A stretch of DNA of 63,242 nucleotides, counting the filler, from Octopus bimaculoides (lineage: Eukaryota), in assembly GCF_001194135.2 (NCBI RefSeq). It is 6 parts of 6 records of this genome, joined end to end, with 100 filler letters (N's around TTAATTAATTAA, not from the genome) between each part and the next. Parts side by side here need not be neighbours in the genome. Positions count along the whole stretch, not along the records: positions 34,948 to 61,959 come from NC_069002.1; 5 more parts are not named here. One strand, given 5' to 3'. The notes under the pieces were generated by a model. That model ran no database searches and was not told the DNA's origin. It saw only the letters and a list, made by a program, of their open reading frames with translations. The position numbers and the translations under genes were made by a program. This document shows, piece by piece, positions 1 to 63,242 of this stretch. Position 1 is the first letter of the stretch; each line of letters opens with the position of its first letter.

Positions 1-534
1 TTTATCTTTACGACGGGCTTCTTTCTGTTTCTGTCCACCAAATATATTCACAAGATTTTGGCTGACTCGAGTTTATAGTAGAATACACTAGCCAAAGGTG
101 CCATGTAGTAGGTTTGAACCCGAGACCGTGTGGTTGGGATACAAACTTCTTAACCCGCAGCTACTCCTGCGCCTATATTTACCATAGGTAAATGTGTGTG
201 TGTGTGGGGGGGGGTGCGTGTGCGTGCGTGTCAGTTTTTGATACGTCAAGTTACGTACGGACCCACATTGTAACAAATGCAACAACAGTGAAATAACACG
301 ATATTCCTTGACGAAAAGAAGGATAGTCTTTTTTTATTTCCTTTAATAATCCATTCCTTTCTTACTCGCATTTTCGTACAGTTTAGTGTCGGGTCACCGC
401 TGATCGAGCAGAATTCTTATTTCAAAAAGACGCTTCACATTTGACTCTCCCATCTCCTTTTGGTGTTGATGTGGAGTATAACATTATCGATGGTGCCCTT
501 AATAATTTATAGAAGTGTGTTACCGTTTATCGTT

Positions 535-935
535 CACTTGTTTCAGTCATTAGACTGTGGCCATGCTGGGGCACTACCTTGAAGAATTTTTAGTCAAATG
601 AATTGACCCTAGTACTTAATTTTTAAAGCCTGGAACTTATTCTTTTGGTCCCTTGTGCCGGACCGCTAAATTACGGGGACGTAAACACACCAACACCGGT
701 GGTGAGGGACAAATGGTGTTGGGACAAACGGTGCTGGGGGATAAACAAAGACACGCACTCACACACACACACTCAGACGACGGGCTTCTTTCAGTTTCCA
801 TCAACCAAATCCACTCACAGCGCTTTGCTTGACCCGAGAATCATAGTAGGAGACACTTGCCCAAGGTGCTACGCAGTGGGATTGAACCAAGAATCATGTG
901 GTTCGAAACCAAACTTCTTGCCCAAAAGCCACGCC
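535..935 (-). mobile_element. SINE family A
   Basis: Reverse-complement similarity to 16731-17125. A head-only copy is at 11-161. Confidence 0.8.
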
Positions 936-1239
936 GTGGTATTTTTAAAAGGATTTGGCTACTATTTCTAGCAAAGACTGGCTATCACAGGCAGGCTCTA
1001 GCGTTGGTTCAGGGTAGTTTTCGTGAATAAATGTCACTGTTATGTATACTGAGTGGCTACCACTAATGAGGACAGAAAGAAATGAGTCGGGAAGAATATG
1101 TAAGATATATATATATATATATAATGGAGAATAATACTTCTAATTTTTGAATTAATGATCCGTCATACTTGAATACATACACACACCCATTCATACAAGC
1201 ATACATATGCAACTCCGCTCACACACGCATGCACACATA

Positions 1240-1253
1240 AACATAGACATGTG

Positions 1254-1294
<41 letters not shown>

Positions 1295-1514
1295 CATGTT
1301 TATCATTTTGTCCATGTTGTTTTGCAACGTCATGTACCTAGATATGTATCTATATGTACATGTAGACGAAGGTTTGTACATACATGTACATATATATGCA
1401 TATACTCATATATTGTCTATATATATATATATATATATATATACATACACACTCAAACATTTCATCTAGAGAGAGAAAAGGAGATAGAAAGAAAAAGAGA
1501 GAAAGAAAGAAAGG

Positions 1515-1572
<58 letters not shown>

Positions 1573-1713
1573 TAGATATAAATATATACATATGAATAGA
1601 GATAGATAGACAGCTATATATATAGATATACGTACATATGTAAATATAATTTATATATATATATATATATATGTGTGTGTTAGTGTGTGTATGCATGTGT
1701 TTGTACATATACG

Positions 1714-1755
<42 letters not shown>

Positions 1756-1785
1756 CCCATACACACATACACACANNNNNNNNNN

Positions 1786-1832
<47 letters not shown>

Positions 1833-1880
1833 CACACACACAGATGTGTGTGTGTGTGTGTGAGTGTTTATACCCACATA
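1240..1880. repeat. Compound microsatellite (CA, TA, AAAG, GATA, TG)
   Basis: Visible directly in the sequence. Confidence 0.95.
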
Positions 1881-4354
1881 TACACACATAGCAAATGTGC
1901 GTCCAATAATCAATTTATAATTAGAGTAAGTTGGAAGAAAAAACAGGTGTTTTTTTCTACACTTCCACACCCATCTACACCAAAATCATTGCAAAAATTA
2001 CTTTGAGTGCATGAACCTTGAAAACCGATATACATACATCGAAGTATAAATATGTATGTGTGTATGTGCGTATTTATATATACCTATACATACACATATA
2101 CATACGCACGCACGCACAAACACGCATGAACACACATGTACTTATGCATGCAAATGTGTACGCATATAAGCTCTCTCTCCCCCTTGCTCTATACACACAC
2201 ATATATGTATATATTTATTAAGCACATATATAGATGTATATATATATATTTATANNNNNNNNNNNNNNNNNNNNNNNNNNNNNNNNNNNNNNNNNNNNNN
2301 NNNNNNNNNNNNNNNNNNNNNNNNNNNNNNNNNNNNNNNNNNNNNNNNNNNNNNNNNNNNNNNNNNNNNNNNNNNNNNNNNNNNNNNNNNNNNNNNNNNN
2401 NNNNNNNNNNNNNNNNNNNNNNNNNNNNNNNNNNNNNNNNNNNNNNNNNNNNNNNNNNNNNNNNNNNNNNNNNNNNNNNNNNNNNNNNNNNNNNNNNNNN
2501 NNNNNNNNNNNNNNNNNNNNNNNNNNNNNNNNNNNNNNNNNNNNNNNNNNNNNNNNNNNNNNNNNNNNNNNNNNNNNNNNNNNNNNNNNNNNNNNNNNNN
2601 NNNNNNNNNNNNNNNNNNNNNNNNNNNNNNNNNNNNNNNNNNNNNNNNNNNNNNNNNNNNNNNNNNNNNNNNNNNNNNNNNNNNNNNNNNNNNNNNNNNN
2701 NNNNNNNNNNNNNNNNNNNNNNNNNNNNNNNNNNNNNNNNNNNNNNNNNNNNNNNNNNNNNNNNNNNNNNNNNNNNNNNNNNNNNNNGATCTTATATATA
2801 CCGGAGTAAGCACATGAAATGTGCAACAAGGTGGAAAAAAGAGTACTCAAATACCAGAGGTAGAGTAATATGCTTTATTTAAAAGCAGCAGAAATATAAC
2901 AAAAAAACCGTTACTCTCAGAGTATATATATATAGATAGAGTGAGGATGAGAGAGAGAGAGAGGCAGATACATATATACATGCATACACACATACGTAAA
3001 TAAATGTCTGGGTGTTTGTAGGAGTGAATGTGTGTTGTGTGTTGTGTGTTTGTGTGTTTGTTTGTTTGTTTGTTTGTGTGTGTGTGCGTGTGTGTGCACG
3101 CGCGCCCCAGAATCTATAACATTCTTACTTTCTTTATTCAATATAAGGCACTTCCAATTTCGGCTGCCAGTGTTTCATACTTTGTCTACCAGACGCATGT
3201 AATGGGCGAGGAGGACATGTTTAAGTTTGATATCATTGCTGTGGAATTGTGGAGACGGTACCAGAGAAGGACTCGTTGTGTGACGACGATGTGGTCTTCA
3301 GTTCTTCAACGTAGGACAAAGGACATGAGGATCCCAGCTGGGACACCTCTGGTCATAGGTCTGTCAACTTGATAACAACATTAACAACACTGACAGCAAC
3401 AACAATAGCAACAGAACAACAACAAAACAAAAATAACAAGAACACTCAAAGAGCGCAAACCTCCTCCAAGGTAACACCAACGTCCTCTCAACAATTAGCC
3501 AGAGGTGATTTTTAAAATGAGAATATCTGAAATAAACTCGACTGCTCTCACAAATGAGAATACCCAAAACGAACCCGACTGCTCTCAAAAATTAAGTAAA
3601 AAAAAAAAAAAAGGGGGAAAATAATCCGGAATCCTTGTCCGGTACTGAATCGATCCNNNNNNNNNNNNNNNNNNNNNNNNNNNNNNNNNNNNNNNNNNNN
3701 NNNNNNNNNNNNNNNNNNNNNNNNNNNNNNNNNNNNNNNNNNNNNNNNNNNNNNNNNNNNNNNNNNNNNNNNNNNNNNNNNNNNNNNNNNNNNNNNNNNN
3801 NNNNNNNNNNNNNNNNNNNNNNNNNNNNNNNNNNNNNNNNNNNNNNNNNNNNNNNNNNNNNNNNNNNNNNNNNNNNNNNNNNNNNNNNNNNNNNNNNNNN
3901 NNNNNNNNNNNNNNNNNNNNNNNNNNNNNNNNNNNNNNNNNNNNNNNNNNNNNNNNNNNNNNNNNNNNNNNNNNNNNNNNNNNNNNNNNNNNNNNNNNNN
4001 NNNNNNNNNNNNNNNNNNNNNNNNNNNNNNNNNNNNNNNNNNNNNNNNNNNNNNNNNNNNNNNNNNNNNNNNNNNNNNNNNNNNNNNNNNNNNNNNNNNN
4101 NNNNNNNNNNNNNNNNNNNNNNNNNNNNNNNNNNNNNNNNNNNNNNNNNNNNNNNNNNNNNNNNNNNNNNNNNNNNNNNNNNNNNNNNNNNNNNNNNNNN
4201 NNNNNNNNNNNNNNNNNNNNNNNNNNNNNNNNNNNNNNNNNNNNNNNNNNNNNNNNNNNNNNNNNNNNNNNNNNNNNNNNNNNNNNNNNNNNNNNNNNNN
4301 NNNNNNNNNNNNNNNNNNNNNNNNNNNNNNNNNNNNNNNNNNNNNNNNNNNNNN

Positions 4355-4900
4355 GGATGAAAGGCAACGTCAGCCTCCGTGGGATTTCGAACTCAGACTT
4401 AAATGCGAACGAAATGCCGCTAAGCATTTTGCCTGGCACGTTATGCATTCTGCCAGCTCACCGTATTATTGGTTTTTATTTTTAGCACAAAGCCAGCAAT
4501 TTCGGAGTTGGGGACTATACAGTGATATTGACTCCCAGTACTCAACTGGTACTTATTTTATCGAGCCCGAAAAGATGAAAAAGGAAGTCGACCTCGGCGG
4601 AATTTGAACTCAGGACGTAAAGAAAGATGAAGTGCCACTAAGCAATTTGCTCGCAGTGCTAACAATTCTTATTTCATTATTGCCTACTAGGGGCTAAGCA
4701 TAGAAGGGACAAACAAGCACTGGCAAAGGGATTAAGTCGATCACATAGACCCCAATGCGAAACTGGTACTTAATTTATCGATCCCGAAAGGATAAAAGGC
4801 AAAGTCGACCTCGGCAGAATTTGAACTCGGAACGTCAAGACACACGAAATACCGCTAAGCATTTCGCCCGGCGTGCTAACGTTTCTGCCAGTTCGCCGCC
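4355..4900 (-). mobile_element. Cluster of partial SINE family B copies (Meta-like central domain)
   Basis: Repeated aaggcaaagtcgacctcggcggaatttgaactc...gctaagcatttcgcccggcgtgctaacg. Confidence 0.75.
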
Positions 4901-5029
4901 TTCAGCAACAGCATTAATAACAACAACAATAACACAGCCATCACCATCACCACCACTCACGACAACAACAACAACAGCAAAATCAATAACATCAATAATA
5001 CAAGCAACAACAACAACAGTATGCTTTTA

Positions 5030-5510
5030 CATGTTTCAGTCATTTGACTGTGACCATGCTGGAGCACCACCTTAAAAGGTTTCAGTCGAACAAATAAACC
5101 CAGGATTTATTCTTTGTAAGACGAATACTTTTTCTATCGGTCTCTTTGCTGAACCACTAAGTTACAAGGGCGTATACACACCAATATCGGTTGTCAAGCG
5201 AATGGGGTGGGGGACAAACATACACACAAACACACACATAAATATACATACATACTTACATACATACATACATATATACATGTATATATATANNNNNNNN
5301 NNNNNNNNNNNNNNNNNNNNNNNNNNNNNNNNNNNNNNNNNNNNNNNNNNNNNNNNNNNNNNNNNNNNNNNNNNNNNNATATATATATGTATATACGACG
5401 AGCTACTTTCAGTTTCCGTCTACCAAATCCAAACACAAGGCTTTGGTCAGCCAAAGGCTTAGAGTAGAGGGCACCTGCTGTAGGTGCCACGCAGTCGGAC
5501 TGAATCCGGA
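5030..5510 (-). mobile_element. SINE family A (spans a gap)
   Basis: Same head, core and tail as 16731-17125. Confidence 0.75.
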
Positions 5511-5574
5511 AACAATATGGAAGACTTCAAGTATAGGGAACACAGAATCGGGAGCTTGTAAAATAATTATGGCA

Positions 5575-5620
<46 letters not shown>

Positions 5621-5864
5621 TGTAGTTGGTGTTGTTGTTGTTGTTGTTTAGTCCTCGTTCAGTCCGAATCGGGCAGACCTTTGTATGGCATGTACGGTAA
5701 AGAGTCTTGGTAGCTAAAGACTGAGCGTGCAATTTAAATAACGGTAGCCATAGAATTGATGTAATATGTGTGTATGTGTGTGCGTAGTAAAAACCTACCT
5801 AGACACATGACTTCACAGCTAGAAACTGCTAGTAGCTCGTATCTTTATACTGTGTGCACCAAAT

Positions 5865-5895
<31 letters not shown>

Positions 5896-6084
5896 ATAAT
5901 AAATGAGTAAATGCGTACATGTATGTACATACTTACATCTACCTGTATATATAGATGCATATCTGGGTACAGGACATTGCAACCAAAACGTAGACAAAAT
6001 GATAAACAAGTACAAAAAACACTCAAGCTACATAGAGAGCACTTCCTTCTTCAGCTGCCACCATTCAACACTGGTGTTTCGAGC

Positions 6085-6338
6085 GAAAGAGGAAGAGAGA
6101 GAGACTGAGTGAAAGAGAAAGAGAGAGAGAGACTGAGTGAAAGAGAGACAGAGACAGAGAGAGAGAGAGACTGAGTGAAAAAGGGAGAGAGAAAGATGTA
6201 TGTATCCTGATATCGAGCGACATTTTTTGCAAATTAAAAAATAATAATAAATAATCGAAATTATAAAGAAAGGGAAAAGTGCACCGAACTAAACACTCGA
6301 GCAAATTTCATTGTCTCACCTACTTTAGAGATAATAAT

Positions 6339-6373
<35 letters not shown>

Positions 6374-6700
6374 TAACAACAATAATAATAATAATAATAA
6401 TAATGACAAGAAGAAGAGTGGAATACAGATGTGGAAAGGAGGGGTGGCAGTGAGGAGGGGAAGCGGCGAAAACGATGACAAAGAAGAGGTAGAGTACGAG
6501 AGGAATAGTGGCAATGATGATGAGGATGATGGCGACGGTGATGATGTTGATGACGTCGATGATGATGATGATGGTGATGTTGATAATAATGATGATGATG
6601 AGGGGGGGGAGGGAGAGAAGGAGGAAGGATGGTGTTCATCATGATTATGATGAAGATGTTGACGATGACGACGATGATGTCGATGATGATGATGATTGTC
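6085..6700. repeat. Compound microsatellites (GA, AAT, GAT)
   Basis: Visible directly in the sequence. Confidence 0.9.
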
Positions 6701-7026
6701 TATAATGAAAAGCAAACACGGGTGTCTTGTGTTTGCAATTTTCTCCTGTTCAATCCGTGGATAATCTATTTTCCATGTTTCTGAAGATGGATTATAAATC
6801 TGATTAAAATAGGAAAAAAGAGGGGATTATTGAGACTCAAAGATAACTGTCAATCAATTGTATTCTTTCAATTCGAACGCACACACAAACACATACACAC
6901 GCACGCACACACAGACACACACACAGACACACGGAAATAACCGTACATTCATATACACATATGTACGTAGCACAAACACATACACACATACATACATACA
7001 TACATACACATATTCACACACCACAC

Positions 7027-7060
<34 letters not shown>

Positions 7061-8145
7061 ATATATATATATATATANNNNNNNNNNNNNNNNNNNNNNN
7101 NNNNNNNNNNNNNNNNNNNNNNNNNNNNNNNNNNNNNNNNNNNNNNNNNNNNNNNNNNNNNNNNNNNNNNNNNNNNNNNNNNNNNNNNNNNNNNNNNNAT
7201 ATATATGGTTTATAAATCTCTGTGAGTATATATGCATACATATGCGTGCGTGCAACTGTATATAAGCATATGTAGGTATAAAAGCCTCTGTTCCTGTCTG
7301 CCTGTCTGCCTGTCTATCTGTCTGTCTGTCTGTGTGTCTGTTTCTCTATCTATCTATCTTTCCTCGTATATACGCATATAGATACATATATATATATGTG
7401 TGTGTATACATACACACACACATATATATACATACATATACATGCATAAATATATGTATCTGTTTATAGATATGCACACACAGAGACACACACAAACACG
7501 CACACCCAGACACGTATATAAACGTACGTAGCTAGATATGCCATTGCGTAAACTGAAATGCCACAGTCTTTTTGTTTATGAAAGTACATAAATTTTCATT
7601 CACATTGATAAGTAAACAGAGTACAAAATATAAATTATATATAAACAATCAGTGTACTATACAGAATCACATGTGCAGCGGCGAAATTTGCACACACGAA
7701 CGACATATATGTTCATGTATATATGTACACACACACACATATATATATATATATGTACGTACAGGGATGTATGTATATATCTTTTATAAACTGTTTGCCT
7801 TTGTCGATTGTTTACTCTGTACCTCCACTCTGTCGTTGTTTGTTCGTTCGAAGCTCTAACTCTCCATGAATTTTATGTTTTTTTTTTAAATTCTGGATGC
7901 TGCTGTCTTATGAAGTCCCCTATATTGTCGTTAAAAGCATGAAATAGGAGTAATAAACAGTCCGACAACCGATGAGGAGTTATCTTCTCTTAGTGTTTTG
8001 TCCTGTACTTTTCTCTCGTGTGCGTACGTATTTTACCTCATTGATGATGTCCTGTACACAATGTGTATTTTTCATTTTATTTATTCATAATGTGGCGTTG
8101 TTAGCAAACTCCTCCTACATCGTTTCATTGATTTTGATGAAACTT

Positions 8146-8575
8146 GTCACGTGAGTAGAACTCATGTCCAGAAACGTCGTGACATACTTAGATTCTTGAA
8201 AAAATCGATAATACGGCTCCTGGAAGTGATCTTTATAACTACCTCATACAACTAATTGTTTTTGTAAACACCCAAGGGAAATAATCCATAGCATCTGTAC
8301 AATATATTTTTTTAAACACTCAAGGGAAATAACCCATTTCATTGTTTATGTTCGATTACCTTGCATATTGATTTTTTCTGTGTCCTATTTCTAATTTTTG
8401 CAACCAATATCACTTTTATACTTTATTTGACACGTGAGAAGAATTCATGTCTGGAAACCTCGTGACATACTTAGATTGTAGAAAAAAATCGATAATAGGG
8501 CCCTTCCAATGGATCCTTCTATCTACTACATATTGCTAATATTTTATTTAAACAACCCAAGGGAAATAACCCATA
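8146..8575 (+). repeat. Two-copy tandem repeat (about 283-bp period) carrying hammerhead-like remnants
   Basis: gtcacgtgagtagaactcatgtccagaaacgtcgtgacatacttagatt and gacacgtgagaagaattcatgtctggaaacctcgtgacatacttagatt, plus a repeated caagggaaataa. Confidence 0.7.
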
Positions 8576-9834
8576 CCACTTGCAGATTTTAGCGAAGCGA
8601 TCAATATTTGATTCTCACGATCAGCCGACCTAATTCTGCATTTCACTACTCACAGTTTTGAACTGCTGAACATTATTATTGCGCTTTCTTAATTCGACTC
8701 TTAAACATTAAAGACTTCATTCATACATTTCTATACATACATTCTTTTCTGACTGCCCATAACTCCGATAATTCTACATTTTTACAGTTACACTTTTTCC
8801 ATGACAGTAGATAAATTTTTTATTCCACAAAGTATTTGTAGTGGATTCATACAGGCATAGCGTGGATTCGATCCTCGATTGTCAAATTTCATTTAACACT
8901 TCAACAGCGCTTTTCTTACGGTAAAACAATAGTTTTTCTGTGAATGACAGCAGTTATACATTTCCAGTCCACTCAGCTAGTAAAATGATTTGTATATGTA
9001 GTTCAAAGGACACGCCTTGCCACATTCTGCGTCTTGCTGAACTTCCCCGAAAATTACGTTAAGAGTACGCGTGTCTGTGAAGTGCATAACCACTTGCACG
9101 TTAATTACATGAGCTGGCTTTTCCGTTGATCGGATCAACTGCTATCCCCGTCATCACAACCACCGGAGTACCAGTTAGATGTATGCGTCACGGGATTTCT
9201 CCTGTATATTTTATACTTTAGGTTTCACTCATTGGATAGGAGCCATATATATATATATATATATATATACATGCATACATATATATGTATTCAAACAAAT
9301 ATGCGTACAGNNNNNNNNNNNNNNNNNNNNNNNNNNNNNNNNNNNNNNNNNNNNNNNNNNNNNNNNNNNNNNNNNNNNNNNNNNNNNNNNNNNNNNNNNN
9401 NNNNNNNNNNNNNNNNNNNNNNNNNNNNNNNNNNNNNNNNNNNNNNNNNNNNNNNNNNNNNNNNNNNNNNNNNNNNNNNNNNNNNNNNNNNNNNNNNNNN
9501 NNNNNNNNNNNNNNNNNNNNNNNNNNNNNNNNNNNNNNNNNNNNNNNNNNNNNNNNNNNNNNNNNNNNNNNNNNNNNNNNNNNNNNNNNNNNNNNNNNNN
9601 NNNNNNNNNNNNNNNNNNNNNNNNNNNNNNNNNNNNNNNNNNNNNNNNNNNNNNNNNNNNNNNNNNNNNNNNNNNNNNNNNNNNNNNNNNNNNNNNNNNN
9701 NNNNNNNNNNNNNNNNNNNNNNNNNNNNNNNNNNNNNNNNNNNNNNNNNNNNNNNNNNNNNNNNNNNNNNNNNNNNNNNNNNNNNNNNNNNNNNNNNNNN
9801 NNNNNNNNNNNNNNNNNNNNNNNNNNNNNNNNNN

Positions 9835-9871
<37 letters not shown>

Positions 9872-9894
9872 ATTCAGGTAATATTACGTCTGAC

Positions 9895-10110
9895 TAAGGT
9901 GGTGGACTAACAGAATTGTGAGCATGCCGGGAAAAATACTTAGCGGCATTTCGTCCGTCTGTATATTGTGAGCCCAAATTCCGTCGAGGTGGACTTTGCT
10001 TTATATTCTTTTGGGTTCGATAATATAAGTACCAGTTTAACACTGAGGTTCGATGTAATCGACTTATCGCGATCCAGATCTTGCTGGCTTTGTGCCAAAA
10101 TTTGAAATCC
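9895..10110 (+). mobile_element. SINE family B
   Basis: aaggtggtggactaacagaattgtgagc..., a B-box-like element, core, and tail ttgtgccaaaatttgaa. Further plus-strand copies lie at 12826-13015, 13250-13440, 14227-14450, 43545-43685 and 59505-59645. Confidence 0.7.
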
Positions 10111-10561
10111 ATATTACGTCTGATTGACGTAAAGTAATACGTACAAACAGGTAGTACTCAAGCCGACTTGTCTAAACTCCTACTTGAATTCCACTTTAAA
10201 ATGCACGGATGTTATAGCTGCCTAATGATGACTGGCTATCAGCAGTGTTTAAATCGTGCAGGTATATATATATAAGAGAATAGAGTATAAATAGGAAAAC
10301 AGCTGGTATCAGGTTAGATGATATTATTTGAGCATTTAAACATTGACATAGCATAAGATTGCAATTCAATGTTACAGGAGTTTAGAACACGTGAGGTCGA
10401 CAAAATGTCACTTGAGGAATATTCGTAATGTTAAGAGATTAAGCTAATATTTCATAACAGTTACGCAGTAAGTCCGAATTATTGGTATTTGGTAAAGCTG
10501 GTAATCGTGGGTAGAATCCAGTGCTGGATAACAAGAGAGATGGAAGGGAGGCAGAAGGTGA

Positions 10562-10700
10562 GCAGATAGTCTCTTACAGCTATTTCAAGAATAGATGTGC
10601 AGATGGTGAGTTTCCCTACGGACGATCGGCGGCCAACATAGGAACTATGTTTACACCATCTGCAGATCTATATTTGAAGCATCTGTAAGCGACTATCTGC
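10562..10700. repeat. 139-bp imperfect inverted repeat (MITE-like)
   Basis: gcagatagtctcttacagctatttcaagaatagatgtgcagatggtg pairs with caccatctgcagatctatatttgaagcatctgtaagcgactatctgc. Confidence 0.8.
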
Positions 10701-11029
10701 ACACTTCCTTCCTTCCTTCCTTCCTTCCTTCCTTCCTTCCTCTTTTCTTCTCATCCAGCTTCGGATTCTTCTTACGATGACAAGCTTTACCTAATAGAAA
10801 TAATTTGGATTTAACGCTTATCTGTCCTGTAAGTGATTAGCATATACCGTTATGAACATTCCTTAACTGATCTTTTATTGACCTCGTGTGTTATAAACTC
10901 CTATAACATCCAATTACAACCTTATGCTATGTCAATGTTAAAATATACAAATATAATGCCTGATCTGACACCAGTTGTTAGGTTGTTCATACTTTTAGTC
11001 TATTATATGTATATTCTTTTATTCTTTTA

Positions 11030-11460
11030 CTTATTTCAGTCATTTGACTGCAGCCATGCTGGAGCACCATCTTAAAGGGTTTTTCAAGTCGAAGAAATCG
11101 ACCCCAGGATTTATTTTTTGTAAGCCAAGTACTTATTTCATCGGTCTCTTTTGCGAACAGCTAAGTTACGGGGACTTAGACACACCAACATCAGCTGTCA
11201 AGCGATGGTGGGAGGACAAAAATAGACACAACGACACACACATTCTTTTACTCTTTTATTCTTTTACTTGTTTTAGTCATATGATTGTGGCCATGCTGGA
11301 GCACCGCCTCTGAGTCGAAGACGTCGACCCCTGGACTTATTCCTTGTAAGCCTGATATTTATTCTATCGGTCTCTTTTGCCGAACAGTTGCTATTGTGCT
11401 ATGTTGTGGGGACGTAAACACAACATCGGTTGTCAAGCGATGGTGGGGAAACAACACAGA
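11030..11460 (-). mobile_element. Two stacked 3' halves of SINE family A
   Basis: The motif ttttactt(g/a)ttt(c/t)agtcat..gact/gattg..gccatgctggagcacc occurs twice (about 11030 and 11265). Confidence 0.75.
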
Positions 11461-11485
11461 CACAGACATAGACACAGACACACAG

Positions 11486-11527
<42 letters not shown>

Positions 11528-11528
11528 G

Positions 11529-12300
11529 CAGGGTGCGCTGGGCAAATTGTTGCCCTTTTACATTTTTAGTTTCGCGTATGCGCATTGTTCGTCTTTGACT
11601 CTGTTGACTACGCAGTATAGTAGGATCAGTTAGGCATCCTCTGAGAAAAACATCACCATTACGCAATTCACTCTGCTAGAAATTTGGAAACGACAAGCTA
11701 CACTGCTTGGCATTCGCGCCGGAAGCTCCAATACAAACACTTCAGAGTGTTTGGATGTCAGTCCGAGAACAGTGTCATTTGAGAACATGTACCAGGAGTG
11801 ATTACTAGTGATGGCGACGTTATGCCTCCATTCATCTTCCCACATGGCCTCAAACTCAACACAGAGGCTACATCAAGTGCTTGGAGAAGGTAGTGCTGCC
11901 CGGGTGAAGACGGTGCCTGTTGGAGGTCCCTATGTCTAGCATCAGGACTCTGCACCATTCCACACAAGCAGGTGAACCCAGACATGGCTGTCCCACAGTT
12001 TCTGCGTTCACCCCCTAAAATCTGTTCACCTAACTTCCCAGACTGCAACCCCTTTGATTATAATGTGTGGGACACAGTTGAGCCATAGACCAACAAAACT
12101 CGTTGTAACACCAAAGATGAACTGAAGGCAAGGATTATGGCAGTATTCACCAACTTCAGTGAGGAGACTGTCCAGAAGAGTTACAGGAGATTCCGAAGTC
12201 GCCTGGAGGCACTGGTTGAAGCCGATGGTGATTTTATTGAATAAATCTACTCTTCAGTATTTCAAGATATTTTTACGTAATTTTGGTAAATATATCTGTT
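11529..12300 (+). mobile_element. Degenerate, internally deleted Tc1/mariner element, maT (DD37D)-like
   Basis: It starts cagggtg. Broken frames read GVITSDGDVMPPFIFPHGLKLNT..., HQDSAPFHTS and SPNFPDCNPFDYNVWDTVE...RFRSRLEALVEADGDFIE*, with stops and frameshifts. Confidence 0.75.
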
Positions 12301-12304
12301 AAAA

Positions 12305-12346
<42 letters not shown>

Positions 12347-12759
12347 NNNNNNNNNNNNNNNNNNNNNNNNNNNNNNNNNNNNNNNNNNNNNNNNNNNNNN
12401 NNNNNNNNNNNNNNNNNNNNNNNNNNNNNNNNNNNNNNNNNNNNNNNNNNNNNNNNNNNNNNNNNNNNNNNNNNNNNNNNNNNNNNNNNNNNNNNNNNNN
12501 NNNNNNNNNNNNNNNNNNNNNNNNNNNNNNNNNNNNNNNNNNNNNNNNNNNNNNNNNNNNNNNNNNNNNNNNNNNNNNNNNNNNNNNNNNNNNNNNNNNN
12601 NNNNNNNNNNNNNNNNNNNNNNNNNNNNNNNNNNNNNNNNNNNNNNNNNNNNNNNNNNNNNNNNNNNNNNNNNNNNNNNNNNNNNNNNNNNNNNNNNNNN
12701 NNNNNNNNNNNNNNNNNNNNNNNNNNNNNNNNNNTATATAGATATATATATATATATAT

Positions 12760-12817
<58 letters not shown>

Positions 12818-13554
12818 TATGGGTCTCAAGGTAGCAAGCTGAGCACGCCTTGCAAAATACTGAGTGGCATTTCGTCTTTCTCTTCGTTTCGAGTTCAAAA
12901 TCCACCGAGGTCGATTTTGCCTTCCATCCTTTCGGGGTCGATAAAATAAATGGCAGTTGGACGAACACTTACCTCTAGCTCCGAAATTGCTGGCCTTGTG
13001 CCAAAATTTGAAAGCAGTAGAATATCAGTGATAAAACATCTTACATAGACTATACCTAACCTTAAAACTTTTTCCCATATAGAATTCGAGAAGGTGGTTG
13101 TTCGGCGATATTTCTTTCGGTTCTTTACAATCTGTGTTCTAATCTGAACCCCACCGACGCCAACTTTAATTTATATCCCTAAATCTTTATCTCAAGACTA
13201 ATAATTGTACTCGTAGACAGGCAACATTTTGTTTAATATTATAGAATTAGAAAGGGTGGTGGATCGGCGGTATTTCTTCCTGTTCTTAAACCTTGTGAGT
13301 TCAAATCCTGTCGAGGTCAACTTTGCCTTTCATCCCTTCAGGGGCTATTCAAACAGAGTACCAGAGTACCGGTTAAGAAGTGGAGTTGATAAAGTCGACT
13401 AAGCCCCATCCCCTTAAATCTACTAGCTTCGTGCTTAAATTAGGGATAACAAATTATAGAATTAGAAAGCAAATAGAAAATAATTAATGCTAATCAACTA
13501 CGTTGGCCCGCCTACATAATGTTTAGTTTGCAAATTTCGGTTCCTGCTTCTGCT

Positions 13555-13700
13555 AGTGATGATGTTGCTGTTGCATATTTCAGTTCCTGTTATTGCTGCT
13601 AGTGTTGCTGCTGCTGCTATTGTTGCTGCTGCCGCTGCTGCTGCTGTTGCTGTCGTCATCGTCGTCGTCGTCGTTGTTGTTGTTGTTGTTGTTGTTGACG
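13555..13700. repeat. GCT/GTC/GTT trinucleotide run
   Basis: Visible directly in the sequence. Confidence 0.9.
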
Positions 13701-14945
13701 ACCTCATTCTCATCACATTTACTTTCATAGGTAGGATTATTTTCAATTATTGTTGTTCGCTAAAATCAGTGAAGCGATCGAAATAAAAAAAAATGTTCTT
13801 TGGTATTTCATTACGTCACTTGACGTTTCTTCTTTTCAATTATCNNNNNNNNNNNNNNNNNNNNNNNNNNNNNNNNNNNNNNNNNNNNNNNNNNNNNNNN
13901 NNNNNNNNNNNNNNNNNNNNNNNNNNNNNNNNNNNNNNNNNNNNNNNNNNNNNNNNNNNNNNNNNNNNNNNNNNNNNNNNNNNNNNNNNNNNNNNNNNNN
14001 NNNNNNNNNNNNNNNNNNNNNNNNNNNNNNNNNNNNNNNNNNNNNNNNNNNNNNNNNNNNNNNNNNNNNNNNNNNNNNNNNNNNNNNNNNNNNNNNNNNN
14101 NNNNNNNNNNNNNNNNNNNNNNNNNNNNNNNNNNNNNNNNNNNNNNNNCTGGGGTTTTAATCAACTTTTTCCGTTACAAACTTTGGTAAACTGTGCTAAA
14201 GTTAGAAATCGCTAATACGATTATTTAAGGCGGCTAACTGGCAGAATCGTTAGCACGCCGAGCAAAATGCTTGATAAAATAATTATCAGTCTTGCTAGTC
14301 TGTATCAAAATTTAAAACCATTATTACGATAATTAAAGGTTTCGAACTGGCAGAATCGTTAGCACGCCGGGAAGAATGCGTAGCAGCATTTCGTCTGTCT
14401 TTACGTTCTGAGTTCAAATTCCGCCGAGGTCGATTTTGCCTTTTATCCTTTTGGATAGACATACATCCAATCCCTAGACATACATACAATTTGGCAGCTG
14501 TAATTTCTGGTGCCTGAGGGAAACACACACGCCTGCGTGCGCGTGCGCACGTGTCATGTTCGGCTCACATTCATATCATTTGTCACCCGTTTTTATGGAA
14601 AATGTCGGCATATATTGCCTTATGGATATAGATGCCGAGTTGGCTTCATCTGTGGGTGGGCGTACACGAATAATGCAAAGAATGAGTACCCAGAAATGAT
14701 GTGAATTTCTTCATTGTTCTGATTGCATAACTTGTACTTCAGTATTTCCTCTTTGCCTGTGTGTTTGTTTACATGTTTCTTTCTTTTCTTCTTTCTTTCT
14801 TCCCTTCTTTTTCTATTTCTTTCTTTTCTTCCTTCCTTCCTTCTTTCCTTCTTTCTTTCTTTCCTTCTTTTTCAATCCTTTTTCATATCCGTCGTACACG
14901 TCATCATCGTCATCAATGCTATGAAGTGCGTATGTAAATAAACAT

Positions 14946-15028
<83 letters not shown>

Positions 15029-15167
15029 TGCTTATGTATATATAAAAATGTATATATATGTATGTATGTATGTTTGTATGTATGTGTATATTTACGTATA
15101 TATGCCTGTTTATATGTATGTATTATGTATGTATGCATGTTTAAGTATGGATGCGTGTATTATAAAT

Positions 15168-15205
<38 letters not shown>

Positions 15206-15415
15206 GTATGTATGTATTTCATCATGTTGAGCCGTTAACCCTTACATCCTTCCTGTTGAAGAGCATAAACACGAAACGTCAGAGACTTTTCCATTCATTG
15301 CGAGCGTTAAAGTAATACACCCGTTTGTTGTTCCCTCATTTGTCTTCGCCTTTTGTTTTCTGTAAATCTGAACTATGTATATATATATGTATATATGTGT
15401 ATATATATATATATA

Positions 15416-15515
15416 NNNNNNNNNNNNNNNNNNNNNNNNNNNNNNNNNNNNNNNNNNNNTTAATTAATTAANNNNNNNNNNNNNNNNNNNNNNNNNNNNN
15501 NNNNNNNNNNNNNNN
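15416..15515. other. Artificial scaffold-join spacer
   Basis: 44 N + TTAATTAATTAA (15460-15471) + 44 N = 100 bp. Confidence 0.95.
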
Positions 15516-15634
15516 AATAATTTACCACAGATATCACAGTGATATGGTTTTTATCGTGCATGAAGGCATTTGTGTCTAGATAAGCATCCTGCCTGGGAGA
15601 ATAATTTACCACAGATATCACAGTGATATGGTTT
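15516..15634 (-). repeat. Near-identical 84-bp duplicates of the last zinc finger beyond the stop codon (one full, one partial, running into the gap)
   Basis: Period 84 bp (aataattt at 15516, 15600, 15684). In frame it reads [41 protein letters not shown]. Confidence 0.9.
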
Positions 15635-16156
15635 TTATTGTGCATGAAGGCATTTGTGTCTAGATAAGCATCCTGCCTGGGAGAATAATTTACCACAGAT
15701 ATCACAGTGATATGGTTTCTCTCCTGTGTGAGTACGTTTGTGCTTTTTTAAAGTACCATATTCAGCAAACGCTTTGCTACAGATGTCACACTGATATGGT
15801 TTCTCTCCTGTATGAGTACGCTTGTGTCTTGTTAAGAAATCAGTTTGTGAGAATTTTCTATCACAGATATCACAGTGATACGGTTTGTCCCCAGTATGAG
15901 TACGTTTGTGCCTAGTTAAGCCACTACTTACAGAGAATGATTTACCACAGATGTCACAGTGATGGGGTTTCTCTCCGGTATGAACGCGAACATGTATTGT
16001 TAAGGCATCACTCTTTGGGAAGGATTTACCACAGACATCACAGTGATATGGCTTCTCTCCTGTGTGAATGCGTCTGTGAGTTTTGAGATCATATTTTTGA
16101 GAGAAAGTCTTGTCACAGATATCACAGGCATATGGCTTTCCTGTTACTTTTGGCAT
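15635..16156 (-). CDS. C2H2 zinc-finger protein, six tandem fingers (173 aa)
   Basis: Six C-x2-C-x12-H-x3-H motifs joined by TGEKP/TGDKP linkers, in a single open frame after the short leader MPKVTGKP. Confidence 0.9.
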
Positions 16157-16730
16157 CTCTCAAGCAATTATAACAATCCTTTTAGTTTCTCACTAAATTT
16201 ATTTTTCTATGATTCTTACTTTATCACCAGAAAACATGGACATTGAGGGTGTATTTACTGTTTTTTTTCCTCATCGTCATTTAACGTCCGCTTTCCATGC
16301 TAGCATGGGTTGGACGATTTGACTGAGGACTGGTGAAACCAGATGGCTACACCAAGCTCCAATCTGATTTTCTTATATGTATATATTTTTAATCAATGAT
16401 ATTTCTCTACAATATTTCCATCAACTGAGGTCTTTGTTGCTTTATAAATAAAGATGCTGTGAATTCCTACATAAACTTACCCAAGCTTAATTAGATATAC
16501 AGAAATATCTTGAATACATTTCAGACAAGGAAGCTGAGAAATTTCCCTGTTAATCCCAGTTCAGAAGAAATGTTTTACATAGGTTTATATAAACAGGGTT
16601 ACATCTGTTCTGTATGACATCTTCCATTAACCGTGTTGTGATGATGTAACAGGAGGTAAGAATTCTTTTCTGCCAATGCCATTTGATGTTCTGAAATAAT
16701 AGAGAAACAGAATAAGATGTAGAGAATAAG

Positions 16731-16891
16731 TGGCTGTGTGGTAAGTAGCTTGCTTACCAACCACATGGTTCCGGGTTCAGTCCCACTGTGTGGCACCTTG
16801 GGCAAGTGTCTACTACTATAGCCTCAGGCCGACCAAAGCCTTGTGAGTGGATTTGGTAGACGGAAACTGAAAGAAGCCAGTCGTATATATG

Positions 16892-16937
<46 letters not shown>

Positions 16938-17125
16938 TCCCCCCCCCACCACCAACGCTTGACAACTGATGGTGGTGTGTTTACGTTCCCGTAACTTAGC
17001 AGTTCGGCAAAAAGAGACCGATAGAATAAGTACTAGGATTGCAAAGAATAAGTCCTAGGGTCGATTTTCTCGACTAAAGGCGGTGCTCCAGCATGGCCGC
17101 AGTCAAATGACTGAAATAAGTAAAA
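16731..17125 (+). mobile_element. tRNA-derived SINE family A (CORE-like domain), well-preserved copy
   Basis: A box tggctgtgtgg, B box ggttcagtccc, CORE-like ccttgggcaagt, an internal (TA)/(GT) microsatellite and the tail cagtcaaatgactgaaataagtaaaag. Confidence 0.85.
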
Positions 17126-17204
17126 GAGTATATGTGTAACAAACAAAGTAGCTAGTTAGAAAATCTCTAGCCCCAAATTGTACAATCAGGGGATACCACC
17201 GTCT

Positions 17205-17630
17205 GCCAGAAGATGGCTACACCAGGCTCCAATCTGATTTGGTAGAGTTTCTACAGCTGGATGCCCTTCCTAACGCCAACCACTCCGAGAGTGTAGTGGG
17301 TGCCTTTACGTGCCACCAGCACGAAGGCCAGTCAGGAGGTACTGGCAACGGCCACGCTCGAAATGGTGCATTTTATGTGCCTCCTGCACAGGAGCCAGTC
17401 CAGCGGTACAAGTGCCAGGAAGGCGACGTTAGTAACAGTCACGTTCAAATGGTGCTATTTACGTGCCACCAGCACGAAAGCCAGACAGCTGGTGCTGTGG
17501 CAACGATCACGCTCGGACGGTGCTCTTAGTGATTTACTGGTACTGGTGCCATCACGATTTCGCTTGCCCCAACAGGTCTTCGCAAGCCGAGTTTAGTGTT
17601 CAATGAAGACGTTGGCATGGGTGCGCAGCC
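17205..17630 (-). mobile_element. SINE-like family C (GAT-tailed repeat)
   Basis: cagctggatgcccttcctaacgccaaccactccgagagtgtagtgggtgc. The tail part lies separately at 16270-16370. Confidence 0.7.
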
Positions 17631-17842
17631 AGCAAAAGAAATTCAGTTTCTACAATACACACCTTCTAGTGAGAGAAAATCCTGGTTAAGTGACAAATCG
17701 ATCAAATTAGTAAAATTTTAATGTTTAAAACTTGTATACAAGAACAACACGCAAATAATTTGTGGGTTGGCATTAAGATTGACATAGATATGGAAATTTA
17801 AGGTTCAAGAGGGGGAAAAAAAGAGCAATTTAACTCCAATTC

Positions 17843-18053
17843 TTTTACTTGTTTCAGTCATTTGACTGTGGCCATGCTGGAGCACCGCCTTTAGTCGAGC
17901 AAATCGATCCCAGGACTTATTCTTTGCAAGCCTAGTTCTTATTCTATAGGTTTATTTTTGCCGAACCGCTAAGTTACAGGGACGTAAACACACCAGCATC
18001 AGTTGTCAAGCGATGCTGGGGGAACAAACACAGACACACAAACATATAAACAA

Positions 18054-18094
<41 letters not shown>

Positions 18095-18260
18095 ATTCCA
18101 TATACGACGGGCTTCTTCCAGTTTCCGTCTGCCAAATCCACTCACAAGGCTTTGGTCGGCCCGAGGCTATAGTAGAAGACACTTGCCCAAGGTGCCACGC
18201 AGTGGGACTGAACCCGCAACCATGTGGTTGGTAAGCAAGCAACTTACCACAGAGCCACTC
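17843..18260 (-). mobile_element. SINE family A
   Basis: Full-length reverse-complement copy. Confidence 0.85.
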
Positions 18261-19039
18261 CTGGGTCAGAGAACAATTTGCTTTTTTTTGTGACATTGAA
18301 GACTGCTAAATATCTGCTTAGTGTTTGTCATAGGAAGGGCTCCACTCATTTTTAGTTAGACATGTGACTCCGGAAAAAGGAGCAGGCAGTCTTTTGAAAT
18401 AATTAGAAATAACAGCCAAATCTTTTTTTTTTTATACCTTAATTATCTACTAACAAATTCAGAAATAATGGTTGGGAAAAAATTTTATTTTACAAAATTT
18501 CAATTACTAAATCTACAAAAATATTTGATTTGAGCAGTTCAATAAATAAATACATAAAATAAAATAAAATTGAATAACAGAATGCTAACATAACAGGAAA
18601 AGTTTTTACTTTGTCAAGAAATGCATTTTCTTATACATGTGAGATAAGTTTCCATGGGGGAAAACACGCATGTTTGTTCACAATTAAAATGACTTGCAAC
18701 AAACTCTTTCGGTACACCCACAATGATGTGGAAATTTGAGGTTCGGAGGCGGGGGAGGGGGGTGTAGTACAACTCCAATTGAAATCAATATGACATCACC
18801 ATTACATTTAGATCACTTGCTGTCCATTTGAACTTTCTCAGACACAGCAAGGTCGTGGGTCAAGCAGAAGCACATTAATTAGTCAAGTGGAAGCACATTA
18901 ATTTTGACCTGTCAAAGAGATTTTCTCACTTGCTTTGACATGAGAATTTTAGATTCAATTTCTAATCTCAGCCAGGAAGAGAAATTCAGTTTCTACGCAA
19001 CCAATTCTATGACCACCTACCTACCCATCATCTCTTGTA

Positions 19040-20010
19040 CCCTTTAAAAAGGAGGCACTGTTGCTATTCTTCTGAAATTCCAATTTCTCTATTTTGCAGA
19101 CGAAGTATCTCAGAATGTGTATCCCAAGAATAGAACTCCCTTGGACCAGAAAATATTATTGAGTCCTTGAAGACAAATGGTAGAAAATGTGTGCTTGCAC
19201 CCTGCAATGAGTTTTCAAAAGTTAAGTCATTCTCATGACGGATTCGCATGGAATTTGTAGAGAATTTCATTAATAAGTATCTATTTTTCTGGAAGTCGTA
19301 TGAAGCAACAAAGTCGGGGTAGAGGGGGCATGTGTGTGTAGGAATGTCCTATTGTATCCTAAGTTCAAAAGCTGCCATTATTTACAATTTTGATTTTGTA
19401 TTTGAAATGCTTGTAACTGTGTCTGCAGTTAAGAATGACATTAACATGAAAACAGCCATTCAGTGGCATGAGCTTTGTCGAGATGCTTGCTTAGCAAAAC
19501 TGCTGCAGGACAAAGCTCCGCTCGATGGTCCAAAGATTTATGAGAGCTTGTTCTTCAAATGGAAGAACAATGTAGGAAGAATGGGTCAGAGAACATGGGT
19601 TGTTGGATGCTATGACACTATAACTAAAAAAGGATTTCTTTGTGTACCCGATAGGAGTACAGTGACATTAGAGAATGTAATCAAAGAAAAAGTTCTTCCA
19701 GAAACTATTGTTGTTACTGACAAATGGGCAAGCTATTGCAATCTCCAAACATTCGGCTACATTCACCATACGGTGAATCATGCCCAAAATTTCGTAGATC
19801 CAGACACCAGGGCATGTACGAACCACATAGAGGCCTATTGATAGTAGATGAAAAGGCATGTAAAATATATAAGTGGTTCAAATGGGGACATGCAATGGTC
19901 ACATGTTGATGAAAGCATGTACAAACAGTTTTTACAACATAACGTTGGAAAATGAACTGCAAAATTTCAACAAATTTCTGGGACATATTGCTGAGATTTT
20001 ATCCCCAGTA
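19040..20010 (+). mobile_element. Merlin (IS1016/IS1595-like DDE) transposase remnant
   Basis: ORF 19332-19841 contains ESLFFKWKNNVGR..WVVG..VPDRSTVTLENVIKEKVLPETIVVTDKWASY..GYIHHTVNHAQNFVDPDTRACTNHIE. The C-terminus FLGHIAE continues to about 20000. Confidence 0.85.
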
Positions 20011-20457
20011 AATTCCAATGGTATGTAACGTGGAATCTTTTTGATACTATATCAAACTGAATTTTTTATTTTGTTTTTTGTTGCATTTGCATCCAATGAT
20101 GGTGACCATTACATCTTCTATTTTCAAATGCAATGTCCTCCTTGAAGCAGCATCAGGTGTGAATTTTGGATCCACCAAATATTTGGTACTTCTTTGGAAT
20201 TCCTCATCCCACCCATATCTTTTGAACCAAATTTTCAGATGCCTGTTTTCGATATTGGAGATAATGATTTTGCAAAAAAAAAGCCAAAAAAATTTCGTTT
20301 TAATTTCTCCCCACCCATCGACACACTTCTTAAAGCAATGTTAAAAATTGACTTACTTAATAATAATTTAAATAACGAAGTTAAATTGTGCATATTTATA
20401 TACCTTTTTAATCAAATTCACAGTATGTTTGTCACTAATTTCTCATGGTAACTCTTT

Positions 20458-20843
20458 TACACTTTTACTTGTTTCAATCATTTGACTGCGGTCATGCTGG
20501 AGAACCGCCTTTAGTCGAGCAAATCGACCCCAGGACTTATTCTTTGGATGCCTAGTACTTATTCTATCGGTCTCTTTTACTGAACCCCTAAGTTACGGGG
20601 ACATAAACACACCAGCATCGGTTGTCAAGCGATGTTGAGGGGACAAACACAGACATACAAACATATACATACATATATATATATATATACAACGGGCTTC
20701 TTTCAGTTTCCGTCTAGCAAATCCACTCACAAGGCTTTGGTCGGCCCGAGGCTATAGTAGAAGACACTTGCCCCAAGGTGCCACGCAGTGGGAATGAGCC
20801 CAGAACCATGTGGTTGGTAAGCAAGCTACTTACCACACAGCCA
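20458..20843 (-). mobile_element. SINE family A
   Basis: Full-length reverse-complement copy. Confidence 0.85.
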
Positions 20844-21263
20844 TTTTTTATAAAACATTTTTTTATTTATTTATGTTTATTCAAAGAAATTAGGAGAGGC
20901 GGGGGTTGAATTCCGAGTATCTTAGAAAGCATTCGATATCTCCCACCCTCCCCAGATGAATAGCATATCAAACCACCACCAGAAAAGTCGATATGGTAGA
21001 AATAACAGCTAGATGACTGTGTGCCAGGTTCGCCCTTTGTGTCTGCATGTGCGTTTGCCCATCACCGCTGCTGTGTTGTCTCTGCCGGGTCGTGGTTTCC
21101 CTCGGCCCACTGTGTGTGTTTGCCTAAACATTTTGAGGGGGAGGGCTAGTCGATTACATCAACCCCAGTGCTTGACTGGTGGTGGTACTTTATTTTACCG
21201 GGTACTACTAAAGCAGCACGGTCCCGAACGCGCAGTCGCGCTAGCTAGTCGTGAGTGGTCGAT

Positions 21264-21352
21264 CCTAACCCTAACCCTAAACACGTATTCATTTGCACAC
21301 GCGGGTTAGGGATAGGGTTAGGGATAGGGTTAGGGTTAGAGTTAGGGTTAGG
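21264..21352 (+). repeat. Telomere-type repeats: (CCCTAA)x3, a 22-bp spacer, then TTAGGG and variant repeats up to the scaffold end
   Basis: cctaaccctaaccctaa at 21264-21280 and gggttagggatagggttagggatagggttagggttagagttagggttagg at 21303-21352. Confidence 0.8.
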
Positions 21353-21452
21353 NNNNNNNNNNNNNNNNNNNNNNNNNNNNNNNNNNNNNNNNNNNNTTAA
21401 TTAATTAANNNNNNNNNNNNNNNNNNNNNNNNNNNNNNNNNNNNNNNNNNNN
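21353..21452. other. Artificial scaffold-join spacer
   Basis: 44 N + TTAATTAATTAA (21397-21408) + 44 N. Confidence 0.95.
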
Positions 21453-22438
21453 TATATATGTATGTATATACGATTCCTGTTCTGCGTATGAGCCCACTAC
21501 CACCTGGGTTTCGTCATTGCATGTATAGTTGCATGTTGATCGCAGACCAACTTAAGATGAACTGTTTTGCACAAGTATACTACACACTGACTGCTCCGGT
21601 CTTGAACTCGAACATATGATCACGTGATCGTGAGTGCAGCATCCTCATCTCTGCGCCACGCAACGTCACAAGACATTTTAAATCGCAGAAAGTTTATTTT
21701 GCTTGCAAACAAATTAAGAGGTTTTTAGATTTTATATAATGCAGAAACCTAACAACTTGACTAGTAAATTTTGAGAAACAATCATTCCCTTTTTACTGGT
21801 TTTATACAAAATTCGTCGATCCTAAAACGTGTTTATGAAGGAAACGATTATTTTCTTTTCAATATATCTAAAATAAACATTTAACAGTTGAAACGTATTC
21901 AGTAATCTTTATGGATTTAGTAATATATTTGAAACCAATGAATATTAAAAATATTGTGATATATCACCGCCGTTTAATCACAAACATTGACTGGTCCTTC
22001 AATATGTTTTGATGTTTTCCATCAAATATATAAAAGATTAAATATCAAATACAAATATTTTGTTCATCGCATTATGTCTAACACATACAATGAATATGTT
22101 GTATTAAAGGAGAATATATATTTTATTCGAATCGAACTGATTTGCGGCAGATTTTGAATTTTAAAAAATGCACAAACTTCGAATCATTTATTAACAATTT
22201 ATATTTATATAAATGTATTTGCGGTGATAGATGTAAAGCATATCGGATTCAAATAAATCTAGATAATAATAAATAATTTATTTTGCCTCTTGCAAATTAT
22301 ACAAACTAATTTTGTGCACTGCACAAAAAATAGTAGAATTTGTATGGCTATGAGATTAAGAAATCAAGTGATACTGCGTATTTTGGTCTCTCTCCTATAG
22401 GGATTTTGTGTGTATAAATGTACCTCACTCTCTTTCTC

Positions 22439-22498
<60 letters not shown>

Positions 22499-22671
22499 GA
22501 CAAGCACACAGATAGACAGAGAGATACAGAGATGCCTTTGGTTTAAAGGGCATTGAAATTATATTTTGTTACGCCTATTAAACACACCCGTCCGACAAAC
22601 TAACAACACGCACATCGTGTGTGTTCGACTTTGTATACACCGAGCTGCTTCTAATTAATATTTGAACGTAC

Positions 22672-22713
<42 letters not shown>

Positions 22714-25058
22714 TTGTGTGTGATTGTGTGTGATTGTGTGTGTGTGTATGTATATGTATAATGGCGGTGCACCAGCATGACCACAACTCATGAACTGAAA
22801 CTAGATAAAATAAAATGAAAAATATATGGTTACAGATAGATAGATAGATACATAGATAGATAGATAGATAGACAGACAGACATTGATTAATTGGGATGCT
22901 CTTACAAATATTACATGAGTTACAGAATTTAATCCTTGTGAGATGCGGTTTTCAGATTCGTTCCTAATACCATTGAAATCTCCTTTATCTTAAACTTATA
23001 CTGTAAACAAAGGAAGTGACATTTTATAAACTCGTACCAAAGTGATTTTTTGAATACTCTTCGTTTAAATACAAGACAGAAATCTAACAAAAAAACAGGC
23101 ATTCAAATGAAACAGCAACAGCACTATGAGGCTGTCATGTGGCGGTCGTTTCTTGACTGTGATATGGAGGACAATAGGTTTCTCAATTGAAGCCCGTATA
23201 ATTGTTACATCGATAACCTCTAACTTCATACGATTAATAGAACTCGCACGAAAATTTTCTCCAACTAGTATGTATCAAGGAAAATACTGATATTTTGTCT
23301 CGAGATAGACAGAGACCTGAAAGCAGACGGGCTAATGTGACGACCAAAAAGTCAGATATAGTCTATTTATGGTATATCAATTCAATTCTAGGTTATCTTT
23401 GAATTCGAATTAGACGTAGATTTTATTCTCATCAATCTTTGAAACACTAATTTATGTAACTCGATTAATTTTGAATATTACCCTGAACTACAAAAACAAT
23501 TTCGTTACGCGGCATTTGGCTTTAGGGAAAATACGTACACCACAATGCGCATTTAATTTTCCTCGCTATGATTAATATCAGAGTGGACATTTTATTTGGA
23601 ATTGATCTCTGACTTTCAAATCAACAGTTCTTAATAGTGTGTGTTCGTTATTTTGCCTTCTTGTTCTATTCCTGTAAACCAACATTAAAATGAACTTCAT
23701 TTATCCATTAAACCATCATTACAGAGAACCGAAATGCTCAGCGATAATTTCAATATACGAGTATTAGTTTTTGTATTTTTATTAGTTAAAACCAATGTGA
23801 CATTTATGTGTTGTTACTATTGTATTTGTTTGTAGAATGTGTGAAGCTCTACCGTGTTTGCGGAGAAAGCAAGTGTTTACGACATTCTCAGGGGAAATTT
23901 GAGAGTAGAATCAATGGTCCTTTTCGCTAATAAATGCTCTATTGGGTAACAGAAAGGAAAACATGTGAACAGGAGAGGCTAATATATTAGTAATCATGAA
24001 TAGGAGAAAATCATAGAATAATGGGAAAAGGATAAGAAAATGGGTGAGGTGCTAGTAACGCTGTGAACTACTAGCTACTGTGTTTTGATGATTTAGAAGA
24101 TGGTAGTGAAAAAGAAAACCCTTGTGCCTTGCAAACAACTTGCACATGCAAGTGCTACCAGTCAAGAACTCCGCATACCGGAAGCCAGCAAGTGTATGGG
24201 GTCATCAGGAGAGAATGTGCGCCGTTTTGGGTCATACGATTTCTTGCTCTGCACCAACAGAAGAGTCAGGGAACTCGAAGAAGTCCATTATTCTACGTAA
24301 CAAATGAGGTTTTATAAGCTGAGCAGGTCTGAAATGCTTTGTCTCCCTCACTGACGAGGTTCACACTTAGATGACTAGATTACATTTCAAATTATTTTCA
24401 TATGTGCGTTACATATGACAATTTACAGTTATATGGGCGCTTACACACGCTGACACACGCATAGAAGCAAACACAGAAATACACCACATAAACGGGGGGG
24501 GGGGAGAAACACATACAGATACATGATCTCAAACTTACATCTTTTCCCAAGAATCGAAAGGAAAATTAATCTAACTATTCAATGTGGATATTTACAAGTT
24601 CGTGTGTGCGTATGTGTTCATGTTTCTGAGTATATTTGTGTATGTCAGTGTTATTGTCGAGTTATAAATATGAAATTAATCTGCCAGACAAAATTCCTCT
24701 TCTATGTCCAATGTGGGATTAAGAAGACGTTATTCAGTCACTCATACTCGAATATCATCAACAGAATAGGGACAGGTTTAATTCAATCAAAAAATATCTG
24801 CTTGAAACCACAAGAGTAAACAAGACAACAGGAAGTGGCAGAAACAAGGAAAATTCCCCTTGTAGTTGAATATTATGCAAATGTTCTTTTAAATTACTTT
24901 TCATCTAATTTTCCCCAAATTTAACTGTTTTCCCTACTTACAGTTGAAACATTCTCAATGAACGAAACCGGTATTGAAATGGTTCTTATAAATTATTTTA
25001 GCATTTGCTACCTTGACATATGTATATATATATATATATGTATATAAATATATATATG

Positions 25059-25101
<43 letters not shown>

Positions 25102-26565
25102 NNNNNNNNNNNNNNNNNNNNNNNNNNNNNNNNNNNNNNNNNNNNNNNNNNNNNNNNNNNNNNNNNNNNNNNNNNNNNNNNNNNNNNNNNNNNNNNNNNN
25201 NNNNNNNNNNNNNNNNNNNNNNNNNNNNNNNNNNNNNNNNNNNNNNNNNNNNNNNNNNNNNNNNNNNNNNNNNNNNNNNNNNNNNNNNNNNNNNNNNNNN
25301 NNNNNNNNNNNNNNNNNNNNNNNNNNNNNNNNNNNNNNNNNNNNNNNNNNNNNNNNNNNNNNNNNNNNNNNNNNNNNNNNNNNNNNNNNNNNNNNNNNNN
25401 NNNNNNNNNNNNNNNNNNNNNNNNNNNNNNNNNNNNNNNNNNNNNNNNNNNNNNNNNNNNNNNNNNNNNNNNNNNNNNNNNNNNNNNNNNNNNNNNNNNN
25501 NNNNNNNNNNNNNNNTATATATATATATATATATATGAAAGTTTTTGTCAAAAATTCCTGAAAAAAGTTTTTATTTTTGAAGGGAATATTTCTGTTTTGA
25601 AAAACTTTTTTTTTTTTAATGTTGTTAAATCATTTATCAGGATGTTACTAAGCTTTCTTCGAAAGTTCGTTTGTCTTAGTGTGTGACCGCGTTAGATTAA
25701 CTCGTTTGAATGTTTAGTAACATACTGATAAAGAAAAATAAATTGCAACATTTTATTTAAAATAATGTTTTTACAAAAAAGATATCGAACATCTAGTCTT
25801 CTGAAAACAAGAGAAAGGAAAGCTACAGATCCGATCCATCAATGGAACTGTAATATTCTGTAAAACTTTCCAGAAGTTTATCATTTAAATATATATGAGC
25901 ATGACTAGATATGCGACTATATGCATGAGAATACTTACATAAAATAAAACATACAAATCTGCACATATACGTACATACATACATACATACATACACACAT
26001 ACATACATACAAAAATGCCGTCGGTGATATTGAAATTCCAATGAAGGATACCTGCACGCACACGTGCGCGCGCGCACACACATTACTTATTGCTTGTGTT
26101 AGTCATTGAACTCAGGGCATGTTGGGCCACGATCTCGAAGTAATTAGTCGAAAAAAATGACTCACGTGTTTATTCAATCGGTTTTGGTGTCAGACCGCTT
26201 GGTTACAGAGACATAAAAGAAAACCACAGGTTGTCAAGGAAATGGTCTTTGTCACTCTCCAAGGTGGTGCATAGTGGGACTAAATCTGAAAATATGTGCT
26301 TTGCAAGCGTGCCTCGTTATATTTATTAGCACTTCTGCTAATATATATATACATATACCGGTAGAAATAGGGAGAGAGAGAGAGAGAGAGAGAGAGAGGG
26401 GGAGAGAGGGAGAGAGAGAGAGAGAGGGGGATAGAGGGAGAGAGAGAGCGAGAGATGAAGAGACAAACCGGGGGAAGGCAGATAGATGGATAGACAGATA
26501 TATAGATAGAAAGATAGGTAGGTTTCATACATACATACATACATACATACATACATACATACATA

Positions 26566-26665
26566 NNNNNNNNNNNNNNNNNNNNNNNNNNNNNNNNNNN
26601 NNNNNNNNNTTAATTAATTAANNNNNNNNNNNNNNNNNNNNNNNNNNNNNNNNNNNNNNNNNNNN
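26566..26665. other. Artificial scaffold-join spacer
   Basis: 44 N + TTAATTAATTAA (26610-26621) + 44 N. Confidence 0.95.
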
Positions 26666-26698
26666 ATATATATATATATATATATTTATATATATGTG

Positions 26699-26731
<33 letters not shown>

Positions 26732-27244
26732 ATTAGAAAATATAATAAGGTACTTAGATATCTGGATGGTTGTACATTTACAGATTTTTATTAATATGTC
26801 ACATGCTTACACCTTCCCTTTCCTTATAAGTGAAAGGTTGATTGCCCCCTTAAACTTTAAGTCACTAGATAAGAAGCAAATAAAATCAGAGACAGAATTC
26901 TACCTAGAATTAATTACTAGCCTGCTAGCTTTGGCTATGTCAAGATTTTTTCTATGTATTCCTCTTTCCCACTTAAATTTTAAATGTTGTCACAATAGTA
27001 ATATGTCCATTCTGCTGAAAGTTTCAGTAAATTTTCTATATCCTTGTGCAGCTGAAGATTGCTCTGCATTTTGTTAAATAAATGGAGTAGCATGAAACGT
27101 GCGTTCTGCAATAACCTTTAAAAGCCGTGTTGCTTTTATTGATTTTTGATCACCTTGTTTTTGGAATTGTTTGGATAATACCATACTATATTCAGCTGCC
27201 TAAACTTAAGTACCACATTCAATTTTGAATCTAAATTTTTTTAT

Positions 27245-27323
<79 letters not shown>

Positions 27324-27474
27324 TGATATGAAAATCTACAGAAAATAAAGAACCCCAACATGGCCACAGCTGTAAGCTGAAACTAGAAAAAAATATGTAT
27401 GTATACATGTACATGTATATATATATGTGTGTGTGTGTTTGTGTGTGTGTGTGTATGTGTGTGTGTATATATAT

Positions 27475-27631
27475 ATTAGAAAAAATAATGAGTTACTCAG
27501 ATATCGGGATGATTGTACATTTACAGATTTTTATTAATATGTCACATGTTTTTAAAAAACATGTGACATTAATAAAAATCTGTAAATGTACAACCATCCA
27601 GATATCTGAGTATCTTATTATTTTTTCTAAT
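27475..27631. repeat. 157-bp near-perfect palindrome
   Basis: Arms of about 77 bp centred on gtcacatgttttt/aaaaaacatgtgac. A third copy of the arm is at 26732-26805. Confidence 0.9.
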
Positions 27632-27949
27632 ATATAATTCCTGTACATCACCTTCAAACCTTCTAATATACATATATATATATATATATTATTATTATTA
27701 TTATTATTATTACAAATTTGAGATTTTACCAATAGGACCACAACTTCAATTTCAGGACTACCTTATTTTCTGGAGTACACTTAGGAAGTTACGTCCAAAA
27801 TACTAATCTAATAATATAATCATTTTAAAGCCTACTATAATGTTCAATAAAAAAAAGTACATTAGAATTAATTAAAAATTATTTAAACATATATTAAAAA
27901 ATATATATACCTTACCTGTTATTAGTCTGTGGGGAAAGAAGATAATTTT

Positions 27950-29760
27950 AATCAATGCTACAGGTGTTTCTGCCCTGGTGGTTTGATTTACCAGGCTATA
28001 CTATATTCATAAATCCACCAGTGTGGCGAGGAAATCCCTAATCAGATATAAAATAAACTATGGGCTAGGAAGAACACAAGGGGTTGCTTCTATATACCCA
28101 TGAGTGCCTCAGATTCGGCACAAATAGCAGATTTAGTAGGAATATACCTATTATCTGAAGTTGGGTTAGAACATCTTAACTTAGAAGGTGGTCTTTATAC
28201 TCCTGATAACGAAAAACTGCACTAATAGATCATTAGAAAATACAAAGAAAAATTTTTATAATTTTTTTAATAATTATGTTCTAGATATATGTATAGAGAA
28301 AGAGCATTCTGTGGTTAACTACCTGGATGTAAACCTAAAAACTTAGTAACCGATAGAACCCAACCATTCCATAAATTAAACTAGAACCTAAAGTACATTA
28401 ATGCCCATAGCAACCATCCTAGCTTAGATACTTTTAATAAACATGCCTCTTACTATAATAGAGCATTAAAAGAAGCAGGATATAATACGAAAATTAAATT
28501 CTATAATAATTATGGACCAAATAATAATACTATGATTCATCCTAACACTCACACTATAGAGGTAATAGCATAGATAATAATAAACAATATAAGGAAAGAA
28601 ATAAAGATAACTATAATATAAGTATAAATGATATTAATAAAAATGATCATAGTAAGGATAATACCAAAAAGAAATCAAATGGAAATAAGCATAATTATTA
28701 TATACCCATGAAGAATACAAAGACAAAGAACAATAATAATAAGATGAATTATAATAATAGTAATATTAATAATAAAAAACATAGGGAAATAATATGGTTA
28801 ATTATCCCATATGGGGTAAAATCAAAACTAACTTAATTAAAAAAATTCTGAAAATAATTAAAATATCCTTTAAAAAGAATTATGAGTATTCGAAAATATT
28901 CTCAAAAAAAAAAAAGAGTGGGATATTTGGCAACAAGAAACATTAGTAATATTATATCCTCTATAAAGAACGTCAAATTAAATAAATTCTATAATAACAA
29001 TTTAGTTAATATTAATAATAGCTATGGAAGAAATATAGCAAACAAAAAATGTGACCTTATACTAAATAAATGCACATGTAAAGATAAATCAAAATGTAGG
29101 CTTAATAATAATTGCAACCTAGATAATGTAATTTATAAATGTACTGTAATCTCTAATAATAATAAGAAGAAAAAAGAATATATAGGATCCACAGCGAATG
29201 AAATTAAAAGAAGAATTTCCCAGCATTATCAATCCTTTAAAAATCCCAAATTAAGTAATTCGACAGGTCTAAGTAAATATATATAGAAATTGAAATCTGA
29301 AAAAATAGAATATGCCCTGAATTGGAATATCATTAATAGAGCGAAGTCATATAGAGTAGGTAATAAAATGTGCTTGTTATGTACTACTGAGTTTATGAAA
29401 ATATTCAGCTGAAAGAAGTATTACTGAACAGTACAGAAGGGAGGGGAATAAAATGCCCACACAAAAATAGATTTACGTATAATGAAATGAAAAATATATG
29501 AAAAGACCCCCCCCCCCCCATATGTAATCTCTTAAACAATTATGATGAAGATAGTTAAATGTAGTTTTAATAGAACAATATAATAGTATTAGATATGGAT
29601 GTACCTAAAACCAAGAATAAATGTAAAGAATATTACCTTAAAAAGGACTAGACAGGCCAAATATTAAATAAAATAAATCTCTAAATCCTTAACACTAGAA
29701 AAAAAATCCAATTATACCTAAAGATCAGAGTATCTTATTATTATTTCACCTTGAATTCAA
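27950..29760 (+). mobile_element. Penelope-like retroelement (RT plus GIY-YIG endonuclease), degraded
   Basis: RT remnants include PMSASDSAQIADLVGIYLL, VNYLDVNL, YINAHSNHP and YYNRALKEAGY. The endonuclease part reads CTCKDKSKCRLNNNCNLDNVIYKCTV...EYIGSTANEIKRRISQHYQSF..NSTGLSKYI, followed by RAKSY..CLLC. Confidence 0.85.
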
Positions 29761-29879
29761 CTTCTCAAATGATATTAGTCTTAAAGAATTCTTTTAGAAT
29801 AGTTTATTTTATTCCCATAATACTTACCACAAGACAGATGGTGCAGCCATTTGCACAGGTTAAAGAAGGAGTAAACATG

Positions 29880-30125
29880 CTGATAAATCTTAAACCCCCT
29901 TTGAACTTGGCCGTTGCCAGTACCACTTGACTGGTCCTCGTGCCGATGGCATGTCAAAGCACCCACTACACACTCGGAGTGGTTGCTGTTAGGAAGGGCA
30001 TCCAGTTGAAGAAACTTTGCCAAATCAGATTGGATCCTGGTGCAGCCATCTGGTTCGCCAGTCCTCACTCAAATCATCCAACCCATGCCAGCATGGAAAG
30101 CGGACGTTAAATGATGATGATGATG
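29880..30125 (+). mobile_element. SINE-like family C
   Basis: It ends catgccagcatggaaagcggacgttaaatgatgatga. Another copy is at 62060-62232. Confidence 0.75.
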
Positions 30126-31759
30126 AAGTATTCATCCTTTATTAATTGTGGTAAACAGTTTCTTTTACTATTTTTATTCAATAAATTTATAACATGTATA
30201 GAGATTTTTTTTTACTTTTTAAATATTATTAACTTACGTTTGACATAATAATGGTAATATATACTAGTATTGGTAGGGGTAAATTTCACAATAAATTATT
30301 AATACCTGTAAAGTTTATATAGAAAGGTGGTTTAATTTGACATGGTTATAAAATAGTCGATGAGGGTTTCTTTATGTTTAGCAATTTATATATATATATA
30401 TATATATGTATGTTTAGCAATTTATATATATATATATATATATGTATGTTTAGCAATTTATATATATATATATATATATTTTTTTTTTTTTTCGGTGTTT
30501 AATTTAATTAAATCTTTTGAAATTTTTTAAGTTTATAATTTTTTAATTTTTAAAATCTTTTAAATTTTGTAAAAATATATTAGGAAGTTATATGTATATA
30601 TTTTTTAATTTTTATTCTTATTTTTAATGAAGATATCTTAGAATTTGTATGATTAAGTTGGATCCGTTAATGATAATAATAAAAAGAAAAATAGCCTGAG
30701 GATACACTGGTGGATTTATGTATTAGGTATAGCCTGGTAAAACAAACCATTAAACTAGTACATAATTATCATGTTCTCTATTAATTTTTTAGCCTGCCAT
30801 AATACTCTTTGTTGATTCCAATCATTCATTTTATCAGTTTCTTAAACCTTGATGAGTCCATCATTATAACCCATGTAAATCCTATGTATCAATTTTTCAT
30901 AGTAGTTATAAAATAAATTTTATCTCTTATGTGCCCTTTAAATAATATTAGATATATAAGTTTTTAGTCCAATATATACATATAAAAATGTTCACATCTT
31001 ATCTATGGTGCTTTATATTGGTGTAAATAAGTATAACTGTACTTTACGAAAGCTTTTTAAATTAATACTACTTCATGGTTTTTGCATACTAAATGTATTG
31101 ACTAGTTACATTACTATACACTTTTTCTTTTTATTTCTTATTTCATTATTAATTTATTAATTTATAATTAGCTTTTATTTATACACATATTAATTAAGCA
31201 AATATTGGTATCTCAAATTTTCCAAACTTAGCCTATGTAAAACAATACTGATACATTATTCTGATTAATGAAAATTATGAATAAACATATACTGTATCTG
31301 TACACATATAGCAACTTTATTTTATATACTTTTGACCTAGGTGCCTTATGTTAAACTTCCCCTACTACATTATAAACTGGTCTGCTAGGAGAGAAAACCC
31401 CCCAACCTATAATAGTGTGTCACCAAAACCAAAAGAATCTTTATAACCATATCCATGTATATTGTTTACCCCTTCCCTTTCCTTATAAGGAAAAGGCTGG
31501 TGCTCTCTTAAGTTCTAAATCACTAGGTCTGATAAGATGAAACAAAAAAAAACAAACAAATAAAATCAGTGACAGTTAAAATTTACTTGAAATTAATTAC
31601 TAGCCTGTATGGTGTGGCTATGTCAAAATGGTTTTCTTTTGTATCCTTCCTTTCAACGTCTTTATTTTCCTCTTTTTTTTATGTATACAAAATGTTTGTT
31701 GATTTCTTTGGGTTTGTATGTGGGTGATGCTGTCATGTGAGTTATGTGTTGATGTATGC

Positions 31760-33330
31760 ATTTCATTTAAGAAGATGGGTAGTTTAAGAATTGGGACTTA
31801 CCCGAAAAATTTGCACAAACCTTGCGGGCCATCGAACAGTTCTTCCCGATTTGGTGTGCCAGGGTTGTGCAGAATCTGTGGTGTCTGCTGGAGTTGGTGA
31901 GTCCATTTTAGGAACAGAGGGTGACTGAATGTAAGTTGTCCTCGATGAAGGCGTTTTTTAAACGATCAATCGATACCGTATTTTGTTTACCTCCCATATC
32001 GAGAACGAAATACTTGGGTTCTCATCTGATAACTTTGTAGGGTCCGGAATATGGTGGCCGAAGTTGTGATGGTATTCCATCATTCCTCACGTAAACACGA
32101 GTCCAAATGCTGATGTCTTTTTGGACATGTGAAACGACGTTCTGTTGTCTGGGGGCTGCAGGTGACAAATGCGACATGGATGTCCGTAATCGATGCACAT
32201 ATTGTGCTGGGTCAGGAAGGTTTTGTGATGAGACAGGTTCACTCATCTGCCCAGGTAAGATGAGTTCAGCCAGAGTATATCCAAGTTCCTCCTTAACTGT
32301 GGATCGAATACCAAGGAGGATGAGGGGGAGATGTTCCAGCCAGTGAGAACTGTCTGAAGATGCTTTTATGGATGCCTTTAGTTGGCGGTGAATCAGAGTG
32401 CAAGGGCATATACATGAGGGCAAGAGAACATCCTACAGCTGAGAAATAAGCTGAGGTGAGTGAGTGTGTGCATTCTCTATCCATGATATCAGCAAAAGAT
32501 TTTTTTGTAGGATTGCATTTTGTGCAAAAATGCCTTGAAAGTGGTACATAATTGAAATGTGTCTGGTGTTGTTGTCGTAGGCATTTGCTAAGATTAGCCA
32601 CAACGACATCAGTGTGGCATGCTGGTGCATTGCGTAGGACAAGCAGTTTTCTCTATTAACTTTGTGACTCACCTCGGGTCGAACAGAGGCAAGTAGTGTC
32701 TGACAAGGGCACAGAGAGCATGAGCGGACATTCGACATACACAGAGTCGGGAAAAAGAGCTGAGCGGGCACAGACATGAAAAAATTATTCTAAAGGTACT
32801 ATATTGTGGTGTGTTTCTGCGCCCGTGTTCCGTACTTTCGGTGGTACCAACACGTGTCATGTGATTTGCAGGTAGCCCTGAGGCTTCGGTACCATCTACT
32901 ATATCGATGCAAGCGGCTGCTGCTTTGACGCTGGATACCATGTGATAGGGCTTGTATCAGGTCTGTCAGGGCCTGTATCTGTGAAGCCCGCCCAGTGACC
33001 AGTGCACACAAGCTGGAAATTTCCGAATCACTGGACGACGAAAGGAAAGGGTTGATGGAAGGAATCACTGCCTGGAATGCCATGTTAATAGGAGGTATGT
33101 TCACCACTGGATTCTGATCTGGGGGAGCCATTGTGTTTGCAGGAATTCTCAGTTGTTTCGTTACCGGGTGATGTGTAAATGTGATTCTTCGATGAGATCA
33201 GGAAGCGTAGTGTCGAAATGGAAAGTTCAACCGCATTACAAAATTGTTTGCATTTTTCTAAATGCAGTTCGGTTGGTTAAGCTGGTTCAAGGGAAGGCTG
33301 CAATTCATTGATGGGGTCACCAAATATAGT
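31760..33330 (-). mobile_element. Gypsy LTR-retrotransposon remnant (gag knuckle and integrase C-terminus)
   Basis: gag CWYHRKYG (32799-33131) and integrase HRQLKAS..WLEHLPLILLGIRS..LRPPYSGPYKVIR (32022-32423). Confidence 0.8.
33313..33322 (-). promoter_or_regulatory. Primer-binding site (tRNA-Trp type) of the Gypsy remnant
   Basis: TGGTGACCCC on the minus strand, just upstream of the gag fragment. Confidence 0.6.
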
Positions 33331-34290
33331 GGTTAAATGTGTATCATGGAAAACAGATGCAAAAGGAATGTGTATACCTTTGAAGTAAACAAATGAGTGA
33401 ATGGATTCATAATTAAAATAATTTATTCACTGGACTTAATTTGTTGTTGGTACACATAATTCTTCACAACATGCAAAATGTTGACAACTGCTACGAGTTG
33501 CTAGAAATAGAAACAGGGTACATCTGTAGAAGTGATATATCACAAATGAATATATGTTTACGTGTGTGTGTGTGGAGTTCAACTGAGGCAATAATCTACC
33601 ATGGAACTTTGAACATTGCTCTGGTCTCTGAGAAAAGCTGTCATGTAGTAGACGTTCCTCGTTTGGCTGCCTAGGGCCTTCTCTATTTTTCGTCTTGTTG
33701 ACCACTGAATTTATAAGAATCGTGGCAGCTAGAAGGACAGACATACTGCAACAGAGTTTGTACCTAAATAGGTCAGCTCCCGTCCATTTGAACTTCGCCT
33801 GAAATGGCCTTAGGTCAAAGGTTAAAGGGAGATGATCAATCACTTTTTGACAGGACAAAAAAACCCTGTTTTCGTGCCTGTTGATCGTGGTAGTTTGGAT
33901 GACTGAGAATTCTTAGATTCGGTTTTGAATCTAGGCTTGGAGAAGGAAGTTTTAATTTTTACACACACACACACACACATATACACTCTTATGTATCTGT
34001 GTGTGCATTTCTTTTGTCTGTGTTTGTCCCTCACCACTGACAAGTGATGTTAATGTGTTTATGGCACTGTAACTTGGCAGCTTGTCAAAGGTGACCAATA
34101 ACAGAAGTTTGAGGCTTTAAAATAATAAATCCCGGGGTCAATTCACTCAACTAAAACATTTAAATGTAGTGCCACAGCATGGTCACAGTCAAATGATTGA
34201 AACAAATAAAAAATTATATATATATATANNNNNNNNNNTTTGTGTATGTGTAAATGTCCTATTTGACTGTGTTTTCTACTTATATTTCAG

Positions 34291-34536
34291 ATGTTAACAA
34301 AACGTTCTCTATCACTTTGGTCAAAATTCAGGAAGTACATCCATAATTCTTGGAACCTTATTGATGTTATAACTATTGTATTGTTCATCATTGGATACAT
34401 TCTTCGATTCCTGGATCTGGAGGAGACTGCGAGAGTGATATTTTGTTTAAATTTGATCTTTTTTTACATCCGGTTTCTTCATATGTTCTCAATTGACAAA
34501 AATCTTGGACCAAAACTTGTAATGATTAAGGAAATG
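34291..34536 (+). CDS. Internal exon of a TRPM-family cation channel (transmembrane helices through the S4-S5 linker)
   Basis: ttttctacttatatttcag|ATG...GAAATG|gtaagt, 246 nt, phase 0 at both ends. It contains WNLIDVITIVLFIIGYILRF...ARVIFCLNLIFFYIRFLHMFSIDKNLGPKLVMIKEM, the typical TRPM pattern WN..D...LR...LGPK..M..M. No other exons were found on this scaffold. Confidence 0.88.
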
Positions 34537-34847
34537 GTAAGTTGTGAGACTGAATTTTTTTCAACTCTGTAAATCAGTTGTACCCTCTCCATCTGCAGCC
34601 TACATCTATGACTCCCTCATTTCTCTTTCATGGTCCTCTCATTTATCTGATCCTGTCAAAGTATTAAACCCATGTTAACATGGGAAACAGTTATTACTTG
34701 ATAATGCAGTCAAGAAAATAAACCATTATTTTCCAGTTTTATTAGTGTATTCTTCCATAATTTTATAGGTACTAGATAGTAATGAGAACAAAGAACTGAG
34801 ACACGAAAAGAAATGATAATAACTGTATCATGAAAAAGATAATTACA

Positions 34848-34947
34848 NNNNNNNNNNNNNNNNNNNNNNNNNNNNNNNNNNNNNNNNNNNNTTAATTAAT
34901 TAANNNNNNNNNNNNNNNNNNNNNNNNNNNNNNNNNNNNNNNNNNNN
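34848..34947. other. Artificial scaffold-join spacer
   Basis: 44 N + TTAATTAATTAA (34892-34903) + 44 N. Confidence 0.95.
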
Positions 34948-34949
34948 AT

Positions 34950-35044
34950 ACATATATATGTATACTAGACCGATCAAAGCTTTGTAGGTGGATTTTATAT
35001 ACGGAAACTGAACTAAGAATGTCGTATATATGTTTACATTTGTT

Positions 35045-35075
<31 letters not shown>

Positions 35076-35260
35076 ACCCAACCATCACTTGACGAACAAT
35101 TATGCTGTGTTCAGGTCCCCATAACCTGGCGGTTCGGCAAAAGACAGCAATGGAATAAGTGGTAGGCTTACAAAGAATATATCTTAAAGTCGATTTGTTA
35201 GACTAAAGGCGATGCTGCAGCATGGCCGCAGTCACATGACTGAAACAAGTAAAACAATAA
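34950..35260 (+). mobile_element. SINE family A, 5'-truncated
   Basis: Core and tail are recognisable. Similar partial copies lie at 33990-34210, 26090-26300, 60860-60955 and 63050-63135. Confidence 0.7.
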
Positions 35261-35859
35261 AAAAAACTGTGCCCTTTTAATCCCAACCAACGCTGTGTAT
35301 CTTTGCTTGTTTTAATATTAGTTTCCCTCAGCTTTATAAACAACTTACCTAAATATTTATTTGATCTGCTCAGTCATATGATACTCTTTTTCACTGTAAT
35401 GCACTCTACAATCTGTATTTGTTTAACCAGTATTACCCTAATTATATTCACATATTATCCATTACCCACTAAAACAACCTGTAACCCCCTCATATACTAT
35501 TAGCCACAAAATAAATTCAGTCTGCTGGGATGATTCTGATATACAACACTTTAAATCCTAACAGTGTATCTTTTTTTCTGGAGAGATTTTGCCCAATATA
35601 ATTATTTTAATATTTGCTATTTAATCTATTAGGCTTAATTGAAACAGCTGTAAGGGACTATGTTTGATTTTTGCAGATTATAATATTTTATTAAAAGTTA
35701 TATTTCCATTTCCCTACTTTCTTTATCATGATTTATATATAAACCTATTGTTTTATGAATAATTTTCGGTTTATATGAATTTTGAATGGTAAAATATATT
35801 TTATCATAGTATATTTCTCAGTTCACTCACACACACAGACACAAACATACGCGCGCGCG

Positions 35860-35890
<31 letters not shown>

Positions 35891-35893
35891 CTA

Positions 35894-36270
35894 CACGAGG
35901 GGATAACCAAAAGAAACCGAAATTTTGCAATATTATTTTATTCACTTAGTTTTATATCTTTACACTTATCGTCTTCAAAGAATTCTCCATTTCAAGCAAT
36001 TCATAGATCCAGACATGTTTTCCATTGTTCGAAGCAGCAGTGCTGGATCTCTTCCAATGTGATGCCTCTTCCTGCATCCGTTAATTTTTTTATTCACCTG
36101 CTCTACATCTGAAAATTACGTAGCACCAGCTTTCTGCACCAGTGATGACCTTCGAAAAAACTTTTCTTTCAGTTCACAACACACATTCAAACGTGACTGC
36201 TTCTGTCGTGAGCGAGTGAGATAAACATTTTGATGTAACTCTTTTCATTCGCAATTCTTCGCTCAAAATG
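35894..36270 (-). mobile_element. Internally deleted mariner remnant including one terminus
   Basis: Terminus ta|cacgaggggataaccaaaag. The minus strand gives ILSEELRMKRVTSK, KFFSKVITG and EEIQHCCFEQWKTCLD..NGEFFEDD. Confidence 0.7.
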
Positions 36271-36569
36271 GACTGAGGCTATAGTAGAAGACTATTCCAG
36301 AAGGTGCCATGCATTGCGGAGCAAACCACTTGCCATACAGTCACACCTGCATCTTTGATATTTAGATTACTTTAAACCATTTTTAAAAACCTCTGTCAGT
36401 ATGAACGACATTACAGACCCGTAAATTACTTGATATATGTCCCAGCTATACTTTATTTCATCAGATAAAATATGGTCCAAGATGAATCGAGGTTATGTGT
36501 GACATGGATTACACTGTGTAACAAAGATGTTTTATTATCTTTGGTCAGTACTTGTTATTTCCTGTTTAC

Positions 36570-37027
36570 TTGTATCTAAAAATCAAAATCGTTTTGAAAC
36601 CAAAGATGGTCGTTTTTCTTCTAGCACTGACTTAAGCCACTGAAGCTGCTCGCACTAGATCTCCGTTGTTATCGTTTGGTTTGAGTTTAAAAGTTCAAAG
36701 TGGATAAACCTTTCATATCTCACCAAACAGATATCAGCAGCTTACGTGACTGAAGACCTTTAGCCTGGGGTGCCCGTGTTTCTCCTTTCCCAACCACTGT
36801 CTTCAGTGCTTGACATTTTTATAGAGAACCCATTTCTCGTCACCACTCAAAATTTGGCCCAAAACAGGTTCGTTTGTGAGACGTGACAGCAAAGAAAATC
36901 ATGATCCAAATGAGTCCAAATGCCAAACTATATAGCCTTTAGCTGTTTTCGTATGTCTAAATTCTTTATCCGTTCACCCGACTACTTTGCTTTCTGTTGT
37001 ATTTTCAGTGTCATTGGTGGTTTATCA
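36570..37027 (-). mobile_element. Mariner transposase remnant
   Basis: ILSGDEKWVLYKNVK..W, ISVW*DMKG, NQTITTEI..EQL..LEEKRPSL. It runs into a gap. Confidence 0.8.
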
Positions 37028-38562
37028 AGGGGATTTAACAGATCGGANNNNNNNNNNNNNNNNNNNNNNNNNNNNNNNNNNNNNNNNNNNNNNNNNNNNN
37101 NNNNNNNNNNNNNNNNNNNNNNNNNNNNNNNNNNNNNNNNNNNNNNNNNNNNNNNNNNNNNNNNNNNNNNNNNNNNNNNNNNNNNNNNNNNNNNNNNNNN
37201 NNNNNNNNNNNNNNNNNNNNNNNNNNNNNNNNNNNNNNNNNNNNNNNNNNNNNNNNNNNNNNNNNNNNNNNNNNNNNNNNNNNNNNNNNNNNNNNNNNNN
37301 NNNNNNNNNNNNNNNNNNNNNNNNNNNNNNNNNNNNNNNNNNNNNNNNNNNNNNNNNNNNNNNNNNNNNNNNNNNNNNNNNNNNNNNNNNNNNNNNNNNN
37401 NNNNNNNNNNNNNNNNNNNNNNNNNNNNNNNNNNNNNNNNNNNNNNNNNNNNNNNNNNNNNNNNNNNNNNNNNNNNNNNNNNNNNNNNNNNNNNNNNNNN
37501 NNNNNNNNNNNNNNNNNNNNNNNNNNNNNNNNNNNNNNNNNNNNNNNNNNNNNNNNNNNNNNNNNNNNNNNNNNNNNNNNNNNNNNNNNNNNNNNNNNNN
37601 NNNNNNNNNNNNNNNNNNNNNNNNNNNNNNNNNNNNNNNNNNNNNNNNNNNNNNNNNNNNNNNNNNNNNNNNNNNNNNNNNNNNNNNNNNNNNNNNNNNN
37701 NNNNNNNNNNAGGAAAAAATATTAAGCTTCCGGGGGACGTAAATCTCAAATGGGAAATGTGGTGTAAAAAAAAGAATATCTATTCACTTCCAACGGAATT
37801 CAATCTCAAAAGGGAAAATGTTGTAGTGATATATATATTACCACGCCTTTGTGAGTAAAAGGTGGATTTGACCAACTGCTATAAAAGATAAGGCCTTGTG
37901 CCTAAAATAGAAAAGAATAAATGTCCTCTCTATTTCTTGTATCTATTCAGCTACTAATATCGGTAAGGAAAGACTAGGCAATGAATCGATGAACAGGTAC
38001 TTCAGGGATACGTCTCATACCAGTAGAAAGTTATGCATTAGTACACATACGGCAATTTGGAGAATGCTAACGAGTATTATTAACAGTAATCTCTGCTGGA
38101 CCTGCGATAAACGTGTCACATTTCAGCCGGAAGGCCGTTGCTGAATATTTCTCGTTGTGAGATTTAAAAATAACGATTCTTCATTGTGTCATATTTCTTT
38201 TGAAGGCATCACATATGGTATTAAGAGCTGCTGAAAAATGTCAAGGTACTTCAGCATCATGCGTAACGACATTGTCGCCAAAACAATATACAATGCAATG
38301 CAGAAAGAAAACATCCTCTGCCACGTATGGAGAAACCCCTGTTTATTGAATGCATACATAGACACCAGTACAAGGAATACTGGTGGAAAATTAGCATAAA
38401 AAAATCTGCCAGTTTTAAGATAACGTGCCAAGCTCTAAACATAAAGCCGGACGAAATGCCTCTAAGTATTTTATCCAGAGTGCTAACGATTCTGCCAGCT
38501 TCCTCGCATTGTCAATACTAAATTAATTACATTTATAAGAGATGTAAAAATGTAGGTCTTAC

Positions 38563-38623
38563 CTGTCAGTTACATTACTCAAACTTACATAATCTCCTAT
38601 ACGTTGATGGAAAGGAGCGACAT
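38563..38623 (-). CDS. Cys-rich precursor gene, copy 1: middle exon (YVAPFHQRIGDYVSLSNVTD)
   Basis: It has the same acceptor as copy 2 (gtattttaatatctctttcag) and the donor GACAG|gtaaga. The exon is 61 nt (55+6), phase 1 to phase 2, with no stop codon. The last exon of this copy is not visible. Confidence 0.75.
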
Positions 38624-39584
38624 CTGAAAGAGATATTAAAATACATATGGAAGCATTGGATGTCTATTTACCACAGTTTTGTGTAGAAATACACAGAATA
38701 CTCAGGAAGCACTCAACAGATAATTCATTGAATAGAGGAGAATGTATTTAAGATAACACCATCTGAAACAAGATGGAGGATCATGAAGACTGGAACTCAG
38801 CGTTTCCTCACTCAGACACTTAATATGGCTGATCTCTGTTGTGATGGATATTTTTAATACATAAAGGAGGGGATAAAAACCAATGGAGCAATAAAAAGGA
38901 ATGACTAGAAAAAACAAACAAAAAACACATGAAACATTATATATAGCACTTGCTGATTCTATTCTGTAATTATTTTAGTAATTAAGAATCCTTAAAGCAG
39001 CAGCGAACTGGCAGAATCATTAGCTCGATGTTGACTTGTCTACGTACTCGTAAGCTAGGGACCAATAAGAAGAAGTACCAGACTTAAAAATGAGAAGTAC
39101 TTGGATCGATTTGTTCCACCACCAAATACTTAAATATAGGAATAAAACGAAAGCTGTAACGATGTTCAAAATTCTACCACCACAACCGACTGGAAAAGAA
39201 ACAAATCTGTTATGTGGTGAATGCGCATGGCCTAGTGGTTAGGGTGTTGTACTCACAATGGTGAGATATTATTTTCAATTCCTAGACCTGGTGGTGCGTA
39301 GTGTTCTTAAGCAAAGCAATTCGTCTCACGTTGCTTTGCAATCACATCGACACATGACTCGTTCATGTCTCGTCGATTTAATGGAGAGAGTGAGATAATA
39401 TAAAGAACATACATTTATTTGAACATGATAGACAAATAGTTTTGTGCAAGGCGTTCGGTGAGACCTGAAGGCTCGTACATCGTCTTCGACGGGAGGATCC
39501 CCCATATGGAGAAATGATTGACTACAAAGGGATTCTTAAACAACAGCTACTAATACACAAAACAATATATTCTTCTCTCCTCTA

Positions 39585-39785
39585 GGCCCCAGGCCCGAAA
39601 TCTTTTGGGAGGGGGCTAGTCGATTAGATCGACCTCAGTACGTAACTGGTATTTAATTTATCGACCCAGAAAGGATGAAAGGCAAAGTCGACCTCGGCAG
39701 AATTTGAACTCAGAACGTAAAGACAGACGAAATACCGCTAAGCATTTCGTCCGGCGTGCTAACGATTCTGCCAGCTCGCCGCCTT
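39585..39785 (-). mobile_element. SINE family B, well-preserved
   Basis: Reverse complement of aaggcggcgagctggcagaatcgttagcacgcc...gagttcaaattc...gtcgactttgcctttcatcc. Other minus-strand copies lie at 42330-42478 and 62555-62700. Confidence 0.85.
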
Positions 39786-40109
39786 ACAAAACAATATATT
39801 AGATGGTTATTGGCAGAAATGATTATAACAACTAGTTCTATAAATCGTGAAAAGTAGAAAACATATGAGTTACTATAAAACTAAGGAATGTCTTTCTGCG
39901 GTACACAAAACGTATTAAAGTGAGTGCAAGGACAGAGTAAACAGTTGGATCTTATACACATTATGTCTGTCAAAGACAGCTGGAAGTTTCCATAACGAAA
40001 TCGACTATTATCAAATGTTAACTGGATCTTGACTGTCTTTGAATAAACCCACAACTGCAATAAATGTTTTTAGAAGGATCCAGACTTACGGCACCGGCTG
40101 AAAACCGAG

Positions 40110-40385
40110 TGTCACCGCCCGTAAAGCCAATGAAAGAAAATTCAATAATGATGCTATTAGACAAACATTTCCCAGTAGGGCATAAATATAAGAAATTATT
40201 CAATAAACATTCTGTTAAACTATCATAAAAGATATTATAAACCTCAACAGCCATCAAGAGGTGAGCGGCGGCTGTAATTTCCGTAAGGCGGAGTGCTGCC
40301 CATTGGATCAACAATGTTTAACAAAATACATTGTATACGAAGCAGAAGTCCCAGCACACAACGGAAATTCAAACACATATCACTG
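40110..40385 (+). mobile_element. Penelope-like fragment (linker and start of GIY-YIG)
   Basis: LLDKHFPVGHKYKKLFNKHSVKLS ... CNFRKAECCPLDQQCLTKYIVYEAEV. Confidence 0.7.
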
Positions 40386-40717
40386 CTAATACCAGTAGTG
40401 GCGGTACCAACACCATTCTGCTTTGATATAGGAGTAACAGATTAGATCGTACCACCTGAATTCTTCCCAATTTCTATATGAAAGATTAGTCAAAGTGTTA
40501 ATTAAATGTTATATGTTTTATAGAAGAAGCGTACTTCCGTATACATGGTCTAAGCGTATTATATAAGAAGAGAGTTATTTATTTGAAAGCTCTAATTGCA
40601 TATAAATCTGCTGAATTAGCGTTATTCCTTTCTCCCCTTTCCACCTTTCTATTTCCCCCTTTTCTTCACTACATTTCAGATGACTATAAATTGAAAGAAA
40701 TTTCTAATTCTACTTAC

Positions 40718-40781
40718 ATTGTTTATCCGAGAAGGTGTATGAGATGAATACACAAAACAATAGGACACTGATTCCCTTCAT
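40718..40781 (-). CDS. Cys-rich precursor gene, copy 1: signal-peptide exon (MKGISVLLFCVFISYTFSDKQ)
   Basis: tatatttctctatcctcag|GTGCGTT ATG ... AAA CAA T|gtaagt, phase 1. It differs from copy 2 by 4 substitutions and one in-frame 3-nt indel. Confidence 0.8.
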
Positions 40782-43107
40782 AACGCACCTGAGGATAGAG
40801 AAATATAACAACGAGAGTCATTAAAAAACGGAAGCTTTTTTTCTTACAAAGAAGCAAAAGTCTACAGCTGAAATGTAGGTAACAATTCATTTTCAGCTAT
40901 TCAAATTTATTTCACTGAAAATCCAATCTTTACGACATGATCAATCAAACAATTAATAAACAAGGTAAAAGAGATGTGGCCAATCAAAGGAAACGTGGCG
41001 GAGAACAATAACAAAAAATCTAAAAAGCAGAGGGTTAACAATGGAACAAGCTGTCAAGGGTAATTTCAGTGATGGAAGGTGGGACGACATTGCTGTCTCC
41101 TTAAGTACCACAAGGCACAATGACAACCGAATGAATGACTGAAACAATATAGCTAAGTTAATTGTACCAATACTACTGATATGAAAATATAATTTAGGTG
41201 AAGATGATGTCTTCGAAGCATTTATCCGTTAATATTCTCCATAGTGTTAACAGTGAATGAAAAGTTTTTACTTCAAGTATATCTGGCTTCTATAATTATA
41301 TCATTGTTATTTCTGTCACGGTGGAATTTTGTATGTGAAATGTACACAGTCAAATATATTTTCTTTATTTCCTCTAACCGAAACCAGTTTCACTGTATAT
41401 TTAATTAACATGTTGCATTGGTATCTAACACCATACCTGAATAAGCATAATTGTCTGTGGCTTAAACGTCATATGGTCCTCGCACAAACAATTATGTAAT
41501 CAACATCCTTTAAAATGCAACACTTACCCCCACAATTTCGGGCCTTGTGCCTAAAGTAGAAAAGAATAAATGTCCTCTCTATTTCTTGTATCTATTCAGC
41601 TACTAATCTCGGTAAGGAAAAACTAGGCAATGGACCGATGAAGAGGTACTCCAGGAGTACGTCTCATACCAGTAGAAAGTTATGCATTAGTACACATACG
41701 GCAATTTGGAGAATGCTAACGAGCATTAACAGTAAACTCTGCTGGACCTGCGATAAATGTGTCACATTTCAGCTGGAAGACCATTGCCAACCTGGAACTG
41801 GAACATATCGATTTTGTTCTTCCTGTGGGGAAGTTTTCGGTAATTCTCCAAAAATTTTTCTGGTTTCTTCATTATCTTTTAGACATGGCACGGTTGCTAC
41901 NNNNNNNNNNNNNNNNNNNNNNNNNNNNNNNNNNNNNNNNNNNNNNNNNNNNNNNNNNNNNNNNNNNNNNNNNNNNNNNNNNNNNNNNNNNNNNNNNNNN
42001 NNNNNNNNNNNNNNNNNNNNNNNNNNNNNNNNNNNNNNNNNNNNNNNNNNNNNNNNNNNNNNNNNNNNNNNNNNNNNNNNNNNNNNNNNNNNNNNNNNNN
42101 NNNNNNNNNNNNNNNNNNNNNNNNNNNNNNNNNNNNNNNNNNNNNNNNNNNNNNNNNNNNNNNNNNNNNNNNNNNNNNNNNNNNNNNNNNNNNNNNNNNN
42201 NNNNNNNNNNNNNNNNNNNNNNNNNNNNNNNNNNNNNNNNNNNNNNNNNNNNNNNNNNNNNNNNNNNNNNNNNNNNNNNNNNNNNNNNNNNNNNNNNNNN
42301 NNNNNNNNNNNNNNNNNNNNNNNNNNNNAGTACGCAACTGGTACTTAATTTATCGATCCCCGAAAAGATGAAAGACAAAGTCGACCTCGGAAGAATTTGA
42401 ACTCAGAACGTAAAGACAGACGAAATACCGCTAAGCATTTCGCCCGGCGTGCTAACGTTTCTGCCAGCCCTCCGCCTTAAAATTGCTCAAATATCATTGT
42501 ATGGAGGAGAGGTTTGATGCATGTGAATGTCTCGTCTCAAATTCAGACAATGAGGACATCTTTTGTAAACTATTGAGAAATGTATAAATCGCTAATATCC
42601 AGCCAAAAGTGAAATTTTGTAAAACATTCCGGTTATCTTCTCTCTTTGCGGATAGCCGGACTGTACACATGCAAACATGCAACAAGCATCAAGCTCTACC
42701 ACTACCACTACCACCATCATCACTACCATAGCATACTCAGTCTATTGTTATTACTTAATCACATACAGCCACAATGAATAATTTAAATGTTACATACTTG
42801 TTAGATTCGAACGGTATTTATATAAAGAGAGCTCAGTAGACTTTCTCTTGTGTAAAATTCAAACTGGTTGATGAGGGTTGTGTAGTGTTTCTTATTCAGT
42901 GAACAGCTTTAAACCTTGCTTGCTCCAGCTTGTGCTTCTTTCTGTCTTTCTGAATTTACTCTCACAAGAGATTCGTCTTTTTGTTCACACACATACACAC
43001 ACTCGCACACCACACACACATTTGCACATGCATACATACATACATACATACATACATACATACATACATACATACATAATACATACATACGTACGTACGT
43101 ACATACA

Positions 43108-43143
<36 letters not shown>

Positions 43144-44099
43144 TCACGGGCATGGTTTATGCGATGTGACTTACCATTTACTGACACTTGCAGTTCCACA
43201 GCTGTCGAGCTACACATATCAGAACAATAGATGCGCGTCAAGAAGTTTACAGATTTCCACACGATGTTAGTTTACTGATTGTTGAATAACCAAAAATCCG
43301 ATCATAACATCTCTACGTAGCACAGCTTACACTGGATTCAAAACTGCATGATGGACGGGTTTTTACGACTTAGTTCCTCGGCTGATAGAAGAATAAAAGA
43401 AGATATAGCAATAAATAATATTGGCCAGGTATAACTAATCAACCAGCGCTGTAGTTGTTATGTCTCTACTTGTTGCCAATGATTAATGTATCTTGTATCA
43501 GTTTCTATGTTTTATTATTGTTTCGTTGCGATCCGGCGGCATCTGTTGCAAGCTGAGCAAAATGGTGAGCGGGTTTCCTCCGCCCTCACTTTCTGAGTTC
43601 GAATCCACCGATATCTATTTTGCTTTCCGTCCTTTCCCAATCGGTAAAATAAGTACCAGTTTTGTGCTGGGGTTGATGTAATTAGATATCTAATACCATT
43701 TTCGCTACATTCTGTATATATTTCTAGTAATGTTCGCAGCCACTTCAAAATGGCTGTCCGTTCGAACGGACTTTACTGTGATTTATTAAGTCCATGAGAA
43801 CATCTCTTCTAGCTGGTTAACGATGCGCAGTAGCATCCGAGATATTGCGAGCGGGGGAGCAAACCCATACCACCTTCTAACGTTAGGACCAGCAGACCAG
43901 CCTGGTTTCGGTCTCTTTCTGCCTCATTTCAGTACTGGACACCTCCTCTGTCTCGTTTATCTATGCCCCCAATATTAAGAGCATCCAATTTAGACCCCTA
44001 GGCCACAGGAAGAGCCAGGATCTTGATTCCGATCTAGGGACTGCAACAGATGCCCGGTGGGAGGCCACTGCGAAATCAAAGAGGTTGTCTATAAAGCCG

Positions 44100-44700
44100 A
44101 AGTACTAGTAAATCCTAGCAATACCCCCGGTAGAAGCAGTAGCAGCCATACACAAGAACAGAACCAGCAACACCGCCACCATCGCCACAGTTAACAACAT
44201 TAGCAACATTAGCAATAACAGCACCAGGGACAGCATTGCTAGTTCACCCGACGACATCAACAGCAGTAACAACAATAGTATCACCATCAGCACCAGCATT
44301 ACCAAACAGCTTTCCTAACGTCCACATTAGCAGACCTGACAACCCCTATAGCAGCAACAGCAGCAGCAGGTCCAGTGGCACCGCCAGCAATAACGGCAAT
44401 AATGGCAGCAGTGACAACAGCAGAAGCAGCGACATTGGTCCTGGCAGAAACACCGGCAGAACCACAGCTGATGACACCTCTAGCAGCAATGGAAACTTTG
44501 CCACCACCGACGAGGACCACAATAAAAACAATAGCGCCTTCACCCTAACGGACAGTGGCGATACTGCTACCGACGTCACCACCTCCTCCAGCTACGCCAA
44601 CACCAGCAGTCCCGCACCAACAACAGCAATGTTGACGGCAGCATCAGCATCAGCATCAGCGGCAGCAGCAGCAGCAACAACAACAACACCAGAAGGTACA
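44100..44700. repeat. Degenerate CAG/CAA/CAC trinucleotide low-complexity tract
   Basis: Long imperfect cagcaa/cagcac periodicity that leaves ORFs open on both strands. Confidence 0.75.
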
Positions 44701-44899
44701 GCTCCGACAACACACGCCTACGGAGAAACAATGGATATTCCGCGAACGGAATTTCAAGCAACGTCTCTCCAACCAAATTTCAGGCCTTGTGCCTATAGTA
44801 GAAAGGATTATTATTATTATTGTTATTATTATCATTATTATCATCATTCCTAATAATTAATTATTTCATATTTTATTCCACGTATCTTAATATAATATT

Positions 44900-46560
44900 A
44901 TTGTAATTGAACTTTATAATACATATTTATATCTATTAAGTCATCCAAATTATATTTTGTCCTAGTTTTTATTTTATTTTTATTTGTACTTTTTAGTTAC
45001 AAATTCATAGTGCGTATATGCTAAACATTTTTTACGCTTACTGTTAAGAAGTTTGGGCTTAGATTTTAAAATTTGGAAGATTTCATCAATACAAATATCA
45101 CAACGCGCATTGGCTACTTTACAAGATATAGCATGGCGGATAATTTCCACCTTGAAGTTAAAATCCTCATTTTTGTCCTTTAATTCCCAAATAAAGTTGC
45201 TTTCACTGGTGCTAGTTGAGTTATTTTTGTTTCTAAATATGTTGTTTCATGATTGGCGATTCTTCACTTAATAAAATTTGCCGTGGAACCTATGTAATAA
45301 GAATTTGGTCCCTCAGATTCTACTTTGCATCTACATACCACGTTTTTCTGTTTGCAAAGATTATTAAGCGGAGTGTTATCTTTAAATTTGCAATCATAAT
45401 GAGTATTTTTATCTTTCTCTATAATTCTGTGGTCAATACTAATCTTGTCCATAGCGTTAGTTTTTTCCCTTATAATTCCATGGTTAAAATTAGATTACCT
45501 ACCTTTCTCCACTGTGAGAACTAATTTCTTGCGCATTAGAATTGGAAATAATCTGGTTACTGTTTGAGATATTATTATTGCACATGCATCTATTATTATA
45601 GAAACTGTTCAATTTTTTGTTATTTAGTTAATAAATGATCTGAGAAACATTAATTGAGACGGAAAAAGCAAATTTAACTAATCCCGTGTTAATTCTCTCA
45701 TGAAACTTATTTTCTTGAATAGAATATTTGGAGATAATTTTGTAAAATGATTTGATTTAAATTACTTTTAATTTGTTTAGCGAATGGCATTACCAGCCAT
45801 AAAATATTGATTTTATTAGAATCTTTATCATAATGATTTATTTCTGGGTTAATTACATTTATAAATAGGTTATGCTGTTTAGTTTATTTTTATGAATTTT
45901 ATTATCAAGGCTTTGCGTATGAATTGTATTATCAAGGCTTTATTGACTCTAACTCCATTTATTTATTTATGTATTCAGAATTATTAATGTTATAAATGTT
46001 GTTATAATATAAAGCTGTAGGCTGTTTGCATTTATGATTAATTTTTAGATTTATCTGCTCTGTATTATTATCGTTCATACTGGACTAGAATTCAGCGTGT
46101 AATATTTTATTGTTATTTAGTGTATATTTATTAAAACCATAATGTTTATTCTGCCTTGAGTATTTAGAATTTTGGTCGCTCATAATTTTATCCAAGTTAT
46201 TCCTATTACTGTAGTTATTGCTCGGTTCGTAATATTTTAACGCTTGTTTATAACCAGCCTTCCTAAGTGCCAAGTTATAATAATCTTCATTAACGTTGAA
46301 AATTTCCTCATTCGGTGAAAGATACGAAATTCTTCTTGAAATATTCCAAATCCAAGAATTTGTGACAAATCTAGGATGATTACTTCCTACATTTATACAC
46401 CTTGGGTTGGCGTTAAGTTTATGGTAGGATTTATGCTTCCCAGTGACAAGGTTTAGTTTCACCCGATCGTTCATCAGGTGATTCTTCTTGTGTCAGATTT
46501 TCACTCCGAGGAAATATTTAACTCGCTATTTCAAGATGCGATTTTTAATTTATTAACTTG
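44900..46560 (-). mobile_element. Second Penelope-like retroelement, degraded
   Basis: INVGSNHP...NISRRISYLS..FN...YYNLALRKAGY (46085-46474), PLNNLCKQKNVV...YYIGST (45264-45452) and IIRHAISCKVANARCDIC near 45080-45150. Confidence 0.8.
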
Positions 46561-48184
46561 TAATTGAACAAGTTGAGTATGGAAACGGATGTGAGTAGCA
46601 GAGAATCTCGACATTATGTGAAATTGAATTTTATCAGTTAAAACTCTCCATTTCCTCTTTATTTTATATACATATATATATATNNNNNNNNNNNNNNNNN
46701 NNNNNNNNNNNNNNNNNNNNNNNNNNNNNNNNNNNNNNNNNNNNNNNNNNNNNNNNNNNNNNNNNNNNNNNNNNNNNNNNNNNNNNNNNNNNNNNNNNNN
46801 NNNNNNNNNNNNNNNNNNNNNNNNNNNNNNNNNNNNNNNNNNNNNNNNNNNNNNNNNNNNNNNNNNNNNNNNNNNNNNNNNNNNNNNNNNNNNNNNNNNN
46901 NNNNNNNNNNNNNNNNNNNNNNNNNNNNNNNNNNNNNNNNNNNNNNNNNNNNNNNNNNNNNNNNNNNNNNNNNNNNNNNNNNNNNNNNNNNNNNNNNNNN
47001 NNNNNNNNNNNNNNNNNNNNNNNNNNNNNNNNNNNNNNNNNNNNNNNNNNNNNNNNNNNNNNNNNNNNNNNNNNNNNNNNNNNNNNNNNNNNNNNNNNNN
47101 NNNNNNNNNNNNNNNNNNNNNNNNNNNNNNNNNNNNNNNNNNNNNNNNNNNNNNNNNNNNNNNNNNNNNNNNNNNNNNNNNNNNNNNNNNNNNNNNNNNN
47201 NNNNNNNNNNNNNNNNNNNNNNNNNNNNNNNNNNNNNNNNNNNNNNNNNNNNNNNNNNNNNNNNNNNNNNNNNNNNNNNNNNNNNNNNNNNNNNNNNNNN
47301 NNNNNNNNNNNNNNNNNNNNNNNNNNNNNNNNNNNNNNNNNNNNNNNNNNNNNNNNNNNNNNNNNNNNNNNNNNNNNNNNNNNNNNNNNNNNNNNNNNNN
47401 NNNNNNNNNNNNNNNNNNNNNNNNNNNNNNNNNNNNNNNNNNNNNNNNNNNNNNNNNNNNNNNNNNNNNNNNNNNNNNNNNNNNNNNNNNNNNNNNNNNN
47501 NNNNNNNNNNNNNNNNNNNNNNNNNNNNNNNNNNNNNNNNNNNNNNNNNNNNNNNNNTATATATATATACAAAATTTTGATTTAAAAAACTTTAACGATA
47601 TTATAAACTATAAAGATTAATAATTAATCAAATATTATTAATCAAAAATAATCGAAAATATATCAACACTATTCAAATCGAAGTTCTAATATTATGTTGA
47701 AATGAAACTATAACTTCTAAATAATTTAGTGTTAAATAAGTTATCTATTAAAAAACCAAATGAATAGTATAAAAACAAGAATACATATTATTTTCAAATA
47801 GTAGAAAATCTTTAGCAAAGTGAAAACAGTACTTATCCAAATATATATGTATATATCAAAAAATTGATTAATGTGATGAGGTTCAATATTACTAATTGAT
47901 GTGGCTCGAACACCTGTGTCGAGCAATAATAAGTCGTAACTAGAATAACTCATTTCAAACAATATCAAATTTATGTTTTCAGTTATGTCAATGTTCCTCA
48001 CTGAACGTCAGAGCAACATCTGCGTTTCAAGAAATTAGGCTACAGATATCTGAAGAAGTAATGTCAGGTTGTAACATCTCTTTTCAACATATCTTAGCCA
48101 GGGTTTCAAACAATTACTGTATGGTGGATAGATTTTATGACTGATTATTTCTAATACGTTCCGGTATTTCTTCTTGATATTTTC

Positions 48185-50110
48185 CCAGTCAGTTTACGAG
48201 TTTTATCGTAATATGCCGGACTTGTTCGGGCCCATACCGGCCAGCGTCCACACAAACTGACCACAGAATGGGAGGATTACCAGCTCCGTGAGTTGGGGAG
48301 TGGTGACGTTGATCAGAAAGGACCCGAGAAAGGGGGATATTATAAGTAACTTCAGGCCCATAATTCTACCCAATGTAGAGTTAAACATTTTGGCCAATGT
48401 GTTAGCCAAAAGGTTGACGCGTGTCGTGGAGAAACTTGTAGGGAAGGCGTAGTCATGCGCCATCCTAGACAGGTCTATTCAGGACAATCTTCACCTCTTG
48501 TCTTCACCTTAGGTAGGGTGGGTAAATCCAGGACAATCTTCACCTCCAATTTTCACCTTAGATAGCGTGAGTAAATTTACCGGCAAAGGTGGGGGCACTG
48601 GTCCATTTAGACCAAAGTAAAGCTTTCTATAGGGTAGACCACTAATACCTGGCGGCGGTCCTCGAAGCGGCTGAGCTGGGCACGGATTTCCGTGGTTGGA
48701 TCACTGCCATTTATAGCGGCATCAAATCCACCGTCCAGATAAACGGTTACCTGTCGGAGCCGTTTCAGATCAAGCGCTCGGTTCATCAAGGGTGTCCGCT
48801 GTCTCCATTTCTGTATGTGATGGCTCTTGAGCCATTACTGTGCAAGTTGGAGAATTTGGGGGTGCATCCCCAATGAAATCGGATGCGGCAAGTCTGTCTC
48901 TGCTTATACAGATGACGTCACCATCACCGTGTCCAATGAAGCCCAGCTACCTTGCGTAGAGGACGCTATTAAAGGATACGAGGCGGTGGCAGGGGCAAAA
49001 GTTAACAAGGACAAGTCGATTGGCTTGCTCCTCAGCACCTGGAGGAGTAAGTCGATATCGTCCAGTGTCGTGGGTCACTGGACAGATGATCCTGTTAAGT
49101 TGCTCGGAGTTTGGTTAGGACCAGACTCCCAGACGGAGAAGAATTGGAGCGAGGTGGCAGACAGGGTTGAGGCTCTAGTCCGGACTTGGTCTGGAAGGGC
49201 TTTGTCCCTGAAAGAAGGGCGGGAGTGGTACAGGTGTTTATTGCATCTGTTATCACCTACCGCTTAACCGTTGTCCCTTGCCCCGATTCGTGGCTAAGCA
49301 AGATGGAGCGCCTTCTCTTCCGCTTGTTGTGGAAGGGAGGAAAGTCACTTGTGAGGCGCTCCGTTTCCTGCCAGGAACCGCTAAAGGGTGGGTTAGGGAT
49401 GCCCTGGTTAATGATGCGCAGACATGCACTGAGGCCAAAGGGATATCTGGCTCTATCTGGAAGGTGACCAGGTGTGGAATCGGCTGGTGGAGGAATTCTT
49501 TCCGCGACCAGCCTCCTTGGAGAGAGTTAAAAAAGAGTGTCGTCAGGCACTCATGCTAATCCACAAGGCGGGCAAGGCCGGCAGTGGGAATACCACCTCA
49601 GTTTTGTATAAAGGGCTGGTAGAGTTAAAAAATGATGACGTCTTAGGAGGGGCTCTGGGGTTCGATGAGAACCAACTTGCCAACCTGTTCCGAAATCTTT
49701 CAGGCCGGGGTATTTGGATAATTACCAAAGACCCCTGGCCTGGCAGTGCTACAGCAATGCTTTACCTATTCACGATAAATTGTCAAAGCACAGAATGTCA
49801 GTGGCAACGGCATGTCCAAGATGTGGGCTGGACGATGAAACCGTCCAGCAAGCTCTTGTACAGTGCTGGGAGCTTTCAGGCTTGATAATTTACGTAGAGC
49901 ACATTTTGTAACACCTAGGCAGAATACAGCTATCAGCTGAGTCTATAATAAAGATTGTACCGCCAACCGGACTCTCAAAGGAAAGTGAGGCATATTTTCT
50001 ATATACAGTTGCAGTGTTGAAAGAGTGTGTGTGGAAGACCAGAATGCAAGGACTCGTGACGGGATCCTTCACTACTAGCCGAACAATTATTCTGTGCTGA
50101 TGAAGGGAAA
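48185..50110 (+). mobile_element. Tx1/L1-clade LINE ORF2 remnant (RT and C-terminal zinc finger)
   Basis: YEFY, NFRPIILPNVELNILANVLAKRL, VHQGCPLSPFLYVMALEPLL, SAYTDDVTI, VKLLGVWLG and ALPIHDKL...CPRCGLDDETVQQAL. Many frameshifts. Confidence 0.85.
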
Positions 50111-50760
50111 TAACCCGGAAATCGCGACACACAGATATTGTTTTGAGCTGAGTGGGGGTGCTAGATTCCCTTGTTCATAAATATAAGGACACAGATCATG
50201 TCGTATAGCCAGCTGGAGACGATTTATCCTGGGGTTACAGCAACATTCATCCTAAATTAGAACTGCTATGTTATGTCGGTAATCTTTATTCCAATATAAC
50301 TAAATGTTGGATTATTCTATTTATTGTACTAAATAATTATGTACTATTATTTTTTATAACCTATTTTCAAATTTCCTAATTATTAATTAATAATTAAGAA
50401 AAGGGAATTTTTTTAAAGTGCCAAAAATTATTTTAAATGAATTATTTTTTAAATTTTTAATAGAATTAACAAGTAATAAGAAATAGAAGTAGTAACTTGT
50501 AATAAAAGTTTTAGTTTTTATAAAAGCTAATATTTTCTAAATCTAAATATTTTATTTGAAAATTTATCCCTTAGCTGCAATATTTTAAGTAAAAATTTTC
50601 TTGTTCTGTACTCTACCAAATCTAATAACTTGTCCTGAACTTTTCCGGGTTTATAATCTTAAGAATATTTCTTTCGTTCGCATTTTCCATGTAATAAATA
50701 TATATAAAGTCAGTCGCCACTTCAAAGTGTCTGTTGAATGTTACTACTAGTTTAAACGCA

Positions 50761-51070
50761 GGTGGATTCTCCACCAGCTGGATTCTCCACCAGCTGGATT
50801 CTCCACCAGCTGGATTCTCCACCAGCTGGATTCTCCACCAGCTGGATTCTCCACCAGCTGGATTCTCCACCAGCTGGATTCTCCACCAGCTGGATTCTCC
50901 ACCAGCTGGATTCTCCACCAGTTGGATTCTCCACCAGCTGGATTCTCCGCCAGCTGGATTCTCCGCCAGCTGGATTCTCCACCAGCTGGATTCTCCGCCA
51001 GCTGGATTCTCCGCCAGCTGGATTCTCCGCCAGCTGGATCCTCCACCAGCTGGATTCTCCACCAGCTGGA
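50761..51070. repeat. 16-bp minisatellite, about 19 copies of CTCCACCAGCTGGATT
   Basis: Counted directly. Variant units (ctccgccag) cluster in the right half. Confidence 0.95.
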
Positions 51071-51776
51071 TATCAGTGTAACACTCTGCACTCTTTATAT
51101 ACAATATATTGTTAGCAGGGGTGGGGGAAGAAACCCTAACTACCCTCAAGCAGCTAACAGAATCTGCGGGCATATAACTGCGGGCGCAACAAACCACACT
51201 ATTTGTTCTGGGGTATGTAGCCCATCGCCCTCTGCACCTCCATCTTCTACTGCTTTACCACACGCTTCTTTTCTCTCGTTGCTCTACTTATATCTCTGCT
51301 TCCTGCTTCTTTGTAATTAAATGTTATAAAATAGAACTTGGAGAATACTTCTCGTTGCAATAATGCAGTGTGACACTGCAATGTAAAATTTTATCATCCA
51401 TATCCATAACTTAAAGGCGAACACAACAGCGAAGAACGAAGCACTGAGATTTTGTTACCGTTCAATAAAACAAAGAACACAGCGAAGAGTGAATCACTAA
51501 GTATTTGTCATTGTTAAATAAATTTATTTAATTGAGATTTCAATAAAATTTGACGTATTATTAGCATAAATATATTAGATATTGAATACGTTGGTCGTAT
51601 TAATTTAGGGTTGTTAGAAAACTCATAGTTGTAGATTATGGTTTACAGACTTTCTCTTCTTTTACCATTTCTGTTCTTGGTGCAACATACGTGAATTTCT
51701 TTCCAGGAAAAATTACAAAATCATTAATGTTCGTTAACATTCTATATTTCACTATGTCTCTTGATGTTTATTCATA

Positions 51777-51782
51777 GATTTC
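51777..51782 (-). promoter_or_regulatory. Candidate poly(A) signal (AATAAA) of the Cys-rich gene
   Basis: Plus-strand tttatt reads AATAAA on the minus strand, about 300 nt after the stop codon. Confidence 0.35.
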
Positions 51783-52078
51783 TACTGTGATAGGATTTGA
51801 CGATTTCTTAAATTTCAAAATTGAAAATGTAGTAGTAGTAGTATTAATAGTTGTAGTTGTAGCAGTTGTAGAGGGAGTAGGAGTAGTAGGAGGATGTAGA
51901 GAAGCAGCATCAGTAACAGCAACAACGCTTATTGATGTTCTTGTCATAGTTGAGTTTACTTTTGTTGCTTGTCTGGCCCCCTTTGCTTTGTTTGTTTTTG
52001 TGATCTCATTGATTTTCCCCTCGTATAAAACAGTCTAACGTATGTATTTGCATCCTCAAGATTCACCAGAGCAGAACG

Positions 52079-52298
52079 TCAATAAGATGGTAAATTTACA
52101 AGAAAAATCAGGAAAGCGATTACAGTTTGGCATAAACCGTTATTAGCCTCATGGATCATATTTTTTGAATTACAAGAGCACCTAAATATAAAATTACATT
52201 CACATGAATAACCAGAGCAGCAAAAAGGGCGATTTACATAGTTGTAAGAGTAGCAGACCCCCGTTGAACATGGAACATAAGGTGTCGTGTCTTCGTTA
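52079..52298 (-). CDS. Cys-rich precursor gene, copy 2: last exon (knottin/agatoxin-like 8-Cys domain plus hydrophobic tail)
   Basis: The acceptor is tattctgtatttgcag|T AAC GAA (phase 2). It encodes (S)NEDTTPYVPCSTGVCYSYNYVNRPFCCSGYSCECNFIFRCSCNSKNMIHEANNGLCQTVIAFLIFLVNLPSY*. The Cys spacing is C-x4-C-x10-CC-x4-C-x-C-x5-C-x-C. Confidence 0.75.
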
Positions 52299-52695
52299 CT
52301 GCAAATACAGAATATAGTTGGAAATAACAAATAGTATTAAATTATGTTTCTCATTAAGAGAGAAGGCAAAGAATATATAGGGGGAAGGGATCAGATGGTA
52401 CTGATGTCTTTTTTTAATCGACGGTGATATAACTAGAGAATATGAGGGGAATTGAACGCACAATATGCAGAACCGAAACAGGTACGACTAGTCCTATTTT
52501 TCTATTCTTTTAACAATTACTAACTGTGTTTTCTCGCATGTCTTAACAAGTAAGTATATAAATTTCTATCCAGAATTTTACAAGTAGATTTAAACAGTGA
52601 CAAAGGAATTAATAAATAAATATTGCTAATAGTTAGAGGGGAGGTAACAAGTAGAATATTAACGTTCGTCAGTTAATATTTGTAACAAATATGCA

Positions 52696-53174
52696 CAATA
52701 TTCCCTCGCCATATAGCGGTTTACCTATCGCGCATGCAGTACATCGCGGTTCACATATCGCTCAATCAGTACATCGCGGATTTTTCTGGCTAATATATGT
52801 AAATTGATATCGCGGACTCCTCAGAATATCGCGGATTTCTGCGGCCGATAGGTATTCATGTTTTGTTTTAATATTTTAATTATTTGTGTGGTAAAATAAG
52901 CATTTTCACGCCTAAAAATTAATGAATTAATAAATAACAATACAGTACAGTAGTGCACTGTATAACACATTAAGTAAAATACATTAAAAGAAAACACGTA
53001 TGGAAAACGAAACTCGATAGGAGAGTGTGTGGTGTTGTTTTGCATTTATAATAATATAAATATATACAAATTATAGAAATGATAAAAATTATAGTACTGT
53101 ACAGTTTCTACTTTGCAGTACTTTCTCTCAACGCGGCAGGTTTTAGAACACACGCGATAGTCGAGGGATTACTC
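52696..53174. mobile_element. pogo/Tigger-like MITE
   Basis: Imperfect TIRs caatattccctcgccatatagcg and cgcgatagtcgagggattactc, plus internal atcgcgg repeats. Confidence 0.65.
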
Positions 53175-53229
53175 CATATTAATTAGATGTGTCTACTTTT
53201 AAATTCCCCGGATAGTTTTCGATTAATAT

Positions 53230-53930
53230 CAGATATGTTGATCCTCTATATTCAAATTATGGTCGCTATTTTGACGTAATACGGAGCAAGTAAATGAAAT
53301 AAAGAGTATATTGTGCAACGTTGTCCGTGAATTGCCTGTCACATTGGAGGAAAGAAAAATTAAAGCAGAGACAGAAGAATTTACCACGAAAATGAAAAAA
53401 AAAAAAACAAGATCAGAAGAAACAAATAAAAATGCATGTTGCTGGACGTAACACAATTTCGAACTTTTATTCGATATGTGATAATGTGCTTATGTATGCA
53501 CAGAGGGTCGCAATGCCAGTCTCGCTACAAAATCGAACGTTGAAGTAATTCAGCACTGGACATCCAGGAACTTCTACAATGAAGTCACGTATGAAGAATT
53601 ATGTTTACTGACGAAAATGGATCTAGATGTTGAGAAGTTGGTAAAATCCTGCCGAGGTTGTGCTCTTACGGATCGTAAAATTATGTACATGGTGAAATGT
53701 TCAAAATAGGAACATACAAGGTACAGGAATCAGCAGAAAAGGAGGTTTGCTGAAGGAAAGAAGTACTCATGGCGGTTCTCTACGATATTTTTGATGTGCC
53801 AACACCGCTCAGAAATCGTCGGACCAAGGCGTACCAAAACAAGAAAAATAAAACATATGGAATTGCTGGAAGAAGTTCCCGAAGGAAAAAATATTAAGCT
53901 TCCAGGGGACGTAAATCTCAAATAGGAGAT
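53230..53930 (+). mobile_element. Gypsy pol remnant (integrase zinc-binding region and C-terminal piece)
   Basis: EIKSILCNVVRELPVTLEE; FSICDNVLMYAQRV; GHPGTSTMKSRMKNYVY*..MDLDVEKLVKSCRGC. Its end is duplicated at 37711-37890. Confidence 0.7.
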
Positions 53931-55197
53931 GTGATGTAAAAAAAGAATATCTATTCACTTCCAACAGAATACAATCTAAAAAGGAAAGATGTTATGGTGA
54001 TATATATTACCACACCTTTGAGATTAAAAGGTGGATTCGACCAACTGATATAAAAGCTAAGGTGTCTCGTTCAAAAGAAAAAAGGAAAGTGTTGGAGTTT
54101 CGCGTGTTGGTAGCAGGAAGTTACGTCTGTGAATATATTGCTTTACCCCCGTTTCGTTAAAATCATATATCCACAACAAAGGGTATACAACATCCTGTTT
54201 GAGAGATGTAAACGAGGTTTCCGAAAGAACAAGCAAAAATATTCTCTTTCTTGACAATACTGTTCAGAACGAAAGACCTTAACCTTTATATGGTCTTAAA
54301 TTCTGCCTACACTGGTTTCTCTGTCTTTGTGAGAAAAACGATTTTCTTGGGTCGTTGTTTCATGTCATCTGATAATGATGGAGAGTAATGCCAGTCTACG
54401 ATCCTTAAGATCGTCAAGTAGTATAGCATGTTACATTTGTGTATATCGTGTTGGTTAAATTAACCCAAATACAGGCCTTGTGTGCTTCGAGTTACACAAA
54501 CTAATGACTAGTTAATACAACACACCACTGGGTTTGTAATAAGCTTCCATCTCAGTTCGGAGGTTCAATGACTTTAACAAAATAGCTAAACATGATAGTT
54601 TCCCTTAATCATATTCTATTTTGAATTGAATGTAATTTATTCCAATATGAGAACAATATAAATTCATTTCATTTCTGCATTCTTTCATACTAAAGAAGAA
54701 AACATTTGACTAAAGTGTTTCCCTCATCTAATTAAAATACGAGTAGAAAGAAGCTACATTTCAAAGTTTAGCAAACCTGAAATCTATCAGCTCATAGATG
54801 AAAGGTGCTAGGCTCGGATGTTAAAATTCTCTGCTATCTAAGATTCAGACATAAATTTCGAACCAAGCTCAATGAAAATCACTATTATGTATATTAAAAA
54901 GCTGTCTGGGAGGTCATATTGACACGCAACGAATCTTGTAGCCCAGAATGAAACCAGAGAGTTGGCAGAAAATTATAGGCCCACTAAACACACGCTGTCA
55001 CAAACTATTCCTCCAATAGCATTTCCAGTCAAAGATGTGGTGACTGATGAGCAGGAAGGTGGAAAAAGGCAAGAGCGAGGATGGGTGCAACAACTTTTCA
55101 TAAACAAACCTGTACTCTTTGAAGCGAAAAAAGGTAAAACGCAAGAGTCTTGCAGCAGTATGTCTTGATAGTGGGGAACGCAGTTCCTCATTATTCT

Positions 55198-55346
55198 TTT
55201 ATTCTTTTACTTGTTTCAGTCATTTGACTGCGGCCATGCTGGAGCACCGCCTTTAGTCGAGCAAATCGACCACAGGACTTATTTTTTGTAAGACTAGTAC
55301 TTATTCTATCGATCTCATATTCCAAACCGCTAAGTGTTGGGGGACA

Positions 55347-55394
<48 letters not shown>

Positions 55395-55420
55395 AACACA
55401 CAGACACACACAGACACACA

Positions 55421-55458
<38 letters not shown>

Positions 55459-55580
55459 ACGGGCTTTTTTTAGTTTCCGTCTACTAAATCCACTCATAAG
55501 GCTTTGGTCGGCCCGAGGTTAATGTAGAGAGACACTTGCCCAAGGTGCCACGCAGTGGCATGCTACTTACCGCCCAGCCA
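55198..55580 (-). mobile_element. SINE family A
   Basis: Reverse-complement copy in the intron of the Cys-rich gene copy 2. It is absent at the equivalent position in copy 1. Confidence 0.8.
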
Positions 55581-55949
55581 CTCTTTGAAGACATCACATA
55601 TAGTATTAACAGCTGCCGAAAAATGTCAAGGTACTTCCGCATCATGGGAAACAACGTTGCTGTCAAAACACTATACAATGCAATGCAGAAAGAAAAAACA
55701 TTCCCTGCCATGTATGCAGAAATCCCTGTTTATTGAATGCATACATAGACATCAGAACAAGGAATACTGGTGGAATATTAGCATAAAAAAACCTGCCAGT
55801 TTTAAAATAACGTGCCAAACTCAAAGCATAAAGCCGGATGAAGTGCCTCTAATTATTTCATCCAGAGTGCTAACGATTTTGCCAGCTTCCCCACCTTGTC
55901 AATACTAAATTAATTACACTAATATGAGATGTAGACACGTAGGTCTTAC

Positions 55950-56004
55950 CTTGTATTCCTCCTATGTGCATGATGTCTTCTCCTTAGATCGATGGTAGCG
56001 ACAT
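55950..56004 (-). CDS. Cys-rich precursor gene, copy 2: middle exon (DVATIDLRRRHHAHRRNT, basic pro-region)
   Basis: gtattttaatatctctttcag|ATGTCGCT...AATACAAG|gtaaga. The exon is 55 nt, phase 1 in and phase 2 out, matching both neighbouring exons. A paralog at 38563-38623 has the same phases. Confidence 0.8.
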
Positions 56005-56181
56005 CTGAAAGAGATATTAAAATACATATGGAAGAATTAGATGATCATTTACCAAAGTTTCGTATAGCGCTCATCAGATAAATCATTGAACAGAGGATAA
56101 TGTATTTATGATAACACCATCTGAAACAAGATGGAGGATCATGACAACTGGAACTCAGCATTTCCTCAGTGAGAGACGTAA

Positions 56182-56404
56182 CCCATTAAGTCCCAGAGTA
56201 CTTAAATTTCTGAATATTACTTTTAAATTTTACAGTTGATAGAAAATAGGTTGAAATGAAAAAAAAAAATTATTAAAACTCCTTTACTTCAAGTAGAAAT
56301 GGAAATACTCGGTGTCCTATAAATAGGACACTGCGACAATGTGATACAGCTTATTTAATGTTCTCATTTAGTGTCCTATTTATAGGACAGTGGGACTTAA
56401 TGGG
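56182..56404. mobile_element. piggyBac-type MITE (223 bp) in an intron of the Cys-rich gene copy 2
   Basis: Perfect 14-bp TIRs cccattaagtccca / tgggacttaatggg, flanked by (g)TAA and TTAA. The paralog has an empty single TTAA site at 38820-38823. Confidence 0.85.
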
Positions 56405-56574
56405 TTAATATGGCTCATCACTGTAGTGATGGATATTTTTAATACATAAAGGAGATAAAAACCAATGAAGCAATAAAAAGGAATGACAAGAAAACAAACA
56501 AAAAAAGACACATGAAACATTATATATAGCACTTGCTGATTCTCTTCCGTAATTATTTTATTAATTAAGAATTC

Positions 56575-56780
56575 TAAGGCAGAAACATTAGTACGCCGGG
56601 CGAAATACTTAGCGGCTTTTCGTCTATTTTCATGCTCTGAGTTCAAATTTCGCTGAGGTCGACTTTGCCGTTCATCCTTTCGGGGTCGATGAATTAAGAA
56701 CCAGTTGCGTACCTGGGGTTGATCTAATCGACTGGGCCCCCTCCCCCAAAATTTCGGTCCTTGTACCTGGAGTAGAAAAG
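56575..56780 (+). mobile_element. SINE family B
   Basis: Head, core and tail are recognisable. Confidence 0.75.
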
Positions 56781-57190
56781 AATAATTATGAATTCTGAAG
56801 GCGGCGGCGAACAGGCAGAATCGTTAGCTCGACAGACAATATTCTTCGTGGCATTTTCGCCAGTTCTGCTCTGATATAGGAGTAAGAAATCAGATCACAC
56901 CACTTGAATTCTTCCCGATTTCTATATGAAAGATTAATCGGTCATAGTGTTAATTAAATGTTATATATTATAGAGAAGAATCGTAATTCCGAATATTTCA
57001 TCTATGCGTAGTGTATATTAGAAGAGAAGTATTTATTTGAAAGCTCTAATTACATATAGATGGTGTACATCTGAAAGACCGCTGAGGTGATATTATTCAT
57101 TTTCCTCCTTTCCGCCATTCTATTACCCGCTTTTTCTCCCACTACATTTCAGTTGACCATAAATTGAAAGAAATTTCTAATTCTACTTAC

Positions 57191-57251
57191 CTTGTTTACC
57201 CGAGGTGTATGAAACGAATACACAAAACAATAGGACACTGATTCCCTTCAT
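57191..57251 (-). CDS. Cys-rich precursor gene, copy 2: first coding exon (signal peptide MKGISVLLFCVFVSYTSGKQ)
   Basis: The minus strand reads tatatttctctctcatcag|GTGCGTT ATG AAG GGA ATC ... AAA CAA G|gtaagt. This gives a strong acceptor (exon starts at 57258), a canonical donor and a phase-1 end. The peptide has a basic residue followed by a hydrophobic core. A paralogous exon lies at 40718-40781. Confidence 0.85.
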
Positions 57252-57489
57252 AACGCACCTGATGAGAGAGAAATATAACAACGAAAGCCATTAAAAACGG
57301 AAGCTTTTTTTCTTACAAAGAAGCAAAGGTTTACAGCTGAAATTTAGGTAACAACTATCATTTAGCTGTTTGAATTTATTTCACTGAAAATCCAATCTTT
57401 ACGACATGATCAATCAAACAATTAGTAAACAAGGTAAAAGAGACGTGGCCAATCAAAGGAAACGTGGCGGAGAACAATTACAAAAGATC

Positions 57490-57860
57490 TGCCCCTACGT
57501 TCTGAGTCCAAATTCCGCCGAGGCCGACTTTGCCTATCATCCTTTCGATGTCGATTAAATAAGTACCAGTTACGCACTGGTGTCGATATAATCGACTTAA
57601 TCCGTTTGTCTGTCCTTGTTTCTCTCCTCTATATTTAGCCCCTTGTGGGCAGTAAAGAAATAAGAAAGGTTAGCACGCCGGGCGAAATGCTTAGCGGTAT
57701 TTCTTCTGTCGTGACGTTCTGTGTTCAAATTTCGCCGAGGTCGACTTTGCCTTTCGTCCTGTCAGGGTCGATAAATTAAGTACCAGTTACATACTGGTTC
57801 GATTTAATTAACTGGTCCCCTTCCCAAAAATTTCGGGCCTTGTGCCTAAAGTAGAAAAGA
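57490..57860 (+). mobile_element. Two stacked SINE family B copies
   Basis: The core gaggtcgactttgcct..catcc is repeated at about 57520 and 57738. Confidence 0.75.
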
Positions 57861-59081
57861 ATTAATGGCCCCTCTTTTTCTTTTATCGATTCAGCTACTA
57901 ATCTCGGTAAGGAAAGACTAGGCAAAGAATCGATGAACAGGTACTTCAGGAGTACGTCTCATACCAGTAGAAAGTTATGCATTAGTACACATACGGCAAT
58001 TTGAAGAATGCTAACGAGTATTAACAGTAATCTCTGCTGGACCTGCGATAAATGTGTCACATTTCAGCCGGAAACCGTTGCCATCCTAAACTGGAACATA
58101 TCGATTTCGTTCTACCAGAGTTTTCGGTAATTCTCCAAAAACTGTTTCAAGATTCTACATTCCCTTTCAGATATGGCATTGTTGCCACACAGACACACAC
58201 AAACACACAGCACCTAAAACTCTATATGAAAAACGTATTGTTTTGACTGCTATGACAAAGCTACAGCAGAACCAGAATGTATTCACACGATTCTAAACAA
58301 AGAATATTGGTGAGTTAACTCAATACAAACAGCGATCTACTGATAGCAAAATTGGTCAAATGGTGTTCTGTGGAACAAAGAACGGCAGTCAGGCACTGTT
58401 GCAAAGATCAGCAGTTTGGTGGATGTGAGTGTTTCGACATAAAATAAGAAAATGGGAACATCTTTCGTAAACTAATGAGAAATGTATAACACAAACATCC
58501 AGCATAAATATGCTCACTTGTTCTTTCAGAACTGATTTGCATTAATTAAAAAAACAAAAATTACGAAAGCTCGACTTCATCCAAAACTTAAGGAGTCAAC
58601 TGATTCACTTTCATCAAATACAATCGATGAGATGTAAAGTGGAAATTTGTGAATCATTCCGGTTATCCTCTCTCTTTGCAGATCTTGGACTGTACACATG
58701 CAAACAGGCAACAAACGAATTAAGCTCTACCACTACCACCATCATCATTACCATAACATACTCTGTCTATTGTTATTACTGAATCACATACAGCCACAAT
58801 GAATAATCTAAATGTTACATACTTGTTAGATTCGAACGGTATTTATATAAAGAGAGCTCAGTAGACTTTCTCTTGCGTAAAATTCAAACTGGTTGATGAG
58901 GGCTGTGTTGTGCTAGTTATTCAGTGAACAGCTTTAAACCTTGCTTGCTCCAGCTTGTGCTTCCTTCTGTCTTTCTGAATTTGCTCTCACAAGAGATTCG
59001 TCTTTTTGTTTACACACATACACACGCTCGCACACCACACACACATTTGCACATACATACATACATACATACATACATACA

Positions 59082-59115
<34 letters not shown>

Positions 59116-60043
59116 NNNNNNNNNNNNNNNNNNNNNNNNNNNNNNNNNNNNNNNNNNNNNNNNNNNNNNNNNNNNNNNNNNNNNNNNNNNNNNNNNNNNN
59201 NNNNNNNNNNNNNNNNNNNNNNNNNNNNNNNNNNNNNNNNNNNNNNNNNNNNNNNNNNNNNNNNNNNNNNNNNNNNNNNNNNNNNNNNNNNNNNNNNNNN
59301 NNNNNNNNNNNNNNNNNNNNNNNNNNNNNNNNNNNNNNNNNNNNNNNNNNNNNAAAGAAGATATAACAATAAATAATATTGACCAGGTATAACTAATCAG
59401 CCAGCGCTGTAATTGTTATGTCTCTAATTGTTGCCAATGATTAATGTATCTTGTATCAGTTTCTTTGTGCTATTATTGTTTCGTGGCGATCCGGCGGCAT
59501 CTGTTGCAAGCTGAGCAAAATGGTGAGCGGGTTTCCTCCGCCCTCACTTTCTGAGTTCGAATCCACCGATATCTATTTTGCTTTCCATCATTTCCCGATC
59601 GATAAAATAAATACCAGTTTTGTGCTGGGGTTGATGTAATTAGATATCTAATACCATTTTCGCTACATTCTGTATATATTTCAAGTAATGTTCGCAGCCA
59701 CTTCAAAACGGCTGTCCGTTCGAACGGACTTTACTGAGATATATTAACTCCATGAGAACATCTCCTCTAGCCGAATAACGATGCGCAGTTGCATTGGAGA
59801 TATTGCGAGCAGGGGAGAAAACCCCTACCACCTTCTAGCGACAGGACCAGCAGACAAACCTGGTTTCGGTCTCTTTCTGCCTCACTCCAGTACTGGACAC
59901 CTCCTCTGTTAGAGATGGCGGTAGCTCGCTTCTGCTCGCAATAGATAGCTTTAAGGATAGAGAGGGTAAATTGACAACAATTGTTCAGTGGTGGCCTTTC
60001 CATCGCAAAGAAACACTCACACACACACGCAGATACGCGCGCG

Positions 60044-60079
<36 letters not shown>

Positions 60080-60429
60080 TTTTATACATAAGTGACATTT
60101 TTTCTGTCTTGCTACTTACACCAGTGAACCAATCTTGACGAAACTTTGCATACATGTTAAACTAACATCTAGTAGAGTTATGGACTGATTGAATTTTAAT
60201 AAATATCTATAATGGGCCCCGTAGTCGTGCATATATACACACACTCGTACACATAAGCATATTTTAAAACGCCGAAGAAGGGAAAGAAAAGTGGGTGTGA
60301 GAAATGCATAGTTTTAAGGAGAGAGGGAGTAAGTTGACAACAATTTTTCACAGGTGGCCTGTCCATCGCAAAGAAATACTCGCACACAGACACGCAGACA
60401 CACATACATCTTATACATAAATGGCAATA

Positions 60430-60830
60430 CAAGCGTTCTCCTTTCACTCCTTATACAATGATCTATACTAATTAGTCCTCTGCGACCATTCTTTCTTTTC
60501 ATATACAGTCTGTTTACGTTTGCTTTAGGGTGTAGCGCCCCATGCAGCGTCATCAACTTTCTCGTCCTTCTATCCAGTGTTGATATTTCCTCCTTAGTCC
60601 ATGGACGCACTACATCTGACCACCGCAACTGCCTAGATATTAATTGCGGTAATCCTATTTTTGGCACTCAGGTTGGATTTCAACACTATTTTCACCCTTT
60701 TTTGATACGTCTCGCTGACCTTGACTTTCATTTCTCTACGTTGAATGTCATCCATCTCCAAGATCCCTAAATATCTACACCGACTACCGTCGGGTTCACC
60801 CATGGTCTCTCCTGATGGTAACCGCAATCC
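60430..60830 (-). mobile_element. R4/Dong-like non-LTR RT C-terminal fragment
   Basis: RYLGILEMDDI..YQKRVKIVLKSNLSAKNRITAIN; LDRRTRKLMTLHGALHPKANVNRLYMKRKNGRRGLISI. Confidence 0.75.
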
Positions 60831-60966
60831 TCTGCAAGAGACCTGTAGAATAAGTAATGGGTTTACAAAGAATAAATAAGTTCAGGGGTCGATTTCCTCG
60901 ATCAAATGCAGTGCTCCAGCATAGCCGCAGTCAAATGACCGAAACAAGTAAAAGAATAAAGGAAAA

Positions 60967-60997
<31 letters not shown>

Positions 60998-61959
60998 ACA
61001 AAACGTGATTAATGTGATGAGGTTTAATGTTGCTAACACCTGTGTCGAGCAATAATAAGTCGTAACTAGAATAACTCATTTCAAACAATATTAAATTTAT
61101 ATTCTCTGTTACGTCAACGTTCATCACTGAACGTCAGAGCAACATCTGCGTTTCAAGAAGTTAGACTACAGTTTTCCCCAGGAAATTAGGTTACAGATAT
61201 CTGAAGAAGCAAAGTCAGGTTGTAACATCTCTTTTCAACATATCTTACCCAGGGTTTCAAACGAATGCTGTATGGTGGATGGAATTTATGACTGATTACT
61301 TCGGCTGCGAACTAAGATCTCACAAATGATGGCTGCTGACCAAAATCATAATATATTACAGTATTTATTTAGAAATCGGTGGAAGACAGACTATAATTTT
61401 TTTTATTTCTTGGGAACATAAACGAAACGCCTTTTCTTCTTCACATGGTAGAGAATCAGAATCTAAACCAGAGCAAAAACAGAAATAAAAGAAATGAAGA
61501 GAAAAAGGAAACGGCGATGACTCAAGAAAACTAGGATTATTTAAGTACTTTCTTGTGTTCTGATGCATTTGCGCTTTTTGGACAAAATTTCTAATAAAGG
61601 TGACATAGAGAGAAATGTCATCCATGCATGCACAAGGATTGGTGGATGAAAATAAATGTAGCAAATAGATAATAGGTGTTTGCACTTAATGATCAGAGGG
61701 ACGACAAAATCTAAAATATTATTTCATCTAGGTCCAATTTAGAGCACTTTAGTGAAGAATGGAATACTGTAATTGATAACACACACTGATGGAGAGGTAA
61801 ATTCTCTACAGAATTCCAAGTGCTTTGCATGCAATAAATGGTAATATCAATAGACACCAGCATCGGTTGTCAAGCGATGTTGGGGGAACAAACACAGACA
61901 CACACACACACCCTCACACACACTCACACACTCACACACACACACACACACACACACAC

Positions 61960-62059
61960 NNNNNNNNNNNNNNNNNNNNNNNNNNNNNNNNNNNNNNNNN
62001 NNNTTAATTAATTAANNNNNNNNNNNNNNNNNNNNNNNNNNNNNNNNNNNNNNNNNNNN
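61960..62059. other. Artificial scaffold-join spacer
   Basis: 44 N + TTAATTAATTAA (62004-62015) + 44 N. Confidence 0.95.
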
Positions 62060-62304
62060 TAAAAGCACCCACTACACTCTCTGAGTGGTTGGCGTTAGGA
62101 AGGGCATCCAGCTGTAGAAACTCTGCCAAATTAGATTGGAGCCTGGTGTTGCCATCCGGTTTCACCAGTCCTCAGTCAAATCGTCCAACCCATGCTAGCA
62201 TGGAAAGCGGACGTTAAACGATGATGATGATATATATATATATGTATTATATATTTGTTTATAGTTTCAGCTTAGAGCTGCGGCCATGCTGATGCACCGC
62301 CGTG

Positions 62305-62470
62305 GTAAAATGTATCTCAGTAGTTATAGGTGCATTGGGAATTATCCCTAAAGATCTGAACAGATGGATAGAGGAATTAGGCACAAAACCCAGTTTAGGA
62401 CACCTGCAGAAAACAGTTTTATTAGGGACAGCTAGGATACTTAGGAGGGTTTTTGGCCTCTGAGGTTACT
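62305..62470 (+). mobile_element. R4/Dong-like non-LTR 3' end (restriction-like endonuclease tail)
   Basis: VVIGALGIIPKDLNRWIEELG...LQKTVLLGTARILRRVFGL*. Confidence 0.7.
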
Positions 62471-62717
62471 TGCTGTAGCCCAATGTTAGGATTTTTTCTT
62501 TTCCAACAGTCTAATCTGGTGAATGTATATGATGATGATGATGATGATGATATATGCACAAAGCCTGAAATTTGGGGAAAGGGACTAGTCGATTACATAG
62601 ATCTCAGTGGGCAACTGGTACTTATTTCATGGACTCCAAAAGAATGGAAGGCAAAATCTGACCTCCGCGGAATTTGAACTCAGAACGTTGTGACGGGCAA
62701 AATAATAATAATAATAA

Positions 62718-62749
<32 letters not shown>

Positions 62750-63242
62750 ATGGATTCGGATTTAAGTACATGGCTACCATATTCGAAGAGAAAAAGATTA
62801 GTCGATATTATCGACCTAAGTAATTGATCGGACTTTAGTCCATCGACTCCATAGGGACTAAAGATAAAGCCGTACTCGGCATATTTCAACTCATAACACA
62901 AAGAGTCGGAACAGTTACTGCGAGACAATCAGAGCGCGCGCACATGTGAAAAAGTAATTATGACATAAACTATGACTTTACCTGTATGGAACCTAGAATT
63001 TTTTTTAAGCAAGATCAAAACCACTTCTGTGATATATTGCGTTTTGTTTTCTTTTTATTTGTTCCAGTCATTAGACTGCGGCCATGCTGGGGCACCGCCT
63101 TCAGGAATTTTTAGTCGAATGTATCATCCCCAGCATCTTTTTTTATGTGATTTTTCAACCAGCACACGAAGTTAAGTATAGAAGGTCTCTTCACATGCTA
63201 GAAATAACAGCCAAATCTTAAAATTTTTTTTTCATATAATTT

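Follow-up and report, generated by a model that had tools for sequence, protein, structure and literature searches.

Conserved and divergent exons in toxin-like genes of Octopus

The pro-region of conotoxins is usually of intermediate conservation or conserved. In the three-exon conotoxin superfamilies (M, O and T), the exons encode the signal, the pro-region and the mature Cys-rich peptide; the introns are conserved, the substitution rates of the exons are very different, and the Cys of the otherwise hypervariable mature exon are kept amid point mutations and trinucleotide indels (PMC3862624).

The window analysed here (the whole stretch of DNA, 63,242 nucleotides long with filler included) contains a piece of Octopus bimaculoides chromosome CM046622.1 carrying two adjacent members of a tandem family, copy 1 (LOC128250514) and copy 2 (LOC128250517). 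The propeptide exon of copy 2 has evolved at about five times the rate of the DNA around it, a clear example of accelerated exon change, though one with precedents.

Gene models and assembly

Each gene opens with a 5' exon, followed by the signal-peptide exon, the short propeptide exon and a last exon (Table 1), with the same splice contexts in all three local genes. The three-coding-exon model of copy 2 agreed with the annotated protein P0005 at all 111 aa (100% identity), and the first 41 aa of copy 1 matched annotated P0006. On the minus strand, the second coding exon (exon 2) is bordered by tttcag/ATGTCGCT...GACAG/gtaaga in copy 1 and by tttcag/ATGTCGCT...ACAAG/gtaaga in copy 2 (slashes mark exon borders). 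The phase-1 donor at the end of the signal-peptide exon fixes the reading frame assumed in the initial annotation, and the spliced product, being exactly the annotated protein, confirms it. Exon 3 of copy 2 contains the pre-Cys segment NEDTTPYVP (no KR), an 8-Cys knottin-like core and the conserved hydrophobic tail QTVIAFLIFLVNLPSY. Intron 1 of copy 2 includes a piggyBac-like MITE (56179-56407), and that of copy 1 a specific insertion of about 1.4 kb (39000-40416) with a SINE-like repeat.

Table 1. Positions of the features of the two gene copies in the window
Feature	Position	Strand	Details
Copy 1, 5' exon homologue	47959..48022 (approximate)	-	block 47817-48151 matches 60958-61302
Copy 1, signal-peptide exon	40718..40788	-	ATG 40781; donor T/gtaagt; encodes MKGISVLLFCVFISYTFSDKQ
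Copy 1, intron 1	38624..40717	-	gap-free
Copy 1, second coding exon (61 nt)	38563..38623	-	family-consensus propeptide (Y)VAPFHQRIGDYVSLSNVTD(S); exactly this peptide at the start of P0006
Copy 1, start of intron 2	37711..38562	-	homology with copy 2 stops at gap 37048-37710
Gene-conversion tract, copy 1 nearly identical to LOC128250513	38576..38977	-	extends 48 nt into exon 2, where it stops
Copy 2, homologue of the family 5' (mostly non-coding) exon	61085..61148	-	exact borders uncertain
Copy 2, signal-peptide exon	57191..57258	-	acceptor cag/GTGCGTT; ATG 57251; phase-1 donor G/gtaagt; encodes MKGISVLLFCVFVSYTSGKQ
Copy 2, intron 1	56005..57190	-	about 10-12% diverged from copy 1
Copy 2, second coding exon (hyper-diverged propeptide, 55 nt)	55950..56004	-	encodes (D)VATIDLRRRHHAHRRNT(S); spliced model equals P0005
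Copy 2, intron 2	52299..55949	-	gap-free
Copy 2, third coding exon	52079..52298	-	acceptor tttgcag/T; TGA stop

The scaffold has many gaps, and the contrast between the copies could in principle come from a mis-assembly or a mis-join around them, or from copy 2 being a decaying pseudogene, for which the ninth, unpaired Cys in its tail might be taken as a sign. The annotated exon 3 of copy 1 is 10.6 kb distant, across four gaps and with another copy of the 5' exon in between, and the annotated copy 1 model may be chimeric. An artefact or a dead gene is nevertheless very improbable. The compared exons and intron 1 of both copies are gap-free, intron 1 adjoins no gap, and no reading frame or compared exon is in contact with one. 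The whole copy 2 CDS (57251 to 52079) is also gap-free and identical to the NCBI model, with an intact ORF, conserved eight core Cys and tail, and consensus splice sites. Given the positions of the 5' exon and the signal exon of copy 1, the gaps at 41901-42328 and 46684-47557 both lie in its first (5'-UTR) intron. The blocks that border each gap on its two sides follow the order of copy 2 collinearly (41528-41900 with 57823-58188, 42512-43089 with 58414-59115, 43396-43951 with 59354-59909, and the 5' exon block of Table 1), and therefore support the order and orientation of the segments, though not the gap lengths.

Divergence of the second coding exon

Between the two copies, 19 of the 55 aligned nucleotides of exon 2 differ (35%), in addition to a 6-nt in-frame indel. 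This exceeds the divergence of the immediate flanks (61/541, 11%; Fisher p = 2e-5) and of all other aligned paralogous DNA (269/2900, about 10%; p = 4e-7), and exon 2 is the most diverged among 2570 sliding 55-nt windows. Summarized by compartment, divergence amounts to 10-14% in introns, 26-36% in exon 2, about 33% in exon 3 and 7% in the signal exon. For intron 2, blocks 38199-38562 and 37711-37893 of copy 1 are about 10% diverged from blocks 55584-55949 and 53883-54062 of copy 2. Divergence jumps at precisely the two edges of exon 2.

Most of what the initial annotation had read from the two copies was recovered. Twelve of 14 codons changed, 17 of 42 nt different, the 6-nt in-frame indel and the lack of a stop were all reproduced on the minus strand. 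The roughly 30 nt of identical acceptor-side intron are part of a 38-nt perfect match that continues into the first 8 nt of the exon, and the signal exon has the four substitutions reported, plus a 3-nt in-frame indel. In the pairwise comparison of exons and introns proposed there, exon 2 was far more diverged than the introns and the signal exon.

Polarity of the change

Copy 1 had been described as having lost the RRR and RR sites. This polarity is wrong, because copy 1 carries the consensus of the family, which is also seen in LOC128250513 (c3), in the paralogues c4-c7 and in Octopus vulgaris, and it is copy 2 that gained basic sites. Where copy 1 differs from the outgroup c7, copy 2 agrees with copy 1 at 9 sites and with c7 at 1, and it is altered at 14 of the 41 sites that are invariant across copy 1, c3 and c7. 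The relative-rate test on exon 2 assigned 1 change to the copy 1 branch and 15 to the copy 2 branch (p = 5e-4), the corresponding counts in 200 nt of flanking intron being 8 and 14. On the copy 2 branch, the rate was thus 15/55 in the exon against 14/200 in the flanks (p = 1.3e-4). The burst of change in exon 2, which comprises about 15-19 substitutions and a 6-nt deletion within 55 nt, therefore took place on the copy 2 branch alone.

The copy 2 changes include 17 nonsynonymous and 2 synonymous ones. Seven of the 14 replacements are to Arg or His and produce the new basic sites RRR and HRR, and the KR site of exon 3 is lost in this copy.

Gene conversion and the neutral yardstick

Copy 1 and c3 show only 2 differences in about 400 nt over the conversion tract of Table 1, and with the counts used for the P value (6/408, compared with 16.5% in the part of this intron that lies further upstream) the contrast has P = 4e-24. 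The homology at about 10% between copies 1 and 2 is limited to the 5' module (from the 5' exon to early intron 2), and these modules have been kept similar by recent duplication, recurrent gene conversion and splice-site constraint. Beside exon 2, the intron differs by 14% between copy 1 and c7, which are 7 Mb apart, against 41% for exon 2 synonymous sites. Introns are an imperfect neutral yardstick, being subject to gene conversion and, between distant paralogues, more conserved than exon synonymous sites.

These observations are also what would be expected if the copy 2 pro-piece had become functionless, for example after the loss of KR, and had drifted under relaxed constraint while the introns were homogenised or held by splicing. 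In this respect, conversion is demonstrated with a boundary inside exon 2, and the exon 3 flanks, outside the homogenised module, are 25-28% diverged, near the 35% of exon 2. Relaxation with concerted evolution is still judged unlikely. The copy 2 exon derives from a copy 1-like ancestor (9:1), yet the rates are asymmetric at 15:1 over the same time, and for the divergence jump to fall exactly at both exon edges, two conversion tracts would need to have left only 47 nt untouched. Moreover, the replacements show a directional trend to Arg and His, and the ORF, the N-x-S/T sequon at the exon 2 end, the splice sites and all 8 Cys are retained.

Evidence for selection and its limits

On the copy 2 branch, pN was 0.40, which is above all neutral estimates, namely a flank rate of 0.07 (p ~3e-7), a pS of 0.17 and about 0.13 per branch from the exon 3 flanks. 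The comparison of nonsynonymous and synonymous sites within exon 2 alone was not significant (17/42 against 2/12 sites, p = 0.18, on only 18 codons), which leaves some room for relaxed constraint. The positive selection proposed in the initial annotation is supported by the excess of the nonsynonymous rate over the flanks and not by the test inside the exon. Since gene conversion and constraint account for part of the intron similarity, selection of this kind on the copy 2 propeptide exon is likely but not proven.

Clustered multinucleotide mutation is able to mimic branch-specific selection, and exon-targeted hypermutation has long been debated for conotoxins. One or a few complex multinucleotide events, or such hypermutation, could have rewritten exon 2 without selection for the new sequence. 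The concentration of 19 changes and an indel within 47 nt agrees with this, as does the skewed spectrum (10 of the 19 changes remove T, with 12 transversions and 7 transitions, giving a purine-rich product). In exon 3, synonymous divergence is 0.46-0.93 in the Cys core and 0.05-0.17 in the tail, which fits raised local mutation or escape from homogenisation. Against a mutational origin, a search of both strands over 66 kb of the cluster found no template for the new sequence, standard alignment scoring ranks dispersed single substitutions above solutions with an indel or a frameshift, and frame and splice sites are preserved. The remodelled stretch is also contiguous in the protein and split in the DNA by a 3.65-kb intron, extending from exon 2 into the part of exon 3 that precedes the Cys core; no local event in the DNA can account for this, and it points to selection at the protein level. 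A burst of mutation is accordingly regarded as an improbable source of the new exon.

Role of the propeptide

From its sequence context, exon 2 is the predicted pro-piece of the family, upstream of the KR cleavage site with which exon 3 opens. In six other paralogues, Octopus vulgaris members included, exon 2 is conserved and followed by KR. The propeptide consensus, xVxPxHQQxGxYVSLSxxTx/SDxIKR, is found in copy 1 with its KR (YVAPFHQRIGDYVSLSNVTD/SDKIKR) and is absent in copy 2 (DVATIDLRRRHHAHRRNT/SNED), which is the sole departure from it and a member of the family on every other feature tested. AlphaFold2 predicted the exon 2 segment to be disordered, as expected for a pro-piece. The suggestion that this exon is part of the active product is not supported, since it is a pro-piece in the family and the RR near the exon end in copy 2 would leave at most about 2 residues on the mature peptide.

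The best overall explanation, which is held to be probable, is that the 5' modules were homogenised and that the copy 2 propeptide, rather than an active peptide, was rebuilt by lineage-specific adaptive change. Recent duplication and recurrent gene conversion, plus constraint near splice sites, keep the 5' modules about 10% apart, and positive selection at the protein level would have remodelled the pro-region of copy 2. The ancestral KR was lost over the same period as exon 2 was rebuilt; the putative convertase site would have moved about 8 residues upstream, and the N-terminus of the mature copy 2 peptide would be altered by the shifted cleavage.

Peptide family, fold and tail

The family consists of small secreted Cys-rich peptides encoded in tandem (LOC128250513, 14, 16, 17, 36 and 41), P0005 being 100% identical to the copy 2 product. 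Copy 2 matched P0006 (E = 2e-21) and P0007 (E = 2e-19), all with the three-coding-exon structure, and profile searches retrieved further members with E values from 1e-34 to 6e-20. An exhaustive profile search of 1.84e9 proteins yielded only 7 representatives, all from Octopus and all uncharacterised, and the literature search found no paper naming these genes; the family is Octopus-restricted and previously undescribed.

Family exon 3 starts with KR, followed by an eight-Cys knottin-like core and a conserved hydrophobic tail (...NNG-LCQTVIAFLIFLVNLPSY) that is a helix in the structure model. Eight Cys are invariant in all aligned members (C-x4-C-x10-CC-x4-C-x-C-x5-C-x-C), and the mature region around them is hypervariable. 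This pattern contains the C-C-CC-C-C framework of knottin/ICK toxins, to which a CxC...CxC pair is added. The Pfam model Toxin_9 (PF02819) scored 15.5 bits (E = 0.02), below its gathering score of 21.3, and the PDB profile hits were all ICK toxins, none being significant (best E = 0.14). The AlphaFold2 domain model had a pLDDT of only 64, with a beta-hairpin at residues 27-41; in Foldseek, ICK peptides came out on top for this model, with a probability of 0.95 and TM 0.52/0.64, although E was 0.16.

Conserved signal and introns with accelerated exons had been called the hallmark of venom and immune-effector families. A tandem, secreted, Cys-rich, toxin- or effector-like family is indeed present, but exon 2 is normally moderately conserved in it and the hypervariable exon is exon 3. 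More speculatively, the sequences would allow a knottin-like Octopus family diversifying in the manner of conotoxins and by gene conversion among its copies, with GPI-signal-like tails and possibly acting, instead of as classical venom, as membrane-tethered endogenous toxin-like modulators or immune effectors, in which the adaptive rewriting of the propeptide of one member moved a convertase site; this is a tentative proposal and rather doubtful. If true, a moved convertase site would mean a new mature N-terminus with the knot untouched.

Comparison with known systems

Conotoxins and the Octopus family, both molluscan, have the signal, pro and mature parts on separate exons, introns more conserved than exons, substitution rates that vary strongly from exon to exon, and a hypervariable mature exon in which Cys are conserved and point mutations and trinucleotide indels occur. 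They differ in that the pro exon of one paralogue is an extreme outlier here, and in the extra conserved C-terminal hydrophobic tail. No similarity to conotoxin signal or pro-regions was found, the exhaustive profile search giving Octopus proteins only.

The spider ICK toxins (mu-agatoxin, delta-palutoxin and ACTX-Hi:OB4219, PF02819) have a C-C-CC-CxC-CxC framework with a spacing similar to that of the Octopus family, and ACTX-Hi:OB4219 (with the TM values given above) and delta-palutoxin IT2 were the best Foldseek matches, at non-significant E values of at least 0.16. The ICK toxins among the PDB profile hits were likewise all of this spider type. Precursor organisation, tail and taxon are different, and the likeness may be convergent. 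Tachystatins, the chitin-binding ICK antimicrobial peptides of horseshoe crabs, have, like other knottin immune effectors, a small secreted knottin-like fold resembling the one predicted for the Octopus family. Tachystatins A and B were among the top fold matches, which leaves an immune-effector role as a candidate; no sequence or structure score was significant.

Tandem families that evolve under gene conversion with islands of diversity likewise have mosaic paralogues and near-identical tracts between non-adjacent copies, and in them, as in Octopus, short variable segments escape homogenisation. In such families the island is a ligand-binding segment common to the whole family, whereas in Octopus it is the propeptide exon of a single paralogue.

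Divergence of exon 2 between the two copies

Self-comparison of the window resolved two collinear units at 80-93% identity, carrying copy 1 (LOC128250514) and copy 2 (LOC128250517) respectively. In the pairwise alignment of these units divergence was about 10% across 2955 aligned nt, whereas the second coding exon (exon 2, which encodes the propeptide) differed at 19 of 55 nt (35%), the highest value among 2570 sliding 55-nt windows (Fisher p = 2e-5 against the immediate flanks, 4e-7 against everything else). The initial annotation had described this exon as hyper-diverged between conserved flanks, and its counts (17 of 42 nt different, 12 of 14 codons changed, a 6-nt in-frame indel and no stop) were reproduced, as was the exon excess once the whole units were aligned. 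The two copies share a perfect match of 38 nt, made up of 30 nt of acceptor-side intron and the first 8 nt of exon 2, and their signal exons differ by 4 substitutions and a 3-nt indel. Coordinates of all features are collected in the table, where window position w corresponds to w + 29,167,401 on CM046622.1 (GCA_001194135.2).

Features of the two units and of related regions (window positions unless a region is named; L005, L006 and L007 are other genomic regions with their own coordinates; a slash marks a splice junction)
Feature	Position	Strand	Remarks
Collinear unit, copy 1	~37711-43951; 47817-48151
Collinear unit, copy 2	53883-59909; 60958-61302
Family 5' exon, copy 1	~47959-48022
Family 5' exon, copy 2	~61085-61148
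Signal exon			cag/GTGCGTT ATG AAG GGA ... CAA N/gtaagt; phase-1 end
Exon 2, copy 1	38623 to 38563	minus	tttcag/ATGTCGCT...GACAG/gtaaga
Exon 2, copy 2	56004 to 55950	minus	tttcag/ATGTCGCT...ACAAG/gtaaga
Exon 3, copy 2	52298-52079	minus	Stop-to-stop frame, Cys-rich domain; strong in-phase acceptor tgtatttgcag/T
C-terminal segment, copy 2	52079-52160		End of exon 3
Conversion tract, copy 1 and c3	38576-38977; L006 ~10430-10873		Intervening copy 2 skipped
Conserved end of intron 1, copy 1 and c7	38624-38800; L007 9880-10053		86% identical
Cryptic donor, copy 1	38586-38600		TAT/GTAAGT; same place in c3-c7
Family exons beyond the piece	L005 19094-19354, 21902-22120, 22869-23087, 26534-27101		In the annotated 10.6-kb intron 2 of copy 1 and beyond
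piggyBac-like MITE, 229 bp	56179-56407		Copy 2 intron 1, at a TTAA site
Tandem repeat, 16-nt unit CAGCTGGATTCTCCAC	50759-51071		19.6 copies, 96% match
Degraded non-LTR retrotransposon fragments	48827-49885; 60314-60667	+; -	Weak RVT_1 match
SINE-like repeat, ~200 bp	39568-39796; 42329-42482; 56578-56784; 57488-57862	both
N runs on the gene-bearing piece	37048-37710; 41901-42328; 46684-47557; 59116-59353

Gene models and assembly gaps

The phase-1 end of the signal exon fixes the exon-2 reading frame used in the initial annotation, and exon 2 ends in phase 2. Splicing of copy 2 through its exon 3 gave a product of 111 aa with 100% full-length identity to "uncharacterized protein LOC128250517 [Octopus bimaculoides]", and the two exons of copy 1 correspond to the beginning of LOC128250514 (protein P0006); a third paralogue, LOC128250513 (c3, protein P0007), lies immediately upstream of copy 2. 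Reading exon 2 as the last coding exon (read-through into AGG TAA in both copies, with a conserved AATAAA about 220 nt downstream) was rejected, because the stop arises automatically from a phase-2 AG/GTAAG donor and because splicing yields the annotated proteins. Candidates for a third exon of copy 2 at 54195 (RMLYTLCCGYM...) and in the conserved block 53883-54062 were dropped for the exon at 52298. Rfam and tRNA scans gave no matches.

The annotated exon 3 of copy 1 lies about 7 kb past the edge of the piece and was thus not found within the window. The L005 stretches contain a further 5'-exon copy, three intact exon-3 copies in tandem and, beside gaps, part of an exon 2; the annotated LOC128250514 may fuse exons 1-2 of copy 1 to an exon 3 whose gene is partly hidden by gaps.

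Both exons 2, both signal exons and intron 1 of each copy are gap-free and do not adjoin gaps, no reading frame crosses a gap, and the coding sequence of copy 2 is wholly gap-free; we hold it very improbable that the divergence of exon 2 is an artefact or reflects a pseudogene. Given the location of the 5' exon, the gaps at 41901-42328 and 46684-47557 both fall inside the first intron of copy 1; the homology blocks on either side of both are collinear with copy 2, which supports the order and orientation of the sequence but not the sizes of the gaps (3.9 kb lies between two homology blocks in copy 1 versus 1.05 kb in copy 2).

Repeats and mobile elements

The MITE is bounded by 24-nt terminal inverted repeats (CCCATTAAGTCCC...GGGACTTAATGGG), contains a perfect 20-nt internal hairpin, and is absent from the same site in copy 1 and c3. 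The 16-nt tandem repeat sits between the 5' exon of copy 1 and the 3' end of copy 2. Copies of the SINE-like repeat occur in and around both genes, one of them adjoining the gap at 41901-42328, and the nearest relatives of the retrotransposon fragments were found only among Logan and ENA contigs.

Polarity of the change

The pro-piece encoded by exon 2 follows the pattern xV.P.HQQ.G.YVSLS..T., continued by S-D-x-I-K-R at the opening of exon 3, and is common to the O. vulgaris members. At the nucleotide level this family-type exon 2 is found in copy 1, c3 and four more paralogues (c4-c7), copy 2 being the sole departure. At sites differing between copy 1 and the distant c7 (an outgroup about 7 Mb away), copy 2 has the copy 1 state at 9 and the c7 state at 1, so its exon 2 derives from a copy 1-like sequence, and 14 of the 41 sites invariant in copy 1, c3 and c7 are altered in it. 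When relative rates were tested against c7, exon 2 showed 1 change in copy 1 and 15 in copy 2 (p = 5e-4), and across 200 nt of flanking intron that could be aligned the numbers were 8 and 14. On the copy 2 branch, 27% of exon positions and 7% of flanking positions had changed (p = 1.3e-4). This branch carries 17 nonsynonymous and 2 synonymous changes in exon 2 (pN 0.40, pS 0.17); its pN exceeds the flank rate with p ~3e-7, and the comparison of nonsynonymous with synonymous changes inside the 18 codons of exon 2 alone gave p = 0.18.

Seven of the 14 replacements created Arg or His, yielding LRRR and HRR in copy 2, and exon 3 of copy 2 opens with SNEDTT versus SDKIKR. Together with the branch tests, these changes reverse the polarity first proposed, according to which copy 1 had lost the RRR/RR sites: it was copy 2 that acquired basic sites, and its canonical site was lost.

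The family-type exon also carries a perfect cryptic donor, kept in all the other paralogues and destroyed in copy 2 (CATGCACAT).

Intron similarity and gene conversion

The relationships among copy 1, copy 2 and c3 form a mosaic. Copy 1 and c3 show only 2 differences in about 400 nt, over a tract whose end lies 48 nt inside exon 2; beyond it they diverge, intron 2 being unalignable. These two copies are not adjacent, and the tract records a recent gene conversion between them (P = 4e-24). Around exon 1 the closest pair is copy 2 and c3, and copies 1 and 2 have in common the 5' flank and the beginning of intron 2. About 23 nt adjoining the acceptor are identical across all copies, and over the last ~170 nt of intron 1 copy 1 and c7 differ by 14%, below the 41% seen between them at synonymous sites of exon 2. 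The conserved intron end points to an element that acts in splicing or regulation, or to homogenisation over a long range.

Given the conversion tract and the low divergence of intron 1, the introns resemble each other through concerted evolution and constraint and not through recency alone, and their similarity overstates the exon contrast; this is the main caveat to the exon-versus-intron argument. An account in which constraint on exon 2 was relaxed beside introns homogenised in this way is judged unlikely.

Probable selection on the copy 2 pro-region

The best explanation, and a fairly probable one on these sequence comparisons, is positive selection at the protein level, which would have remodelled the pro-region of copy 2 and relocated its convertase site. 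It is favoured by the strong branch asymmetry, by a pN well over every available neutral estimate (including half of the 25-28% around exon 3), by the directional gain of Arg and His, by retention of the frame, the splice sites, an N-x-S/T sequon and all core Cys, and by the remodelled stretch being contiguous in the protein although a 3.65-kb intron divides its DNA. The skewed spectrum and the raised synonymous divergence in the Cys core support a mutational burst, complex or targeted. Such a burst is judged improbable; no template was detected for exon 2 of copy 2 (k-mer sharing with nearby sequence was only at chance level, and a templated patch was rejected) and frameshift or indel solutions gave way, in affine-gap alignments, to a substitution-rich one.

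The peptide family

When 1.84 billion representatives were searched exhaustively with a profile, no more than seven proteins matched; none of them is named, and each belongs to O. bimaculoides or O. vulgaris. The sole annotation of the family is "uncharacterized", a literature search found no mention of its genes or motifs, and it appears to be undescribed. In a word-indexed protein search, a two-sequence alignment query of the 40-aa N-termini gave no candidate though the database holds proteins identical to the peptides, and the full three-exon product retrieved the annotated protein at 100%; short alignment queries in such searches can therefore yield false negatives. In the 66 kb surrounding the window there are more intact exon-3 copies, one pseudo-exon and at least 2 opposite-strand genes, and a second family cluster lies 7 Mb away.

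Members consist of a conserved signal peptide, the propeptide exon, a dibasic KR site with an eight-Cys core (C-x4-C-x10-CC-x4-C-x-C-x5-C-x-C), and a C-terminal segment (...SSQN.IH...NG..QTVIAFLIFLVNLPSY) that is conserved in all paralogues, has very low synonymous divergence and forms a helix in the structure model; this hydrophobic tail may serve as a signal for GPI attachment, anchor the peptide in the membrane or act as a C-terminal pro-piece. The core matched Pfam Toxin_9 with E = 0.02 (15.5 bits, under the 21.3-bit cut-off), and all 11 PDB profile matches were ICK toxins (E >= 0.14). Confidence in the AlphaFold2 models was low, with a pLDDT of 57 when the full protein was modelled and 64 when the domain was; the folds that came closest to them were ACTX-Hi:OB4219 (TM 0.52/0.64), delta-palutoxin IT2 and tachystatins (E >= 0.16). 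As the resemblance to spider ICK toxins stays below threshold, the core is called knottin-like and is not assigned to Toxin_9.

Judged by its substitutions, exon 3 is evolving in the manner of toxins, with a core dN of 0.57-0.89 around invariant Cys and an omega of about 2.9 for copy 1 and c1b (a further exon-3 copy), the youngest pair. Among copy 1, copy 2, c3, c1b and c4, its synonymous divergence was 0.46-0.93 in the Cys core versus 0.05-0.17 in the tail (p = 0.02-0.04, two pairs), which could stem from escape from homogenisation or from local hypermutation. The family may function as venom, immune effector or endogenous modulator.

Significance and comparison with known systems

If these readings are true, cephalopods evolved a tandem, lineage-restricted arsenal of knottin-like peptides independently of cone snails and spiders, and this arsenal obeys the genomic rules seen in those groups: signal and introns are conserved, hypervariability is focused on exons, and the scaffolding evolves in concert. 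Exon 2 of copy 2 would then offer a clean case from nature in which a propeptide was remodelled and its processing site relocated. Since introns in such families are kept similar by conversion and constraint, they are not neutral yardsticks. As the members are annotated only as "uncharacterized" and are absent from the literature searched, they are ready candidates for proteomics of octopus saliva, mucus or suckers, and for screens of ion-channel or antimicrobial activity.

The cysteine framework matches the mu-agatoxin/delta-palutoxin type, with no threshold reached. In three-exon conotoxin superfamilies introns are conserved, rates are exon-specific and indels come in multiples of three (PMC3862624). 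Although without detectable homology to conotoxins, the octopus family is like them in gene architecture and evolutionary mode, and the raised Cys-core dS of its exon 3 echoes the raised dS reported for their mature regions.

What the first reader, a model, noticed from the sequence alone, without database searches (positions are those of the whole stretch)
52079..52175. Hydrophobic C-terminal tail suggests a GPI-tethered, toxin-like modulator
Seen: after the last CxC comes a polar spacer (NSKNMIHEANNG), then a hydrophobic run ending at the stop (LCQTVIAFLIFLVNLPSY*), which contains a ninth, odd Cys. Established: small residues, a short spacer and a terminal hydrophobic stretch form the GPI-addition signal. 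GPI-anchored toxin-fold proteins such as lynx1 (three-finger fold) modulate channels in cis. Inference: this could be a natural membrane-tethered knottin rather than a free venom peptide. Removing the tail would also remove the unpaired Cys.
Basis: inference. Interest (0 to 1): 0.7.

Follow-up and report, generated by a model that had tools for sequence, protein, structure and literature searches.

The report
Octopus knottin with membrane-anchor-like tail
The flagged stretch is the real 3' coding end of an Octopus bimaculoides gene for a small secreted cystine-knot peptide descended from the CCWamide/agatoxin-like neuropeptide, and its greasy C-terminal tail, shared by all 11 gene copies found, looks like a lipid (GPI) anchor signal, though nothing here proves that it is one.

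Summary
Observation confirmed. Window 52171..52082 (- strand) encodes NSKNMIHEANNG + LCQTVIAFLIFLVNLPSY, with the stop at 52081..52079. This ends exon 3 of a three-exon, 111-aa gene, LOC128250517 of Octopus bimaculoides.

The gene belongs to an undescribed family found only in this species. I found 11 exon-3 copies in two clusters on one chromosome. Each cluster lies next to a canonical CCWamide-like gene. The family shares the 8-Cys framework, the profile similarity (hhalign 96.7%) and the phase-1/phase-2 three-exon structure of CCWamide/agatoxin-like peptides. The short amidated C-terminus is replaced by a 28-35-residue tail.

All 11 copies encode the hydrophobic tail. Its layout fits the published GPI rule only if the attachment site is the last knot Cys (C-[S/N]-S, 12-residue spacer, 18-residue tail).

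Tail DNA is no more conserved than the adjacent 3'UTR (0.76 versus 0.77). dN/dS is about 0.6 in the hydrophobic core and above 1 in the spacer, so constraint is weak. The knot loops are hypervariable.

One paralogue is annotated as splicing the hydrophobic run out. The same site in this gene is weak.

GPI anchoring is plausible (about 0.45) but untested. A lynx1-like cis-modulator role is speculative.

The parts
57191..57251 (-). Exon 1 CDS of LOC128250517: MKGISVLLFCVFVSYTSGKQ plus the first base of the next codon (phase-1 donor CAAG|GTAAGT). The signal peptide is about residues 1-18.
   Evidence: the signal is conserved in all family members
55950..56004 (-). Exon 2 (55 nt): DVATIDLRRRHHAHRRNT. 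This is the hypervariable propeptide. The exon ends AG|GTAAGA (phase 2).
   Evidence: the paralogue's exon 2 is far more diverged than its flanking introns
52079..52298 (-). Exon 3 CDS (acceptor tatttgcag|T): end of the propeptide, the 8-Cys domain, the tail and the stop codon.
52172..52270 (-). Cystine-knot-type domain C49..C81: C-x4-C-x10-CC-x4-C-x-C-x5-C-x-C.
52136..52171 (-). Polar spacer NSKNMIHEANNG (residues 82-93). Family consensus [SN]-S-[QK]-N-x-I-H-x-x-N-N-G.
   Evidence: dN/dS 1.15-1.39
52082..52135 (-). Hydrophobic C-terminal run LCQTVIAFLIFLVNLPSY (residues 94-111), including the private ninth Cys C95.
   Evidence: best 12-residue Kyte-Doolittle mean 2.67; 19-residue Hessa sum +4.7; core dN/dS 0.57-0.68
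52079..52081 (-). Stop codon TGA. It is at the same position in 8 of 11 copies.
52122..52123 (-). GT of a weak internal donor-like site, CAA ACT|GTAATC, directly after Q96-T97. It is homologous to the donor (ACT|GTAAGC) that the annotated isoforms X1/X2 of paralogue LOC128250541 use to skip the hydrophobic run.
51767..51772 (-). AATAAA polyadenylation-signal consensus 307 nt after the stop.
51247..51375 (-). Candidate optional exon 4 behind a conserved acceptor (ttttacattgcag|TGTCAC): CHTALLQREVFSKFYFITFNYKEAGSRDISRATREKKRVVKQ*. It is not annotated for this gene and its use is unproven.

Best explanation
SHOWN. The interval is the end of the terminal coding exon of LOC128250517 of Octopus bimaculoides. 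The gene has three exons and encodes a 111-aa prepropeptide made of four parts:
- a signal peptide (exon 1)
- a hypervariable propeptide (exon 2 and the start of exon 3)
- an 8-Cys C-C-CC-CxC-CxC knottin-type domain
- a 30-residue C-terminal extension: a 12-residue polar spacer followed by an 18-residue, marginally hydrophobic run that ends at the stop

The gene belongs to a tandemly expanded family seen only in this octopus. I found 11 exon-3 copies in two clusters on chromosome CM046622.1. The family is derived from the CCWamide/agatoxin-like neuropeptide gene. It has the same Cys framework, significant profile similarity and the same phase-1/phase-2 three-exon plan. A canonical CCWamide-like gene sits at the edge of each cluster. 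The family has swapped the short amidated C-terminus of CCWamide for this tail.

INFERRED MECHANISM. After signal-peptide cleavage the C-terminal run is too short and too polar to be a stable transmembrane helix and has no charged cytosolic stop. It would hold the precursor at the luminal face of the ER membrane and serve as a GPI-attachment signal. The transamidase would cut at or next to the last knot Cys (C81-N82-S83). This is the only small-x-small site conserved in the family, and it gives a 12-residue spacer and an 18-residue tail. The knot would end up lipid-tethered to the outer leaflet of the cell surface, and the private Cys95 would be discarded with the signal.

In at least one paralogue, alternative splicing just after ..ILQT replaces the hydrophobic run with a soluble end, so the family may make both anchored and free forms. 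The hypervariable loops suggest the knot binds fast-changing partners (prey, pathogen, gamete or expanded receptor families) rather than one conserved channel.
For: - Gene model and identity.
- Family membership, with all 11 genomic copies encoding the tail.
- CCWamide/ALP relationship:
  - hhalign of the family against the CCWamide/ALP alignment gives probability 96.7%, E 4e-10.
  - The domain-only score is 35.5, against 15.4 +/- 3.6 for shuffles that keep the Cys columns and 23.6 +/- 3.7 (maximum 33.1) for within-loop shuffles. None of 100 shuffles reached the real score in either control.
  - The published splice patterns (phase 1, phase 2, three exons) are identical (PMC8557429 text and supplement).
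  - Adjacent canonical CCWamide-like genes carry CKCNPFWRANCRC and CRCNPFWKSNCRC. The first scores hhalign 98.3%, E 1.5e-14.
- GPI-type layout:
  - Published rule: small omega (A/C/D/G/N/S), small omega+2, hydrophilic spacer 8-12, hydrophobic tail 15-20 (PMC9098846).
  - C81|N-S, 12-residue spacer and 18-residue tail fit that rule. C-[S/N]-S is present in 10 of 11 copies and C-V-A in the other.
  - The 19-residue Hessa sums are +2.6 to +6.8 in the nine tail-bearing sequences scored. This is poor for a transmembrane helix (scale values from memory).
- Terminal exon: AATAAA lies 307 nt downstream, and internal donor candidates score at most 1.8 inside the CDS against 7.2-8.6 for the gene's real donors.
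- Hydrophobic core dN/dS is 0.57-0.68 against 1.15-1.39 for the spacer.
- Tail-skipping isoform in a paralogue.
Against: - No validated GPI predictor (NetGPI, PredGPI, big-PI) or experiment was available. The omega assignment rests on a hand rule.
- The only conserved omega candidate is a Cys that should be disulfide-bonded inside the knot with no linker. This may hinder the transamidase. The precedent I recall, Thy-1 Cys111, is from memory and was not checked here.
- Tail DNA identity (0.76-0.78) equals that of the first 60 nt of the 3'UTR (0.77). Whole-tail dN/dS is 0.8-1.3. Simulations show that keeping the open frame and the hydrophobicity is compatible with neutral drift since duplication.
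- T-rich UTRs read as hydrophobic peptides when translated. Read-through of the neighbouring CCWamide-like gene's stop would give CLLFFLIHFVYHFFFSFFLL. A stop-loss accident could therefore create such a tail with no function.
- No orthologue from another cephalopod was found in 1.84 billion representative proteins, so deeper conservation cannot be judged.
- No transcript or tissue data were available.
- The AlphaFold2 model is low confidence, pLDDT 57.
Confidence: 0.45

Rival explanations
1. The tail is a tolerated or propeptide-like C-terminal extension with no anchoring role. It would have arisen by stop loss or frameshift into T-rich 3'UTR in the founder of the family and been inherited by all copies. 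It is either clipped off during maturation or carried along, and the active product is a free secreted knottin (venom, antimicrobial or signalling peptide).
For: - Tail nucleotide identity equals UTR identity, and dN/dS is near 1 overall.
- Neutral simulations reproduce both ORF retention and hydrophobicity.
- Read-through of the neighbouring CCWamide-like gene's UTR is also hydrophobic.
- About 1-2% of random open frames here end this hydrophobically.
- Two cluster-2 copies carry a frameshift near the end and simply read on into the former UTR (NLHLIDVLFL*, NFNLIDVLFL*).
- Hypervariable loops are typical of secreted toxins and defence peptides (the comparison with conotoxins is from memory).
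Against: - The tail has no conserved dibasic or other obvious processing site. Only single K/R residues occur, at varying positions.
- From general knowledge, a secretory protein ending in an uncleaved 14-18-residue hydrophobic run is normally GPI-processed, membrane-retained or degraded, so a truly inert tail is unlikely to accompany an 11-copy expansion.
- Hydrophobic-core dN/dS (0.57-0.68) is lower than that of the spacer.
Confidence: 0.3
2. The hydrophobic run is usually spliced out. The donor-like site after Q96-T97 (ACT|GTAATC, window 52123) joins the conserved acceptor at 51376|51375, giving a soluble 139-aa product ending ...NNGLCQT-CHTALLQREVFSKFY...VVKQ with ten Cys. On this view the tail-bearing model is a minor, intron-retaining form.
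For: - The NCBI isoforms X1/X2 of paralogue LOC128250541 do exactly this (ILQT|CHIMVSIKKTVMAELAVDDRRYG*).
- The acceptor ttttacattgcag|TGTCAC is conserved downstream of gene A and four other copies.
- In gene A the extra exon would add a tenth Cys and make the count even.
- The AATAAA at 51772 lies inside the would-be intron. From general knowledge this is the layout expected for a splice-versus-polyadenylation choice.
Against: - Gene A's site is weak (rough score -2.0). The paralogue's GTAAGC scores +1.6 and this gene's real donors score 7.2-8.6.
- The GT is missing in two copies (B3 and 541X3).
- Exon-4 open frames vary from 6 to 42 aa and show no coding constraint.
- One copy has the acceptor mutated to GGAG.
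- NCBI annotates only the tail-bearing form for LOC128250517.
Confidence: 0.1
3. The tail is a permanent C-terminal transmembrane anchor. The protein would be type I with a 4-5-residue cytosolic end NLPSY, not exchanged for GPI.
For: AlphaFold2 draws residues 84-106 as a helix, at low confidence. The run is at the extreme C-terminus of a protein that carries a signal peptide.
Against: - The uninterrupted apolar core is only about 10-13 residues, and Q96, T97 and N108 lie inside the run.
- The 19-residue Hessa sum is +4.7 for this copy and +2.6 to +6.8 across the nine tail-bearing sequences scored.
- There are no flanking basic stop-transfer residues.
Confidence: 0.1
4. The gene model is an artefact or the gene is decaying, and no such protein is made.
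For: - The protein is known only as a computed NCBI model.
- No hit outside O. bimaculoides was found.
- No literature mentions the loci.
- The region is repeat-rich and has assembly gaps.
Against: - The three exons have canonical, strong splice sites and conserved phases.
- All eight framework Cys codons are kept in all 11 exon-3 copies despite extreme loop divergence.
- The signal exon is conserved.
- The NCBI models for several of these loci list multiple isoforms. I read that as pointing to transcript evidence, but I could not inspect the evidence itself.
Confidence: 0.05

Closest known systems
CCWamide (spiralian) / agatoxin-like peptides, ALP (arthropod; U8-agatoxin) - Thiel et al. 2021, PMC8557429
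   Same: - Short precursor with a signal peptide.
- Non-conserved propeptide followed by an 8-Cys C-C-CC-CxC-CxC peptide encoded in the last of three exons.
- First intron phase 1 and second intron phase 2, the second lying just upstream of the mature peptide.
- Profile-profile probability 96.7%.
- A canonical CCWamide-like gene sits beside each cluster.
   Different: - No C-terminal aromatic-Gly-basic amidation signal. A 28-35-residue extension ending in a hydrophobic run takes its place.
- The codon split by the phase-2 intron encodes Ser (AG|T), not Lys or Arg.
- Loops are shorter (x4 and x5 where CCWamides have x6 and x6-7) and hypervariable.
- The family is tandemly expanded and seen only in one octopus species.
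lynx1 and other Ly6/uPAR GPI-anchored 'prototoxins' (from memory)
   Same: A small, disulfide-rich, toxin-like domain with an N-terminal signal and a C-terminal hydrophobic signal that begins at or right after the last Cys. This is the idea of a cell-tethered toxin fold.
   Different: The fold class differs: three-finger LU domain versus ICK-type framework. Pfam gives no UPAR_LY6 hit. GPI anchoring is proven for lynx1 and only inferred here. I recall lynx1 as a conserved protein; this family's loops are hypervariable.
omega-agatoxin IVA/IVB (PDB 1iva/1oav, 1agg)
   Same: These are the best PDB sequence matches of the family profile over CC-x4-CxC-x6-CxC, though not significant (E 0.2-0.3). From memory, they also carry a hydrophobic stretch after the last CxC.
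   Different: From memory, the agatoxin tail is about 10 residues, stays on the secreted toxin and is not a membrane anchor or signal. These are spider venom peptides, and the sequence match is below significance.
Conotoxin gene superfamilies (evolutionary mode; from memory)
   Same: Conserved signal sequence and non-coding flanks around a hypervariable mature Cys-framework region. Both synonymous and non-synonymous divergence are raised there (loops dS 0.76, dN 1.25; tail dS 0.1-0.3). Both are molluscan and tandemly expanded.
   Different: No detectable sequence relationship. From memory, conotoxins are secreted venom peptides without a hydrophobic C-terminal signal. Tissue of expression is unknown here.
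Engineered tethered toxins (t-toxins: knottins fused to a GPI signal; from memory; tethered-toxin variants are mentioned in PMC9191634, which only listed)
   Same: The same design as proposed here: a knottin displayed on the cell surface through a C-terminal GPI signal.
   Different: Those are artificial and, from memory, include a long flexible linker. Here the linker between knot and candidate omega site would be zero to a few residues, and natural anchoring is unproven.

Membership tests
CCWamide / agatoxin-like peptide family | Short precursor with an N-terminal signal peptide | tested here: met
   MKGISVLLFCVFVSYTSG|KQ was read directly from the sequence and is conserved across the family. 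No signal-peptide predictor was run.
CCWamide / agatoxin-like peptide family | Eight conserved Cys arranged C-C-CC-CxC-CxC in the C-terminal peptide | tested here: met
   All eight Cys columns are invariant in the family alignment A2 and align to the eight invariant Cys of the CCWamide/ALP alignment A3.
CCWamide / agatoxin-like peptide family | Three exons, with the signal in the first and the mature peptide in the last; intron phases 1 then 2 | tested here: met
   Exon 1 ends CAAG|GT (phase 1) and exon 2 ends ACA AG|GT (phase 2). The published patterns for Lottia, Notospermus and Centruroides are the same.
CCWamide / agatoxin-like peptide family | Basic cleavage site at or split by the phase-2 intron | tested here: inconclusive
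   In this gene the split codon is AG|T (Ser), with H-R-R two residues upstream. Most paralogues have K-R 4-6 residues into exon 3. The neighbouring canonical gene has xxA|GGG AGA CAT AAG AGA.
CCWamide / agatoxin-like peptide family | C-terminal amidated aromatic residue ([WFY]-G-[KR] end) a few residues after the last Cys | tested here: not met
   The tail is 30 residues, has no Gly-basic amidation signal and ends ...NLPSY*.
CCWamide / agatoxin-like peptide family | Significant sequence/profile similarity beyond the Cys framework | tested here: met
   hhalign gives 96.7%, E 4e-10. The real score of 35.5 exceeds all 100 Cys-fixed shuffles (mean 15.4) and all 100 within-loop shuffles (mean 23.6, maximum 33.1). 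Much of the score does come from the framework and the loop lengths.
GPI-anchored proteins (C-terminal GPI attachment signal) | N-terminal ER signal peptide | tested here: met
GPI-anchored proteins (C-terminal GPI attachment signal) | Small omega residue (A/C/D/G/N/S) with a small residue at omega+2 (PMC9098846) | tested here: inconclusive
   There are two candidates in this copy: C81|N-S and N91|N-G. Only the first is conserved, as C-[S/N]-S in 10 of 11 copies and C-V-A in one, but it is a framework Cys of the knot.
GPI-anchored proteins (C-terminal GPI attachment signal) | Hydrophilic spacer of about 8-12 residues between omega and the hydrophobic tail | tested here: met
With omega = C81 the spacer is NSKNMIHEANNG, 12 residues.
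GPI-anchored proteins (C-terminal GPI attachment signal) | Hydrophobic stretch of about 15-20 residues running to the C-terminus, with no cytosolic domain | tested here: met
   LCQTVIAFLIFLVNLPSY is 18 residues, with best 12-residue Kyte-Doolittle mean 2.67. Q, T and N interrupt it. The Hessa sum of +4.7 indicates marginal hydrophobicity.
GPI-anchored proteins (C-terminal GPI attachment signal) | Positive score from a validated predictor (NetGPI, PredGPI, big-PI) | not testable with these tools
   No such program is available offline. Only a hand rule was applied.
GPI-anchored proteins (C-terminal GPI attachment signal) | Biochemical proof (PI-PLC release, Triton X-114 partition, ethanolamine-phosphate-modified C-terminus) | not testable with these tools
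   This needs an experiment.
Ly6/uPAR three-finger proteins (lynx1) | LU domain / three-finger Cys pattern | tested here: not met
   No UPAR_LY6 hit for any of the 8 members in Pfam at E <= 1. The framework is of ICK type, CC..CxC..CxC.
Inhibitor cystine knot (knottin) toxins | Membership of a curated ICK sequence family at its gathering score | tested here: not met
   Toxin_9 scores 14.4 bits against a cutoff of 21.3 (E 0.049), and one member hits Toxin_35 at E 0.0065. Of the 17 CCWamide/ALP precursors, 13 hit Toxin_9 at E <= 1 (best 1.7e-5).
Inhibitor cystine knot (knottin) toxins | Knotted disulfide connectivity / ICK fold | tested here: inconclusive
   The AlphaFold2 model is low confidence (pLDDT 57). 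Only a hairpin at 70-73/79-82, across the two CxC motifs, is drawn. Connectivity cannot be derived from it.

The most novel reading that the evidence does not exclude
Octopus has turned the orphan neuropeptide CCWamide into a family of naturally lipid-tethered knottins. These would be hypervariable cystine-knot heads GPI-anchored directly at the base of the knot. At least one gene would be able to switch between an anchored and a soluble form through a splice-versus-polyadenylation choice inside the terminal exon. This would be the first natural GPI-anchored ICK peptide family. It would be a knottin counterpart of the Ly6/lynx1 prototoxins and a natural version of engineered tethered toxins.
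Probability: 0.3. Interest if true: 0.8.

Novelty: new variant of a known kind. Interest (0 to 1): 0.55.

Why it matters
As of 2026, CCWamide/agatoxin-like peptides are widespread protostome peptides with no known receptor or function (PMC8557429; PMC13311285). Spiders recruited them into venom as free peptides.

Here a cephalopod has expanded the same scaffold into at least 11 hypervariable copies and given all of them a C-terminal membrane-anchor-like signal. If the anchor is real, it is a new way of deploying a knottin: cell-surface display instead of secretion. It would also be a second, independent origin of tethered toxin-fold proteins beside the Ly6/lynx1 family.

The family would be a natural template for tethered-toxin tools. 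The expression site (suckers, salivary gland, gametes or neurons) would point to the biology served.

Even if the tail proves inert, the locus is a clean molluscan example outside cone snails of conserved flanks around a focally hypervariable Cys-framework exon.

Tried and rejected
- Single-sequence word-indexed protein search: found only the query itself. The last word-indexed search, with the neighbouring CCWamide-like exon, found nothing.
- Pfam and PDB sequence searches: only sub-threshold ICK hits. They are useful as direction, not as proof.
- Search for the paralogue's exon 3 inside the window piece: absent. It lies beyond 34948, as locus L002 showed.
- Tail conservation as evidence of function: rejected. 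Tail identity equals UTR identity, NG86 dN/dS is about 1, and neutral simulations reproduce ORF retention and hydrophobicity. The 11-copy data give only a mild signal in the hydrophobic core.
- Tracing the origin of the tail by DNA comparison with the neighbouring CCWamide-like gene: no significant nucleotide similarity.
- AlphaFold2 with the 8-sequence alignment: pLDDT 57, too poor for a fold search, so none was run.
- A fuzzy motif search for the internal donor mis-hit upstream sequence. It was replaced by codon-anchored extraction.
- Literature searches for octopus knottins, GPI-anchored ICK peptides, cephalopod CCWamide and the LOC identifiers: no description of this family.
- A bacterial or phage reading of the window: rejected at once. 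The piece is octopus nuclear DNA with introns, microsatellites, a reverse-transcriptase remnant and assembly gaps.
- The donor scores use a position matrix written from memory and are rough. The Hessa scale values are also from memory.
Full report
**1. What is at the coordinates**

The - strand of window 52079..52330 is open and ends ...CSCNSKNMIHEANNGLCQTVIAFLIFLVNLPSY*. A protein search identified it as part of a 111-aa NCBI model, 'uncharacterized protein LOC128250517 [Octopus bimaculoides]', on chromosome record CM046622.1 of GCA_001194135.2.

The model has three exons in the window, all on the - strand:
- 57251..57191: MKGISVLLFCVFVSYTSGKQ, donor CAAG|GTAAGT, phase 1
- 56004..55950: DVATIDLRRRHHAHRRNT, acceptor tttcag|, donor AG|GTAAGA, phase 2
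- 52298..52079: acceptor tttgcag|T

Joined, they translate exactly to the 111-aa protein.

An AATAAA lies 307 nt after the stop. No donor-like site inside the coding part of the exon scores above 1.8 on a rough matrix, against 7.2-8.6 for the gene's two real donors. The window is octopus nuclear DNA, not a spider or cone-snail locus.

**2. The gene belongs to an undescribed, species-restricted family**

An exhaustive HMMER scan of 1.84 billion representative proteins found four full-length relatives at E 3e-10 to 7e-22 and nothing else credible. A profile search brought the total to eight O. bimaculoides models from six LOC genes, and cluster look-ups added two more isoforms.

Fetching the loci showed two clusters on the same chromosome, at 29.17-29.27 Mb and 36.36-36.41 Mb. 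Scanning them for the Cys framework found 11 genomic exon-3 copies. Three of these are unannotated.

One paralogue, LOC128250514, starts inside the window itself: exon 1 at 40781..40718 and exon 2 at 38623..38563, both on the - strand. It lies within a segmental duplication, 59909..53883 matching 43951..37711.

The family pattern is:
- a nearly invariant signal peptide
- a variable propeptide, usually ending K-R
- eight invariant Cys (C-C-CC-CxC-CxC) with hypervariable loops
- a shared tail, consensus [SN]-S-[QK]-N-x-I-H-x-x-N-N-G-I-L-Q-T-V-I-A-F-L-I-F-L-V-N-L-P-S-Y*

No paper in the searchable library mentions these loci or such a family.

**3. What it descends from**

Pfam and PDB sequence searches gave only sub-threshold hits to spider ICK families (Toxin_9, E 0.04-0.05) and to omega-agatoxins (E 0.2-0.3).

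Thiel et al. 2021 (PMC8557429) showed that spiralian CCWamides are orthologues of arthropod agatoxin-like peptides. Those precursors are short, have eight Cys and three exons, put the signal in exon 1 and the peptide in the last exon, and have a conserved phase-2 intron just before the peptide. Their supplement lists splice patterns with phase 1 then phase 2. The octopus gene has exactly this plan.

An alignment of 17 CCWamide/ALP precursors taken from that supplement matches the octopus family profile with hhalign probability 96.7%, E 4e-10. The domain-only score of 35.5 exceeds all 100 shuffles that keep the Cys columns (15.4 +/- 3.6). It also exceeds all 100 shuffles confined within loops (23.6 +/- 3.7, maximum 33.1). 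Most of the signal is therefore framework and loop length, with a modest residue-level surplus.

Canonical CCWamide-like genes sit at the edge of both clusters:
- ...CAQWQWKCAEVPRTPDETCCDGFFCKCNPFWRANCRCHSLSLSQTALEGCRKRK*, behind a phase-2 acceptor, hhalign 98.3%, E 1.5e-14 against the CCWamide/ALP profile
- ...CCEGMECRCNPFWKSNCRCYELTYEDIGINPPSG*

.

I conclude that the family is a tandem offshoot of the CCWamide gene. It fails one defining CCWamide feature, the short C-terminus ending in an amidated aromatic residue. That end is replaced by the tail under study.

**4. Is the tail a GPI signal?**

No GPI predictor was available, so I applied the published description of the signal: small omega residue (A/C/D/G/N/S), small omega+2, hydrophilic spacer of 8-12 residues, hydrophobic C-terminal tail of 15-20 residues (PMC9098846).

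In this protein C81|N82-S83 gives a 12-residue spacer (NSKNMIHEANNG) and an 18-residue tail. That fits the rule, and C-[S/N]-S is present in 10 of 11 copies (C-V-A in the other).

The hydrophobic run is marginal. Its best 12-residue Kyte-Doolittle mean is 2.67. Q, T and N lie inside it. The 19-residue Hessa sums are +2.6 to +6.8 across the nine tail-bearing sequences scored. That is poor for a transmembrane helix and, from general knowledge, typical of GPI signals. No charged cytosolic residues follow it.

The weak point is that the conserved omega candidate is a framework Cys with no linker to the knot. I recall Thy-1 Cys111 as a precedent for a disulfide-bonded omega Cys, but I did not check it here.

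Cys95 is private to this copy (the others have L, I, V or H). It would be removed with the signal at either candidate site.

**5. Does conservation argue for function?**

Only weakly. Seven exon-3 DNA copies were aligned with their flanks. Mean pairwise identity by region:

| Region | Mean pairwise identity |
|---|---|
| Upstream intron (80 nt) | 0.73 |
| Propeptide part | 0.55 |
| Cys-rich domain | 0.55 |
| Tail | 0.78 |
| First 60 nt of 3'UTR | 0.77 |

Nei-Gojobori counts give whole-tail dN/dS of 0.8 with all seven copies and 1.3 without P0005. The knot loops have dS 0.76 and dN 1.25. Random-mutation simulations show that keeping the frame open and hydrophobic is what neutral drift would give at these divergences.

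With all 11 copies the hydrophobic core has dN/dS 0.57-0.68 and the spacer 1.15-1.39. Tail identity is 0.76 and UTR identity 0.77.

So the tail is inherited by every copy and is perhaps mildly constrained in its greasy part. The striking feature is the reverse one: exon 2 and the knot are far more diverged than the surrounding non-coding DNA. That resembles the conotoxin pattern of conserved flanks and a hypervariable mature region (comparison from memory). It could reflect diversifying selection, local hypermutation, or concerted evolution of the flanks.

Translating the T-rich UTR of the neighbouring CCWamide-like gene past its stop also gives a hydrophobic run. About 2% of random open frames in these loci end as hydrophobically, and I estimate that roughly ten of those 23 are this family's own tails. 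A stop-loss origin with no function cannot be excluded.

**6. A splice site that can delete the hydrophobic run**

The isoforms X1/X2 of LOC128250541 end ...DNAILQT-CHIMVSIKKTVMAELAVDDRRYG. The genomic exon, however, continues ...ILQTVSAFLVFLVNFNLIDVLFL*. The annotated transcript uses a donor ACT|GTAAGC directly after ILQT and an acceptor ttttacattgcag|TGTCAC about 580 nt downstream.

The same acceptor and first codons are conserved downstream of the window's gene. There a 42-codon frame follows at 51375..51247: CHTALLQREVFSKFYFITFNYKEAGSRDISRATREKKRVVKQ*.

The corresponding donor in this gene is ACT|GTAATC at 52123. Its rough score is -2.0, against +1.6 for the paralogue. The GT is absent in two copies, the acceptor is mutated in one, and exon-4 frames range from 6 to 42 codons.

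For this gene it is at most a minor route on present evidence. If it were used, the product would be soluble and would have ten Cys.

**7. Best explanation and rivals**

Most likely (about 0.45), the tail works as a GPI-attachment or membrane-anchoring signal on a CCWamide-derived knottin.

Rivals:

| Rival | Confidence |
|---|---|
| Inert or clipped C-terminal extension on a freely secreted, hypervariable peptide | 0.3 |
| Tail usually spliced out | 0.1 |
| Permanent transmembrane anchor | 0.1 |
| Gene-model artefact | 0.05 |

The domain is not a Ly6/uPAR fold. The hypervariable loops point instead to changing partners. From memory, rapidly evolving GPI-anchored small Cys-rich proteins are known in fertilisation (for example Bouncer), and octopus has expanded receptor families. 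Both points are speculation.

**8. Verdict**

The family appears new as a variant of a known kind: the CCWamide/agatoxin-like ICK scaffold with a novel membrane-anchor-like C-terminus, expanded and hypervariable. The function of the tail remains an inference that a predictor run, RNA-seq mapping and a PI-PLC experiment would settle quickly.

Noticed in passing
window 40781..40718 (-) and 38623..38563 (-); duplication 59909..53883 ~ 43951..37711: Exons 1 and 2 of a second family gene (LOC128250514, P0002) lie in the same piece, inside a colinear segmental duplication that is 82-93% identical in non-coding DNA. Its exon 3 lies outside the piece, below 34948.
   Followed up: yes
window 56004..55950 versus 38623..38563; exon-3 alignment of 7-11 copies: Exon 2 and the Cys-rich part of exon 3 are far more diverged (about 55% identity) than the adjacent introns and 3'UTR (73-85%). 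Synonymous divergence is also raised. This is focal hypervariability of the conotoxin kind, or concerted evolution of the flanks.
   Followed up: partly
L002:+21863, L002:+26853, L006:-19546: Three unannotated exon-3 copies have intact acceptors, frames and tails. Gene LOC128250514 is followed by three alternative terminal exons in tandem, and LOC128250541 uses two. This suggests an array of interchangeable knot exons behind one promoter and signal exon.
   Followed up: partly
L005:+1647..1880 and L006:-4268: Canonical CCWamide-like last exons (CKCNPFWRANCRC and CRCNPFWKSNCRC) from 131-aa and 141-aa genes sit at the edge of each cluster. Neither ends in the usual W-G-R amidation motif. One ends ...EGCRKRK* and the other ...GINPPSG*.
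   Followed up: partly
window 51375..51247 (-): There is an open frame behind a conserved acceptor (ttttacattgcag|TGTCAC), homologous to the fourth exon used by LOC128250541 X1/X2. Conservation collapses right after the acceptor, as it does at exon 2.
   Followed up: yes
window 50759..51071: A 16-bp tandem repeat (CAGCTGGATTCTCCAC, 19.6 copies, 96% matches) lies about 1 kb downstream of the gene. It produces long spurious ORFs in several frames.
   Followed up: no
window 48827..49267 (+): An ORF between the two family genes has a weak reverse-transcriptase match (RVT_1, E 1.5e-4, below the gathering score). It is probably a retroelement remnant. The GC-rich block at 47.9-49.9 kb stands out from the 35% GC background.
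   Followed up: partly
window 37048..37710, 41901..42328, 46684..47557, 59116..59353: Four assembly gaps (runs of N) lie inside the piece. One sits in intron 2 of the second gene.
   Followed up: no
window 43026..43141, 59051..59115, 55349..55458, 61888..61959: (ACAT)n and (CA)n microsatellites recur at matching places in the two duplicated segments.
   Followed up: no
P0004, P0010, P0011, P0012 (LOC128250541 and LOC128250536 isoforms): Several NCBI isoform models start at an upstream ATG and add 22-34 residues in front of the conserved signal peptide (MRNDNIMAIIEY..., MLLRHSVRIV...). This would bury the signal. These are probably mis-called starts.
   Followed up: no
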